Source: Moniliella sp. 'wahieum'
Lineage: Eukaryota
Reading direction: 5' to 3'
Assembly (NCBI GenBank): GCA_003971905.1
Contig: RSEE01000001.1
Coordinates: 1,674,001-1,738,000 of the forward strand
Length of the DNA stretch: 64,000 bases
Positions 1 to 64,000 of the stretch are shown one piece after another (the stretch's first letter is position 1; every line of letters begins with the position of its first letter). The position numbers were made by a program, and so were the translations under genes. The notes under the pieces were generated by a model. That model did no database searches. It was not told where the DNA came from and worked only from the letters and a program-made list of their open reading frames with translations.

Positions 1-478
1 GGCGTTCCGGTACTTTATTGTGGCCCGCTACTTGGCGTCGGGGCAAGTGGGTGGTGGACAACGTTATTTTACCTTGTGCACTTTGGTCTGTGGCATGCGG
101 TGGATCGACAGGTCCTCTTTGCATGCAAGGTGGCACCCCGCTTGGCCCGGAAGAGCAAGTTCGGTTTACGTTGGCGTGGGGGCTGCGAGAACTGTTGGCG
201 TTTCCAATTTGGCTGTGGGCCATGGCCGGAAGCACAGGTACGTCGTTCTTGTTGGTCCTCTTGTTCTCTTCTCTTCTCTTCTCTTCTCTTCTCTTTTCTT
301 CTTCTGCCAGACTGGTTCTTTGTTGCTTCGACCGTTCTTCTAACACCTGTACATCATACGTCTCTGCGTTGCAGTCCAGTGGCGCGGGCGCACCTACCGC
401 ATTCTCTCCTCGGGTCGGGCTGCCCGGGTGGCTCCCTCGGACGCAGAAGGTCACCAAGCCCTGTTGTCCGAACAGTGA
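1..478 (+). CDS. Glucosylceramide synthase (ceramide glucosyltransferase), 3' end only; intron 238-374
   Basis: Reads ...AWGLRELLAFPIWLWAMAGST|VQWRGRTYRIL...EQ* after splicing GTACGT..TGCAG. This matches the C-terminal 'RE..AFPIW...V.WRG' pattern of fungal GCS/HSX11. One apparent indel near 125. Confidence 0.7.
264..303. repeat. (TTCTC)n intronic microsatellite
   Basis: Tandem pentamer visible directly inside the intron. Confidence 0.9.
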
Positions 479-629
479 GCGGTGGGGCAAAGATGGCTCT
501 CCTACGGCCTAACCTCTCGTTGTGCCGAATGCGGCAGTACCGTACCAAACATACGATGAATGGGTTCCGTCTGCCTGCTCTGTATTGTACAATATAACAT
601 AGAAAGCCCCCTCCCACCCCTCACCTCGC

Positions 630-1130
630 TCAGAGTTTGGTACTATCGCCCCCCGGAACGCATCGGCATCTCGCAGGACGCATGGTCCTCCATAAATGAT
701 GCGTTCCTGCAGTTCGGGGGCCAAGGAACGTGCCCACGCGACAAACGCCGCGTCTTCCGCGCCCGGCTGGAGCCATATGGCAGGCACGTTGAGGTCGAGC
801 AGCGCCTGCCGTGCCGTGGCTAGCGACACGCGGGGCGGAGTGACGATGCTGATGGCTGTCTTGCTAGGGCCAGGCGGCGGGAGAGAAAGCAGGTTGGGCG
901 CGACGGTCAAACCTTCGATTTGGGAAGCGGTGGGGTTGATAGGCGTGACAGGCAGGTTGCGCTGTGCGTACCACTTGACCAGCTTGTTGCCAAACTTGCT
1001 CTGGTCCGAGCTCGCTCCCACGACGGCAAATGCGTCTTGGGCCAGGAAGGTCTGCGGGGAAAGGCGGGCATCAGTATATGCGGGGGGCAGAGACGATGGG
1101 ACGTGCCTTGAATGCGGCTGGACTCGACAT
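630..1130 (-). CDS. CoA-binding domain protein (YccU-like); GC-AG intron 1052-1106
   Basis: MSSPAAFK|TFLAQDAFAVVGASSDQSKFGNK...PINP...SIVTPP...IWLQPGAED...GGPCVL carries the CoA_binding_2 family motifs. It probably ends -PKL* (PTS1-like) if one base is missing near 640. Confidence 0.85.
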
Positions 1131-1532
1131 GGGGGAGGATGGGGATGGGGATGGAGATGGGGGGAGTTGGAGACGGTGGGGCCGGTGGCGAAGCACGCCA
1201 TCATACGGCCACAACAACAGTGCGGGGTATTCGCTATCAACGCACATATGAACGTTCAACGTTCACCCGCTTTCCGCTGTCGAAACGCGCACACATTCCG
1301 CCCGAACACGCTGCGTACGTCAGCAGCCAAGGAAGGTTGGCCGCGCCGTTCCGCAGCCAAACAACTGCCCCCCCACCACCCCCCCCGAGGCCAGCGCAAC
1401 ACCGCCGCACCCACACCCCCCCTCCTCCTTCCGTCCTCCTTTCTCCCCTCCCTTCCTCCCCTTTCTCCTTCTCCCCCACTCCACTCCCACCCCATCCCCA
1501 CCCCACCCCCCCATCCCCACCCCCCCACCCCC

Positions 1533-2518
1533 ATGTCCACCGTCACCCCCGACCTCGTCAGCACCGACCCCGCTGAGGCCATGGTCGTCGACCCTGCCGC
1601 CGGCGCTCCGGACGCGCCTGCTCCCGAGTCCGGAGAGGCTGCGATGCCCGGTTCAACGTCCAGCTTCGCGCCCTCGTTCTCTCTCCCGACGCGTCCGTGA
1701 TCATTGGCAAGGGCGGCAAGCACATCACCGAGATCCGCCAGAGACGGAGCGCGTCTGACCATCTCGCCTCCGCTCCCGCAAAACCCGGAGCGCATCCTCA
1801 CCGTCTCGGGCCCGCTCGACGCGGTCAGCCGCGCGTTCGGGTTGGTCGTGCGCCGCGTGAACGATGAGCCGTTTATGCAGCCGTCGCTGCCGGGCTCGCG
1901 CGCGTACACGCTCCGTTTCATCGTGCCCAACTCGCGCATGGGCTCGGTGATTGGCAAGGGCCGGCACCAAGATCAAGGAGATCCAAGAAGCTTCTGGTGG
2001 CGCGTCTGCAAGCTGGCGAAGCGATGCTGGCCGGATCGACGGAACGGATGCTGTCCATTACCGGCGTTGCCGACGCGGTGCACATTGCCGTGTACTACGT
2101 CGGTCTGGTTCTGGCAGAGAACCAGGAACGCGGTGCGTCGAGCAACTTGGCCTACCGCCCGGGCGCGGGCGCAGGCGCGCCGTACGCCAACGCGTACTTC
2201 CCCGGTGCCCCGGCGGTGCGGCGCCGGCGGCGCCGTATGGCATGGCGCCCGGAGCGCCGACGCGGCCGCGCTCCCGGCCGGCAGCCAGACGCAGCAGATC
2301 TTCATCCCGGACGACCTGGTCGGCTCGGTGATCGGCAAGGGCGGGTCGAAGATCAATGAGATCCGCCAGGCGTCGGCACGCACATCAAGATCTCGGACCC
2401 GGCGGGCGGACGGAGCGGCTGGTCACTGTGACGGGCCCGCCGGCGAACTTGCGATTGCGGTCAACATGCTGCATGCGCGGGTGGAGGATAGCGGCACCGG
2501 CTGCAGAATGCGCAGTAG
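1533..2518 (+). CDS. Triple KH-domain RNA-binding protein (Rnc1/PBP2/hnRNP K-like), with apparent indels
   Basis: Three GxxG KH loops across frames: VIIGKGG, MGSVIGK(A)G, VGSVIGKGGSKINEIRQAS. Also ERILTVSG and ERMLSITG. Confidence 0.85.
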
Positions 2519-2847
2519 GGCGATGGCGATGGCGATGGCTATGGCGATGGCAATCGCCGTGGTGCTCGCTGCTCGCTGCTCGCTGCTCATTCGGGCGGTG
2601 CAATGGAATGGATGCCGCGTGCGGTTTGATGCGATGGGCTGGACAGGCGATAGGACCAGGAGCGGCGTAGTGGCAGACAGAAGAGCGCTGGGCCCATGCT
2701 AGGGTTGCATGCGCTAGGGTTGCCCCGACACGTGGCCACGAGCCACGCGATTAGCTAAGCGCCCCCCCCCCCCGTCTGATAACACTGGCGGCGCACGCAT
2801 CCAGCCATGCTCGCCCGCCCGCCGCGACCAGCCCCCCTCCATCCGCC

Positions 2848-5800
2848 ATGTACTGGAACGGCTTCGCCACCGCCTCCACCCTCGACGCCGTCCTGGAGCA
2901 GCCCGACGTCACCCTCGAGCTCGTCCTCGACGAGCCCGACGTCCTCCAGGAGGCCAAGGCCCAAACAGCAAGCTCGCCGCCTTCCTCGCCCAGCCCCCCC
3001 GCCTCCGCCGCCTGCTCGCCCACGTCGTCGGCCAGGCCCACGTCCCCGCCCCCCCCGCTGTCGCCGCCAGTGCCGCTGCCGCTGCCGCGTCCCCGCCACC
3101 GACCCGCCCCCCTCCCTCGGCCACGGACGATGCGCATGCCCAGTGGCAGGAGAAGGTGCACTTCAAGTACCCCTACCTCGCCGCCGAGCTGCTGACCAGC
3201 GACGTGCTCCCCGTCCTCACCGCCCTCTTTGCCCACCCCGACACGACGCTGGTGCCCTTTGGAACAGCTTGTTGGACTTTGCGCCCCGCACCCTCAGCCC
3301 CCCCGCTCCCTTTCCACCAGCATCCCCTATTTGCCGCCAGTGTCAAGCGTCCGCTCCACCCGTCCCCCCATGCCCCCACCTTCCCTCCTCCCTCTCCGCA
3401 CACAGTCCGCCAGCCGACGCTCCTGCAGACGCATCGGGATCGCATTCACATTTGCCTTCGCATCCACAACCGCATTCGCATCCCATCCGCATTCGCATTC
3501 GCATTCGCATTCAGCTTCGCATCCGCATTCGCCTTCGCATCCCCCTGCTGTACTAGGTCCGGGGCCCAACGTCCTCGCAGGCTACTGGGCCAAGGTGAAC
3601 GTGTACCTGTTTGGAAAAACGGCCGCGTGAGGTACTGCTTGATTCCGCTCCAATGGGTGGCTCACGGCGATCGGCTGCGGAGAAGAGGAGAATAAGGGAA
3701 AGGGGAAAACGAAAGAAAAAGAACCCTACTGACCCTTTTGTGTGTGTTTTGTGTTTGCCTGCATTCAGTTCCTCGCGTTCCTCCAGCCCAGCCGTACATT
3801 GTCGAACGCTTTGCCGCCATGCGAGACGCCCGCGGTGGTCGATCTGCTGTACCGCATTATCGCCTCGGACCAAACGGCGAAGACAGGGATTATTGATTGG
3901 CTTTCGGAGCACCGTTGGTCTCGTGTCTGGTTGCCCTCCTCTCTCGAGCCCTCTGTTGAGATGCACAACAATGTGGCGGAACTGCTCAAGACGGTCATCT
4001 CACTTTCGCGGCGCCCCATTGACAGGCGGCTCGGCCGCGGCGGGGGGTTGCCCCCACCCCAAATCGTACGGCGCGACGGAACCGATGCTTCTTGGGGACC
4101 GAGTCGGACGGATGAGCAATTCGTTGGTGCGCGATTTTGGCATCGCAACCGGTTGTCGATCAACTGATCACGCTCATGTTTGACGAGCAGCAAGAGCAGG
4201 ATCTCCCCCCGCCTACGCCCACGCCTACGTCTACGTCTCCTCAGAGCGGGGCGAAGGCAACGCAGCACAGCAGAAGAAGTGCAAAGAGCACAGAGGAAGC
4301 CATCCCGCTCCCGCTCAACCCACTTGACACGCTTCGTCCGAGGCGCAGTTATCTGGGTACTTTGCCAGTTGCCCCCTCTGCCTCGGCACCCACCTCGGTC
4401 GCCGGTTCTCCCAACCGCGATGCTCCGTTGGCTATGGCGGGGCTGGGATGGGACTTTGCTTCGTCCTCTCCTGGTGCGGCAGCTGGTGCCTCGGGTCCGC
4501 CCCAAGCGCCCAAGTGGCCAAGCAGCCGAAACAAAGCAGTGCGTTAACGACGTGCATTGGGATCATCATTGAGTTGATTCGCAAGAACAACTCGGACTAC
4601 TTTGAGCAGCACCTCTTCCATGCGCTTCGGCAAGCGTTGCTCCAGAAACAGCAGGAACTCGACGACCAGCGCGTCGCCAAGAAACAAACCAGTGCTGTCC
4701 AAGCGCCCGAGACGGCGTCGACGGTGTCTACGTCGGGGGGCGAAGCAGAAGAGGTGCTGGTTCCCGAGGAGTTGGCCGTGATGGAAGGTGAAATCCACGC
4801 TCTGTCTCACAAGGCCGGGATTGTGCACCTGGGCCCACTCTTGTTTCCCTTTCGCACCGCATGCCCGACTTACAACGACTCCTCCTCGCACCCGATTCGG
4901 AACACGCGCTACACACCACTGTCGGTTCCATCTTACCGCTGACGGTGGATCGGTATCGCGTATGCGAGCTGTACGCTGAGCTGCTGCATTGTTCCAATAT
5001 GGCTCTTCTCAATCGACCCCCTGGTACTGGCCCCACCTACGATATTCGTCATGGCACGCTGATGGGCGGTCTGGATGGGTTCCAGGCACTGACCGATGCG
5101 TTGCAAAGCAGCGAGCCGGACGTGGAGGAAGAAGCTGAACCTGCCGAGCGTGTTGAGCCCGTGGCTGAGGAAGCGCCGACGCCTACGCCCCAAACAGTGG
5201 GCGAAGTGGCTTCAGAAGTTCCACAAGGGAAGGACGTTAGGTCGCTACTTGAGGACTTTGCCCGGCGCGCTCAGCAGACTGCACAGGCCGCTGCGGCAGC
5301 CTCACCGCCGCCCCGTTCCCTCGTCCGGGCGATTTACTCAAAGAGCGATTTATTTCCTGTGGAGTGGTACGCACGCTGGTCGATCTCTTTTTTGCGTTTC
5401 CGTGGAACAACTTTTTGCACAATGTCGTGTACGACGTGTTGCAACAATGCTTCAATGGAAGGATGAGTGCTTTCCCAGCCCCCGCCGCCTCGGGATCAAC
5501 CAAGCTGCAAGATCAGCAGTCGGAGCAGGAGCAGCCACAGGAACAGGAGCAGGAACAGGAGCAGGAACAGGAACCGAACCCGTTTGCCGATACAGAGGCG
5601 GCCGAAGGCACACCAACCCCTACCCCGTCCTCCCCCTCCCCCTCTCCATCTCCCTCTGCCTCTGCCTCTGCCTCTGCCTCTGCCTCAGCCGGGACAAGGC
5701 GGGGGTACAACCACTGCTCACGCGTGACGTGTTTCAACGCGGCGACCTGTGTGGGTCAATCGTGCAGGGGTACCAACTGAATGCCGCCTCGGAAGCCGAA

Positions 5801-7171
5801 CCGGGCAAAGTGCGGTTAGGGTTCATGGGTCATCTCAGCTTGATTGCCGAGGAAGTAAGTAAAGTGTTGGAGCGGTACCCTGGTTCCTTGGCTGCGCCTC
5901 TCTGGGCCCAATCGCCCGCCGTCGAAGCATCAGGCGTGGGACCAGTTGGTCGCATCGCTGCGCGAAGCACGGGCGCGGGAAACCAATCCGCTCGGCGCGG
6001 TCGGTGGAGGCGGCGAAGGTGGTGGTGAAGAAGACCGGGTGGACCGGTCGGGGTTTGGTGAGTCTGGATTTGGTGAGGTATCGAGTGGGTTAGGCTTGGA
6101 CCCGTCGGGCGGACAGGAATCTTCGTCGTTTGCCAATTACCTCTCGGCCCAGATTCGAGGTGGGGGCGACGACGATGATTCGGACGAGGATCCTGCGTGG
6201 CCGCAAGCTGGGGCTGGAACCAAATCTGATCCTGCCACTGCCCGAGCCGGTCCATCTACCGGGTTTGACGACGACGACGACGATGGGTTTGGTTTTGATG
6301 AGTTCCAGTCGGCGCCAGCGCCGGGCGAAGGGGGCGAAGGTGACGGGTTTGAAGACGATTGGGGTCCGTTCACAGGTACAGCCGGGGAAACCGATGTGGC
6401 AGAAGATCCCTTTGCCGATGGTGCTGGGTCCACTTGGACCACCGAGTACCATTCCCCCTCCGAGACCATGACCACCACCAACACCACCCTCGGCTGGGGC
6501 GGGGAGGAAGAAAGTGGTCCGGCGCGCACCAGTAGCCATCTCTTCCGTTCCGCCTCGGTTTCTTCCTCTGATTCGGGGTCCAGCGGGAACGGTCACGGTG
6601 GTACCGGGACCGGGACCGGCACCAGCGCCTTCAAGAGCTCACCATTGGTTATGACGCGGGACGGGTCGGGCGGAGCCGGGGCTCCACTTTCGCCACTGCT
6701 ACTGGCTCGGTCCGCGTTGGTACCCCCCTCACCAATCAAGCACCACCGCCGACGCTCTTCGCTTCGTCAACGTCTTCAGCAGGAAGCTTGGAGTTGGCTG
6801 CTGACCCGGGCTCCCCGCTCGGTCCGGGCGTCGATCTGAACTCGACACGGATGGTGGAGGAGGAAGAGGTAGGTACTCCCGGTCCGAGATTGGTGCGTAC
6901 CCTAGACGTAGCACTGGAACCTACGCGGGTGGAAGTGCCGTTGGACGATGTGGCGCTGGCGCTGGCCGAGGGGCAGTTGGGTGAGTCTGCGGGTGCATCA
7001 CCGGGTGCACCCGAGCGGAGGACGAGTGGCGGGTCTGAGCAAGCCCCCGGTGTGTCATCTCAAGTGGCACAACCGGCGAAAGAAGCGAAGGCGGCACAAG
7101 AGACAGAGGGCGCCGTTGAGGACAAGGAAGCGCCTGCCTCGGCCCAAGAGGTGGCCGCAAGTACCCAGTAA
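2848..7171 (+). CDS. SIT4/PP6 phosphatase-associated protein (SAPS family, Sap155/185/190-like); intron about 3632-3768; multiple indels
   Basis: MYW..FAT.STLDAVLE...LDEPDVLQE, FKYPYLAAELL, AGYWAKVN, IIIELIRKNNSDY, RYRVCELYAELLHCSNM, LFFAFPWNNFLHNVVYD and RLGFMGHL are diagnostic SAPS blocks. Confidence 0.9.
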
Positions 7172-7983
7172 CAAGGAGAAATTGCGTTGCATTGCATTGG
7201 TGCTTCCTCGCTTCGCTTCCCGCTTCCCACTCCCCGCTTTCCGCTTCCCTGGCTCCCGCTCAACTGCTCCGGACAGTACGCTGTGCTGCGCCCGAGGCGC
7301 GCACGGCATGGTATCGGGAGCAGCTGGCAGACTACGGCAGGCTGGGGAAGCGTGCTAGCTGCCTCCCCCCGTCTGGGCTGCTTTCCCTAAGACCAGTGTG
7401 TTGGATGTGTTGGGTTCGCTACGAGCGGCCGTCGGACGGGCAATGCGCTGGGTGTGGCACAAGGCGAGGATGCGATGCAATGCACACCCACAGCGGGAGC
7501 AGCAATCTACTCATCTGCTCGGCGAAGACACAGGATGGGTTCAAGTAGCGCACTGGACAGACGAGGGCGATTGCTTGGCACAGGCACAGCCTCCAGGGCC
7601 GCCTCGGCGGGAGGGGCAGACTGCCATCTTCGAGGTTAGAGGCTAGAGACTAGACGCTAGCGGTTATCGATTATCGCAGAGGTTAGAGTGGGAGGCAGCG
7701 GCGTAAAATTCAGACTCAATTCGCACGCCAGCGTCAGGCGCCCACACTGCCCTTGTCCCGCCGCGCGTGCCGGTGGGGGGCACACTCGCCCGCTGCGGGG
7801 GCAGCGGGGCGCAGCACTAGTCCTGTCTGTGCGCCTCCCCAATCTCCTCGCTTGCTCGCACCCACCAAAAACACCCACCGGCCCGCTCCCAAGCGCATTC
7901 GTCTTCTTCCCGTCGCCCTCGCCTCCCTTGCCCTCCCCACCACCCACCACCCCCACACCACCATCTCCCTCATCCCCGCCACC

Positions 7984-8299
7984 ATGTCGCGTCCCGCCAC
8001 CCCCAAGGCCCCCCTCGCTCCCGGTACCGCCCCCCAGACCCCGTCCCTGTCTGTGTAGTACCGAGACCCAGTGTCCTGCCTCCCCCCCCACCCTCACGCC
8101 TGACTCACGTCCCACGTTCTCCGGCGCGCGCACCACTAACCTATCCCTCTCCCTCTCCCCCCCTCCTCCTCCCGCTCCTTAGGACGAGCAGCACCAATGC
8201 GCCGTGTGCCACAGGAGCAACGTCGCTCTCTTCTTCCTTGAAGACCTGGGGCGGCAATGGGTCTGTCCCGTGTGCGAGTTTGCCCGGCTACGCGCGTAG
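7984..8299 (+). CDS. Candidate two-exon C4 zinc-ribbon microprotein (about 60 aa)
   Basis: ACCATG at 7984, branch ACTAAC about 8135, polypyrimidine tract and TAG acceptor at 8182. Exon 2 reads DEQHQCAVCHRSNVALFFLEDLGRQWVCPVCEFARLRA*. The donor site is uncertain (8053 or 8024). Confidence 0.45.
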
Positions 8300-9039
8300 C
8301 CCCCCCCCCCACCGTCCTGTGCGTTTGTGGTGAAACCAAGAGCCAAAGGTGACCTCCACCACCACCTCCTCTTCCCACCCAACAAAACACAACCGAAACA
8401 AAAAAACAACTGTTGTCGCGCAACTCTGATACCGATCCCTGCTACCACGAATAGCACCACCACCTCACCACCACCCACCATCCTTCTTCCCCGTTCCGTT
8501 TCCTCCCTCCTCGGTTCATTTGGTTCCATTTCTTCGTATCTGCTTCTGCTCTTCTCAGCTCCCCCCCCCCCCCCAAGTTCCTTCCTCGGGCGTGGTGACC
8601 CTCCCGTTCTGCGTTCTTCAGTATGCAGTCTGCCGTCTAAGTTCATATCCATCTCTGCCTTGTACCCCTCCCCTACTGGTGTCCGAGCCGTGCATTGCCG
8701 ACTGTCGGATGTGTGGGCGTAGGCGTAGGCGTAGGCGTTGCGTGCGGCGGCCCAAGGGAAGCTATAGATAACGAGATCACTGCGAGTCTAGCAGCCGGTG
8801 GGTGGGCAAGGGCCCTTGGACCACCTCTTCCTCCTCGCGTCGCGTCGTATCGCTATCGCTGCACCGTGCCACTTCCCACACGTCATCGAGGTCATCCGGT
8901 GTTGGGCCCGAGGGCCTGAGGCTCAGGCTCCTGCGACGTCCTGTGCGTGGCATCCTCCCTGGGCTCGCCAGTCCTGCTTCGTTCGTCTCCTCGCCGTTGT
9001 GCCGCCGCCACCTGTCACACTCACGAGCACGTCCTGTTT

Positions 9040-10380
9040 GGCATACTTCACGTCACACGTCACGCGTCACGTCGGACCTCTGACCAGTGACTCAGTGGTA
9101 CCGGTGACCTCACTAGTCACTAGTCACTAGCTTCCACCATCTTCAAGCTTCAGGTATCCTTTTGGGCCTTAGGCCCGATATGTCGTGCGGCAACAAGGCT
9201 AGTGGGGGGGCGGAGCACATACAGCCGCTTGGTACCAATGTCCAAGCGACGGTCATTAATCATTCCCAGTCTTCCCCAACCCCAGCCCCCAGCCGCTACC
9301 CACTCGTCCCGCGGAGAAAAGCTGAGCTGAGGCTGAGGCACTGAGAACTCATCTGAGTACTCTTGAGTTCTGTGAGTTCCGAGTATTAGTACTGAGTGAC
9401 TGAGTGAGTACTGAGTGGGCTTCCGCAGCGAGCATCTCCGATCTCAGCTCCTTTGTTACTCGGTTCTGAGAGGCTTTCCGATCGCAACCATCGCGCTCAG
9501 TCGTTCAATCAACGTTCAACGTTCAACGTGGACCGAGAGCGCTAGATGCTGAGAGGCGCTGGGAATCAGAAGGCGCTCTGTACGGTCACATAGTACGTTC
9601 AACAGCTCAGAAGGAACTTTAAAAGTATAGCTTGTTGGATCGCAGCGCGGCGCCTATATTAGGGCCCAACCTTGGTCCCTACTTCGTACTTGGGCAACAC
9701 ACAAACAGTGGGCACTGAGCTAAAAAGCGCGCTGGCGCTCAGCCTCAGCGCTCAGGCTGAGCTCAGCCTGGGTGTTCAAGTTGAACCGTTGAGCCACAGA
9801 GGTGCGTACATAGTAGCTGCGGGGGAATATGGAATGGCCCATGGCCAATCGAGCGCCAATCGCCAATCGGCACGCGAGCACCGCTCATCGATCGATCATC
9901 CATCCAGCGTCGCTGTGGGTTGGCACATATTTTCCGAACCGAGCGCGGCCGCAACAGAAAACCCCCATAAGCTGCGCAATAATAGTGTGCGCTATATAGG
10001 CGCTACTCGCCCTTCCTTCCTTGCTAGTCTGCCCTAGAGCCTAGCACGAGGACCGATCGATCACTAAACTACATAGAGCCGAGAGGACCGGGTTTTATTG
10101 TTTTGTTTTTGCTAATGGCACTAGGCACTAGTATTCCTTGTAGTAGATCAATCCTTAATCCGGCCTTACTAGTTACTAGTTACTACTCAGTACTCACCGG
10201 CCTCACCGGTCACCAAAACCCGTCTTCTTCTGGGCCGCTGTAAGGCCTAAGGCCTAAGGTCTAACAGCGGAGTTCAGTTTTATCGAGGCAGACCAGTAGT
10301 CATACATGACATCATAGGCCATGCATCAAGGCGGTCACGCGTGCTACATGTGACCTTGAAGCTAGCTTGAAGCTTGAAGA
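9040..10380. repeat. Intergenic cluster of short strand-symmetric tandem repeats (palindromic heptamers)
   Basis: (TCACTAG)n, (TCAACGT)n, (TTACTAG)n, (TAAGGCC)n, (TGAAGCT)n and CTNAG-rich runs read directly. Confidence 0.75.
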
Positions 10381-13300
10381 AGGGAGAGGACAAAACGAGA
10401 GGGAGCACTATATATCCGTCTACCCCGCGTCTTCAGCTATACAAAAAACATTCATCTCTACTACGTCGTATCACATGTCACGGCTTAATGAAAGGCCGCT
10501 TCACCTAGTTGTCTCTGTCTCTATCCCCATTCCTGCCTACCACCAGCGCGCTATATAGGCGCCGCATAATGGGCCTGGGGCTGTGCGCAACTCCGCCATG
10601 TGTGCTGCTACGATTACACTTGCTACTGTTACCGCTACAAAAGGAGAGTGGTAGCTGTTGCAATGGCGGTAGTGCAAAAGGAGGGTTAAGCAAGTCAAGA
10701 GGACTCGACTCCTCAAAAGCTTTTCGAAGTTGAAAAGAAGAGTGTTTTGGAAGGCACGGCAGGAATATCGCCATCAGTGTAAGGCAAAAGAAGTTCCATT
10801 GGAATAAACTCCGGGTTGGGGCACGCACACGAATTACGAAAAAAGGCGCGTAAGATGGCTGGGGTCTCGATGCCCTAGAGTGTATGGAGGCTATTACCAC
10901 ACCATGCCGAATGCAAAGAGTTTCTGTAGTAGATGATTGCAAAATGCTGGAAGAGAGGCATATTTGGCTGTTCAACGATCACCGACACCGTTAGTAATCA
11001 TGGCATTACGATGTCCCACTCCACATGCCGGAAGACGGATCCTACAAAAGGCACACTCTTCTCCACAGTCGAGATTTATCCGCAATAATGTAAGTCATAG
11101 ACATGAGAGCTAGTATAGCCAAATACGAAAAGGAGGCATTGAATTGACTGTTCTCATGACTTCCGTGACTGCTCATATATCGGAAGAATACAAAGACAAT
11201 TCCTCGAATCGGAGCGACCCCAGCATACTATATGCAACCAACGAGGTGAGGTAACACGTGTTATGTGTGACAGCAGGACCATCCAATGCCGCTGGGTGGA
11301 AGACTTTCCAACGCTAGAAGTGATATAGGTGGTATTAGGAAGCCTGACGAAGAAACTGGTCGATTGGACCGTGCTGTATAGGAGAGACTGACGGAATGAA
11401 CCGCACAGGAATCTGGTCACGCGACGCGATCCAAGCGAGCACAATACCCTCGATCTCTACAGTAAAAACGCAGTCAAAAAACTCATTCTCCCTTACGTTT
11501 CGAGCTCTGTAAAACGGCGAAGTAACCCTTCTGAGGAAGGAAGACACTCACGGTTCTCACACAGCCGATTGACAATCATAAATCAAGGGATTCTTCTGCC
11601 CCTACCAGTAAACTGACCGTGGTAAATTTATACGAGATATGCATTCCACAGGGAACGAGGCATATACCGCCGAAGATCGGATGGATCATCCTCAAAAATA
11701 AAGGCGTGGGTGCGTTTCCAGCACGTTTTGCAACGAATGTGTCATAGCACCCCCGCTTTCCCCAGTTCATATAGGAGTATAAGCAAGAGTATCAGTACAG
11801 CATCAAAGAGAGGATAGTGCGGGTATATGCAACATGCGTTTTGGAACTATGGCGGGACGAGGAAACCACACGGCCTAGCGGACGAACGACGGGTCCCGTC
11901 CCTACAAGGTTGCCCTTCAGTGATACTAAGTCATTGTATTGCCGAGCTGGTCTCCCCTCTAGTGCCGGCATGTAGCCTGCCTTCTGGCGCCTCCCTCAGA
12001 GATACCCCTTGCTCACGCGTTGTCATTGTATTGCCGAGCTGTACGGCAAAGAAGACCAGGAGCTCAATGGACGTTCGGGATTGATTGTTGGTGAGCAAAA
12101 GTAGAGAGTAGCGGAGAGGAAGTAGGATGGAGTGGAAGAGAGGGAAGACTAAGAGCTCTGACTGCCGAGGCATCTAGAAGGAGGCATGTAGGTCGGCCAC
12201 ACTTTTCCGCCCATGCGGAAGTAGCGGAGTTAGCTGCTGGATGGAAGTGACTGGGAGGGCCAGAGCCCGGCTATGCTCTTGGCACGCTGCACTAGTGTAT
12301 CAACAGTCTGCCTCAGGTAGGAAATCCTACCACAGCGGTAGGATCCGCCTCAACCTGCCCGTGGTCTCAGTAGTACTCCGCAGTCCGACCTCTCCGTATA
12401 CTCAGTTGCCCAGAAGCACGGACTGGACACGCCGTTTTGAAATGCACTTCTTACACAGAGTACGCTAAACACGCCAGGCTGTTGTTGACGCCTACTATGC
12501 AGATCGGCCCTTGCCGGTAATCTTTTTAGTGCCCGTCCAACTCCCGTTTCACCCACCCCAGTGCGGGCACTCGCTCCCGGCCGGTGCCTATACGCGATAG
12601 AACGGAGTCACCCGCTGGCGAAATATAGTTGTAGCGAGAGAACTCCAGCCAGATTTGTTCTGGTGGTCCATATAGTCTGGAAGTATTATGCGGATCTTCA
12701 CAATGGTTCCTGTTTTCTGTATGTTCTTGTTGTTCACAAGAAGGTCATGAGCCCTCTTATACAAGTGAATTTGAATTTAGAGAGAGGTACATGTGCCAGA
12801 CCGCCACATCCTCCTCCATTCCAGCCTCCCATCCTTCTGGAAATCATCATTCTCCCCTTTGTTCGTTAGCGGTGTTGTCTCTTCAATCGCATTACAGTTT
12901 CAGATGGTTCATTCAAACTCACAGCTTCGACATTTTGGGTATGCATCTTGCTCCACAATCCGTATCCGATAGGGAATGTTGTTAGCATGTACACCATGGA
13001 AATTATCTTCGGAAGGGTAAAATAGAAGGGGCCAAAAGAGGTGATGCAGGTGTGTAAGGAAATGCTACAGGGTATCGTTGTTCGTCCTCTCTTGCATATG
13101 ATGATCCTTTCTATATCCTTCGGCTTATGTATATGATCCTTTTCTATCATTCTTGCATATCATCTCACCGACAATGCGTTGAACATCCAATCGGCGCAGC
13201 GGTCATGACCAAAACTACTATACCCTCGTCTCTTTGATCTCATCATGTGCCCTGCAATCGCACCGTGGTAACCGCGACAGCTCATACTATGGGTCACTAG

Positions 13301-14502
13301 CCGCATGTTTCAGTCTGGTACTGTTTGAGTTCGTCCCATCCCAAAGAGTGTGGGCGGTGCGATTCACTTGCATTGTACCCGGGGAAAGGTCCATCGAAGT
13401 TCAAATTGGTAGTTCCTCTTCTAATTGCGTAGCCCGTCGAATCGTTCTTGAGGGTTATGGCAGGGGGGCAGACGCATATGCCCCAGCCAACTCAACGATC
13501 AAGGTGCGACAGAGCCACCTATACGGTCTTGCGGGTGCAGTGGTTGTTCAGGCACTGTGGGGTGGGGGGGGGGGGGGGGTTAGACGTGTGCTTTGCCGTG
13601 ACGCCACACTGATGTAGTGGCGCCGGTAGCCCAAGCCCAGAATCTTTGCGTTCATTCCTTGCAATATATTCCCTTCCTGGCGGGCATGAATATTCTTTAG
13701 CTCATGTGCAATGCAATACGCCGTCAACATCCTGCTCTCTCGTCTGCTACAGTTTTTGCTGCCCGGACGATCCTTCCCCAGGTATTCCTACTCTACAGCG
13801 CACCCGCCCAGGAAAACCGTGGGTGCTGGGTCGGATTGAGAGGAGGGGGATTGCGAGACGAAGCAAGAGATGGGTAGGGGCCAAGGATACGCACGGTCCT
13901 ACGCCCGACAGTGCCCTGCCTCCGCCGCCAGTTGTTTGTTGGTGGAGCAGGGTGGCTGGCAGCAAAAAAACCGAGCTGAACTTTGGCAAGCGGCCTGGTA
14001 AGAAGCTGCGCAAGACGCGCGCAGTGGCAAGCGGCTTGCGGTGGGTGGCACACAGGCGCTGCGCTTGCTGGGGTGGTGTGTGCAGTGCGGTGCAGTGCGG
14101 TGCAAGGCGGTGCAGTGCCACGCCGTTCTGTGTGCTGTGCTGCGGTGCGCAGCATGCAAGGAGTGTGGCAATTTGGGTTGCTCGGGTGAGAGCGAGTACG
14201 CACGGCGCCGCTCGCCTCCGCACGCACGCACCAGCGTGCTGTGGCGCCGGCTGCGACGAGGCGGCGTGCAAGGGTGTATTGGGGCATACGGCCAGTGTGG
14301 GGACTCCCGGTGCGACAACGGTGTGGGATACGGCTTCCGCGCTGCGGTGGACCGCAGCGGGCGCGGGGCAGTGTTGCGAGCGGTCGGGCTTGGCGAGCAC
14401 CTGCTGTCACCTGCTCGCCCTCCCCCCCCCGTCTGGCCCCCCGTCTGCCCCCCCGCCAGCCGAACAACGGCCGCCACCACCACCTCCCCCCCCCCCCCGC
14501 CC

Positions 14503-16586
14503 ATGCCACCTTACCTGCCCCCCGACCGCTCCGCGCGTCGGGCCAGGCGTACGGCCCCGTCCCCACCACCGACACCTGGGCCGCCTCTTCTACCACTTCC
14601 CACCCTCCGCCTCTGCCTCTGCCTCTGCCTCCGCCTCCGCCACCTTCCCCCTGGCAATGCCGCGTCCTCTCCCCCCGTCCGCTGCCATGTGGGACACCCG
14701 TCCCGAGCCCGACGACTTTCTGCACAACCCCGACCCCAAGGGAGAGCGCGGATTTGGCGGGGTGGACATCAAGGGTCTCATCAATGTGCTTACCGTCGCT
14801 ACCATCCTCGGTGGTCTGCTGATGCTTTTGCTGGCTACCCGTTGTTGGACCACTTTCTTCAGCACAACAAGAACCTTCTCCAGCTCAATGCCTCAGGTCA
14901 GATCGCTGCGCTACCCAACATGCGCCAGTTGATTGACCCCGACACGCCTGCCAATGCGCACAGCTGGACCTCCATGATGGACGGCACCAAGTACAGCCTT
15001 GTGTTTTCCGACGAGTTTGAGCGCGATGGGCGCACGTTTTGGCCAGGCGACGACCCGTTCTGGGAAGCGGTGGATATTTACTATGGCGCCACCAACGACT
15101 TTGAGTGGTACGCGCCCGAGGCGGTCAATACCACGGGGGCGGGCAATGCAGATCACCATGTCCCAAAAGGATACCCACAACCTCAACTTTCAGTCGGGCA
15201 TGGTGCAGAGCTGGAACAAACTTTGTTTCCAGGGCGGCTACCTCGAGATGGCCGTCAAACTTCCTGGCACCCAGGAAACCCGTGGCTTCTGGCCCGGCCT
15301 CTGGACCATGGGCAACCTCGGTCGGCCTGGCTACCTGGGCAGTACCGATGGAATGTGGCCGTACGTTTTCTTTTTCATCTTTTTCTTTTTCTTTTCCTTT
15401 CGCGTACCCTCCTATACTCCGTGATGGTGACGAACGCCCCCAACTAACCTAATCTAACCTACTCTACCCTTCTCCTGTCACTGCAGATACTCGTACGCGG
15501 CGTGTGACTGGGGCACACTGCCCAACCAAACCAATCCCGATAAATCAGGCGCAAAGCGTTGCATGCCAACGGTCCCTACTCGTATCAATACAGAACCGCC
15601 TTTCCTACCTCCCTGGCCAACGCACCTCGGCCTGCACGTGCGAGGGGAGGACCATCCCGGTCCTCACGTTGGCGTCAGTCGCTCTGCGCCCGAGATTGAT
15701 ATTGTCGAAGCACAAAATTCTCAAAAAGTGGGCCAGGCGAGCCAGAGTCTGCAGGTACGTTTTTGGTTGCCGTTGATCATTGCTTTTCTCCTTTTTTTCT
15801 TCTCTGGTGCAGGTGGGAGCTGACCAACGCACCGCCGCGTTCGCATTGTAGGTCGCGCCGTACGACACGGACTACTGGTGGCACAACAAGAGTGCTCAGT
15901 TTTGGCAAGGTACGCATGTCAACTCGTATACGGGCTCGGTGTATCAGGAGGCTGTGTCGGGGGTGGCTGCGATCCCCGAAACAGCCTATGTCGATGCGGA
16001 CGGGTCGACGTTCACCACGTTTGGGATTGAGGTGGTGCCGGATTACGAGGAAAATGGAAGTGGGTCCATCACGTGGTACCTCAATGGGCAACGGACATGG
16101 CATGCGCCTTCGGCCGTCGTTCCGGCCGATCCCGTCGTTAACATTTCCCAGCGCATCATCCCCGTGGAACCCATGTCGATCGTGATGAATTTGGGTACGT
16201 TTTTGTGTCTGTGTCCGTGATTGTGTGCGATTGGTTGTGTCGCCTGTGCGCTCTGCCTGTGATCGATGATTCCTAACCCAGCTCTGGTTCGTTTTTGCCT
16301 GTGCTTGTGCTTGTACTTGTGGTTATGCTGGTGGTTTGGTAGGCATCTCGTCCGGCTTCCAGACGGTGTACTGGGACGAGATTACGTTCCCGGCCCGGAT
16401 GCTGATTGACTATGCGCGGCTGTACCAAAAGGCCGGCGAGACGCCCAAACTGAGCTGCGACCCTCCGGACCACCCGACGGCCAAGTACATCAACGATCAC
16501 CTCGACCTGTACATGAACCCCAACCACTCGGTCTTCCCGCGCGACCAATTCCCGTGGCCCAAGAACCGCTCGTCGATACGTGCTGA
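14503..16586 (+). CDS. KRE6: Beta-1,6-glucan synthesis-associated protein, KRE6/SKN1 family (GH16); three introns; start uncertain (14503 or 14657)
   Basis: EPDDFLHNPD, a TM segment + FAGYP, LVFSDEF..DGRTFWPGDDPFWEAVD, SGMVQSWNKLCFQGG, GFWPGLWTMGNLGRPGY, RSAPEIDIVEA, PVEPMSIVMNLG, CDPPDHPT..YI. Confidence 0.93.
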
Positions 16587-17137
16587 GGCAGGGGTGATGC
16601 CGCTAATGCAGCTGATGCACTGCAAATCGTGTAGCTGATGACCCCCCCACCCTCGCTACAGGCCTCCACCCAAGTCACCCAACCTTCCCTTCGGTTGTTG
16701 CATCCACCTTACCTGCTTTTTCGTCTCGCTACGGACTGTACAGACTGTACCCATCTCTCGCTATCCTCTTTTCCTTCCCCTTCGCTTTTTTCCCTGTCGC
16801 ATCCTGCATCAGGACACTTGTCACATCGTACACCGTACATCATATGCATATGATCAGCCACCAGAAGAGGCTCAGGCCCGAGGGCCAGGTTGGGGGTTGG
16901 GCGTCGGTGGTGGTAGAGTTGGCAGTTGGGACGCGATCGCGACGAAGCCCTTTCCCTTTGCCTACTGCATCATGTATGCTGCCGCAGCGGAATTCCGATG
17001 GGGGTAAGCAGGGTGATCGATGACGCTGATGCATGATACATGGCTCAGCCAGGAGACCAATTCCGCCGTTGCCGCCCGCTACGCGGCGGGTCGAGGGACT
17101 CGGGGGGAGAGATTGATTGCCACAACCACCGGCGGCG

Positions 17138-17565
17138 ATGGTGTGCAAGACGTGTGAGAAGAAGCTCGGGACCAAGTCGTCTGCGCCTGATCCCTACCGC
17201 AACCGAGCGATTGGAGGGTCGCTGCTGGGCAAGGCCAAGGGATCTGCCGCCAAGGCTGGTGCGGCAGGCGCGGCAGGCACGTCCAAGAACGTCTCGAGCA
17301 CCAACAAATTGCTCGGGTCCAAACACAAGTACGCGTCGGCACCAAGTGCAAGATTTGTCGCTCCACCGTGTCCCAGGAGAAAGCAACTTACTGCCAAGGT
17401 ATGCATGCCTCTCTGCTTACCCCTTGTTCCATGTTCCTTGCTGCCCGTGCGCAAACCATCTGACCGCGCTCTTCTGTCCCAGCCTGTGCCTACAAAAAAG
17501 GACTGTGCGCCATCTGCGGCAAGATCATCCTCGACACGTCCAAGTACAAGCAATCGGTCGCCTGA
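17138..17565 (+). CDS. CRIPT: CRIPT (cysteine-rich PDZ-binding protein) homolog; intron about 17399-17482
   Basis: MVCKTCEKKL...PDP...NKLL...KCKIC...YCQ|ACAYKKGLCAICGKIILDTSKYKQSVA*. Confidence 0.9.
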
Positions 17566-17687
17566 GCTGTGCTCGTGCTCACCTAACCCTATATCCCTAG
17601 TTGACGCGCCCGCCCCGCGCTCTCACGCCGGCAAGGAAGAGGGGCAAGGCAACCCAAAGAGGCAGTATGCATTTTTTGCAGCGTGGT

Positions 17688-19983
17688 TTACGAGGACGCC
17701 GAAGCAGGGGGTGAAGCAGGGGGTGGGACCTGTTCTTCCCTGCCCGCCTGCTCGGCTGCTTCTTGCTGCTCCAACTCGTTCAATTCGGCATTCTCAATGT
17801 CCGACTCGACGTTCTCGTCTGCGCCATCTTGCTCGGCGTCCTCGGCCTCCTCCTCTTGCTGCTTTTTGACAAAGGCCTCCGCCATGGCAATGCTGCGCTT
17901 GAGCGTTTTGGGATGGGAGGAAAAATGAAGCGAGCTGTTGCCGGTCAGTTCGGCGGCATGATGCTCGTCTCGGGCAGCTCGCCCCAAGGGTTGAGGTATC
18001 CAAACAATGGCGTCCAGTGCTGGTCAATGTATTGGATCCAGTTGGAAAACACACCATGGTCTCGCTCGGCATCAAAGATGTGAGGGTAAATGTGATCGTG
18101 CTTGAAGGTGGTTACTTCGGTCGATCGTCTGGCTCGACGTTGGGGAAAAAGGGAAGAACCGAGTCCTGTTTGCGTTTGGCTAGGTCGCGATGGTAGTACT
18201 CAAACACTGGGCTCTGCAGAAACAGCCCGGCGGCAGGAGCAATGGGGATGAGCATGCGCGGTTGTTGGAAAAAGTGGTACCATAGCTTGAGTGGGGTGCG
18301 GGACCGCGTGGTCAGAACCACGGCAGCTATCATTTTGCGGATCTGATGCAAATAAACGACACGCCGTGCAACCGGAACGAAACGTATTCCAGTCCGTCCT
18401 TACCGATAAAGGGTCCGAGATGCTCAGTTCCTTCATGTACCGCCACGCACTCGGATCGCTCGAGCGACGACGGACGCTAAAGTTGTGGAAATTGTGTTTG
18501 CTGATCATCATTCCCAGGTTCTTCCGCGCCCGCTCCAGTTGCCACGAGGGCAAACGGAACTGCTTCATGCGCGCATATACGTCCTCCATAAAACCTTTTC
18601 TTCGGGCGTGCGCTCGCGCGACTCGTCCCAGCGACGGAACCAGTGCCGCTGGATCAGCGCTTCCTCCTTCTCCTCTTGTTCGGGAGAAAGACGGAGGTCA
18701 ACACCTTCTTGTTCCATCCGCGCCTGACGTTGACGCTTCGGATGGTAACCTGGTGACGTTCACGGAAGTCCTCAGGGACCGGGGTAGGCGGTGCGGGGGG
18801 CTTAGGACCCAGACCTTCCCAGGAAGGATGGTTTAGCACATAGTCCCACGAGGGCAGAGGGGTTCGGTTCGGAACAAGTCCGCCATCCACACAGGCATCG
18901 TGACCGAGTCAATCCAATCGTTTCCACCACTCTCCGTCGCTTGCCCTGGGCCATTTCCTCGTCATGGAACGTTTGGAAGTGGGCATGCATCGACGTGTAG
19001 GGGGCAGGGTTGGAAAAGGAACGTAGGCAAAATATACTCGTACTACGGGAGCTGGCAAACGTACGCGCTTGGAACCCACGAGGGGCACGAAGCAAACCAA
19101 AAATCCGAATGTCATCGGGAAGGTACTGGTTGATCTTGTTGCGCAGCTCCCGCACGTCTTGTTGGGCGATCGCCTGTACTTTTTCCACCTCCTCCAGCGT
19201 TGTAGGCGTTGGCGGTATCCCAGCCAAGGTCCGTCCTCGGCTCTTCACTTTCTCATGGGCAGGAGATTGAGTGGGACAGTTGGTCAGGTGATAATTCTCT
19301 TCCGCCTCGGCCGCCTGAATCAGCGAGACAGGTAGCTCGAGTTCATTGACAACACATTCATCGCTGCATGACGCCAGCATCGGTTCGGGCGGCGCGACGC
19401 ATATCCACCTTGGCAGGGTTGACTGCATTGGCCTTGGAAACGCGCCGGCGGCTGCCATGGCAGCAAACACATCCCCCTCATCGTCTCCACACCCATGTTG
19501 ACCTGCAGGCCCTTGTACGCCGTCCCAGCGTATCCCAACACGACAGCACACTTGCGCTTCCGCATGTTCTCTTCTTGAGCAGTACTGGCCGAGTCCTGGT
19601 CGCTGGGTTGCACTTTGGGCTTCCAACCTTCGATTTGTGGAGAGAGCCCTGGTTCAAGTCCAAGCGACTTGCCTCGGGGCCTTGGGCGCCCGTCCTCGGC
19701 ACGCGCCTTGACCCACTCGATCATCCGCGGATTCAAGCTTATCTCGGGACGTTTGCGCACACGACCTTCGTCCGGGTTGGGTCCGTCTTGGGACTTGGCT
19801 GCCTCGGGCGTAGCTTGCTCTCCGCCTGATCCGCATGGGAGCGCGCAGTGTCCGAGAAAGGGCGGGCTGGGCGGTGTGCTTGGCCTCCGCCGAGAGCGGC
19901 TGGAGCGGTATACGCCCTGTACGAAGAGGCAGGCGGGGGCGTGTACGCAGCGCCGCCACGGCGGCCCTTCCTGCGACAAGCAT
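17688..19983 (-). CDS. PUS1: tRNA pseudouridine synthase, TruA/Pus1 family, with an Arg-rich putative mitochondrial presequence; indels
   Basis: KRKCAVVLGYAGTAYKGLQ, INQYLPDDIRIF, HNFHNFS, HQIRKMI, IPIAPAAGLFL..PVFEYY. Confidence 0.85.
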
Positions 19984-20337
19984 GGGGGAGGTGGAGGTGG
20001 AGGCGAGAGAAGGCACGCAGCTCCGGGTTTAATTATGGTCTACTGCCCACAAGAAGCTTTTTTTTGCGGTTGCGGCCTGCGTTTCGTTTAAATGTTCCCT
20101 GGCCCATCCGGGCGCCGGGCATCATCGAGTGAGTATTGATCGGTGATCAGTAGCCATTGTGCACCACCTGTCTGTCCCAGCCGCCCTCCCTTTCCTCCGA
20201 CACGTCCTGCCTGCGCCGTCCGATTGCTCCCCTTCCCGCCCCCCCAACAGAGTTCAGCTGCCACCATCTATTCCGGCACGCTTATACAACAACAAAGAAG
20301 GAAGCACCCATACCATCCAGTCCCCCCCGCCTGTCCC

Positions 20338-22378
20338 TTACAAGAACGCTTCAATGTCCAACTCGAACGCCGAGCAAGGGTAGTCGATCGAGAACTTCTG
20401 CAGCACCTCCGGGTGCAGCACACCAATGTGGCCCACAACCCGATCCCGGTTCGACGCTTTGGGGTTGGTCGCCTTGGGCTTCCGACGGAGAGCAACGGCA
20501 GCCGAAGTGCGGTTGACAAACTCGTCCGTTCCACCGGTGATCTCCTTGGCATTGTCCGCCTGCCCAGGCAGGGCGGCAGCCAATTTGGTTCCCAACGTCT
20601 CGAGGCCGACGAGCCACTTACCGCCTTGCCCGCTTCGGACTGGGAGGCGGGACGGTAGACAATCGAAGCGCACTGAACGGGCCAGAAAGTAGGCTCGTCC
20701 GATTGCTCGAGGTACCAGCCCTGGTCGGCCTCGGTATCTTGCGAGTGGATCCGGGGCACCTCGAGCTTGCGCAGCAGTTGGTCCAATGCACCGTGCACAA
20801 TCTCAAAGTTGGCAGCCCGGTTCGAGTAGAGCACGGCAGCGTGCCGCTGGTTTTTCGATCCCACATCCGCAGCGTCCGGAAGGAAGAGGGGGGAAGAAGG
20901 GTCAGCCTCGGCAGCGGTGGTCTTGGTAACGATGTCCTGCACCTCAAACAGACGCAGAGGCAGGGCATGTTTCCTGTTCTCCCGCACCGTCTTGAGCAAG
21001 CCCGGCAAGAGCGAAGTCCGCACCACGCCAAACTCGGCCGTCTTGGGGTTCTCCAGCTTGACAGCCGAACCATCGTCCTTCTTTCGGAGCGCAGTAAAGT
21101 TTTCCTCTTCCGAACAGAGAATAAGCGACAAGACTTCGATCCATCCGGCCAGCGCGAGCTCGGTACGGACCACATCGCCCAACTTGTTGATCGGCAACGG
21201 CTTGCCCACCCCACCAACGTCAGGGAAGCGGCGCTTCAAGTTATCGAACCCATACGCTACCGCTGCATCTTCCAGCAAGTCGCACGCCGCCAGCACATCC
21301 GGCCGCGTGCAAGGAATGTCGACCTCAACTTCTCCATCAGGCCCGAGCTGGGTACCTTGTGGCACACGCGTTTGGTGCCCCATCTTAACCAGCAGTGCAG
21401 CCACCTCGTCGGGCGTGAGTTGAAGGCCAGTACCCGAATTGACATACGACGTTTTGACACTCGTCTTGCGGGAAGAGAGGTCCGGCGTGAGGTGGGTCTT
21501 ACCATCGGGGTAAACGATCTTGACAGGCTCGATCGCAAACGGCTCGGCACAGTATTCGGAGAACATGGTGACGAGGATGTTCATCGCAAACGTCAATCGC
21601 GTCTCGTCAATTGCAGTAATCTCGATAAAGACGTCGGTTGTGTTGAGCGTGATCTTGGAATGCTCCGAGTTGATGATGGGGGGCAAAGAGCAAACCGTGC
21701 CCTTGGAGTCGAGCACGACGGGGTAGACGGGCTTGTCACGGATAATGGGGAGGTACGGTTTGAGGTGACTGTCGTGCTCGTACAGAGCCATCAGCTCGTT
21801 CCCATCTACCGCCTTGGTCTGGTTCAGCGGCACAAATTTGATGTCCTTGGGGGGCTTGGCGTCGTAGGTGAACGGACCGGTGATGGTGTTGAGGTCATGG
21901 GTGCCCATGGAAACAAGAGTACGGCGGCGGGCCAAGTCTGGTGCAACTTATCCTGCAGATCAATGAAGCTGGCGTAGTTGTCGGGCGTGAACTTGATGCC
22001 ACGCAGGACAGCACCTTGGATGTAGGGCCGCACCTTGGACGGGTTGGGCGTAACGTGGATCTCCAGAGGCTTACCGTCCGCCGTCTTGGGGTAGCAAGGC
22101 GGTACTGGGGGGCTCGGCGCGGCCAAGATAGACGTTGAGAGCTCGAGAGATCCCCTCGTGGCACAACATGTCGTACCGGTTGGCCGGGATGTCGATCTTG
22201 AGCTCGGGGCGGGTGCCAGGGGGCAGCTGGTGGCCGTCCTTGGCCGCCTCGAGCTCCGTATCTTCATCGAGCTCAATACCGAACTGGAAGCAGAGCTCGT
22301 CGAACTCCTGGGACGTGTAGCCGGGGGAGCACCGATGGCCTGGAAGAAGCGCTGCTTGTCGACAGTCACAGTCGGCAT
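20338..22378 (-). CDS. FRS1: Cytoplasmic phenylalanyl-tRNA synthetase beta subunit
   Basis: [79 protein letters not shown]. Confidence 0.95.
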
Positions 22379-22757
22379 CGTGGAGGGAGATGGCGGTGGG
22401 GCAGACGGAGACAACAGGCGCTGCTCAGACGTTGACTCAGAGAAGGCAAACGGAAATGCACCTGCGACGGCAGCACTAATTCCGCCCGACCTTCCGCCAC
22501 GCCGCCTGGCGCAGCAGAGGCAGTGTCACATGTCATGTGACCTGGTAGCTGGCACTCTGCGCGCCGTATACTGGTCACGTGTCACGCCCCCGCCAGGCAT
22601 CAAGTCATCCCAGCCGATGGAGAAGTAATCCATGCGGTGCGGCGTTTCCTGCAGCTGCTTTTCCTGCGCGCCGAACGAGATAGTCCAACACGGACTGTTC
22701 ATGACAACCAGTCTTAGGGTCTACGCCAGAATACACTCGAAGGCATCGCACCTAATT

Positions 22758-22856
22758 GCTTCAATGGGTTAGTGGTATACTACATCGTTGCCAGGCACGG
22801 CGCCAGTCTCCGTTTAAGACATCGATGTGACAGGGGTTCGATTCCCCTTTGAAGCA
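22758..22856 (+). tRNA. tRNA-Gly(GCC) with a 28-nt intron (22794-22821)
   Basis: Acceptor GCTTCAA/TTGAAGC, D-arm GGT-TAGTGGTAT-ACT, anticodon stem CATCG/CGATG with TT-GCC-A loop, T-arm AGGGG-TTCGATT-CCCCT, discriminator A, and a downstream T-run Pol III terminator. Confidence 0.93.
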
Positions 22857-23446
22857 ATCTTTTTTTGTCGCACGCAGATGGATTGGTTGGTGTGCGGCCT
22901 CTGTCATGATTACAACCAAGCCATCCAACGTTGTTGACACCACCTTTCCTATCCTATCTGCGTGGACGCTGACTTGGCTCCGCGATACCCTGGCTGTATA
23001 AATAAGTCACTACCCGTCTCATGCCCCCCCGCGCCTCTCTTGAGAAGCACATCCTCCATTCTCCTCCTCTGTCCACCCCATCTCCAAGGCAGCAGACCGC
23101 GTGGTGACAGAGGCAAGGGCGATGCGATGCCATGGAGACGACTGGGCCTTTGTGGTTGTGGAGGCCGAGAGGCCTGCTTTGGCTTTGTTGGTCCGGCTGC
23201 CCTGCTGAGGCAGGCCAGCGACATCACCCGCTCGTCGAACCCGCCGGATGCTTGACGAAGCAGACAGAAGACACCGATTACGTCACTGCTATCTACGTGC
23301 AGTTGCACCGAACAATTTTTTCGCCGACATTGGCTTGTCAGTCAACTGGGCCTCGCGGCTTATATAGCCACCAGCGCTACGCCACCTCGCGCGACCCCAC
23401 CCCACCACCACACACTTCCTCGGCACATCTGCACCATGGGCAAAAG

Positions 23447-25052
23447 ATGGCATCCAAGTCGGTTTCCTCGACCACCAAGGCTCTCGGTACGTCTCTTGGT
23501 TCCCTTCCACTGCGTCGCGCTTGTTCTGACTCCCATCGTGGCCCCTTTCAGCAACCCCAGCCAAACAGAAGAAGGTTCACTTGAGCAAGAAGCACAAGCG
23601 AGCTCCCCCTCCCCCCTCTTCTTCTTCCTCTTCCTCCTCATCCGAATCAGAAAGCGATTCCGATTCCGATTCCGATTCTTCGAGCAGCTCCAGCTCAGAA
23701 GAGTCAGATGTGGAGATGGCGGAGCTTGTCTTGGTTGCACCCAACAGCAGCTCCGACAGTGACAGCTCCTCCGACTCTGACTCTGACCGACTCCGACTCC
23801 GACTCCGACTCGAGTTCCAGCTCGAGTTCTAGCTCCAGCTCGTCCTCCGATTCGGATTCGGATTCTGACTCCGACTCCGACTCCGACTTGAGCGATTCGG
23901 ACCACCAACCGGGCCAAATTCTCATCTTGCAGCAGGGCCATGAGTCCAGTTCCTCCAGCTCCAGCGACTCTGATTCGGATTCTGACTCTGACTCGGACTC
24001 GGACTCGGACTCGGACTCGGACTCTGACTCGGACTCGGACTCGGATTCTGACTCGGACTCTGACAGCAAGGGCGCCGAGGTTGTGGCTGTGGCCACTGCG
24101 GAGGTGAGTTCGTCGGAGTCGGATTCTGATTCTGATTCGGATTCCGATTCGGATTCCGATTCGAGTTCCAGCTCCAGCGACTCGGATGATGAGGAAGAGG
24201 AAAAAATGGTCCTTGTAGCCCACGAGGTTCCAGAGGAAGAGTCGGACACTTCAAGCACGTCTACGGGGGAGAGCATCAACACGGCCGAAGCAGCCGCTGT
24301 GGTCGTTGCCGAGCCGGACTCGGATTCGGATTCGGATTCGGATTCTGATTCGGACTCGTCCAGTGATTCGAGCTCCTCCAGCGACTCGGACTCGGATTCC
24401 GACAGCTCTGACTCTGACAACGACGAGCAAGGCGCGGTGATCGTTGTCCAAACCAAGGGAGAAAGCTCCGATTCGGATTCGGACTCGGATTCGGACTCGG
24501 ATTCGGACTCGGATTCAGATTCGGACAGCGACGACAACGACGCCCACGAGGGTGTAATCATTGTCGACGAAGGGAGACGACTCGGACTCGAGCTCGAGTT
24601 CTGACTCTGACTCTGACTCTGACTCTGAATCTTCTAGTGATTCGAGCTCGGACTCGGACTCGTCTAGCGACTCGAGCTCCGACTCGGACAGTTCGAGCAG
24701 TTCGGACTCGGATTCCTCCAGCGATTCGGATTCGGACTCGGACTCGGACTCGAACGAAGAGCAAGTGGTATTGATTGTTGAAGAAAACAACTCGTCTTCC
24801 GATTCGTCTGATTCTTCATCCGAATCCGACTCTGACTCCGACTCTGACTCGTCTTCCTCTTCGGAGGAGGAGGTGCCCCAGAAAAAGGTGGCTGGTCACA
24901 AGAGGAAAGCCTCCCCATCTTCGGATTCCGAGTTGGAGCCAGTAGAATCTGCCAAGAAACGGTCCAAGAAACGTGCGCTTCCTATGCCTGTGCCCCGCGG
25001 CCACAAAGAGCGAAAGGGATCCAAGTCGTCGCGCAAGTCTCAACGGGCCTAA
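23447..25052 (+). CDS. Ser/Asp-repeat intrinsically disordered protein with basic termini (probably nuclear/nucleolar); intron 23487-23551
   Basis: [30 protein letters not shown], then (SD)n tracts with varied synonymous codons interrupted by short hydrophobic motifs, and a K/R-rich C-terminus. Two apparent indels. Confidence 0.75.
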
Positions 25053-25779
25053 ATGGGCAATCTGAAGTGTTTTGGTGGCTTGATGAGTGGCGTCCGAACT
25101 TTGAGACATCACTCAACACTCAGTAATGGGCCCATGACCGGTTGGGGCCGACTGGGATAGCAGCGTGCCTGAAGACCGAACACTCTTCAAGTGACTATCC
25201 CCCCAACCTTTCGAAAATCAACAAAAAGCGGACTCGTAATTACGGCTCGCACGACCAATCTGGTGGTCGCATAAACATCTTCCACTCCACTCCACGCCCC
25301 TATCGTCGCTGTTCCTTATCTTTTGCTCGGCGTTTTCATCTCTGCTGCTAATATGAGGCTACGATGCCATGCTTTGCCACTAGGATCCAAAGGCGGACAA
25401 AGAGAAACATAGTTCGGTAGATTGACTCGGTAGATTGACGGTTGCTGCCAATTTGAAGACAGGCCCAGCATCGTAACAGAGAAACGACGGACAATGAAGG
25501 GGACAGCGCCAGCCCTTCGGCCTGCGCCCGCGTTGCCTTTCCGTCGCACAACTGGTCAGGTCTTGTCGTCCAGTTCCATCTCCGAGATAGCCCACAGTTG
25601 CTGCTTGTATCTGGCGAAGTGGCGCGCCTGTATGGCCACCTGTGTTTTCTTTCTCTACTAGCGGCCTATCGTCAACACGAGACTGCCTTTTCAAGAGGCT
25701 GGCTCGGGTTAGGGTTAGGTGGTACTTCTGGGTCGCCTTGTAATGTTGCAACAATCTCAGGTGTTGGGCACATGGAGTT

Positions 25780-26821
25780 GAACTGGTGACTCGCCACCGC
25801 CAGCACCACCACACGAGGTAGCTACGTGGCCAACGTCCGAGGGCAATGGGAACACCCCCCGTCCGTTTCCCCAGAACCCAGCTGATGGTGGCAATGGTAC
25901 CGATCCCGATGCACCGCCCTCGTTTCCCCTCCTGAATGGACCGCAGGTGGCTGCTGCATCCCGAGCTTCTACCTCCTTGTCGCCCGGCGCCCCCTCTGGC
26001 GGTGAGCGGACCGTGGCGAGCGTCGGTTCTTCCTCGTCCGGCAGAGGAAGTGGTAACCTCATGCCTCCTCCCACGGCATCGGGTCCGAGTGTTCCACGCA
26101 CCACGCCTCGCTTCACCTCGGCTTCCGCCTCTCCCTGATGCCCCCGCCACGCACCACAGCCGCCGCGTCGCTCCGCCTTGCCCCCGCGCCAGCTGCTCCC
26201 TCACCTGGTCTCCTCGCTGCCGGTGCGCCGCGATCTAAGCGCGCCAAGGTCGCACTCGCTCCTGGATTTGGACCGCTGGACTGGGCTCGACTCAAGAGCA
26301 GTGGAAAGCCTGAGCTGCGAGTACGTCTGGTCTTCCTTCCTTTTCCGTGCTGCCTAGTCCCCTACGTCCGATACAGGCAAGGCGGGGCAGAAAGGAATAG
26401 AACTGACTTGACTGTACCTATCCCTACCCTTCCCCTTTCCTCTTTGGCAGGCTGGATTTACTGAACTACAACGCATCACGCGCGAAGAGCTCAAGAAACA
26501 CAATACACCTGACGATGCCTGGTCTGCGTTCCATGGCAAAGTGTACAACTTGACGCCGTACTTGCGTTACCACCCTGGTGGGGTGGAGGAGCTGATGCGG
26601 GTGGCAGGGCGGGATGGGACACGATTGTTCAGTACGTTTTACTTCTGGATAGGACTCCACTTTACTGCTGTTACGCATTGCTCGTTGCTCGTTGCTCGTT
26701 GGCTAGTTCGCTAGGTGTGCCGCACCCATGCTGACGTTGCTGTTCCTCAGTGCTAACCCATTCTTGGGTCAACATTGAGGCTATGATTGATACTACTCTC
26801 ATCGGCTTCTTGGCCCCTTAA
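25780..26821 (+). CDS. Cytochrome b5-like heme-binding domain protein (Irc21-like); two introns; start uncertain
   Basis: KVALAPGFGPLDWARL, ITREELKKHNTPDDAWSAFHGKVYNLTPYLRYHPGG..ELMRVAGRDGT.LF, HSWVN...IGFL*. Confidence 0.85.
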
Positions 26822-27392
26822 GATGCCAGCTGTTTTGACCAATGTCCAGGTCTGCATATCCTCCCTGCCGTCCAAATATGAACGCGCTCCCCTGTCAACG
26901 CCGCCTTAGCTTCGAGGAGCTCGATGGGCGGCTCTCATGCACTCATGCCCGAAGCCTGAAGCACGGAGAACTCCCACGGCAAATGCTAATCAGATACCTT
27001 CCTTCACAAGCCTCTCACTGCACATCGCTCCCACAGCCTTCCTGCGGGGGCCGTATTCGCGACCACCTGTACGGGGAACAAAATGACGCATGAGCCTTCA
27101 CATCTAGCCTACGATACCAAAGACAGTTTTTAAGACCAAAAGGAATCTTTTGCTTGAGGGAGGGGGAACAATGGTTCGAGAGAGCCATAATCAAGGGGTT
27201 GGGATAGACCTAACAGGCCACGGTGCCGAGCAAGGAAACACTCGCTACGATACGCATGTGCGTGGGAATGGGACAGCCATAAAGGCAACATGGGAGGTGC
27301 ATGGATGCAAATAGAGACACATTCATCGTTGCGACTCAGAAATGGATAAAACACCAATCCAATCGGAACGTGATTGGAAATTCACTTTGCGC

Positions 27393-27836
27393 TTAGGTGT
27401 TGGGGTTCATGCGGCGCTTGCCGTTGGGAGCGAGCGTAGCGTTGACAAAGCTACAAGCAGAGAAGAGTCAGTACGAAAATAACCGATAACGCGAAGACAG
27501 GGGTAAACGTACCGGCGCGTGTAGAGCAGGCGCTTCTTAGCGCGGCCCTTGGGCAGCTTCTTCTTCTCCTGAGGCTCGACCTTGGGGGTCTGACCCTTGA
27601 CCTTACCGGCACGTGCGAGGGAGCCGTGAACTTTGCCCCTGCAAAGACGACATTGGTCAGTTCACCCGCGATACAAGGGGGGAGAGAGAGCAGGGATGAG
27701 TGCCAGCGTCCGACACATCACTCCAGGCCGAGGGAATCGCATCCTCAGGCTTTCGGAGGCACGGCCGCGAGGAGGAGTGATCGGACGGACGCCGGCAGCC
27801 CGCGGGCAGCAAAAAGGGGGTGGGAGGGACATACAT
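27393..27836 (-). CDS. RPS30: 40S ribosomal protein S30 (eS30); intron 1 (27639-27834) splits the ATG; intron 2 about 27451-27512
   Basis: [46 protein letters not shown]...RRMNPNT*. Confidence 0.95.
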
Positions 27837-28090
27837 GTTGATGGTCTGGAGGAAAGGTGTGGTGGCAAACCCGAGCGGGCCTTAGCAAGGGCCGAGGCGG
27901 CCGCCGTACCCGCTAGGGTTATGACGTTAGCCACTCAATTTTGCGCCGGCTGCGGCACCAACCCTAACTAGTTTTGCTTGGGCTGCTGCGGCTTCGCCCC
28001 CGTTTTTCTCCCGCAGAACTTTGCGCTCGGACAGTTTACCGCCATCACCACCCCTCCCTCTCACTTTTGCCCGTCTTCGCCGTACCCGTC
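27837..28090. promoter_or_regulatory. Bidirectional ribosomal-protein promoter with inverted telobox-like sites
   Basis: About 255 bp between the divergent starts. TAGGGTT at 27914-27920 and AACCCTA at 27960-27966. Confidence 0.55.
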
Positions 28091-28651
28091 ATGATTATCC
28101 CCAAGGACAACCGCAAGAAGATCTACTCGGAGCTGATCCAGGAGGGTGTCCTGGTCGCCCCCAAGGACTTTGAGACGACCCACCCGTACCTCGAGCTGCC
28201 CAACCTGCAAGTGGTCAAGGCGGCCCAATCGCTCACTTCGCGTGGCTACCTCAAGACTCAGTTCAGCTGGCAGTGGTACTACTACACCCTCACTCCGGAG
28301 GGTCTGGACTACCTCCGCGAATACCTCCACTTGCCCGCGGAGATTGTGCCGGCGACGCACAAGCGCCCGGCGCGCCCGGCCCGTGCTGCTGGTCCCCCGG
28401 CTGGTGCGCCCGGTGCCTACCGTCCCCTCGTCCTTCGGGCGCTGGAGAGTACCGTCGCAAGGACGCTGCTCCCTCGGGTGACTACCGCCCCCGCTTCTCG
28501 GGCAACCGTGCTTAAAAAGTTGGCACATGAAGAGGCCATGCGGTCGTTTCGTTGATTGCACGCTCGGATCCCCGTTTGGATTTCCTGTTTTCGTCCTTGC
28601 TGATGCTGCTTTTGTTGCTTCCCCCTCTTAGCTCGAGCGTCGGGTGGCTAG
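28091..28651 (+). CDS. RPS10: 40S ribosomal protein S10 (eS10); probable 3' intron about 28508-28631
   Basis: [12 protein letters not shown]...EGVLVA.KDF...[52 protein letters not shown]. Confidence 0.95.
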
Positions 28652-29063
28652 CCCTTAGCGATCAACGTCGCCCGTGTGGCCTGTACATCTATTCTGGGTG
28701 TTCGCATTTGCTTTCATGATACCTCTTGTGGTTGCAAACTGTGTACGCTTGTTGTTACTTCCCTGTCCCCTTTATGACATGTATGCCTGTATACTGTCCT
28801 TAAATGTGTGTGTGTCCTATAGTTTTTGGATGGGGCGAGGGTGAGAGAACTGGGTATCTCTTACTTGACGGTTAGTTTACCATGTTGCCCACGCGGTGTG
28901 GGGGCGGAGGGTCGTAAGGCACCAGGTATGACAACCTGAATGAAGGGTGTTAAGTAGTAGCTGCCTCAAGCTTGGCTGAGCGATCAGGCTGATCTCGCAC
29001 CCATCTCCAATTTCTTCGTCCCCAGCATCTCGCTCTTTCCCTGTTCCTCCGCTTCGCACCATG

Positions 29064-29224
29064 TGTCAGCGCCATCATGCATGCAGCTGATCACGCATCA
29101 CGCATCGCGCTGTTCTATCCGACTCTCCTCTTATGTTCTGCCCCTAACGGGCTCCTCTCTTGGAATAGATCCATCACCTCCCTCTGTCTTCTTCTTTCCG
29201 TAGGCCTTTGTCCTCGCATTAACA
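29064..29224 (+). repeat. 5' LTR (161 bp)
   Basis: Direct repeat of 34348-34507, running TGTCAGC...CATTAACA. Confidence 0.97.
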
Positions 29225-29234
29225 GGTTGAGCCC
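29225..29234 (+). promoter_or_regulatory. Primer-binding site, half-tRNAiMet type
   Basis: GGTTGAGCCC abuts the LTR. It resembles GGTTATGAGCCC (complement of the tRNAiMet anticodon arm) minus 2 nt. Confidence 0.6.
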
Positions 29235-29332
29235 ACACATCCTCTGAGTAGGCGGAGACTACACCTCTCTCGTCTGCCCGCCTGAGCCCTACTTATATTT
29301 TTTTCCCACCTACCCCCACCCCACACGGCTGA

Positions 29333-30779
29333 ATGCCTGGTCTCCGTTCCGGAGCCGATACTGCTTTTCCACCCCTTTCCAAGAAGAAGCGTAACCCGCG
29401 CGCCGAAAGCATGTCTGCCGACGCCATTCTCCCTGTCGAAGCTACCCATGAGGAGCCCGCAGTTTCCATTCCTCGTGTCGAGGCTACCCAAGAGGAGCCT
29501 GCAGTTCCCCACGCCACCCCGCCGCCCCCGAGCGTCTGGACGGTGAAGACGCCCAAATTGCCCACGATGGCACCCCCCCCTCTGTCGAAGGAAATCACTC
29601 CCCGAAAACCAACCTAACCCACCATGAGCTCATGTTCCTGTTGCATCTTCAAGATTTACACCCCGAGTGGTCTACGGAACAGGCACAAGATGCGATTCAC
29701 GACCTCGCATTCATGCACGAATTTGCTTACTTTGCCCGCAAGTACCGCATTCAAGGTACCGCGGCGCTGATTCCCAATTGGTTTCCCCCAGTTCGAACAT
29801 CTGCCCACAGCCCCAGCAGTGTTGACACTTTCCCACCTCTGGAAATCCCTTCTCATCAGACACGTTCTGTGGAGGAGGAGATGATTAGGGCGCTGGCTAA
29901 AGGAAACAGCTTACCCTCCTGGGAACTCGGAACGACGCACTGGCTTGATTATGACTATGATACGCGCAACCAGCTCTCGGCATACCAGTTCCTGAACCTA
30001 GTCGTCAACGGCCCCTCTTCCCCTGAGGAAGAGCTGATCGACAGGCGGCTCGAGCATGTCCTTTTGACCAAATGTGACTCGACCACGCAGAGTCATGTTG
30101 CCTGCGGTTCGGCCTCAGGCCTGTACCGCAAGATGTGCGAGCGCAATCGTCCCACCCAGGTCAAACTTGAGAGTGATGTCAGTTCCCGCCTGGACACACT
30201 TAAGCCTGCGGCGCATGAGACGGCGCGGAAGTTCCTTGCCCGCATCGAGCGGATCGTGGGTATGGGTGAAATGATTGGACTCCCGCTCAGCGTTCGTGCC
30301 TGGAGCGTTCTTGCCAATAGCTGCCCTGAGCCGAATCGCGTGAAGGAGCAACAGCTCCAGGGCAAGACCCGGAGCCAAGCGCTGCAGTTCTTGAACATCG
30401 AGGACACAGTGCTCGTCACCAAGGCTGTTTCCTCGCACAAGGGCAAAGGAGGGCGCGCAGAGCGCAATGGTACCTGCCGTCTTCACCCCAATGGCAGACA
30501 CGCAGAGGCCCAATGCTGGTCACTGCATCCGGAGTTGAAGAACATGCCGATGTCGAGCAGCTCGAATAACTCCAATACTTCCCATTCGGCCACAGCAGTT
30601 AGTCGCTACGCCAGGCAGGAGGAACCCCTCCGCCACCGATGTACTCGCCCGGCTATATGCCGACGTACTACCCCTCACCTCTGGTTTTACCAGCTCCGGC
30701 ATTCCCACAGCCAACTAGCCCTACCGCGAACGCGCAAGGCCTAGCCCCCGTTTCTTTCCCGCCTCCTGATCGCCAGTAG
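29333..30779 (+). CDS. gag: Copia Gag (two apparent indels), with a CHHC-type zinc knuckle
   Basis: ORFs 29333-29617, 29632-30744 and an open frame 30603-30779. Knuckle CRLHPNGRHAEAQC (C-X2-H-X4-H-X4-C) followed by WSLHPEL. Confidence 0.75.
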
Positions 30780-33700
30780 GAACTCGCGGCAGCCCTGTCA
30801 CAGGGGTTGCCACCACCCACCACTGCGTCTGCGCTCCACAAGCTGGTAGTTGACAGCGGCGCGACGCCGAGCATGGTCCGCTCGCCCGAGGGTTTCATTT
30901 TCCTCGAGCCTGCGACTGGGTGGGTTGAGTTGGCTGGCGCGTCCAGGAAGCTTGCGGTGACAGGCTGTGGGGTGAAGCGGGTTCGACTCCCGGCTTCCAC
31001 AGTCCAAACTGAATGCATCCTTGACTTGTACTGCTTGCTTGTCCCCCAGTTAGACCATGACTTACTCTCTGTACCGCAGGCAAATGCCGCTGGTCATCGA
31101 GTAGAGTTCCTTGCACACCGCCAAGGCGCTGTTATCCATAGCGATCCCGCAATTGTTGCTCGCTACGACCGTATCGCTAATGGCTATGTGGTTGATTACC
31201 ACTGCGACGTCCCCAACGTCCCCATTCAAGCCCACGCCCGTGCCGCCGTGGCCGACTATACCCGGATACTGGCTGCTCATGCCCGCCATGGTCATGTTGG
31301 TTGGCGCCAGCTTCCCCGCCTCACGGCCACGGGGCCAGTTGCGCAACGCATCACTTCCACCCAGGCCCATGCAGCCGAGGCCGACGCGGCCTGCGTTTGT
31401 CAGGCGTGCGCGGCGGGGCGGGGCACCCGACGCCCGTTCCCTGAGAGCCACACGGCACGTGCAGCTGCCCCACTGGCGCACTTGCATGCCGATCTAGTGA
31501 CAGATTGGCCGACGGGGCTGAAGGGTGAGCGCAATTTACTTGTCGTAGTCGACGACTGCACCGGCTATCTCTGGGCCATTCCGCTGGTGCGCAAGAGCGA
31601 CGCTGCAATGGCACTAGCCAACTTAATTCTCCTCGAGGAGCGCCGCCTCCTCGCCCGCCACGGCGCCAGTCTTTTCCGTCTCCACACCGATGGCGGTACT
31701 GAGTTTTCCCGTGTCCCGCACCTCCTCACTGCTGCCGGTCATGCACCGATCCAGCACACCACCACCACCCCCTACACCTCCCAGCAGAATGGCCACGCCG
31801 AGCGCGCCGCTCGCACTATACAGGAGCGTACCCGCGTCCTCCTCGCCGGCGCCCGCGCACCGTCTCAGTACTGGGCCGACGCCGCTGTCGCGGCAGCTTT
31901 GTATGCCAACGTTAGTGTGTCGGCCGCATTGGGCGCCCCCTCACCATTTGAACGCTATCACGACCGCCCCCTCCCACGCAGCTCTTATTTTGGGGCACCC
32001 TGGGGTGCGGCCGGCTGGTGTACTTTGTTAGGTCCCGAGCGCGGCCACCGCGCCGCCGCGCGCCCGCCCTGGCATGCTAGTCGGATTCGATCCGCTCGGC
32101 TCCAAGGGATACGAATTTGAGTTTATCACAGAAGACGGCCACAGCTCGTACAGGGCGTGGTGCACCGACGTCATGTGGGATCCCACAAACCCCGGGCTGG
32201 CGATACGCCAGGCCCAATCGTTGCCGGGTACGCCACCGGATGGGCTTCGCGACCGTCCGGATACACCTGGTGGGGCTGAAGTTTCCACATCTGGTGGGGC
32301 TGAAGTTTCCACACCTGGTGGGGCTGAAGTTTCCACGCCTGGTGGGGCTGAAGCTGCCCCCCGTCGCAATCCGGCTCGGGCGCGTCCCCCCTGATTTCTA
32401 TCAACCCAAGGATGCGCATGCGCCTCCCTTGACGGATGAGCCGCCAGCCGAGCTTGATCCCGATTGGAGCCCAACGGGCCATGCGCGCACCGCGCGTCAT
32501 CCCCCTTTGTCCCACCCAATCCCCCCTACTATTACTGTTTCTTCCCCTGATCCTGCCACCGCATCCCTTACACCAAGCCCGAAAAAGAAAGCCATTCCCC
32601 GCCGGCAACGCCGTTTCGCATCCCTCCCCCGACTGTCGGCACCACTGCTGACGGTGTGCCCCTTGCCCCTCGGACCGAGCGTGAAGCAATGGCCACCTCT
32701 GAGTGGCCCCAGTGGCGCCAGGCCGAACACATTGAGCTTGACGGGCTCAGATCCATGGATGCCTTTGAAGAAGTGCCACGCCCTCCGGCCGGAACGAAGA
32801 TCTTGGGTGCCCGCACCGTCTACAGTGTTGGCGTCACCCCAGAGAATATGTTCCTCAAACGGAAAGCCCGTATTGTGGTTCAAGGAAACCAGGAGGATAC
32901 AAGTGAGTTGCCCAAGGCCCTCACATTCTCGAGTGGCGCAGCACATCAGTCTTTTCGCACCGTAGCCGTGGGAGGTAAAGCGCAAGGCCTCCAGGCATAT
33001 TATTTTGACTGCAAGAGTGCATATCTCCATGCACCCATTCCCTATGAGGTATACGTTAAGCCTCCCGATCGTTTTCTCACCGACAAAGCAAACGTTTGGC
33101 GACTCAAGAAGTCCCTCTATGGCCTTGCAGCCTCCGGCGCTGCGTGGCACCGCCACCTCGCCAGCAAGCTACGAGATATTGGTTTCCGCTCGACGGTAAC
33201 AGAACAGGACGTATGGATACGCAAACGAGCGAATACGACCATCATGCTCGCAATATACTGTGATGACGGAATGGCCATGGCCCCGTCCCAAGCTGCTTTT
33301 GACGCATTCATGGACGAACTCGGTCTCAACATCAAGATTGGCGACAAGGGTCCTCTCAGTAAGATGCTGGGTGTGCACTATGTTACTCGCCCTGATGGTT
33401 TTGACTGCGACCAGCGTGCATTTCTGTTAGCTTTACTCGCCCGCACCGACATGCTCGAGTGCAACCCTGTTCGTTTGCCTATCAATCCTGATACACCTCT
33501 CCCGCCACGTCCACCAGACGAAGCTCCTGCCACTGTCGCCGAGCATAAGCGCTATATGTCGATTGTGCAGAGCCTCAGCTGGGCCGCGCAGACCTGCCGG
33601 CCCGACCTGTCATTTGTCGTACATCTTCTCAGTCGTTGGAACAAGGATCCCTCTGCTGCACACCGCAGCGCCGCACAACATGTCCTGCGCTACCTCCGTG

Positions 33701-34281
33701 GTACATTGGATTGGTCTCTGCGTCTCAGGATCAATCGAACGGCACCTCCTATTGCCGTATTTACCGATAGCGATTGGGGCGGCGACAAGGTCACACGCAA
33801 GTCGGTAACAGGGGTCGCTGTGTTTGTTTTTGGCGCCCTAGTGCACTGGCGCAGCGCCCAGCAGACCACTACGGCAATGTCGACCGCTGAAGCTGAGATG
33901 ATGGCTATTAGAGAGGGCGCCCGCGACGCTCTCCGCATTCGTAACCTCATGGTCGAGCTTCAACTAGTACCTTCCAACTGTCCGGTGGATCTCTATAGCG
34001 ACTCGGCTGTTGCCCTGTCAATTATCTCTCGCCCTGGTTTCATTGGACGCCTTCGTCATATGGACATTCGCAACCATTGGTTCCGCGAGCATGTCGATTC
34101 GGGGCGCATTTTGTGGCACAAGGTTCTTGGAACCGAGAACCCCGCGAATGATTTTACCAAGCTCCTACCGTATACGGTTCAACGCTCCAGTGTAGGTCGC
34201 TACCTCACGCTCACGCCGGATCCTGGTGGGGCTGAGGAGACTTCCCGCATCAAGCCCATTTTCGGCTCAGATTCCTCCTAG
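30780..34281 (+). CDS. pol: Copia Pol: protease, integrase, reverse transcriptase, RNase H (indels about 32050 and 32390-32650)
   Basis: VVDSGAT (PR); HARHGH..CQAC, LHADL, VVVDD, TDGGTEF, QNGHAER (IN); KRKARIVVQG, LKKSLYGL, YCDD (RT); FTDSDWGGD, STAEAE, RHMDIRNHW.RE, NPANDFTK (RH). Confidence 0.95.
32263..32352 (+). repeat. 24-bp tandem repeat (about 3.7 copies) in the IN-RT linker; each unit contains a PPT-identical motif
   Basis: Unit ACACCTGGTGGGGCTGAAGTTTCC, translating as (TPGGAEVS)n. Confidence 0.92.
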
Positions 34282-34347
34282 CCAGCTGGCTCTTGATTTG
34301 TCACTCTTCCAATCTCGTCGGATCCTAGCGTCGAGTCGTGGTGGGGC

Positions 34348-34507
34348 TGTCAGCGCCATCATGCATGCAGCTGATCACGCATCACGCATCGCGCTGTTCT
34401 ATCCGACTCTCCTCTATGTTCTGCCCCTAACGGGCTCCTCTCTTGGAATAGATCCATCACCTCCCTCTGTCTTCTTCTTTCCGTAGGCCTTTGTCCTCGC
34501 ATTAACA
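34348..34507 (+). repeat. 3' LTR (160 bp)
   Basis: Direct repeat of the 5' LTR, preceded by G-rich TGGTGGGGC. Confidence 0.97.
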
Positions 34508-36878
34508 CCATGCCCTCTGCTCTTGCTTCTTGCCCACGAATGATTGCTACATCCCTTGACCTAGTCTCGACTGTGGTCTCCCTGTCCCTCACCCTAGCCC
34601 CGACTGTGATAGTAACCCATTAGGACGGTCGCACCTTCTCGGCCTTGGGCGGTCGCACCTAACCCTCATACAGGTCTCGACGTCTCAACTTTGGAAGGAC
34701 CCCCCACCTTCTAAAATTCGTTCAACGTTCCAGCTTCAAGCTTCAAGCTTGAAGCTTCCATTCTTTACAGCTTAGGCTTACCTTATCGACTTTTTCAACG
34801 TTCATTCAATGTTCAACGTTCAATCAACGTTCAAACTCCTATCCAACGAGCCCTACGGCCTAAGGACAAGACCTCCGACCTAAGACCTGGAAGCTCTGAG
34901 GATCTGAGGATGTGGATATCTACTCGTACTCAGCGCGGAGGCTCAGCGCGAGCGAGCTTCGGGGCCTCTGGGCCTCTGAGCCTCTTGAAGCTTTTGAAGA
35001 GCTTCCGGCTTTTGAAGAGCTTGAAGCTAGCGAAGCTTGAAGGCGTTGGCGCCTGCTGAGCGCTGAGCGCGCTGAGCGCTGCCATGCATGATATGTGACA
35101 CACTGGTGCAGAAGTGCCTAGTGCCCAAGCTTGAGTTTCAAGCCCCGTTGTTCCAAAGCCACGCTGCCACACTCTGCCACACGTCACATGTCACAATCTT
35201 GTGCGTCCATCGATTTGGCTGAGCGCTGCTCAGGCGCTGACGCACTGAGACGGGCGGGAAAGGTGTTTAGGTTGCTCTTACGGGGTACTAATAGTGGCTG
35301 CAAGCGAGAAACGGGCGTTCCTGTCCACTGTAAGCTTACTGACAACGTACGTACCGTCTTGTGTACGTACTCAAACTACGCCACGCGGACCACGTTCTCC
35401 ACATCACAAGTTCAAACGCTAAACTGTGTAACTGAGTGTTGGGGTTTGGGATCCTACCTCAAGGGTTGTCCAGGGGCCAGCAACCCATTGGGGGGAGCGT
35501 GCCCATTCCAACCTATCCCAACCTGTCCTATCCCAATCCTTCCTCCCGGCAAGGTGCAGCAGGGTGCAGGAAGGGTAATCAGTACGTACAATCAGTGACC
35601 ACTAAGCGCCTAAGCACTAACAAGCCTTGTATGGCAGAGAGGTGTGGCAGATGCAGCAGGGTGTCGCAGGGTGTAGCCCGCATTTAGCAGTATCCGGTTG
35701 CCCGGTGAGGCTGAGGCCTGTGGCTAGTAAGCCTGTAGGAACTGAGAACTAAAGTTATGCGTTACGCGTTACCGATCCGGTCCCCTGCCTCCCTGTGGTT
35801 CTCAGTATCGAATCGATAGTCGGAGCTGTTTGAAGCTTGAAGCTTGGTAGGATACGAAGTTGCTACCAGCACTTACTAATGATTTATGACGAACCTTGAC
35901 TAGCTGGTTGCTAGTTGTCGTTGCTAGCAGCGAAAAGTAGAGGGTTACCGGTTACTGGTTACGGTTACGGTTACTAGGTTACCGTTACTGATCACGTCGA
36001 TCATCGATCACGAAAACAATCATAGAAACCATCGCATCATTGCATCATCGACCACCAATCATACGTCGGACCGTCCCGTCTGGTCTGTCAGAAAGATCCA
36101 CAGAGACGGGTACCGATCGGAAGTTTCCATGCCCATCAGCCTCAGCCTCTTGGATCTCAGAATTCAGCCCCACTAGCCACTAGGCCCCACTCGGCCTAAT
36201 CCATAATCCTGTAACAGGTACCCTGGCTCGGGCCTTGGCTACCCTGTCCCAGCCAAGGGGTGGCGTAGTGTCGGGGTTCCACATTGCGGTGACCTGTGTT
36301 GCCCAATCATCCATCCTTGAAAAGCAACCACGCTTACGACACCTTGCCACGAGGACACCCTTGGCGGGCGATGCGGCTGGTGCGGCTGGTGTGGCTGGGC
36401 GGTGCGGCTGAGTGGGGAAAGGTGCAGCCGTCGAGGCCGGAAGCGGGATCGATCCTAGATCTGTGAAATCGGCGTCTAAAGATCTGAGGATCTGAGATGT
36501 GATGCACATGCATGGTGCAGATGCCCGATATACACGGCAGAGTGTATAGCCGTTAGCCGTTCCGGAGCTGCGCCAGTAGCCGCCGGCTGGTTGCGACAGC
36601 CACTTGCCGGGTGGAGAGCTGGGATAGGATGCGACCAGTATGGCTTCTTGGTCCTAGTAATCTCCCTCGGGCCGCCTAAACCCGAGGGGCTGTGCTGCTT
36701 TATGCTTGTGCTTAGTTGTGCTTTGCATTGCATTGCTTTATCGCGTTGCTTTGCACTTTGTAACTGCTCATACGTTTCCTCCTACTGCATCCCCGCTTAC
36801 CACCATCACCATCCGTCACCTAGTCACGCTGGTCACTCCAACCAATCCCCCCCTCGCCCGCCGTCCTCGACAAGCTTC

Positions 36879-39800
36879 ATGTCCGACGCCGTCTCCTCCC
36901 TCCTCTTCGCGCCCGAGGACTTCAGCTCTCCCTCCGCGCCCCCCCTGCCCCCCGCCCCGCCCACAACCGCGCCCGCAGCCATGCCAGCCCTGCTCCTCCT
37001 CCCCGCCCCTCCCCCGTCTTCCCCTCCCCGCGCCTCCTGACAGGCCCCCATCTTCCCCGCGTTCCTCCGCCACCAGCCGCCCAGCGCCGCTCGCTTCTCC
37101 CCCCACCCCGCCAACCACAGCCAGCAGCCCCATCGCCCGCAGCACCCGCAACGCCAATCGAAGAACTCGCCGCCTTCCCCTCCCTCCCGTCCCCGTCCCC
37201 GTCCCCGTCCCTGTCCCCGTCCCCGTCCGCATCCCCGTCTCCGTCCCCGTCCGACTCGCCCTCACCGGACCCGGTAGTGGCCGTAGTGCGCAAGGGGGAT
37301 CGACTGGCCCCGCCCCACTCCCCCCCACTGTCCACATCGGCTTCAACCGTATCCATTTCGCCCGCCTCGCTCACCAGCGTCGGTCCAGCGGCGCCGGTCA
37401 CGACGACGGCACAAACATCGCCGGTTGCCTCGCCTGCCTCGTCGGCGCCTGCGCCTTCACTGCCCCCCTGGTCGGACCACGAGGCGCGCACCCGCGCCCT
37501 GCGCATTGCCGGGTGGATTGGTACCTCTGTGCCGCAGGCGATGAAGCGGGTGATGCCTGCCCAGTCGCTTGCTGCTGAATTGGACGCTGATTCAGATGAA
37601 GAGCGGAGGGAGGAGATAGAGAGGGAGAGCCGAATGAGTCATCTGCCTCCTCCTCCTCTCACTCTTTCTCTTCGGACAGAAGAGATCCCAGTCCGCGTGT
37701 CCTCTCCCGCCCTGACGCCCCGCCCTGGCTTTTGGCCCAGCCCGACCCCCCAGCCACAGCCCCTGGGGAGGCCAAGGAAGTGATGGCTTCCTCTTTGCTC
37801 GAGCGCCCTGCCGCCGGTCAACCGTCTTTTCCCAACGAGCCGGTGAAGACCAGCCTCGCGCCTCTGGTGGGAGACGAGCCACGGCAACGGAAAACGTCCA
37901 GTGTGTTGGTGACTGAGAGTGCGTTGGCAGCGTCACGATCTCCCAAGACATTGGCATCAGCTTCAGTCCCATCCTCCGTCTCGGCTTCTGCCATCTCGTC
38001 CAGCTCGCTCCATTCCCCTTCCGCAAAATTCTATGCTCGTGCCCTGGCGGGAATAGACTACCTTTTGACCACGGACCCAGCGCGGTTGGGTGCGCTGGAA
38101 ACTCGTTTGACCAGCCCCTGGCCTCGCTCCGTTCCCCTCGCCCGGACGTCGATGCCGTCTCAGCGGCTGCCGCTCCAAGGTCCGTGTCTGGGTCTGGTTT
38201 ATCCGAGTCGACTTCGGCGCTTGATGCGCCGTCGTCGTTGGGGTTGGTCCCAACACCCTCTGCGGTCGAAGAAGGTGCCGGGAGTACTGTGTGCCCACCA
38301 CTCAACTGGTGAACCCTCAGACGAATCCGTCAGCACGGCCACCGACCCTGGTTCTTTGAGATCTTCCACCTCAGCCGGTTCGTTATCGTTGCCATCCAGT
38401 CGATCTGCCCGTCGACGCCGCAGGGCTGGCACCGCATCCTCGCCCCGTCCCAACCGATCGTTCCCTGCGCCTACGTTTATCCTGGCTGGGGGGTCGAGGG
38501 GATCGGAAAGGATGATGTGGAAGCCAAAGTGCGTGGGGTGCCACTGCCTACTGGTAGTGATACCGTCCGCGCCCTACGAGGCTCCAGGTCCCTACATATC
38601 GTGTCGTCTTCGAGCCAGAAGGATCGGGAGCGGACTAGTGGGTGGCCTCATGGGGATGGCCCGGCAGATACGCTGGCATCATCCATGTCCCCCTCCCCGT
38701 CTACTGGGCGCGGTCGTTCGTCGCTTGGTTCGGACGCGGCGAGTAGCACGAAACTACTTCCTGTCCCGACTCTTGTGTCTGCCAAGGCAGGCAAGAAATT
38801 ACGAGGTCTGTTTGCTCCTCATCGTCGCCCCACCGCACCCGGACCCGGACTCGCCTCACCCACCTCCCCACGCGATGGCGGCCCAACACATGCTCATGCT
38901 CATGCCCATGCACCTGTCCCACCGACCCGGTCTGCACTGAACACTCATGTCCCCCCACCACCTTTCCACACACAGGAGGACCAGCGGGACCTGAGCAGAA
39001 CAAGTATTCTGACCACAATGGCTGCCACCCCACCTCTCGGCTCGGACGAATCGTCAACCTCCCGCCCCACTCACTCTCTCGCCACCCCACGTTCTCCTTA
39101 CGCCCCCACCCTTCCTCTCCCTCTGCCTTTCCCTCTCGCGCCCCCGTACCCCACCTCGATACACACAGGAGACGATACGCTCCCCGCCGTCCCGGGTCCC
39201 GACGGATTACTTGGCTCGCCCACGCGCGCTCAGCGTACCTCTTTCCTCGCGAGCGGGAAAGAGCGGAGCGTGGGGTCGGTCGCTGCGCGCAGTATGGCCG
39301 GTAAGGATGGTGAAGGTGCAAGTGCAGGGTCCGGGACAGCAAGTGGGAAGGTGTTGGATGCCAGTGCGCTGTTCAAGTGGTTAGGCGAGGTGGTGGAAGC
39401 GGCGGTGGTCGAGGACCGAGCGATGGATGGGGACGAACATGATTGGCTGGTACGGGAAACGCAGCAGGTCCGTGTGGCTGCAGTGCAAGTGTTAGGTCAA
39501 CTTGGCGTGCCCATGTGGAGCGGGAAGCGAAAGAGCGCGTTGCGGGCTTGTCTGCTTCTACGCGCCGAGGGGCTTGAAGGTCGATGCGAGGCGGCGTCGG
39601 TCACCCGCTCAGGTCTCCGTGTGTGGCAGGAAGGGAGACAGGAGAGGATGAAGGGTGGGCTTGTTAGTTGGGTTTGCTGGGGTCAACGAGAATGTGCTGG
39701 TGTGAAAGGAGCTATTAGTTGCTCCGGACGATCGGTACCCCCCTCCCACCTCTCCCACTGCTTCCTCTGGCGTCTCTGGTCCATTGGCTGTCTTCCATAT

Positions 39801-40010
39801 GCTGGTTGCAGTTTGCACTGTTTTCTCGGCTAATCTAGTAGCCTCGTTATCTATTCGTTAGTACTATCCCTGGTCAGCTTCTGCTGCATCATTGACATAA
39901 CGGCCTGTCGAACACAACAGACTTCGCGCCGCTCTACTTGCTTCTACCATGAACAGGTTGAACTCTAGACAGGCTCGATCTGCTGGAAATCCACAGGTGG
40001 CAACCAATTA
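36879..40010 (+). CDS. Large Pro/Ser-rich hypothetical protein; indels; 3' exons uncertain
   Basis: A chain of overlapping + strand ORFs from MSDAVSSLLFAPEDF. Helical-looking blocks (RTRALRIAGWIG; ALFKWLGEVVE...RACLLLRAEGLE). No family recognised. Confidence 0.5.
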
Positions 40011-40461
40011 ACAACCGTATAGTATACCAGTACTAGACCTATCCACTGATGACTGATCCTAGCGGTCACCCGCAATAGCCCAAACGACAGAGAACTGAGA
40101 ACACACCCGCACATGGGCAGGGGGGGCGGGCTGCCTTATACATCACCTATATCCTATCAGGCCCCCCGCCCCCATGAGGCGAGCGACAGCGACAAAGTAA
40201 AAGTTGCACGTTTCCCATCCGTATTCTACTACTAGTCCTACACGTTCAACGTACGCCGTCCGTCGGAATGGTCAGTACTGCGGACGGCGTACTGAGCACA
40301 CGCAAGACTGAAAACTGAGAATTGAGCTCACGGAAGACTGAGAACTGAGAACTGAGGATTGAGCTCACGGAGGACTGAGGACTGAGGCGACTCCCAAGCT
40401 TCAAGCTTCAAGCTTCAAGACGAAAACTGTGCCACGATGCCACAATGGAATGGAAATGGAC

Positions 40462-40519
40462 TGGGATGGGATGGGATGGGATGGGATGGGATGGGATGGG
40501 ATGGGATGGGATGGGATGG
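40462..40519. repeat. (GGGAT)n microsatellite
   Basis: Perfect pentamer run. Confidence 0.92.
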
Positions 40520-41118
40520 AATACAAAAACGGTATCCACAGGTACAAGCGCCAATTGAATCAAGCGCGCCTAGTCGGAACAGAGCCCCAGATGTGAAGGG
40601 ACGAGAGGGGACGAGAGGGGACGAGACGAGGGAAAGGGAGGGAACAGAGGGAGGGAGGGGGAGGGAGGAGGGAACCGCGGGAGATCAACTACAGGAACCA
40701 AAAAGGAAAGGATGAGGCGAGATGGCGAGAATGGCGAGATGAGCCGACGGTGGGAACAGCCGAAGAAGAAGGAAGGAAAGAAAGAAGGGGGATGTAGGTG
40801 GGTAGGCGCGGCTAAGCGTGGCGAGGGCACACGAGCCGTGGTGCCATGGGCGAGGGGAAATGTATTGGGTAGGTGGTAGGTAGAGAGCAAGGCAAGGCGA
40901 GGGGAAAAGGTAGCAAGGCAGGGGAAGAGGGAGGGAAGGAAGGATCGACAATAACAGCAGTAACAACATACCCACCAACCGAGGGGTAAGTTTACACCTC
41001 CCTTCCCCCCTCCATTCGGGTCGCAGGCGTGCCTGTTTACCCTTCCCTATGCTCATGTCCATGCCCATGCTCACAGCTCCCTCCCTCGAACCGACTGGAG
41101 GTGCCTTGTGACCTGAGT

Positions 41119-44100
41119 TCAAGTCAACGGACTGGGAGCGGGAGGGATCTGGTGGAGCGAATGGCCCGATTGGCGTAACCGCGCGACGAGCGCCTGGACA
41201 CCGACCATGGCACCTTCCGAAGACGAACCGTGTGCATGTGCATGTGCATGGGCATGGGGGGCGCATGTGCATGTGAGTGTGAATGTGGGTGCGTGGGTGG
41301 GTGGTCCAAGTGACCCAAGTGACCCAACACCGAGCCAGCATGCGCATCCAACTCGGCCTGCGACCCGAGCGCAGCCAAGATGGCCATCTCGTCCCCTTTC
41401 GCTCCGAGATGAGAAAGTACCTCGGCTTGTTGCGCCTCCATGTCCATCTCCTCATCGTCCTCCATGGACATGTCCATCTCCTCGTCGTCCTCCATATCTT
41501 GCTCGACATCCTCGTCCACCGCACGCGCTTTGCCTTTACCCTTGCCTTTGCCCTTGGCCTTGGCCTTGGTACTTTCCTTGCCGTTCTCCCTTGCCCCGCG
41601 CGGCGTTGGCGTACTCGTGCTTCTGGGACCAGAGTTGGTCGCGCCAGCCGAAGCCGAAGCCAAACCCGAACCCGAAGCCGAAAGCGGGGCGGGGTTGCGT
41701 TGGGCCAAGTGCGCATCCATCTTATCCATCACTTGGTCAAACGTATCGAGGTGCGCGCCGGGAAGACCCGGGGCAGCGCGTTCGCCCGTCCTAGGATCGT
41801 CGCCCGGTACATAGGCTAGACCGAAGACAGAACAAGAACAAGAGCGTCAGTTTTCCGTTTCTCTAGCACACAGCATGACGCGGAACAAGGGGGACAAGGA
41901 GAAAAGAAAATAGGATCGGGGGTAGGGTGGAATGGAATGGGACGGAATGGAATGGGACGGAATGGAATGGGACGGAATGGAATGGAATGGAATGGAATGG
42001 AATGGAATGGGATGGGATGGGATGGGGGGATGGACTTACCTCCTCTAGCTCGACGTTCCTCCACAATGGAATTGTACTGTTGCTCATTCAAACCCAGTTG
42101 CTCCACCGCAAATCGGAGAAAAGCATCAATCTCCGAATCGGGAATCGCATCCGGATCCAGATCCGCATCCGCATCCGGGTCGTCCAACCCGTCGACGACG
42201 AGGGCGCAGCAGACACCCAAGCTGACTCGGAAGCAGAAGCAGAAGCAGAAGCAGAAGCAGAAGCAGAAGCAGAAGCAGAAGTAGAAGTAGACAGAACCGG
42301 CAGCAGAGGCAGAGGCGGGATGTACCTTCGACCCTGCCAAACCGGCAAGATCAACACCCACATCTTCGTCCGAGTCTACATCTTCCGCTCCGTCGTACGG
42401 CTGGGGCGGGCGTAAGGAAGCGCGCAACGCTTTAACTTGGTCCGTTTGCCAGCGTTCCGACCGTTCCAGTCCTCGGTCCAGGTGCTGGTCCAGGGCGCGG
42501 TCTTGCGTCCCGCGCGGACGGTTGAGGAACCCGCGAGCCAAAGTCAGCGGTGCATTGACCTTGGTCGGAGCCGGGTTGGGACGAGTCTTCTTAGCTGGTC
42601 GCGCCTGTAGTTGTAATTGTGGTTGTGGTTGTGGTTGTAGTTGTGGTCGTGGTTCGTCCTTGGCTTGCCCTGGGCTGGTCGGGGCAGTGGATCCGGCCGA
42701 CACCGAAACCGAACCTGGAACCGAACTCGAACCCAGACCCGACCCAGACCCGAAGCTGAACCCAGACCCGAAGCTGAACCCGAACCTGTCGAAGAAGAAG
42801 TAGGAGGTGCAGTGGTAAATCCCGACGGTCGCCATGCTGTCGATGTGACTTGGTCTCCTTTCGACAAGCTCCCGACACTGCCACTACCACTGCCACTGGG
42901 GAAGAGCGAAGCCAGTTCGGCCGCGCCGAGCGGTTGAATAGGAATGTGGGTCAGGTTGGAGGCCGGGGTAGGCGCCGAGGTGGAGAGTAGTTGGGACGCC
43001 GGTGGGGTCGGAAGCTCAGCAGGTTGATGTTGTTGTTGTAGATGATGATGATGATGAGCAACAAGCATTTCTTCTTCTTCTTCCTCATTCTCATTCCCTT
43101 TCGCGTTCTCGTTCTCGTTCTCGTTCTGGGTCTGGATCAGCTCTTGCTCGGCATCTTGTTCCGCTGCGCCCCACTTACCCTCGAGAGGGGCAACGAGGTT
43201 CTTCTGAGCCTCGGCGCGGGCGGTTGGGTCCATAGCTCGGAGCTGCTCCAACGCAGCCTGACGCGCACGCAGGTCCAACGATCCTTTTCCTTTGGACTGG
43301 GGCGACGGAACGTGGCCCAAGGACGTGCCCAAGGACGTAGCGCCAAACGACGACCCCATCATCTCCGCATCGTCATCGTGCTCCGAATCTGAAAAGTCCT
43401 CTTCCTCCTCATCGTCCTCATCGTCCTCATCCTCATCCCCGTCCTCGTCCTCGTCGTCTTTAGCGTCATCATCAAACGTGGCGCCACGGTAATCGGCCGG
43501 ACGGTGGAGGAACTGGTCCATCTGGTGACCGAGATCAGTGAGCATCGCTTGAGCCTCTTGTTCCGCTTCGTGCGCATACTCCCGCTCTTGGTTCTGCTCA
43601 TCCTGCTGTGCGCGCTGGTGCTCGCGCTCGCGTTCCCAGGGAGGCGTACCAAACGGACACACGCGCGACGCTTCGAACCATCGTGTCGACGTCTCGTAGT
43701 CGCCCTGTTCGACCGGACGGAGCGAGGACAAATCGTAAGGTGACCCGGTCGTCGCTGTCTCCCCAACACGGTCTACCAACGGTGCAAAATCATCCAGCAC
43801 AGCCTCCCCTGCACCTGCACCTGCACCCTCCGCCTCGTCCATCACCGCTGCCCGAGCAATGGTCCGGTCCACCACGGCGGGAGAGGGAGAAACGTACCCC
43901 AAGGCCTCGAGGCCAGCACGGCATGCTGTCCTCTGCTCCTCGGTCGGGGGTAGCGCAGCAGGAGGAGGGGCAAGGTGAAGTGAACGGGACCGATTTCGCC
44001 TTTCGAGACTCGCCGCATAAGCCATTTCCATTCCAACGGTCAACTTGGTACCGAGGTCCATGCAGCGACCTACCTCGTAGTGCCGCTGAAGGAACATGTT

Positions 44101-45395
44101 CAAAGTGCGACACAAGCCCTTGGCTTGTTGGATGACGTGCCTACGGAGCCGATGGTAGGCCACCACGCCATCGACCCAGTCCTGCCCAAACGCCGGGGGA
44201 GGGACGTACATCTCATCGACCAAGGTGGCGTAGAGACGCTTGCTCATCCCGACGGGTACTAGGACCGCATGACCCTGGTCCAGATCCGCACGGGTCATGC
44301 CCTGTGGCAGTGGACGCGGCGTGGGCTGCCGCCCGACCTGGGGCTGGATCAGCTCGCAAACGCACGTGTCCAGCACGGGCGGGAGGTAGAGCGAGGTACC
44401 GTACCAAAGCGGGTCATGCGGTGGGCATGGCGTTGCTCGTGCCGGTCGCGGGCGAGAAAGACGTGGGCGGCAGTGGAGACGGTTTGCGGGTCAAACTGTA
44501 GCACCTTGGCCACCAAGGGCGAGACGAGGGCGAGGGTAACGTGCTGCGTCGACCGAGCAACGTGCAGCGCAGGTGGCAAGGGAAGCGATAACTGTGCATC
44601 CGCTGGGGTGGGGGGCAGCACGCGCGAAAACGCACTGGCCTCAACATCGGTTGGCGCACGGCTGTACTGCCGCCAAGCGGGACAGCGTACCATCGCACTA
44701 CCCACATCGGCGCGCAGAGGGGGAGGGTCCTGCTCCGCCTCGGCGCGGCGCGAGCCAGAGAGCGAGGGGGCGGTCTGGGGCGCAGACGGGTTGGAGGCCA
44801 AGTAGTCCAGCACGGTGCACACGGACGCATTGGGAGGCGGCTCGTCGTCCCAGTCGACATTGGGGGTGGCGGCGAGGCAGGCGGGGTCGACGCCGGCGGC
44901 AGCGGCCACGGCATAGACAAGCGTGGGGGAAACAAGGTGCAGATGGCTGTCGGCGATCCACACACGGCCGGGGGCCGAGTCGGGGGTGGCCCAGTGGAGC
45001 TCGGGATGGGCCTCGAGCGCATCCGCGGCATCGACCAGGAGAAACTCGCCGGCCTTGTCGTGGATCTGGGCGGCGGGGGAGAGGATGGTGGCGGCGGGGG
45101 TGGCGGTGAGGGTGTGGACGAGGAAGGCGAGCACATACTCGTCCTCGATTGCGCCGTCGGTGCGGGTGGCGATGCGCAGCTGGCCGGGGGCGTGGGGACG
45201 CAGGGGCTGGCGGGCGCGGACATGGGGCACCTGGCGCGTCCAGACGTAGGGCTGGGCGGGGCCGCGGGCGGGGTGGCGGCCGGCGAGGTTGAGGGCCCAG
45301 TGCTGGAGCGCCTCGAGCTGGGCAGCAAGCGCACGCAGCGCGTCGCCCTGGGCGGCGACGAAGATGCGTGCGCGCACGCCGTCGATGCGGTCCAT
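41119..45395 (-). CDS. SGT1/ecdysoneless (ECD) family protein; intron about 41817-42039; indels
   Basis: PYVW, IEDEYVLAFL, DKAGEFLLVDAADAL..WATP...GRVWI...LHLV, DLGTKLTVGMEM, EIDAFLRFA.EQLGL.EQQY..IVEERRARG|AYVP. Confidence 0.85.
41928..42027. repeat. Compound (GGAAT)/(GGGAC)/(GGGAT) intronic microsatellite
   Basis: Pentamer array inside the SGT1 intron. Confidence 0.9.
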
Positions 45396-46993
45396 GGGGG
45401 GCGGTGGTGGTGGTGGCGGCGGCGGCGGAGGAGATGGGATACGATGGGATGGGACGGATGGGCTGCGTTCAGGCTGGGCGGCGTGCAGGCAAGGGACGCT
45501 GGCAGGGCGATCTGAAATTAGGGATCGAATGCTGCAAGGAGGGCGAGGGCAGAGTGCCGGCCAGTGCCGGCCAGTGCGGGCCAGTGAGGGCACAGTGCAT
45601 GGACGCGACAGGAGAGCGTACGGCCGACACGCGCCGTCGGCTGCCCCCGTGCCGCTGCCCGCTCCCGCCGCCGCCGTGCCGTCCGGCCGCGCACAGCGCT
45701 CCCGGGCCGGGGCAGCGCGCACGGCGGGGGTGTGTGCCCCTATGCGCGCCGGGCACTGGCCGCGTGCGGGGCGCCCGCGCCGTGGCGAGCGCACGCGACA
45801 CTGCTCCCGCGCCCACAGAGCCCGCGGCCGGGCGAAAGACGCAGCGGCGGGAGGGCAGTGTTGGGTGCGGGGAACGGTGAGCGGGGGAGCGGTGAGATCT
45901 CAGACGCAGCTGGGCGTGGCGGAATGCGGCGGTAAGCTGGAAGAGGATCGGATTCCGATCCAGATCCAGACGGCATGCTGGCTCAGCGCTTACTCACGCT
46001 CCCTCAGACTCAGATCCCAGTCCCAGCCGGCCCAGCGCGCCTTCCCATTTGAAATGGCTACTTTCAGCAGTCAGCGCTCGCAATCGAATCGTGCGCAGGG
46101 CGTCAGCGCTGAGGCTCAGCGCTCGCCAGCGCACAATCCGAACCTGAGCCGCGACAGAACGTTCTCTGGCTCGGCTTGGCGCTCAACATTTCATTGCGCT
46201 GCGTGGCAGCCAGGGTGCAGGGTGCACGCACTAGTGACTAGTGACGTCAACATTCCGCATTCAACTTTCAGCTTTGTATGCCAAGCCATTGACTTACCGC
46301 TAACCACTTACCAAGTACCGCTTATCAGCCTCAACCGCAAAACGTCCATCCCAACCCACAGGCCAACGTCGCTCGCCCATCGCACCCGCCTCTCAGCATC
46401 CCACATCTAATCTCAGCGCTGCCAGCCCAGCCTCACCTCACCCCCTTTTCCTGCGCACCCAACACCCCCTCTCCACTCCCCCAACTCCTATTATGCGTTT
46501 CGCATTGTTTTCTCTCGATCCATGTGCCAGTGCCATCGGCCCTCTCCTTTTCTTTTCCCCCTTTCCGCACCAACTCTCGATATCTACGCGCAAAAGGGGG
46601 ATCCGTCCCACGCCCTTGCTTCCTCCTTTTCGCACATCTCCAATCGGCACATCGTATCTTCCCACAGGTCTCCTCTTAGATCGTACTAGACCGTACCGCC
46701 GTCCGTTGTCTCCCATCGTACTCAGCTCGCTGTGTTGCTGAAAGTCGAACCAGACCTCAGCCTGAGGGGCATACGCGCTCAGCCTGAACAAATACTTACC
46801 TACCCTGGCACCCTCATCAAGTTCTACCGCCCAAAGTGCCCCGCTTCATCTCTAAGTTCCATATCGGAGGGTGCAAAGAAAATGTGCAACCCTACTGCAC
46901 CCCCCCACCTGCACGTGACGGCTGGGGGGCTGGCTGCGCCAATCATCGGGCATATGACAGAGTCGCGTCGACGCGTCCCTCCACCCACTTAAA

Positions 46994-47350
46994 ATGCCCC
47001 CTACCCGTACTCCCCGCCGGTGCCCCCATTGCGACACCGACGCTCACACTCGCACACGGTGCCCCTTCAATCCACGCCCACGGTTGTGCCCCCACTGCCG
47101 TCGACCTGGCCACAAGGCTGCCGCGGAGCGGTGTAGCAAGTTGAAACAAGCAATTGCGACTCACGGGCTACCTGGTGGATCCGAGCGAGGAAGAGAAGCC
47201 TTTGGGCGTGAAGCCGAGGCGGCTGCATGCGTGGCAAGGCCGCGTATACGCCGGCTGGAGGGTAGTAACGTGTCTGAAACCTCCGGGGCTCAGAGACGGG
47301 TAGATGCAGTGGAGCGGACAGACACTGCCAGGGCTGAGGCATGGCAGTGA
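46994..47350 (+). CDS. Small protein with two N-terminal CCHC zinc knuckles (may extend to about 47627 across an indel)
   Basis: CPHCDTDAHTRTRC (CX2CX4HX4C) and CPHCRRPGHKAAAERC (CX2CX4HX6C). The ATG lies in TTAAAATG context. Confidence 0.55.
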   Translation: MPPTRTPRRCPHCDTDAHTRTRCPFNPRPRLCPHCRRPGHKAAAERCSKLKQAIATHGLPGGSERGREAFGREAEAAACVARPRIRRLEGSNVSETSGAQRRVDAVERTDTARAEAWQ

Positions 47351-49644
47351 CTTGAAAGGAACCCACGCGACATGCTGTGGTACGGGGAACCGACGCGGCT
47401 GATGGAAGGCTCGCGCGACTGGGCAGATGGAAAGCTGGAGGAGGAGGTTGGATGATGAAGATGATGCAGCCAAGTGGAGACGAGAGGTTGCCTGTATTAC
47501 TGAATCAATTGGCTGGAAACGTTCAGGAGTTGGACAGGAAAGGCGGGAAGGGAACGAGAATGGAAGGTGGGATAAAGGATCCCCACCAATCGAGGATGCT
47601 GACTGTTGGTTGGCCCCATTTTGGTAACCCCCTTCTGTCTAAGCCCCATCGCACAGCGAAGCAGACGAAGCTGCTATAGAGTGCGACTTGGGAGCACTCG
47701 CGATCCTATGGATCAGCTGCAGTGCAGCCTTCAGACAAGGCGTGAAAAGGCAAAGTTCAAGCAACATCTGAATTGAAGGGAAGGAGACAGAGAGAGAGAA
47801 GGGAGAGATGAAGTGAGCAGGGCGCGCGCGCCCTGCGAGCGGAACTCTTCCGCCCGGTTAAGTGATCGTCACTGATCCACCAGAGTCGTGCAAGGGAACC
47901 CCAGCACTACCCTCCAACAGAAGCAAGTGAAGACCAGTGGGAAGGCACTAAGAATGTCATCCGATAGCACTTCCTCGTTTCACATGTCACACCCAACTAA
48001 GGCCCAGGACCCCGCCTCGCATCACCGGCTCCGTCGGGGCAAAGGCCAATCAGTAATCAGGGCTCAGTGTTCGAAGTCCAACGGGCGGTCTACATGCAGC
48101 GCATGTTATTCCCGTCAAACGCGCCCCCGTGCCCACGTCAAGCTCACGTCAAGCTCACGTCAAGCTCACGTCATGCGCGTCAAGCGCGTCAAGTGCGTCA
48201 AGCTTCAAGCTTCGAGCTTCAAGCTTCGAGATGGGTCCGAGGCACGACGGTTACCGGGGTTACCCAGTTACCCAGTTACCGAGTTACCGGTTCCCCCTGT
48301 AATTGATGCTATAGACTGGTGCGACTTGACTTGGGAACATTCGTCCCGATCCTAGGGATCACACTTGCACACAGCTGCAACGCAGCCTTCAAGGTGTGAA
48401 GACATGGCAAAGTGTGAGCCACACGAACTACGTCTTTCCACCAACGTCGGAAGGGAAATGGAAACAGGAAACAGGAGGGAGAGAGGAAGGGGGGGATACA
48501 TGGTGCATGGTGGAGCGAGCACAGGCGGTGCGCAACGTGCGAACGGACCTTTCTCCGCCTGGCCTGGCTAGTAGGCGGGCATAGGGCCGTGCAGGGGAAC
48601 CCTAGCACTACCCTCTCTCTAGCGCTTGGGCCTTGTCGTTTTAATAGCGCAGATTAGCACGGCAGGGAACGTAGGTTAATTTTTGGGTGGCTGGGGCGGG
48701 GTACGGTCGGTGCGGTTGCAGTTGTGCCCACAGCCATCGAGTCATCGACGTCGAGTCATCTAGGCATGGACATGTGTACTGGGGACCAAGGAATCCCACC
48801 GTACAAGTACCAAGTACAACTAAGCCCGATAGAGGCGTTCGGGCGACCGGACGAAAGAGCGGATTAGGTCGACCGTCTATGTCCGCGTATCGCCAAAAAA
48901 ATCCGTCTACGTCCAGGTATCGCCGTGCTTTCCATCCGTGGCTGCGTTGCTCCTTGCTGCGGTGCCCGCTGCCGCGCCACACGCCCTGCCACACACGCCG
49001 CAGTCCACCGAGCCGAGGTGGGGCTATGCGAAGCCGCGAACGGGTTTGAGGAGCTGAGCGGCTGAGCGCTGGCCTCAGCCTCAACATGATGGGCAGAGAG
49101 GAAGTACTAGATAGCTGTAGTGCGTTCCGTTCCGGCACATGTGGGCACGTGGAGCGCGGAGCTCAGAATCCGCGGCTTTCTAGCTGTAGGTCTCCTATCG
49201 ACTATCGTAGATCGCACCCGAAGGGGGAAGCGTTGGAGAGGCTATTAGAGCTCAAATTAGGCTCTCAGAGGGAGGGAGAGGGAAGGGGTTGGCTTCTCCT
49301 GGGTCAGGCGATGGGGACTCCAACAGATTCCTTCAGTGTGGCTGGCGATGCATGCCAGCGATGGCTTGGAGTGAGTGTTTTGAGTGTTTGAGTTGAGGCT
49401 GAGTCCAATGGCGCCCTCGCACGGACGGGGATAAATTGAAGCGCCGAGAGTACGCATTTGGGCTCTCAGACTCAGCTCTGCCTTCCTCCTTTTTTTTCCC
49501 TTATATCACCCTGCACTACCCATATGCCCCCCCCATCGCACACCTGTTCCCCTCCCGTTTGCTCGGCCCAGCAGGCTTTGCCCACGCCTCTTCCTGTTCT
49601 TCCGTGCTGCTACGCGCTGCGTGAACTTGACGACCACACGTACC

Positions 49645-50550
49645 ATGGCCACCACTCCGCCGCCTACGTCCCCCCCAAGGTATGGAAGTGGGACCACACC
49701 CCCGCACCTTACTCTAACATCAATCGTCCCATTGCCGGGCCGACATTCGAAGCCGAGCTCCCTCGTGGCTCGACCAAACTGCAGTTGTACAACATGGGCA
49801 CTTCACCCAACGGGCAGAAAGTGCCTATCCTGCTGGAAGAGTTGATTGACGCGGGCAAGCTTGACAATTACGATGCGTGGTACCTCAACGTGCGCGAGGG
49901 GGTCCAGTTCAGCACAGGCTTTGTCGCGGCCAATCCCAACTCGAAGATCCCCATATTGGTGGACTATGAGTCAAGGGCGAAGGCGAGGGCGAGGGCGAGG
50001 GCGAGGGGTTGCGCGTGTTTGAGTCGTGTTCCATCTTGCTCTACTTGGCAGACAAGTATAACGGGTTTATCCCGACGGACGTGCGTGGGCGCACCGAGAC
50101 GCTCAACTGGCTGTTTTGGCAAGCGAGCACAGGCCCCATCTTTGGCAACTTTGGTCACTTTTATGATTTCTGCACTACCAAACACGAGTATGCTATCAAT
50201 CGCTTTTCCATGGAGGCTAAGCGGTTGCTCGACGTGCTCGATCGCCGCTTGGCACATGTTCCCTATGTCGCTGGGACCGAGTACACCATTGCCGACATGG
50301 CTATCTGGCCTTGGTTTGGCGCGATGGTCCTGGGCAAACTGTATGGCGATTCGGCGGTCTTTTTGGCCGTGAACGAGTACCCGCACGTACAAGAATGGGC
50401 TAAGCGGATCGCAGCCCGCCCAGCGGTCCAACGCGGCTACATGGTTAACCGAGATGTAGGTCCGTTGGAGGGACAGCTGCGCGAACGGCACGACCCTTCG
50501 GACTTTGCGACGAAAACCCAGGATAAGGTGCAAGCGGCCAACGCAGCGTA
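49645..50550 (+). CDS. yghU: YghU-like Nu-class GST / glutathione-dependent disulfide oxidoreductase, copy 1 (intronless)
   Basis: YVPPKVWKW..SNINRPIAGPT...[98 protein letters not shown]. Colinear with E. coli YghU as I recall it. Confidence 0.9.
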
Positions 50551-51118
50551 ACGTCACAGACTTCATATCGAGACAAGAAGTCAGTCCCAGCCTGTTTGAT
50601 GCTCGTATAGCGCCAATTCATGTGTGGATCTCTGTTTCGTGTTTCGTTCTTGCACCCCACAGGCTCGGAATCCGGCGTGCATAGCATCATCTCTGCCCGT
50701 GTCTCTTTTTAGTCGCTTGCCAAGTGGTGGATGGCCGTACGGATGAGGAGGGTGGCACGGTGTCCCTGAGAGTCGCGCCTCATGCCATCGTACTGGTTGG
50801 TCTCTGTGGCATACGAGTGACTGCGGAACAAGGAACCCAGCCCCAACAGACCGAGAACCTCCCCGCAGTTGGCCAGGTGGACCGGTGGGAACGGCCAAAC
50901 CTGCCCGCCTCCCGCTCCAAATAATATGGCTCACGGGGGTATCGGCTCAGCGACCCGCAGATAATCCGCCTTAGCTCCGCTGGGGAGACACTACCATTAA
51001 CCCCGCCATTGACCAGCCCTCTTTGGCTTGGCCTTGTGCCTGCCACCACCACCTTGGCTGCGTGACTACCATCCCCCGCCCGCGCATCGCCGCCGCCCTC
51101 ATCCTCGCCGAGTGGACC

Positions 51119-52027
51119 ATAACCTCTCCCTACGTTCCTCCCCAAGTATGGAAGCAGCCTCCTGTCGACGCGCCCTTTTCCAACATCAACCGCCCAACGG
51201 CCGGAGCAACGTTTGATGCGCCGCTTCCACGGGGCGCGATGCCGTTGCAGCTGTACAACCTTGGCATCTCGCCCAACGGGCAGAAAGTGACCATCCTACT
51301 GGAAGAGTTGATCGAGGTGGGCAAGTTGGACAATTACGATGCGTGGCTGATCAAGGTGCTGGAAGGCGAGCAGTTTAGCACGGCTTCGTCGCGGCCAACC
51401 CGAATGCGAAGATCCCTGTGCTGCTGGACTATAGCGCGGCGGGAAAGATGGCCCGGTAAGCGTGTTCGAGTCGGGATCTATCTTGCTCTACCTGGCAGAC
51501 AAGTACGGTGCCTTCCTTCCCACCGACGTCCGTGGCCGGACCGAAACGCTCAACTGGCTGTTTTGGCAAATGGGCTGTGCGCCCAGTCTGGGCAACCATG
51601 GTCACTTTTACTCGTTTTGCACGACCAATACGAGTACCCGATCAACCGCTTTGCCTTGGAGACCAAGCGTCTGTTCGATGTGCTCGACCAGCGCTTGGGG
51701 GATGCACCCTACGTGGCTGGAACCGAGTACACGATTGCCGACATGGCCATTTGGCCCTGGTTTGGTAACTTGATCCTAGGTCAGCTTTTATTCCGATACC
51801 GACCGCTTCTTACAGTTGGACAATACACCCATGTGTTGGAGTGGGCACGACGGATCCAAGCCCGCCCAGCTGTTCAACGCGGTCGGATCGTCAATTTCAC
51901 CTCCGGACCGCTCGATCACAGTTGCATGAGCGTCACGATCCCAATGACTTTGCCACCAACACAGGACAAGATCCTAGCCGCATCTTCCAAGAAAGATGAT
52001 GAAACCGCCCCTTCCATCGACCAGTAG
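51119..52027 (+). CDS. yghU: YghU-like Nu-class GST, copy 2 (intronless; start reads ATA; indels)
   Basis: [96 protein letters not shown]. Confidence 0.85.
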
Positions 52028-52774
52028 ACCTACCACTCACCCCACTCACCCCGGTTGGGTGGTATATAAATTTCTCTGCCCGCTGGACAATCCAATGGTG
52101 CTTTGGTTTACTGGATCAGTGGACTGTTGGAGCGGCGAGCGCGGACGAGAGGGACACAAGGCATAGTAATCCGACACTGGAGAAGCGCTGGGGGTGAGGT
52201 GTGTGAGGAGGGAGGCGGGCCGAGCCCGCCGGGCTAAGGTTAATCGGTACACTGCTGTCACGCTGGGTTTCTATGACACGCCAGTCAAGGTCATCGAGAA
52301 AAGCCAACGTGCAACAGCCAACGAGCTACAGCCACGCAAAATAACAACTCAGTTGCGATAGTTTATTTCACGGGGTAATGGTTAGAGAAACGATACAGAG
52401 TGAACGCGAGCAGAGCAATAAGCACAAGGGGGAATGAAAGGCACGGAGAAGGCCAAAGGGATGGGGTGGGGTGGGGTAGAGAAAAGAACCAAGAACGGGA
52501 TCGCCCAAGGCAGGTATTCGATTGGCACACTGCACGCTGGTGCACGGTAAATTCTGGGGACACACACTGCTTCAAGCCGAGAGAGGGGAATCCGGGAATC
52601 GGCCGTGCCACAACCAAAGTATAGAGGGGAAAAAAAGAGGAAAGGAAAGAGGGAAGGTGCCAACACTCGCCAAGTAAGCCAAGTAGTCCAATTCTGTTCT
52701 TAGCGGCACTGTACGGTGAGCTCAACCCGACTCTTACTCTTGATCGCACATCGCACATCGCCTCGTTACACTCG

Positions 52775-55028
52775 TTACACAGGCAAAGTGTCCCGTAACG
52801 CATCCAGTTCCAGCAACTCGTGTACGCCAGGCGGGAGACTATCCGACTCGCGCGCGGCCGCTTCCATGACAGCGAGAAAGGCCGGGTCGCGCGCAAAGCG
52901 CGGGACCGAGTCGGCGGCCATCAACTGGAAAATGTGGTCTTGGATTTTCGAGTAGAGGTGCAGCAGTTTGTAACTGCGATGCATGTACCAGTCGTGCCGA
53001 CGAGCCCATTCGCGCCAACACAAGTTTCTTTCGTTCTTCGAGCGAGAGCACCGGCACTTTTTTCCCCATTCGCGTCCCTTCTTCCCCTGACAAACTTAGT
53101 TCCAGCGACGTCATGCTTGCCCCCTCGGTGGCCCCGGCAAGTGGAAGCGGACTCTCGTCCACTAAATCGCGCGCTGAGCGCTCGAGCACTTGCGGTGCCG
53201 TTTTTTGCATGTAGGTCAACAGTTCGGTGCGGAGCGAATGCTCAAGGTTGAGTTCGGCCGGCGCTCCGGGCGCAAGGTAGGTGTTGAAGATGAGAAAGGC
53301 AATGACGATCAAGTCGAGGTGGTGCCGTTCCATAGCCGTCATCGTCGGCTCGTCCACTCGCTCGCTTCGGTCGGGCTCGTGAGGTTCAGAAGGGGTTGAG
53401 GGGGCAGATTTTTGCCCCAGCTAGAAGGGACGAATCGCGGGGTACGGGATGAGGTAGGTTTGTCCGCTTGTCGTTCGGCGTCGAGGGACGTACGGCAGAA
53501 GCAGAAGAGGTGGTGGAGAAGCGACGCTTAAAGTCCTGCACATCCAGATAAAACGATAAGTTTTCTTCGCAAAAGTTACGGCGCAAGTGGTCTTGAACAG
53601 TTGGCACAGAACGGGGTCGGCCAGGATCTGGCGCAATCGGTTACGTGTGCCTTGGTCGCGTGGTAGGGAGACAGTGGTGGGACCAGAACTTGCCCCGGAC
53701 GCTTGGGCTCGTTCGGTAAAGCTGCCGGGCCGGGATCCGGATCCGAGACGAGAAGACATGTCGGATAAGTGTCCGCGGCTGCCGAGGGAATGGGTTGAAC
53801 CCGTATCTTCGTCGGCGGAAGAGCGGGGCTCGTCGGGCGAAGCGGCATTCAGCATGGTTCGTTTGATGGTAGGCAGAGGACCAGCGTGCGAGGTAGCTTG
53901 AGGGGAAGGGCGGCGGTAATGACCTTCCCAGCGAGCCACTTCGCGGCCCCGGTCCGTTAGCGCATAAACCGACTTGTAATGACACCGAAACTCGCCCTCG
54001 GTGATCATGCCACCCACATCGGCACCACGTACCGTGACTTTGTCCGATTCGGTTCGGGCATCCGACCGCGCTCGCGCTGGCCGCGGCTTGTCGACAGCCA
54101 ACTTGATCAGGTCCACCGTTCAAAGTGAGCCAACATCTGCCGCCTCGTCACGGCCACAGACAGTGGTAAAGTCCATGAGCCACTCGGTTGCGCCAATCGC
54201 ATTAAACGCGTGTCGGACCACTCGTACATCTCCGCCCCTCAGCCGTTCTACCACATCCGACATCTCGACTCCCGCGACCGATCAAAGCCCGGATCGGAGG
54301 GAACGTAGTGTTTGACCCATCGAAGCAAAGTGTTCGGGGGAAAACTGAGGGGTGCCATACTGCGCTTCTCGGCAAGGGTAATTGGCTTGTTCCAGCAAAG
54401 CGGCGAAAGAGATAGTCGAGAAGTGGGAGACGGACGTTGATCTCGTCATCGGAAGCACGACGGTCGAGGAAGATAAGGCGGATGGGTGGACGATGGGCCT
54501 TCATGGCTGCCTCGAGGTGATCGGCTGAAATGCCATTGACCGAGAACAAACCGTTCGAGGAGACAGTAGCCCTTGAGAGTGAGGCACCAGATGCCCTTCA
54601 CGGAAACTGTGCATCGAAGGGTCGGCTGCATTGGCAATGAATCGTGCATCAAGAAAGTGTTGGCAGATGCTCTTTGCAATCTCCCGATTCATGGTGAAGG
54701 TGGTAGTGGTAGTGGTGGTGATGACTCGACTGGGCTCGTTGGGATCGGGCTGGCGCGAGGACTGGGGCAAACTTGAGTGCACTCAAGTTGGCCACCGCCT
54801 CGTCGGTGGTGAAGAGTAAGGGTAGATCTTGAAGAGGTCCGATGGGTGATGAGCTGTAGGGAGACGACGAGTGTGGTAAAGAGGTCCTGCAGGTCCTGTG
54901 CAGAGCAAAGGGAATCATCAACACACACAACGGGGGGCGGGGGAGGGTAAACCAACCTTGGAAAATGGGCGGTTGCGTGCGCCCGTCTTCATCACCCGGC
55001 TGGACACGTTGGGTGGGGGGGCGGACAT
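52775..55028 (-). CDS. flbA: Regulator of G-protein signalling with DEP and RGS domains (FlbA/Sst2/Rgs1 family); intron about 54897-54956
   Basis: MKT...RPFSK|DLQDLFTTLVVSL, TTTTTTTFTMNREIAKSICQHFLDARFI, NFCEENLSFYLDV, YLAPGAPAELNLEH, QDHIFQLMAADSVPRF. Confidence 0.88.
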
Positions 55029-58000
55029 GCTGGTGGGGACGGCGATGGATGGTGCGGAGGATGTGGTCGTGAGAAGTACAGATGGGGGTGCTGGCGGTGA
55101 TGCTGGCGGTGGTGCTGGCGGTGGGGATGGTGGGAGTGCGCTTGGGGGGCAGGATGGGCAGAGGGTGTGGATCGGTGGGTGGGGGCGCGGGGCGTCACGA
55201 CGCGGGGCCTCCGCAGCGCCCCAGCCCAGGGCCCAGGAGGGACTCTAATCGGAGCGGGTATACTGGGCTAAGCCTTAGCGCTAAGCCAAGCCAAGCCTTG
55301 CTATTGCGGATGCATGATTGGCCTCGCTGCTTTGAAATTTGACGGCGCAGCCCAAACCAAAACACCCTGCAGGGCCTGATCGATGATCGGCAGCCGCAAG
55401 ACACGGGCGCAGACAGCCGCCGTGGCAGCGCACGACGCAGTCCAGCGTGGCCACGCGAGCCTCAATCGAAGAATCGCTGCTCGGAGCGCTGAGGCTGCAC
55501 TGCTGCATTCCAATGCATGCGGGTGTCCGCCCGGCCCGGCCAAGCCGCAGGAGACCACTGTCCTGCTCCCGACACTGAGTACTGCGGGGCCGGGGGAGCC
55601 GACTGCAGACTGGCACATCGTGAGCCAGGCACGGCGCCGCGCTGCGCCACACGTCGCTTCCGCTCGGAGGCTCCGGGCAGCACAGCAGCGCCCGCGAGCG
55701 CCGCAGCAAGCAGCCGCAGCGCTGCAGTGTCGCCGTGCCCGGCAGGGTTACAGGGCGCAGGTGACGCACCCCAGCCGCTGCGCCACATTCGGACGAATGG
55801 ATGCGCTGGCCTGACTCGCCTGGTGCGGCGCGCTCCGGTGCGACGCAAGGCACGACGCAAGGCACGACGCACGCAGGCCCAAGCCTGCGCCCCTGCGCTG
55901 CCCTCTGCGCGTGTGCTGCCTTCTTTGGAAGGCGGCTCGCTGCCCCTCAGAGTCTGTCTGTCCCTCTCTTCGGCCTCGCCGAGCCATGCCAGGCCATACA
56001 CTACCGGGGACATCCTCACTAGTCACTAGGTCACTCCCGATTACCGGGTACCAGCACCCCTGACCCCCCTCTACATCCACACTGCAACTCCTCTACCGTC
56101 AACGTCATAATGTGTAGTCGACGTCAATTCAACAAGGTCCCGCCGGTTATCGAAATCGATACGAATGTCTTGAGACCCCTGAGGGCCCATTATGTGCATT
56201 ATGTCTATCCTGGATTCCGGATTCAGTATCCTGTCTTCGGGCGTTTCTCCATGCACTGCTATTTTCATCCGCCCAGTGTAAGGGTCGGGCGATACGGTGT
56301 GAGACCAAGTACCAAGAGGTCGAATGGAGACAAGATCGACGAGAAGAGCAGTGAGATCGGTGAGGTCTGGGAATCATTACCTGAATTAGCTAAAGGACCG
56401 TGCACCCACAAAGCACGCCTTGCACGCTCCACGCCTCAGGCTGCCTCAGCTGCGTCTCACCTATATTGGCAGTTTGGGTGCTGCAAGCCACTGCTCGGGT
56501 AACACTGCGACTGTGGCGGAGTGGCATGTGGCAGGTGCAGGTGGCAGGTGCCCTGCCGCTCTCGTCCATGATCTCGATCAATGCTGCGGCGCCCACCCCC
56601 ATCATGCGTCAGCGCGTCTCCCTGTCACACGCCCACCACGGTGTCCAGGACGACGGGACGACGGGACGCGGTTGGGCGTATCATGTTACCCAGGCCATAT
56701 ACCATCGAAACGTTCCAAAAAAGGTTCCAAGAGATAGCCTCCCTCCCTTCCTCTTCTGTTCTTTTCTTCTCCATCCGTCTTCCCTTCTTGCTACCCTGGC
56801 CTCAGGCCTCAGGCTCAGATTCTCAGAGCAGGGAAGGGTGGTGAGCCTCAGCGCTGATCCAAATATACATTGAGTGTATTATGCCAGTCTGCCTGGCAAG
56901 CCGTTCCGTTGGAGCGTCGCCATCGCGCGCTATCGATTATCCATCGTTATCACAGAAAAGAAGAATTCCTCAAGAATCTGGCACCTATCTTTTTCTCTTC
57001 TCCTTCCTGCCCCTAACCCTCAGATCTCACGTCGCTTCCTTTCGTGTCTATATCATGTGTCAAGACTTAAAGTTTGAATGGAGGCAGAGACGCGAGACGC
57101 GAGACGCGTCTTGTTCACACCAGGCTACTCTGACATATCCAACCGTGCCTTTTGCTGCATCTCCCACCCACGAAAGTATAGTATAGCAGGATCTACCACG
57201 TTCATTCGTGTCCACACGCGCTACCTCGGGTACGGACTGGATGGCGAGCACCAGAGGTCCTGATATCCTGGCGATCCCCCCGGTTCTAGCATTGGGGGCG
57301 CTACCAAGTAACACCCGCAAGATCAACGGGTCGTTTAGGCGTAGCGTCTCCCTGTCCGGGCTTAACCTCTGGCAGTGATAGACGCAGTACAGCAAATAAA
57401 GAGGCCAATCACATTAATGTCGCACAGCAGGTCTCAAGACCTTGGCCATCCCCGACTTCTCGTCTCCAAATAGGACCTAGTGGGAGACATTTCCCCTTTT
57501 GTCAATATAAAAGGCGTCTTCTTTACAACGCTGGTCACTTTGACTTGGGCACGGCACGCAGCGCGTTAGCATCGATTGGTTCACATGTAGTGCTCTTCTT
57601 CCCTCCACGTACTGATTTAGGGCGAGTGCGAACCCGGCCAAAATCCGCAACATGTGTTGGCTTGTTCTTAGTGGGGAAGAAGCGCAGTACATTGGATCGG
57701 AAACGCATAGCAAGGAGAGAACGAAAGGGGGGGCGGACAACCGAAATGAGACACGAGACGCATAATTGGAAATTGGAACGACCTTCTCAAGAGCTACAAG
57801 CTTCTGGAGCTGTACAAGCGAGATCACAGTCTCGCTGTCACTTAATGATATAGAGGTCGTGCGATGTTTCGCAGGATTGCTGGGGTAAGGTTCGGGCGAT
57901 GCAAGTAAAAGCCAAGAACCAAAAGGTAGAAAAGAATTCCCGGTAGACCCGGTAGGATCAGAGGACAAAGAAAGGGGAGAGAGAAATCTATGAAAACGAA

Positions 58001-58034
58001 AGGGAAAAATAACTGTGAGAAGAGAGAGACCGTA

Positions 58035-58087
58035 TGTGTGTGCGTGCGTGTGTGCGTGTGCGTGCGTGTGCCTGCGTGTGTGGTGTG
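58035..58087. repeat. Alternating purine-pyrimidine (GT/GC) microsatellite
   Basis: TGTGTGTGCGTGCGTGTGTGCGTGTGCG... read directly. Confidence 0.85.
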
Positions 58088-60142
58088 AGAGAGAGTATAG
58101 CAATCGCATCAGGACTCATGGCTCAGGTGCTAGGAGGCGGCCAGGGCTGTCCTTAGACTGGATATGTGGGCAGAGGGTTATAGAGACGGGACAGAGGAAG
58201 GTATGGGGGGGGGGGTTACATTCGGGTGCGATGCGAACTCTCCGTAACATACGGCCATTTTGGGACGGTATACCAAAAGAATTGCCCTTTTTGCATGCAC
58301 GTATCCTCGGGGAGGGAAGAATAATAAGTGTGAAATGCATCTGGCAGTCGCTAGATAGTATCCGGTCGACATCCAAAGGTGGGCGTATGCAGCCTACTAA
58401 GCCGCCCACGAACACAAAAAAGGGGGGGGCATCTTCTGCAGGTTGCGACCTTTCAACCGTCGGGGGGCGACGTTGCGTGTGGCCAATTGAAGGAACCATC
58501 TTAATGGACCAACTTTACAAACATGATCTTCTTCGCCAACCATGAAGAGGGGAATTTCCGTGTGGTGCCATGCCGACGACCCCGCGTAAGACCGGTACCG
58601 CTCTTGGATTGCTTCCGAGCTGTCGCTTGCAATGAGCCAAGGAAAGGCGACGGGGAGATAGAGGCTCCTTCCGGCTACCCATCATCTTCAGCCTGCTTCT
58701 ATCTCTTCGTGGGGCGCCGACCCGTACATGAAGAGAAAATGGGCGATCCGCTCGTGGTGGAATGAGAGGGCAATAAGGATTCAGATGTCTAGATGCCACC
58801 GTCCTGGGCTATGGTTTTATAGGAGCATGGCTTATCGGAACGCTGTTCGTCCGGGCAGCAACCAAAAAGGCACTGTCGACATCGGACATCTCTCAGTCTG
58901 CCTGGGTCGGTTGATGACCTGCCCGACCACAAGTGCGAGTGGTACGCCATGTAATACCGCGGCTCATCTTGACACTCATCATTTTGGATCGCATTCCACC
59001 AAAAGGCGCGGTCATTAAGGATCCGACGTACTCCAAGTTCAGTCTTGGCCTACATGGGCAGGCTGTAGATACTTGTACGGACGGGCACGGGCTTCCGGGT
59101 TATTCCGCCCCGGTTCCGTTCCCAGTCCGGCGGGTTCCGTCCTTTCTTCTCTTCAAGCTTCAAGCTTCATCCATCCATTTTCACCTTCTGTCTGCGCTGC
59201 GCCCGCACAATACTTCCAGAATATCGATCACCAGAACAGAACTGGCTCAAGTTATTCGTTATCTATCTCGCTGCAACTAGTAGTTAGAACACGTGTGACT
59301 CCGTCTATCGCGTATCGGGACCGACCGGGAGCGAGCGTCCGCACTGGGGGGAAACGGGAGATGGACGGGCACTTAAAAGATTACCGGCAGGAGCCGATCT
59401 GCATAGTAGGCGTCACCAACAGCATCGCGTGTATAGCGTACTGTGTGTAAGAAGTTGGACTGCGGAGTACTGATACGAAGGGCCGGTAGAGGCGGGTCCT
59501 ACCGCAGGTAGGGTGTTCTACCTCAGGCAGACTCAACGTACTCAGAACTCAGATCAGACCTCAGCTCCTCAGAAGCCATCACTAGTCACTGGTCGCCGTG
59601 GCTGGGCAGCGGGCATGGCATGGGCTGGAATGGATGATGCCGGGTTGCTTGGCTGGGGATGCCGGGGATGGGACATGGATACAGCGGCTGGACGGCTGGA
59701 CCGATGGGATGTTGGAAATGGTCCGAGCGGACATTTACTGGTTGCCTGGTATCATGGGACTGAGGCACGGGGGCAGTGTTTCCAATGGGCCGCCGGCCAC
59801 TCTCCCGTGGGGCGACTAGGAAGATTCGAGATTATTCCAGCCACGATTATCTCCGTTGGGAAGGCCTATGCTTATGACTGTTGTGGCTGGGGGCCAGCCC
59901 TGCGACAGACTGGGGTGACAGGCCGATTTAAAGCCAGCTCCCCCGGGGCCTGCCGCGCGTCTCTTCTCTCCCCCCACCCTCTGCCTCCTTCGACCTCGCC
60001 CTTGTCGTGACGCCGCGCTGCGCTTTTCCGCTTCCGCGTCATCCTTGAGCGACTAGTTGGTTCTTCCCGCCTCCCGCCACCGCCACCCCAGCCCCAGCCC
60101 CAGCCCCAGCCCAAGCCCCCTGATAACTTGCATCATCCCATC

Positions 60143-62109
60143 ATGGTACGTCCCCTCCCTCCACCCCGCACGCCCCACGTGCCCAGCTCAATGCTTACCC
60201 ATCCTTCGACCTGGCCAGTGCGGAATTCTCGGTTCGTGCTTCAACCCCGACTGCCGTTCGGCCCGTGGCCAAATGATTGCCATGTCGCGCCTCCTGCGCC
60301 ACCGTGGCCCCGACTGGAGCGGCGTCAAGGTCATTCCGGAAAAGTCGGGCTCGCAAGGCGACATTTTGTGCCACGAGCGTCTTGCCATTGTTGGCGTTGA
60401 CACGGGTGCCCAGCCGCTCGAGTCGGCTGACGGCAAGGTATTCCTTGCGGTCAACGGAGAGATCTACAACCATCGGCAACTGCGTCGTCACCTGCCCAAC
60501 CCGGATGCTGAGTTTGCCACTCACTCGGACTGCGAGGTGATTTTGCACATGTACCAACAGTCTGGCGGATCGACCGACTTTATCTCCAAGCTCGATGGCA
60601 TGTTTAGCTTTATCCTTGTTGACCGCTCTTATTCGCCTCACCGTGTCATTGCGGCGCGCGACCCGATTGGCATCACCACCCTCTACCAGGGCTGGTCGTG
60701 GAAGACGCCCGGAGCTGTGTACTTTGCTTCGGAGCTCAAGGCGATCCACAAGGAATGCGACCGCTTGCGTTCTTTCCCTCCCGGTCACTTTTGGGACTCG
60801 AGCCGTCCCAAGGGAGAGGAGACGGTGCAGTACTTCAACCCCGAGTGGATCAACGAGGATGGCGACGACTCGCCCGTGCCCACCACCCCTGCTGACCTGA
60901 AACTGATCCGGGAAACGCTGGAGAAGTCGGTCAAGAAGCGCCTCATGTCTGAGGTGCCCTACGGCGTGCTCTTGTCTGGTGGTCTGGACTCGTCGCTGAT
61001 TGCCGCGATTGGCCGCGAGACGGACAAGCTGGCTGAGCGCCAGTGGGAAGATGAAGCGTCAGCGGCACGAGACGAAGAAGCAGCGTCAAGAGGCAGTCGA
61101 GCATCCCAAGAAGTACATGGCTGTCGGTGTCGACGAGGAGACGATCCGGCTGGATCGACGATTGCCGCTTGGCCTCAGCTCCATTCCTTCTCCATTGGTC
61201 TGCCGGGCTCGCCTGACTTGATTGCCGCTCGTCAGGCGGCTGAGTTCCTCGGCACTCGGCACCACGAGTACACCTTCACTGTGCAGGAGGGACTGGATGC
61301 GATCTCGGATGTGATCTACCACCTCGAGACGTATGATGTGACGACGGTGCGTGCCTCGACACCCATGTACCTTCTTCGCGCAAGATCAAGGCCATGGGCG
61401 TCAAGATGGTGCTTTCGGGTGAAGGATCGGACGAGATCTTTGGTGGGTACCTCTACTTCCACGCTGCCCCCGATGCCGCCTCGTTCCACCACGAGACGGT
61501 GCGCCGTGTGAAGAACCTGCACACGGCCGACTGTCTGCGTGCCAACAGTCGACCATGGCGTGGGGCCTGGAGGCACGTGTGCCGTTTTTGGACAAGGAGT
61601 TCCTCCAGGTGGCCATGACGACCCGTCCGGAAGACAAGCAATTCTCCAAGGGCTCCTGCAGCAGAAGGATGCCGACGGCAAGCCCAAGATGGAGAAGTAC
61701 TTGCTGCGCAAGGCATTTGATGTGTCTGCGCTGCCGCCCGAGACGGACGCCAAGACGGGCGAGACGCGGCCTGCGCGGCCCTACTTGCCCGACTCGATTC
61801 TGTGGCGGCAAAAGGAACAGTTCTCCGACGGCGTGGGCTACTCGTGGATTGACGGGATGAAGGAGCATGCGGCCAAGGCCGTGTCGGACGCCAAGTTTGC
61901 CGAGCGCGCCGAGCGCTGGAGCCTGGACACTCCCGACACGAAGGAGGCGTACTGGATCCGCGAGGTGTTCGAGTCGTACTTCCCGTCCCAGGCGGCGGCC
62001 AAGACGGCGGTGCGCTGGTGCCGCGCGGCGACTGGGGCTGTGCCGCCGACCCCTCGGGCCGCGCGGTGCAGATCACGAGCAGGCATACGAGGAGGGCAAG
62101 AAGGCGTAG
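60143..62109 (+). CDS. ASN1: Glutamine-hydrolysing asparagine synthetase; intron 60146-60218 directly after the ATG
   Basis: M|CGI.., [91 protein letters not shown]. Confidence 0.96.
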
Positions 62110-62402
62110 ATCCGCATCTAGTTTTCTCCGATCGCTCGCCCTGTCCGGTCGCAATGTAATGCTGAATGGCGGCACAAGCCAGCCCAACTAGACACATCTG
62201 CTGCTATAGCCACTTCGCTTGAATAATCGAAGTCACCTACAACGCCATAGAGAAGAAGACGCGGCAGAAGGGCGGAATGGGCGGAACGAGGATGGGTTCT
62301 TCTAATGAGGCCTGAGGCCAGTGGCCACCGGCAGCCAGTCTCGCTCCCTTGCCTGCGTCTGTCCCTCTATCCCTCCACCACCGCCCCTGCCACTCGCCCG
62401 CC

Positions 62403-62832
62403 ATGGTCAGCCTCGGATCCTTCACCGGCAGCAGCAGCGCCAGCAGCGACGCAAAGCCCTCTCTGCCCAGCAGAAGGAGACCATCAAGGCGCAGGTCTCT
62501 GCCGAGCTTGCCATGGCCAACGCCCAAGAACTCATCGAAAAGGCCACGTACGTCCGCTTTCCTCTCCCTCGTCTGGCCACGCCCTGCCTGCCTCTGCCCC
62601 CCCTCCTGTCGCCCGCCCTTCGATCTGTGTGGCTAACCGGTTCCCCTGTGCGCGCTCTAGGCACAAGTGCTACGACAAGTGCGTCACTGCTCCTTCCACC
62701 TCGCTCAGCAGCAAGGAGGAGACCTGTCTCTCCCGCTGCCTCGAGCGCTACTTTGAGGCGTTCAACATTGTTTCCTCTACCTACATCCGCCGTGTGGCTG
62801 CAGAGCGCGCAGAGGTGGCCCAGACGCTTTAA
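62403..62832 (+). CDS. TIM13: Mitochondrial small Tim chaperone Tim13; intron about 62548-62660
   Basis: QVSAELAMANAQELI, twin CX3C (CYDKC...CLSRC), RYFEAFNIVSSTY..R. Confidence 0.9.
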
Positions 62833-64000
62833 GCGCTTCTATCCCACCTCCCAAGCTGTGCCAATCGATCCACATTGCTTGACCCCCTCCCCACTTCTTC
62901 CATAGACTCGCAACCGAGGCATCGCGTATCACCAGACATGCGGGACCAACGCACAGCATCGCCTCTAGCAGCCTCAACCCGCACCTCACCAATTCCTGGG
63001 ATCGGGGATCTATGCGTACCCCCGCTTTTGGTGCGGCGGGGCAGATGGTCCTTTGCTCGCGCCTCCATTCACCGCCGAGAAGAGACAACCGTTTCCACGC
63101 TCTAGTCCCGATACGAAAAGGGCAACGCTTAGGGTAGCAGAGGAGAGATGGAGGAACGGTGCACACAGTTGTTCACGTTTGATAAACCCCGATCTGGGTG
63201 CACTGTACGCCTGCTCTGTTGAAAACATGGCAAGCATCAATTGGTACCTGCCAGGAGCCTGTGGGCCCCAGAGCAGCTCGCCCTGCTCCGGCACTCATGT
63301 CCAGCGGTGGAAGCAGTTGTCTTTTCTTGTATGCAGGTAGGGTGGACTGCATCGAAAGGGAAAACGTGGAATAGGTCGAACGCAGGCACAGGGGACAGGT
63401 GCAGAAGATAGTGTGCTTACCTGTTGTCCCCACCTTCCCGCATCAGCTTCAGTCCGTCTCAAAAGGGCACCCTCCCGTGGTCCGTCGCCATGAAAAAGAG
63501 AAGCGGTGGAACCCCCCACAGATTGGAACGCTGAGCTCAGTGAGCGCTGCGCGATAACGCTCATCGATCCTCTCACCTGGAATGTCGCATGTCGTCTGTG
63601 TCGTCTGTCCCACGGTCGAGCGAGCACGGTTGATGTGGGCTGGGTCGGCCAACGCACAGCATCATCCAACCGTCCCGTGGGACGGGGGTGGCGGGAGCCA
63701 GAGCGGAAGCGCTGCGCGTGGACACTCCGAGTCGGAGGAGGCCAAGGCTGGCCAAGGCGGAGCGGCGAGCAGAGCAGCGAGTGGGTGTGGCCGGCATTGA
63801 AAGTTTGTAGTCGTGGGCGGTGGAACGTGGAACGTGGGGCTTGGCGGCTCGTAACGCGCGCCTTGGCTTGAAATGGAGGTGGAAGCTTGAGCTTGCTGCC
63901 CCACGCCTCCCACGGCTGCTATCCAGCAGACTCAGTACTCAGTTGCTCAGGCCAGCCGCCTGGCCAGCCGCCAGGCACAGACACCGGCACAGGCCCAGTC

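Follow-up and report, generated by a model that had tools for sequence, protein, structure and literature searches.

Period-7 palindromic arrays with T-N-A junctions in the intergenic DNA of a basidiomycete

Why should short tandem repeats of unrelated sequence, lying between the genes of a fungus, be built on a single symmetric plan? A first-pass annotation had described such repeats within positions 9040..10380 of the DNA considered here, the unit of each being a 6-bp palindrome that begins with A and ends with T plus one further base. These palindromic heptamer arrays are real. All of those originally listed are found at or near the positions given for them, although four (9141, 9390-9415, 9736-9768, and 10195-10214) prove to be exact runs of 10-13 nt or imperfect copies rather than multi-copy arrays. 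The region that holds them is referred to below as hub 1, and coordinates are those of the window, that is, the whole 64-kb stretch of DNA that was analysed. The arrays of hub 1 are as follows.

9110-9130: TCACTAG, three copies
9143-9152: TCAAGCTTCA
9405-9414: TGAGTACTGA
9509-9529: TCAACGT, three copies
9745-9754: TCAGCGCTCA
10166-10185: TTACTAG, 2.9 copies
10203-10212: TCACCGGTCA
10241-10259: TAAGGCC, 2.7 copies
10364-10379: AGCTTGA, 2.3 copies

The window is eukaryotic and fungal, from a basidiomycete. Its PheRS-beta open reading frame (ORF) is 86% identical to assembly contigs, has its best named match in Tilletiaria anomala (60%), and shares 51-60% identity with many other basidiomycetes, so that the source is a poorly sampled member of this phylum, probably Ustilaginomycotina-like. 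Genes split by introns encode a CoA-binding protein, a KH protein, a SAPS protein, a KRE6/SKN1 glucan-synthesis protein, PheRS-beta, RPS10, SGT1, two GSTs, asparagine synthase, and a Tim10 protein. Two further elements complete the gene map.

22758-22856: tRNA gene, 99 nt (Rfam, 54 bits; missed by ARAGORN)
29064-34507: copia-type LTR retrotransposon, 5.4 kb, with integrase and RVT_2 domains

The copia insertion is recent, to judge from 161-nt LTRs with 99.4% identity and from the perfect target-site duplication of 5 bp, CCATG, that surrounds it; each LTR also carries ATCACGC in 2.4 tandem copies, a near-family heptamer. The tRNA gene, with its length of 99 nt, may have an intron inside. Coding DNA was defined as the ORFs with a Pfam match (25.8% of the window), a GC3 frame plot having been dropped as a mask because its signal was too weak. 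Two other repetitive features belong to this background. At 12305-12693 and, inverted, at 59203-59533 lies a repeat of some 400 nt, about 80% identical between its two copies, for which neither Pfam nor Rfam gave a match; the copy near 59.3 kb has arrays of the present family on both sides and the copy near 12.5 kb has none, and the alignment of the flanks was too weak for a duplication event to be inferred. Positions 23600-24900 form a long open region of hexamer repeats (GACTCG/TCGGAT units) with many internal direct and inverted matches, whose translation is rich in serine and aspartate and has no Pfam match.

Across the window, exact tandem runs with a period of 7 and a length of 14 nt or more number 55. 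In 21 of them the unit is a 6-bp palindrome plus one base, compared with 5.7 expected by necklace counting (244/2340) and 7.2 by permuting the letters within the unit, so that palindromic heptamers are clearly over-represented. The geometry first proposed is also borne out, since 20 of these 21 units have the form A-NNNN-T (about a quarter would be expected), the exception being GGGCCC+A, and 13 of the other 35 period-7 runs lie one mismatch away from the family where 7.2 would be expected. The neighbouring periods have no such surplus of symmetric units; for them the observed and expected numbers are 25 and 20.0 (period 4), 31 and 30.1 (period 5), 5 and 5.1 (period 6), 0 and 0.1 (period 8), and 3 and 2.2 (period 9). 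The same holds for looser direct repeats: 52 of 194 period-7 units contain a 6-bp palindrome against 24.4 expected, 41 of them with A..T ends, and periods 6 and 8-12 remain at expectation. The odd palindrome centred on TNA that had been noted in every array is an automatic result of the geometry, yet it is enriched in its own right, with 228 T-N-A-centred palindromic 7-mers in place of 142.5 (z = 7.2) and the other three centre classes at expectation.

Rotation of the unit yields a sharper rule, namely T-N-A followed by a 4-bp palindrome (pal4), with a 10-mer form in which pal4 stands between two identical T-N-A triplets. This 10-mer occupies 48 positions in 42 loci, whereas 60 third-order Markov simulations gave a mean of 1.4 (sd 1.2, z = 40), so that the control census for which the annotation had asked, run here within the window, returned a strong enrichment. 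When all 64 triplets were entered in the scheme XYZ-pal4-XYZ, only TCA/TGA (33 loci with a palindromic spacer, 37 without) and TAA/TTA (5 with, 8 without) stood out against a chance ratio of 0.067, and the strong effect is therefore limited to T-N-A junctions. Nearly every core is allowed: 14 of the 16 possible 4-bp palindromes are used, as the earlier description of many different cores had implied, with ATAT and TATA absent and AGCT present in 10 of the 42 loci. T-S-A repeats at a distance of 7 bp show no enrichment as such, for those with no complementary spacer pair (16) are near chance and those with both pairs number 41; the two classes with one complementary pair (15 and 13, about 5 each expected) look, from that excess, like decayed perfect cores. 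With spacing k between the T-S-A words, palindromic spacers peak sharply at k=4 (41 against 1.4 expected) and show smaller excesses at k=3 (20 against 4.9), k=5 (5 against 1.0), and k=2 (8 against 4.0).

Most loci hold fewer than two full copies of the unit, and runs of 10, 11, 12, 13, and 14 nt occur 1, 6, 9, 6, and 6 times, respectively, with the mode at 12 nt and not at 14. Where two extra bases are present they are placed on one side, (0,2) or (2,0), in ten cases and split (1,1) in one. Four of the six multi-copy arrays begin exactly at T, and 8 of the 42 runs extend by less than 2 nt on both sides. In a hand tally of boundary phase, 27 of the 42 runs had an edge exactly at T-N-A, which is not significantly different from the 24.6 or so expected.

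Placement in the genome is far from uniform. The intergenic location described earlier holds for the window as a whole, since one of the 42 loci lies within a Pfam-supported ORF (P = 6e-5), and no locus was found in the 5.4-kb copia element or in the 3.4 kb of non-coding DNA beside hub 1 (10481-13900). Two hubs of 1.3-1.4 kb each, both in unusually long intergenic regions, share no homology apart from the arrays themselves. The remaining loci are scattered, mostly upstream of genes and in some cases between convergent gene ends, and arrays are found both 5′ and 3′ of genes, including just after a stop codon. The hubs and the arrays beyond hub 1 are listed here.

1251..1265: AACGTTC, 2.1 copies, about 50 nt upstream of the ATG of the CoA-binding-domain gene (1204, minus strand)
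9040..10480: hub 1, 13 loci of the T-N-A/pal4/T-N-A type (9.0 per kb), among which 11 different cores occur
34700..36010: hub 2, 10 loci (7.6 per kb), beginning about 200 nt past the copia 3′ LTR
34728..34762: AAGCTT array with one spacer G instead of C, 11-bp perfect stem (-11.3 kcal/mol, z = -6.1)
40395..40419: (CAAGCTT)x3.6, longest of the exact arrays, with the ends of two convergent genes on either side
45890..46250: region upstream of SGT1 (minus strand), with ACTAGTG in 2.3 copies, two TCAGCGCTGA, TGAGATCTCA, and a 19-nt odd palindrome
48130..48290: mini-hub, (CACGTCAAGCT)x3 that shades by way of 9-mers into (TCAAGCT) units, followed by five GTTACC words spaced 8-9 bp apart
56016..56029: TCACTAG, two copies
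56798..56814: GGCCTCA, 2.4 copies
59151..59169: CTTCAAG, 2.7 copies, about 1.1 kb upstream of the asparagine synthase gene
62306..62319: TGAGGCC, two copies, between the asparagine synthase gene and the Tim10-family gene
63930..63943: ACTCAGT, two copies

Other words accompany the family in these regions. Hub 1 mixes in tandem copies of CACGTCA, CGCCAAT, GGCACTA, and other dyads, and the hubs hold tandem TGACGTG, CCAAT, ACGCGT, and TGACTCA words together with a general excess of odd palindromes (118 against 68 expected); GTTACC arrays occur at two loci. Rfam and tRNA searches returned nothing in the hubs, positions 8500-14000 giving only a chance-level miRNA match (E = 0.72). An identical 15-mer, GCGCTATATAGGCGC, with a TATA-like core within a near-palindrome, is present in exactly two copies 559 nt apart in and beside hub 1 (9989-10003 and 10548-10562), its copies within three mismatches being no more frequent than in shuffled sequence, and another TATA-like word follows the array at 10364-10379 by about 30 nt. 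The 10-mer TCACATGTCA is found on the plus strand at four dispersed intergenic sites (10471, 22526, 35184, and 47980), and at 22533 it belongs to a palindrome of 17 nt that lies just upstream of PheRS-beta. Long odd palindromes in which CTGAG is paired with CTCAG around a single G or C lie at 8921, 9756, 46114 (19 nt), and 46761 and represent a second symmetric arrangement of the T-S-A word. A perfect (TGGGA)x11.6 at 40462-40519 lies beside the AAGCTTC array, between two convergent genes.

The pattern is not peculiar to this assembly, because mixed arrays of the same kind occur in eukaryotic metagenome contigs. Three copies of AAGCTT+S were found at no fewer than 121 metagenome loci (at least 121), and among the matches listed is a set of contigs of about 50-53% GC that carries eukaryotic genes; in contigs of this set, and in a small number besides, the seed array lies next to or near further A..T palindrome arrays, namely AACGTTA, ATCGATT, ACCGGTA, ACGCGTT, AGCGCTG, and ATCGATC. 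One contig, L026, is agaricomycete by its Maf1 protein (best named matches 60-68% identical), and in an agaricomycete-like contig pair, 99.2% identical, arrays stand about 150-210 nt before the ATG in the same way in both copies. Density in the metagenome is much below that of the window, at least 32 non-seed 10-mers being present in 449 kb of mixed loci among the matches listed, and many of these 32, in AT-rich DNA, may be due to chance. Many other matches are low-GC marine contigs, related to one another, whose long multi-variant heptamer arrays (e.g., CTGATCC, CCAAGCT) are a different phenomenon and were excluded as support (L001, L002, L013, L025, L032, L035, L038, L046, L049, L056, L061, and L072-L078). 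That the arrays of the window arose through sequencing, basecalling, or assembly is scarcely credible, given the same array types, mixed neighbouring cores included, in independent metagenome assemblies of other basidiomycetes; an artefact, moreover, would not respect coding DNA (1/42 loci in Pfam-supported ORFs) or a young copia element that contains no locus at all.

It is the orientation of the copies that weighs most against a fold-back origin. Among 57 occurrences of TxA-pal4-TyA, the two spacer bases are the same in 48, complementary in 7, and neither in 2, from which it follows that the arrays are direct tandem duplications of a nearly self-complementary unit and not inverted copies. 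The central base in the 48 same-spacer cases is C or G in 41 (plus strand C 30, G 11); it is unconstrained and mostly tracks the local C>G skew. The fold-back origin put forward in the annotation, whether by inverted duplication or template switching nucleated at T-N-A or by hairpin-capped breaks without direct duplication, predicts complementary spacers, because a folded-back copy would complement the central base, and a direct repeat of fixed period is instead the dominant signal. Odd palindromes with arms of at least 5 are indeed in excess (118 where 68 are expected, the excess being present in each of the four centre classes), CTGAG is paired with CTCAG in several of the long ones, a spacer flip in one array makes a 25-nt palindrome, and seven 10-mers are fully palindromic, but fold-back is disfavoured as the main process and is in our judgement very improbable. 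The accompanying idea of P-nucleotide-like additions can be kept if it is recast, the palindrome then being the joint at which two direct copies meet. Slippage of a microsatellite that favours self-complementary units, whose slipped strands or flaps fold and whose symmetry is perfected by quasi-palindrome correction, is somewhat less remote although still improbable. Polymerases elongate palindromic repeats in vitro with the help of hairpins, flap-hairpin models of repeat expansion exist, and the present units are self-complementary save one base, with cores broken in one pair at about 2.5-3 times expectation, consistent with turnover around a symmetric attractor, and with array edges more degenerate than centres. 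The stable intrastrand fold expected of a hairpin-promoted microsatellite is, however, absent from the four constant-spacer arrays examined, which as single strands reach -1.6 to -4.3 kcal/mol (z from -0.4 to -1.4), a value equalled by 20 to 77 of 200 shuffles and matched in behaviour by two asymmetric heptamer arrays; a strong stem occurs in the array at 34728-34762 only. Such a process should also enrich symmetry regardless of period, whereas periods 4-6 and 8-12 are at expectation, and thermodynamics would prefer G..C ends to the A..T ends seen 20 times against 1. Weak folding and the restriction to period 7 and A..T ends thus make hairpin-stabilised slippage a poor general explanation, and most loci, with less than two full copies, are too short for it. 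The arrays do resemble microsatellites and promoter tandem repeats in being short, head-to-tail, and intergenic, some adjoining one another, with degenerate edges, and differ from them in being locked to period 7, in the self-complementary unit with T-N-A junctions, and in the low copy number.

The arrays thus combine a fixed period, direct orientation, restriction to T-N-A, arbitrary palindromic cores, avoidance of coding DNA, and clustering. We tentatively favour the reading that they are products of a mutational process, driven by a transposon or by a host nuclease/repair pathway, and not binding sites. Briefly, direct duplications with a 7-bp period would arise at two-fold-symmetric, T-N-A-centred sites in accessible intergenic DNA, where staggered symmetric cleavage 7 bp apart, followed by fill-in, would create a target-site duplication. 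This duplication would be left behind on departure of a cut-and-paste element or related nuclease, and the joint between the copies would be remodelled through a hairpin intermediate into a palindrome of arbitrary sequence, such that a target a b T N A c d would become a b T N A c d d' c' T N A c d, with a one-sided run of 12 nt; later slippage would add copies. Here the cleavage, the hairpin step, and any transposon are inferred from the form of the arrays.

Several features point in this direction. Exact symmetry combined with free sequence suggests copying from the complementary strand rather than base-specific recognition, and the freedom of core identity (14/16) likewise suits a copying mechanism better; the fixed direct period of 7 bp and the pyrimidine-N-purine centre argue for a two-fold-symmetric staggered cut, and the modal one-sided run of 12 nt is what a single hairpin-resolved joint would predict. 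The mutational reading is further favoured by the same spacers (48/57) at period 7 only, by the k=4 peak (41 against 1.4), by the near-chance level of non-palindromic spacers (16) with the one-pair classes as core decay, by the exact start at T of 4/6 multi-copy arrays with an unconstrained central base, and by the location of loci in two non-homologous hubs within long intergenic regions, one with a recent copia insertion. Both the fixed-length direct duplication and the arbitrary palindromic joint that an excision footprint should contain are therefore found here.

Known elements provide partial parallels. Elements of the hAT7 family in rusts and Kyakuja elements in agaricomycetes make 7-bp target-site duplications in Basidiomycota (PMC12730594), excision of the hAT type forms hairpins on flanking DNA (PMC5499845), Ac/Ds excision in Candida leaves diverse footprints with short deletions or palindromic P-nucleotide insertions (PMC5873905), and ABR1 of Agaricus is a non-autonomous element of the hAT type (PMC10051438). 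Footprints of the hAT type resemble the arrays in their short fixed-length direct duplication, their arbitrary palindromic joint, and their location in accessible DNA (PMC5499845, PMC5873905); they differ in that footprints vary, whereas the arrays are uniform in structure, multi-copy, far denser, and without an element in the window. Likewise, hAT7 and Kyakuja (PMC12730594), and ABR1, share with the arrays the 7-bp period and the phylum, and none of the three was found in the window or, in the literature consulted, in Ustilaginomycotina. DDE transposases and integrases use symmetric targets that are base-specific and statistical, such as GCTNAGC for Tn10 and N-Y-S-R-N for Mu; these are dyad-symmetric with a pyrimidine-N-purine centre like the arrays, and GCTNAGC is among the odd palindromes seen, but the flanks in the arrays are exactly complementary while being of any sequence. 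The known 8-bp target preference of hAT elements places T and A differently, and the 7-bp duplication of ABR1 is said to have a consensus.

Other excision schemes were considered and rejected. Were the duplication one of 3 bp, extended by two bases from each transposon end, about nine element families would be required; a duplication of 5 bp with 2 P nucleotides added should be accompanied by an asymmetric sister class, for which a hand reading gave about 4-5/44 against about 2.75 expected; an 8-bp hAT duplication with 1-bp loss yields T....A units and not A....T; and the geometry does not fit a Helitron, IS91, or topoisomerase origin.

The mutational reading is weakened on several counts. Searches of the 64-kb window revealed neither a DNA transposon nor a transposase domain nor a TIR pair with a 7-bp duplication on its flanks, and the window therefore offers no matching element, with TIRs or a transposase and a 7-bp target-site duplication, for the supposed footprints; a MITE/TIR search for long inverted repeats and for 7-bp repeats flanking TIR-like ends returned only the serine/aspartate-rich coding repeat and array artefacts. 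The density of 42 loci in 64 kb, and of 9 per kb in hubs, is far above that of usual footprints. A hairpin model needs nearly constant bookkeeping (2-3 P nucleotides and an equal loss), and real footprints are diverse. The tally of boundary phase (27 against about 24.6) is not significant, the 8/42 runs with short extensions are explained only through later mutation, and the literature examined documents no T-N-A-centred 7-bp target for any element. Finally, the same words recur at several loci with variable spacing (AGCT in 10/42, GTTACC at two loci), which also fits selection.

Selection is indeed the basis of the main rival, a cis-regulatory or chromatin role, which we regard as possible though rather unlikely. 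The arrays would then be homotypic clusters of palindromes bound by dimers, or else would act as a structural signal (such as nucleosome exclusion, an origin, or a recombination hotspot), and small tandem duplications would have multiplied them in promoter hubs. Avoidance of coding DNA (1/42, P = 6e-5), the frequent position upstream of genes, and the recurrence of identical words at separate loci with variable spacing speak for it, as do the near-family heptamer carried in tandem by the copia LTR and the arrays at about 150-210 nt upstream of the ATG in the metagenome contig pair, whose 99.2% identity is too high to inform on conservation. The tandem words TGACGTG, CCAAT, ACGCGT, and TGACTCA of the hubs belong here too, being classical factor sites (TGACGTG CRE-like, ACGCGT an MCB, and TGACTCA an AP-1 site). 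Against it, the 14 cores have the A..T ends, the 1-nt spacer, and period 7 in common, which no single factor family explains; a dimer site extending beyond 6 bp should have complementary spacers, and these are outnumbered by identical ones, 7 to 48; and some arrays lie between convergent gene ends or just past a stop codon. The base-specific motif that a factor cluster would share is missing, only the T-N-A junction and the symmetry being common to the 14 cores, in line with the earlier argument that one transcription factor could not account for them. There is also a real chance that the arrays mark an undescribed process. The annotation knew of no named feature class, and full-text searches, largely of literature outside the subscription journals, on heptanucleotide or palindromic tandem repeats in fungi and on the repeat strings gave neither such a class nor a description of the pattern, so that absence is not proven. 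More specifically, it is conceivable, if again rather doubtful, that T-N-A-centred palindromic heptamers in discrete intergenic hubs about every 25 kb reflect an undescribed sequence-symmetric duplication process in basidiomycetes, or a structural code whose reader is a protein responding to dyad symmetry and not to the bases themselves. What probability the mutational, regulatory, slippage, fold-back, and artefact readings leave goes to some explanation beyond them.

For the biology of the fungus, the hubs might mark sites of recurrent breakage, such as meiotic hotspots, transposon landing pads, or origins. The rule of T-N-A, a 4-bp palindrome, and the same T-N-A is simple enough for a test across the whole of any basidiomycete genome assembly. 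Should the arrays be scars of recurrent symmetric breaks, they would provide a map, from sequence only, of repeated cutting and repair in a fungal genome, together with a signature by which the enzyme at work could be sought. Should they instead be functional, they would represent a regulatory or structural grammar set by symmetry and spacing and not by base identity, for which current motif tools do not look.

Follow-up and report, generated by a model that had tools for sequence, protein, structure and literature searches.

Two adjacent genes for YghU-type (Nu-class) glutathione transferases (GSTs) lie on the plus strand of the window, by which we mean the whole 64,000-nucleotide stretch of Moniliella sp. 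'wahieum' DNA analyzed here. The best explanation as a whole, to which we assign a probability of roughly 0.65, begins with one old transfer, most likely from a bacterium to an ancestor of this fungal lineage; the transferred gene would then have been duplicated in tandem, both copies would have come under long purifying selection, and their active site would have been remodeled. The frame breaks that now interrupt both copies would be mostly errors of the assembly. The features on which the argument rests are collected in Table 1.

Table 1. Positions in the window of the two YghU-type genes, their frame breaks, and the neighboring genes.
Feature	Position	Strand	Remarks
Upstream neighbor, fungal SGT1-domain gene	44352..45899	-	PF07093, E 9e-17
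YghU-type GST gene, copy 1	49645..50551	+	ATG 49645 in ACCATGG context; stop TAA 50549-50551
Copy 1, frame break 1	49648..49664	+	In CCGCCGCC stretch
Copy 1, frame break 2	49965..49970	+	Frame 0 to frame 2; TGA 49967 in frame 0
Copy 1, hexanucleotide microsatellite AGGGCG x 5.7	49974..50007	+	Codes for (Gly-Glu)n loop insert
Spacer between copy 1 and copy 2	50552..51118		
YghU-type GST gene, copy 2	51119..52027	+	Start approximate; YVPPQVW from 51131; stop TAG 52025-52027
Copy 2, seven frame breaks	near 51380, 51440, 51627, 51788, 51822, 51917, 51958-51962	+	
Downstream neighbor, RGS/DEP-domain (flbA-like) gene	52778..54281	-	Read in several frames

The family assignment was based on structure, profile, and motif matches. 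The C-terminal 193 amino acids of copy 1 matched Escherichia coli YghU (3c8e) in the PDB with an E value of 7.7e-70 (query residues 13-188 against chain residues 112-287), and the same search returned YfcG at 2e-29, PcUre2p6 at 6e-14, and yeast Ure2 at 1e-09. The NCBIfam profile NF008731 (glutathione-dependent disulfide-bond oxidoreductase) has 287 positions and an equivalog cutoff of 325 bits. Copy 1 matched it in two pieces, with 124.9 bits over profile positions 6-106 and 257.1 bits over positions 111-286, a simple sum of 382 bits, above the cutoff, for a gene whose reading frame is broken; the three scanned pieces of copy 2 scored 93.9, 83.2, and 81.9 bits. The intact relative P0397 exceeded the cutoff with 372.2 bits over positions 5-284, and scores against the NCBIfam model for YfcG fell far under the cutoff of that model. 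When Sphingobium YghU (P0004, 289 amino acids) was used as a tblastn query, copy 1 covered its residues 5-106 and 113-286 and copy 2 its residues 6-265.

Both copies carry the N-terminal motif Y.PP.VW...NINRP.AG, which in copy 1 includes YSNINRPIAG, and the C-terminal tail ERHD..DF past the GST_C domain. The tail reads RERHDPSDF in copy 1, where the alignment with 3c8e runs as far as chain residue 287 of 288, and HERHDPNDF, in a shifted frame, in copy 2. The Asn of NINRP, to which PMC5892560 assigns a second-glutathione role, is kept in both copies and in 234/235 homologues; proteins of the YfcG/Ure2p type lack the extension that bears it. Like E. coli YghU (3C8E) and Novosphingobium NaGSTNu (5UUN), the predicted proteins are ∼290 to 300 amino acids long and possess both the NINRP-bearing extension and the tail; identity to YghU, estimated from the alignment, is ∼65% over the C-terminal 176 residues. 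Unlike those bacterial genes, the pair is encoded in tandem on a eukaryotic chromosome, and copy 1 contains a (Gly-Glu)n loop insert.

Fungal Ure2pB and Ure2pA GSTs (Phanerochaete PcUre2p, yeast Ure2) are likewise members of the broad Nu/Ure2p superfamily, and bacterial YfcG and YghU are placed among the relatives of Ure2pB in the fungal literature (PMC3815920). Unlike the window copies, however, fungal Ure2p proteins are ∼220 to 260 amino acids long, align over the core only, and lack the YghU-type N- and C-terminal parts, and they are far more distant (E values of 1e-22 to 1e-09, versus 8e-70 for YghU). We take the PDB entry 4F0B to be PcUre2pB1. Judged from these alignments, both genes are of the YghU type and not of the usual fungal Ure2p type. 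By homology, the product would be a homodimer with two glutathiones bound in each active site, and its activity would be to reduce disulfides or to take glutathione off conjugates.

A first-pass annotation of the same DNA had recognized two adjacent same-strand YghU genes here, with the YghU-specific N-terminal extension and C-terminal ERHD tail, and had preferred YghU to a Ure2p-like identity; the PDB, tblastn, and motif results agree with it, as do the piecewise matches to the NCBIfam profile. That annotation had also described the genes as intronless and colinear with bacterial YghU from end to end. Colinearity holds, and alignment to YghU homologues revealed no intron-sized gaps in either copy, but neither copy is an uninterrupted open reading frame. 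The genes had been read straight through two breaks in copy 1 and seven in copy 2, with the breaks left unmentioned, and the assembly yields no intact reading frame for either.

Copy 1 amounts to ∼302 codons once a single-base loss is allowed for at each of two sites; as assembled, these two single-base breaks leave no single open frame. At the first break, the ATG is out of the YghU frame, with 17 nucleotides separating it from the TAC (Tyr) at 49665 that begins YVPPKVW, one nucleotide fewer than six codons require. At the second, the high-scoring segment pairs stop at 49967 and resume at 50003/50012 in a different frame. The (Gly-Glu)n loop insert is missing from copy 2 and from the bacterial homologues. 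In copy 2, the seven breaks fall within 0.9 kb, give the frame order 2>1>0>2>0>2>1>2, and include two +1 shifts. An ATA at 51119 occupies the expected start, where copy 1 has ATG, and no ATG occurs in any frame from 50926 to 51148.

These lesions could be read as decay. One or both copies would then be pseudogenes, relics of a transferred gene that recently ceased to function, with genuine frame breaks and a genuine loss of the copy 2 start. The number of breaks in copy 2 with its two +1 shifts, the ATA at a site resembling the ACCATGG of copy 1, and the presence of breaks in copy 1 too all favor decay, as does a break density in copy 2 that exceeds the gene-wide average of the essential PheRS-beta gene (5 breaks in ∼2.0 kb) and the density in host genes (roughly 1.5 to 2.5 per kb). 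Yet essential host genes in the window are broken likewise and, locally, as densely. All five breaks in PheRS-beta are single-base breaks at short homopolymers, and four of them lie within ∼390 nucleotides; asparagine synthase has three breaks within ∼400 nucleotides, and KRE6 has at least one. In-frame stops appear only where shifts create them, the protein branch of copy 2 is not lengthened, and every glutathione-contact residue examined is kept in that copy. Local alignment of the flanks of copy 1 and copy 2 found no common sequence, upstream or downstream, so the ATG/ATA correspondence amounts to a short resemblance that local alignment does not extend. On balance we regard loss of one or both genes as unlikely, although it is the rival to be taken most seriously.

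Sequencing errors at homopolymers probably account for most of the frame breaks in the assembly, because essential neighbors carry the same kind of homopolymer break. In the organism, copy 1 is probably an unbroken gene, and copy 2 may be unbroken as well or may have become a pseudogene not long ago; the draft contains too many errors to show whether both genes still function. The same observation holds a lesson about the assembly, in which homopolymer indels affect even essential genes: the breaks here therefore cannot be read as marks of pseudogenes, and "intact ORFs" are not to be assumed either.

The divergence between the copies also bears on decay. Copies 1 and 2 share 72% DNA identity, and over 282 codon pairs the dN/dS ratio is 0.13 with a dS of ∼1.6; differences at the first, second, and third codon positions number 62/271, 44/274, and 123/270, respectively. 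Terminal branches measure 0.24 for copy 2 and 0.29 to 0.31 for copy 1, so copy 2 shows no lengthening. The dN/dS of 0.13 and the dS of ∼1.6 indicate an old duplication under constraint, an outcome at odds with the pseudogene explanation and in line with the earlier description of the pair as duplicated and diverged.

The host belongs to Ustilaginomycotina, a smut-related subphylum of basidiomycetes. The PheRS-beta of the window has 61% identity to that of Tilletiaria and 55 to 56% to those of Ceraceosorus and Tilletia, and the further setting is fungal, with SAPS, KRE6, SGT1, and RGS genes and a Ty1/copia element. The claim that the pair is embedded among spliced fungal genes was borne out by the canonical GTACGT...AG introns of the neighboring KRE6 gene and by the SGT1 and RGS/DEP genes on either side. 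The matches in the flbA-like gene, RGS fragments in three open reading frames and one DEP fragment, are all weak (E values of 4e-4 to 3e-3). The spacer between the copies contains no Pfam-bearing open reading frame, and no resemblance between it and the region preceding copy 1 was detected.

Bacterial contamination or a chimeric assembly join would place a GST block in this setting without any transfer, and the many errors of this draft-quality assembly lend the idea some substance. We nevertheless consider it extremely improbable. The contig itself has fungal genes to either side of the pair (SGT1 at 44.3 to 45.9 kb, RGS/DEP at 52.8 to 54.3 kb), so that, at the level of the assembly, the pair is integrated. 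A Pfam scan of 61 neighboring open reading frames, including those at 46 to 49.5 kb and 56 to 59.4 kb, found no further bacterial-type gene and matched only a ribosomal S10/plectin domain, at 27968-28552. The copies have, moreover, diverged from each other to 72% DNA identity and display derived characters absent from 235 homologues, and no bacterial or metagenomic sequence nearer to them than 67% occurs among the matches listed. Base composition was discarded as a sign of foreign origin: the GC3 of both copies matches that of the host genes (0.70 to 0.75) but is also within the spread seen in bacterial homologues (median of 0.69), and composition is therefore uninformative on origin.

The closest relatives found are bacterial. 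Among the 120 matches listed for the C-terminal part, organism names accompany 28, and 28/28 are bacteria, at identities of 61 to 67%; for the N-terminal part, 13 of 120 are named and 13/13 are bacteria. No named fungal protein of the YghU type appeared among these 240 best matches, each list being the best 120 of ∼8,000, in which fungal orthologues at ≤60% identity could be hidden. A metagenome scan returned 533 relatives, and the best 80 (57 to 65% identity) included neither a close relative nor a fungal context. The ESM Atlas gave only generic GST_C clusters, almost all of them bacterial, as are the nearest, and in a representative library, from which the algal forms discussed below were drawn, the best match had 55% identity. 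The YghU gene family is essentially bacterial.

Phylogenetic analysis grouped copy 1, copy 2, and P0397 in two trees. In a 72-row tree, the three share a stem of 0.38 with an SH-aLRT support of 100; in a 49-row tree (LG+G4), the clade has support of 100/100, with a bootstrap that had not fully settled, on a stem of 0.40. Both trees place the clade among Alpha-, Beta-, and Gammaproteobacteria and away from diatom and red-alga sequences. P0397 carries the derived characters of the clade, so the gene is not private to this genome and its acquisition is older than it. The backbone of the YghU tree is a polytomy; the nesting in bacteria is therefore read off a star-like tree, and no donor can be named.

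The poorly resolved backbone leaves some room for a eukaryotic origin, in which the genes would represent an ancient YghU-like lineage of eukaryotes, either inherited vertically and lost on a massive scale or handed from eukaryote to eukaryote, and would be kin to diatom, red-alga, and protist proteins. Eukaryotes do encode YghU-type GSTs (Entomoneis P0249, Erythrolobus P0275, and the MMETSP transcript P0280), and an AU test did not reject a single clade uniting the copies with algal YghU-like proteins (p = 0.062), a group that was defined post hoc, on inspection of the tree. The constrained tree is, however, 60.6 log-likelihood units worse, and in both free trees the algal sequences join other sequences in a group of their own (83/96), with the window clade elsewhere. 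The algal and protist proteins also differ from the window copies in being longer (360 to 607 amino acids), with N-terminal extensions, and their identity to copy 1 is 50 to 57%, versus 61 to 67% for proteobacterial proteins. Considering these differences and the lack of a named fungal YghU-type protein in either list of the best 120 matches, a eukaryotic ancestry appears improbable. The bacterium-to-fungus transfer proposed at first pass is, in turn, favored by the bacterial affinity of the nearest proteins and by the position of the clade, on a long and fully supported stem, inside bacterial YghU diversity; the polytomy, the lack of a donor, and the AU result weigh against it. These trees, of the kind recommended as a check at first pass, separate the copies from the algal forms, but the attachment of the copies among Proteobacteria is a polytomy.

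Fungi often take up bacterial genes. Since such uptake is common and glutathione-metabolism genes are reported to be enriched among the genes so acquired by basidiomycete yeasts, the event adds one more case to a kind already cataloged. Specifically, an 829-genome catalog of prokaryote-derived genes (mBio 2024, PMC11708051) describes glutathione metabolism as enriched among the transferred genes of yeasts and already lists YghU-type genes of Moniliella sp. 'wahieum' as prokaryote derived, as entries without further analysis of the genes. Rows 9929-9930 of its supplement file 3 contain two genes, each scored as a transfer event, whose best match is an alphaproteobacterial "glutathione-dependent disulfide-bond oxidoreductase" at 53% identity. 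The resemblance to the window pair lies in a Ustilaginomycotina yeast with two prokaryote-derived genes of the disulfide-bond oxidoreductase type; unlike the pair, the two cataloged genes, which were matched by description and not by sequence, are numbered far apart and are not in tandem. In the open-access literature searched for YghU in fungi or for the Nu class in basidiomycetes, no study devoted to YghU-type genes of fungi came to light. Two points go slightly beyond the known kind, the first being that a eukaryote has retained a clear YghU-type enzyme, not the usual Ure2p type, in the form of a pair of constrained genes.

The clade of copy 1, copy 2, and P0397 is further distinguished by its active site. 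In all three, the catalytic Thr-Pro-Asn has become Ser-Pro-Asn and is preceded by one inserted residue; among 235 homologues, this position is Thr in 234 and Ser in 1, and the insertion is present in 0. Ser keeps the hydroxyl group, so catalysis may be preserved at this step. The catalytic Tyr (Tyr166 of NaGSTNu, Tyr167 of E. coli YghU), a position mapped by counting along the 3c8e alignment, is Phe in all three, compared with Tyr in 234 homologues and Val in 1. The near-invariant YAP at the catalytic Tyr reads FCT or FHD (Ala to Cys/His, Pro to Thr/Asp), and GGGF is shortened to G[NQ]F, further differences from YghU and NaGSTNu. In total, the insertion before TPN and the Thr-to-Ser, Tyr-to-Phe, Ala-to-Cys/His, and Pro-to-Thr/Asp changes are lacking in 234 to 235 of the 235 other homologues.

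Mutagenesis of Novosphingobium NaGSTNu provides a measure of two of these changes: according to Kontur et al. 2018 (PMC5892560), T51A cut kcat ∼1,000-fold and Y166F 400- to 1,000-fold. The second point beyond the known kind is that a whole small clade has swapped two residues that are critical in that enzyme. Because the catalytic Tyr is Phe, Tyr-dependent glutathione-lyase chemistry is probably weakened in the clade, with a shifted substrate range. We tentatively suggest, as an idea with somewhat less than even odds, that the genes constitute a fungal-lineage subfamily of bacterial-derived YghU, a tandem pair long under purifying selection whose rebuilt active site makes it a neofunctionalized Nu-class GST with chemistry or substrates unlike those of any characterized YghU or YfcG. 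The clade would serve as a natural experiment on what a Nu-class GST needs for disulfide reduction versus glutathione-lyase activity. The remaining glutathione contacts examined (Gln86, Lys99, Ile100, Glu116, Ser117, and Arg177) are kept in both copies along with the Tyr224/225 analogue, and the copies retain, as in YghU and NaGSTNu, the Asn of NINRP, the Gln of QF, the Lys-Ile of SKIP, the Glu-Ser of FES, and the Arg of INRF. In copy 2, the Tyr224/225 analogue sits directly after a frame break.

Two YghU-type glutathione transferase (GST) copies occupy the plus strand between 49.6 and 52.0 kb, the same-strand neighbouring genes that the first-pass annotation had described. The residues encoded at 49970-50548, the C-terminal 193 of copy 1, matched E. 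coli YghU (PDB 3c8e, chain residues 112-287 of 288) with an E value of 7.7e-70, and the NCBIfam YghU equivalog NF008731 was matched in every tested piece of the copies; Pfam returned generic GST_C domains only, for two of five pieces searched. The N-terminal Y.PP.VW...NINRP.AG and C-terminal ERHD..DF motifs previously called YghU-specific were both found. Fungal GST reviews class bacterial YfcG and YghU as kin of fungal Ure2pB (PMC3815920). The C-terminal part of copy 1 matched YfcG at 2e-29, Phanerochaete Ure2p proteins at 1e-13 to 1e-10 and yeast Ure2 at 1e-09, so that Ure2p proteins with solved structures are much further from the copies than YghU is, which upholds the view that these are not Ure2p genes of the usual fungal type. 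When P0004, a Sphingobium YghU of 289 aa, was used as a tblastn query, no intron-sized gap appeared within either copy, as had been claimed. Both copies aligned colinearly with the bacterial protein starting at its residue 5-6, copy 1 through to the end and copy 2 as far as residue 265 in one frame.

The setting among spliced fungal genes was also borne out: SGT1-domain and RGS/DEP genes flank the copies, which are intronless, and the host KRE6 has canonical GTACGT...AG introns. No further bacterial-type domains were detected among the 61 neighbouring ORFs scanned. GC3 in the copies (0.70-0.75) is at the level of host genes and also inside the range of bacterial homologues; because the three overlap, composition is uninformative on origin.

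Selected features of the window
Feature	Position	Strand	Remarks
KRE6 frame change	about 15138	+	at least one; no intron-sized gap
KRE6/SKN1 short introns	about 15755-15850 and 16195-16342	+	GTACGT donor, CTGAC-like branch site, AG acceptor
PheRS-beta	20341-22381	-	five frame changes in ~2.0 kb; no intron-sized gap
Ribosomal protein S10	27968-28552	+	plectin/S10 domain, E 4e-39
Ty1/copia Pol beta-barrel and integrase core domains	30780-32117	+	
Ty1/copia RVT_2 reverse transcriptase	32551-34278	+	
SGT1-domain gene	44.3-45.9 kb	-	one flank of GST copies
AGGGCG x 5.7 microsatellite	49974-50007		coding, in copy 1; encodes Gly-Glu repeat, a surface-loop insert
RGS/DEP, flbA-like gene	52.8-54.3 kb	-	other flank of GST copies
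Asparagine synthase	60057-62156	+	three frame changes within ~400 nt; Pfam profile and DNA coordinates contiguous

The KRE6/SKN1 introns are richer in AT than the exons, and the region upstream of KRE6 (10001-14000) has a GC content of 0.49-0.52, compared to 0.56-0.66 elsewhere in the window. The Ty1/copia-type retroelement (about 29450-34280, plus strand) reads across several frames.

The first-pass annotation treated the genes as uninterrupted and missed frame breaks in both; as assembled, neither copy has a continuous open reading frame. The ATG of copy 1 (49645) lies in a good ACCATGG context, 17 nt from the TAC of YVPPKVW and therefore one base out of frame. A second shift falls at 49965-49970, directly 5′ of the AGGGCG microsatellite, whose length might differ among strains; the Gly-Glu loop insert is confined to copy 1. 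Copy 2 contains seven frame changes (five -1 and two +1 shifts), and no ATG is present in any frame at 50926-51148. Four codons ahead of YVPPQVW, copy 2 reads ACCATAACC in frame and the copy 1 counterpart is ACCATGGCC, a resemblance that local alignment did not extend.

Such breaks could represent decay or assembly error, and essential or conserved genes of the window bear on the choice. The host is a basidiomycete, with a PheRS-beta that shares 61% identity with its Tilletiaria counterpart and 55-56% with those of Ceraceosorus and Tilletia; only two records are nearer, at 85-86%. Aligning the closest relative, P0121, back onto the window located the PheRS-beta breaks, each of which looks as if a short homopolymer had lost one base (e.g., CCCCCC read as CCCCC), with four of the five inside ~390 nt. 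The frame-change sites of asparagine synthase and KRE6 are likewise short homopolymers; thus, the assembly carries clustered indel errors. An apparent in-frame stop at 61509-61511 leaves asparagine synthase as two ORFs (484 and 215 aa); a real nonsense codon was rejected, as frame switches at ~61380, at ~61535 and before 61773 account for it. The assembly looks unpolished, and it is unsafe to interpret this genome from its ORFs.

The two breaks in copy 1 fit this indel background; the seven in 0.9 kb of copy 2 exceed the gene-wide average but not the local maxima in essential genes. Between the copies, dN/dS is 0.13 and dS 1.6 (282 codon pairs, 197 identical residues), differences fall mainly on the third codon position (46%, against 23% at the first and 16% at the second), and copy 2 has a protein branch no longer than that of copy 1 in either of two trees. 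Together, these three results speak against a long history of decay in copy 2. The error rate of the assembly forbids any conclusion on gene integrity. We consider it very probable that the organism itself carries an intact copy 1; for copy 2 we favour an intact gene over a young pseudogene by roughly three to two.

The trees comprised 72 rows (LG+C20 PMSF, quick search) and 49 rows (LG+G4, careful search). Both united the two copies with P0397, an intact relative (SH-aLRT 100 and 100/100, respectively), on a stem of 0.38-0.40; branching inside this clade was weakly supported (copy 2 with P0397, 82/42). The clade falls within a weakly resolved radiation that takes in sequences from Alpha-, Beta- and Gammaproteobacteria, myxobacteria and Binatia. 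YghU-like proteins also occur in diatom, red algal and other protist transcriptomes of the representative library, and the algal group was separate from the clade in both trees. Constraining every eukaryote-borne sequence to a single clade, a group chosen only after the tree was seen, cost 60.6 log-likelihood units and was not rejected (AU p 0.062). Among the best 120 of 7999 matches to the C-terminal query from copy 1 (61-67% identical), all 28 organism-labelled ones were bacteria, mostly Alphaproteobacteria; the best 80 metagenome loci were 57-65% identical. With the N-terminal query, P0397 (296 aa) led with 143 bits and 68% identity, ahead of a runner-up at 130 bits, and 13/13 organism-labelled matches listed were bacterial. 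The proposed transfer from a bacterium into the fungus, with duplication, is partly supported: the clade lies inside a bacterial radiation, but the radiation is weakly resolved and the AU test permissive. Transfer has the best support among the histories considered and is not proven.

Searches of open-access literature turned up no paper devoted to YghU-type genes of fungi. An 829-genome catalogue of prokaryote-derived fungal genes reports glutathione metabolism as enriched among genes transferred to yeasts (PMC11708051), and its supplement (file 3, rows 9929-9930) lists at least two such genes from Moniliella sp. 'wahieum', an Ustilaginomycotina yeast, both with an alphaproteobacterial 'glutathione-dependent disulfide-bond oxidoreductase' as best match (53% identity). 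The tandem pair adds to this already known kind of event, prokaryote-derived genes in fungi.

A modestly interesting aspect of the clade is its remodelled active site, seen when its three members were aligned with 235 other homologues. All three have one extra residue ahead of the Thr-Pro-Asn motif (0/235 elsewhere), Ser in place of the catalytic Thr (234 Thr and 1 Ser elsewhere) and Phe in place of the catalytic Tyr166/167 of the Novosphingobium Nu-class GST (NaGSTNu) and E. coli YghU (234 Tyr and 1 Val elsewhere). Both invariant residues that follow Tyr166/167 are also altered; the remaining glutathione contacts and Tyr224/225 are retained. In NaGSTNu, kcat was ~1000-fold lower in T51A and 400-1000-fold lower in Y166F (Kontur et al. 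2018, PMC5892560). From these residues, we infer that the clade enzyme would keep glutathione binding yet act as a weakened or altered glutathione lyase.
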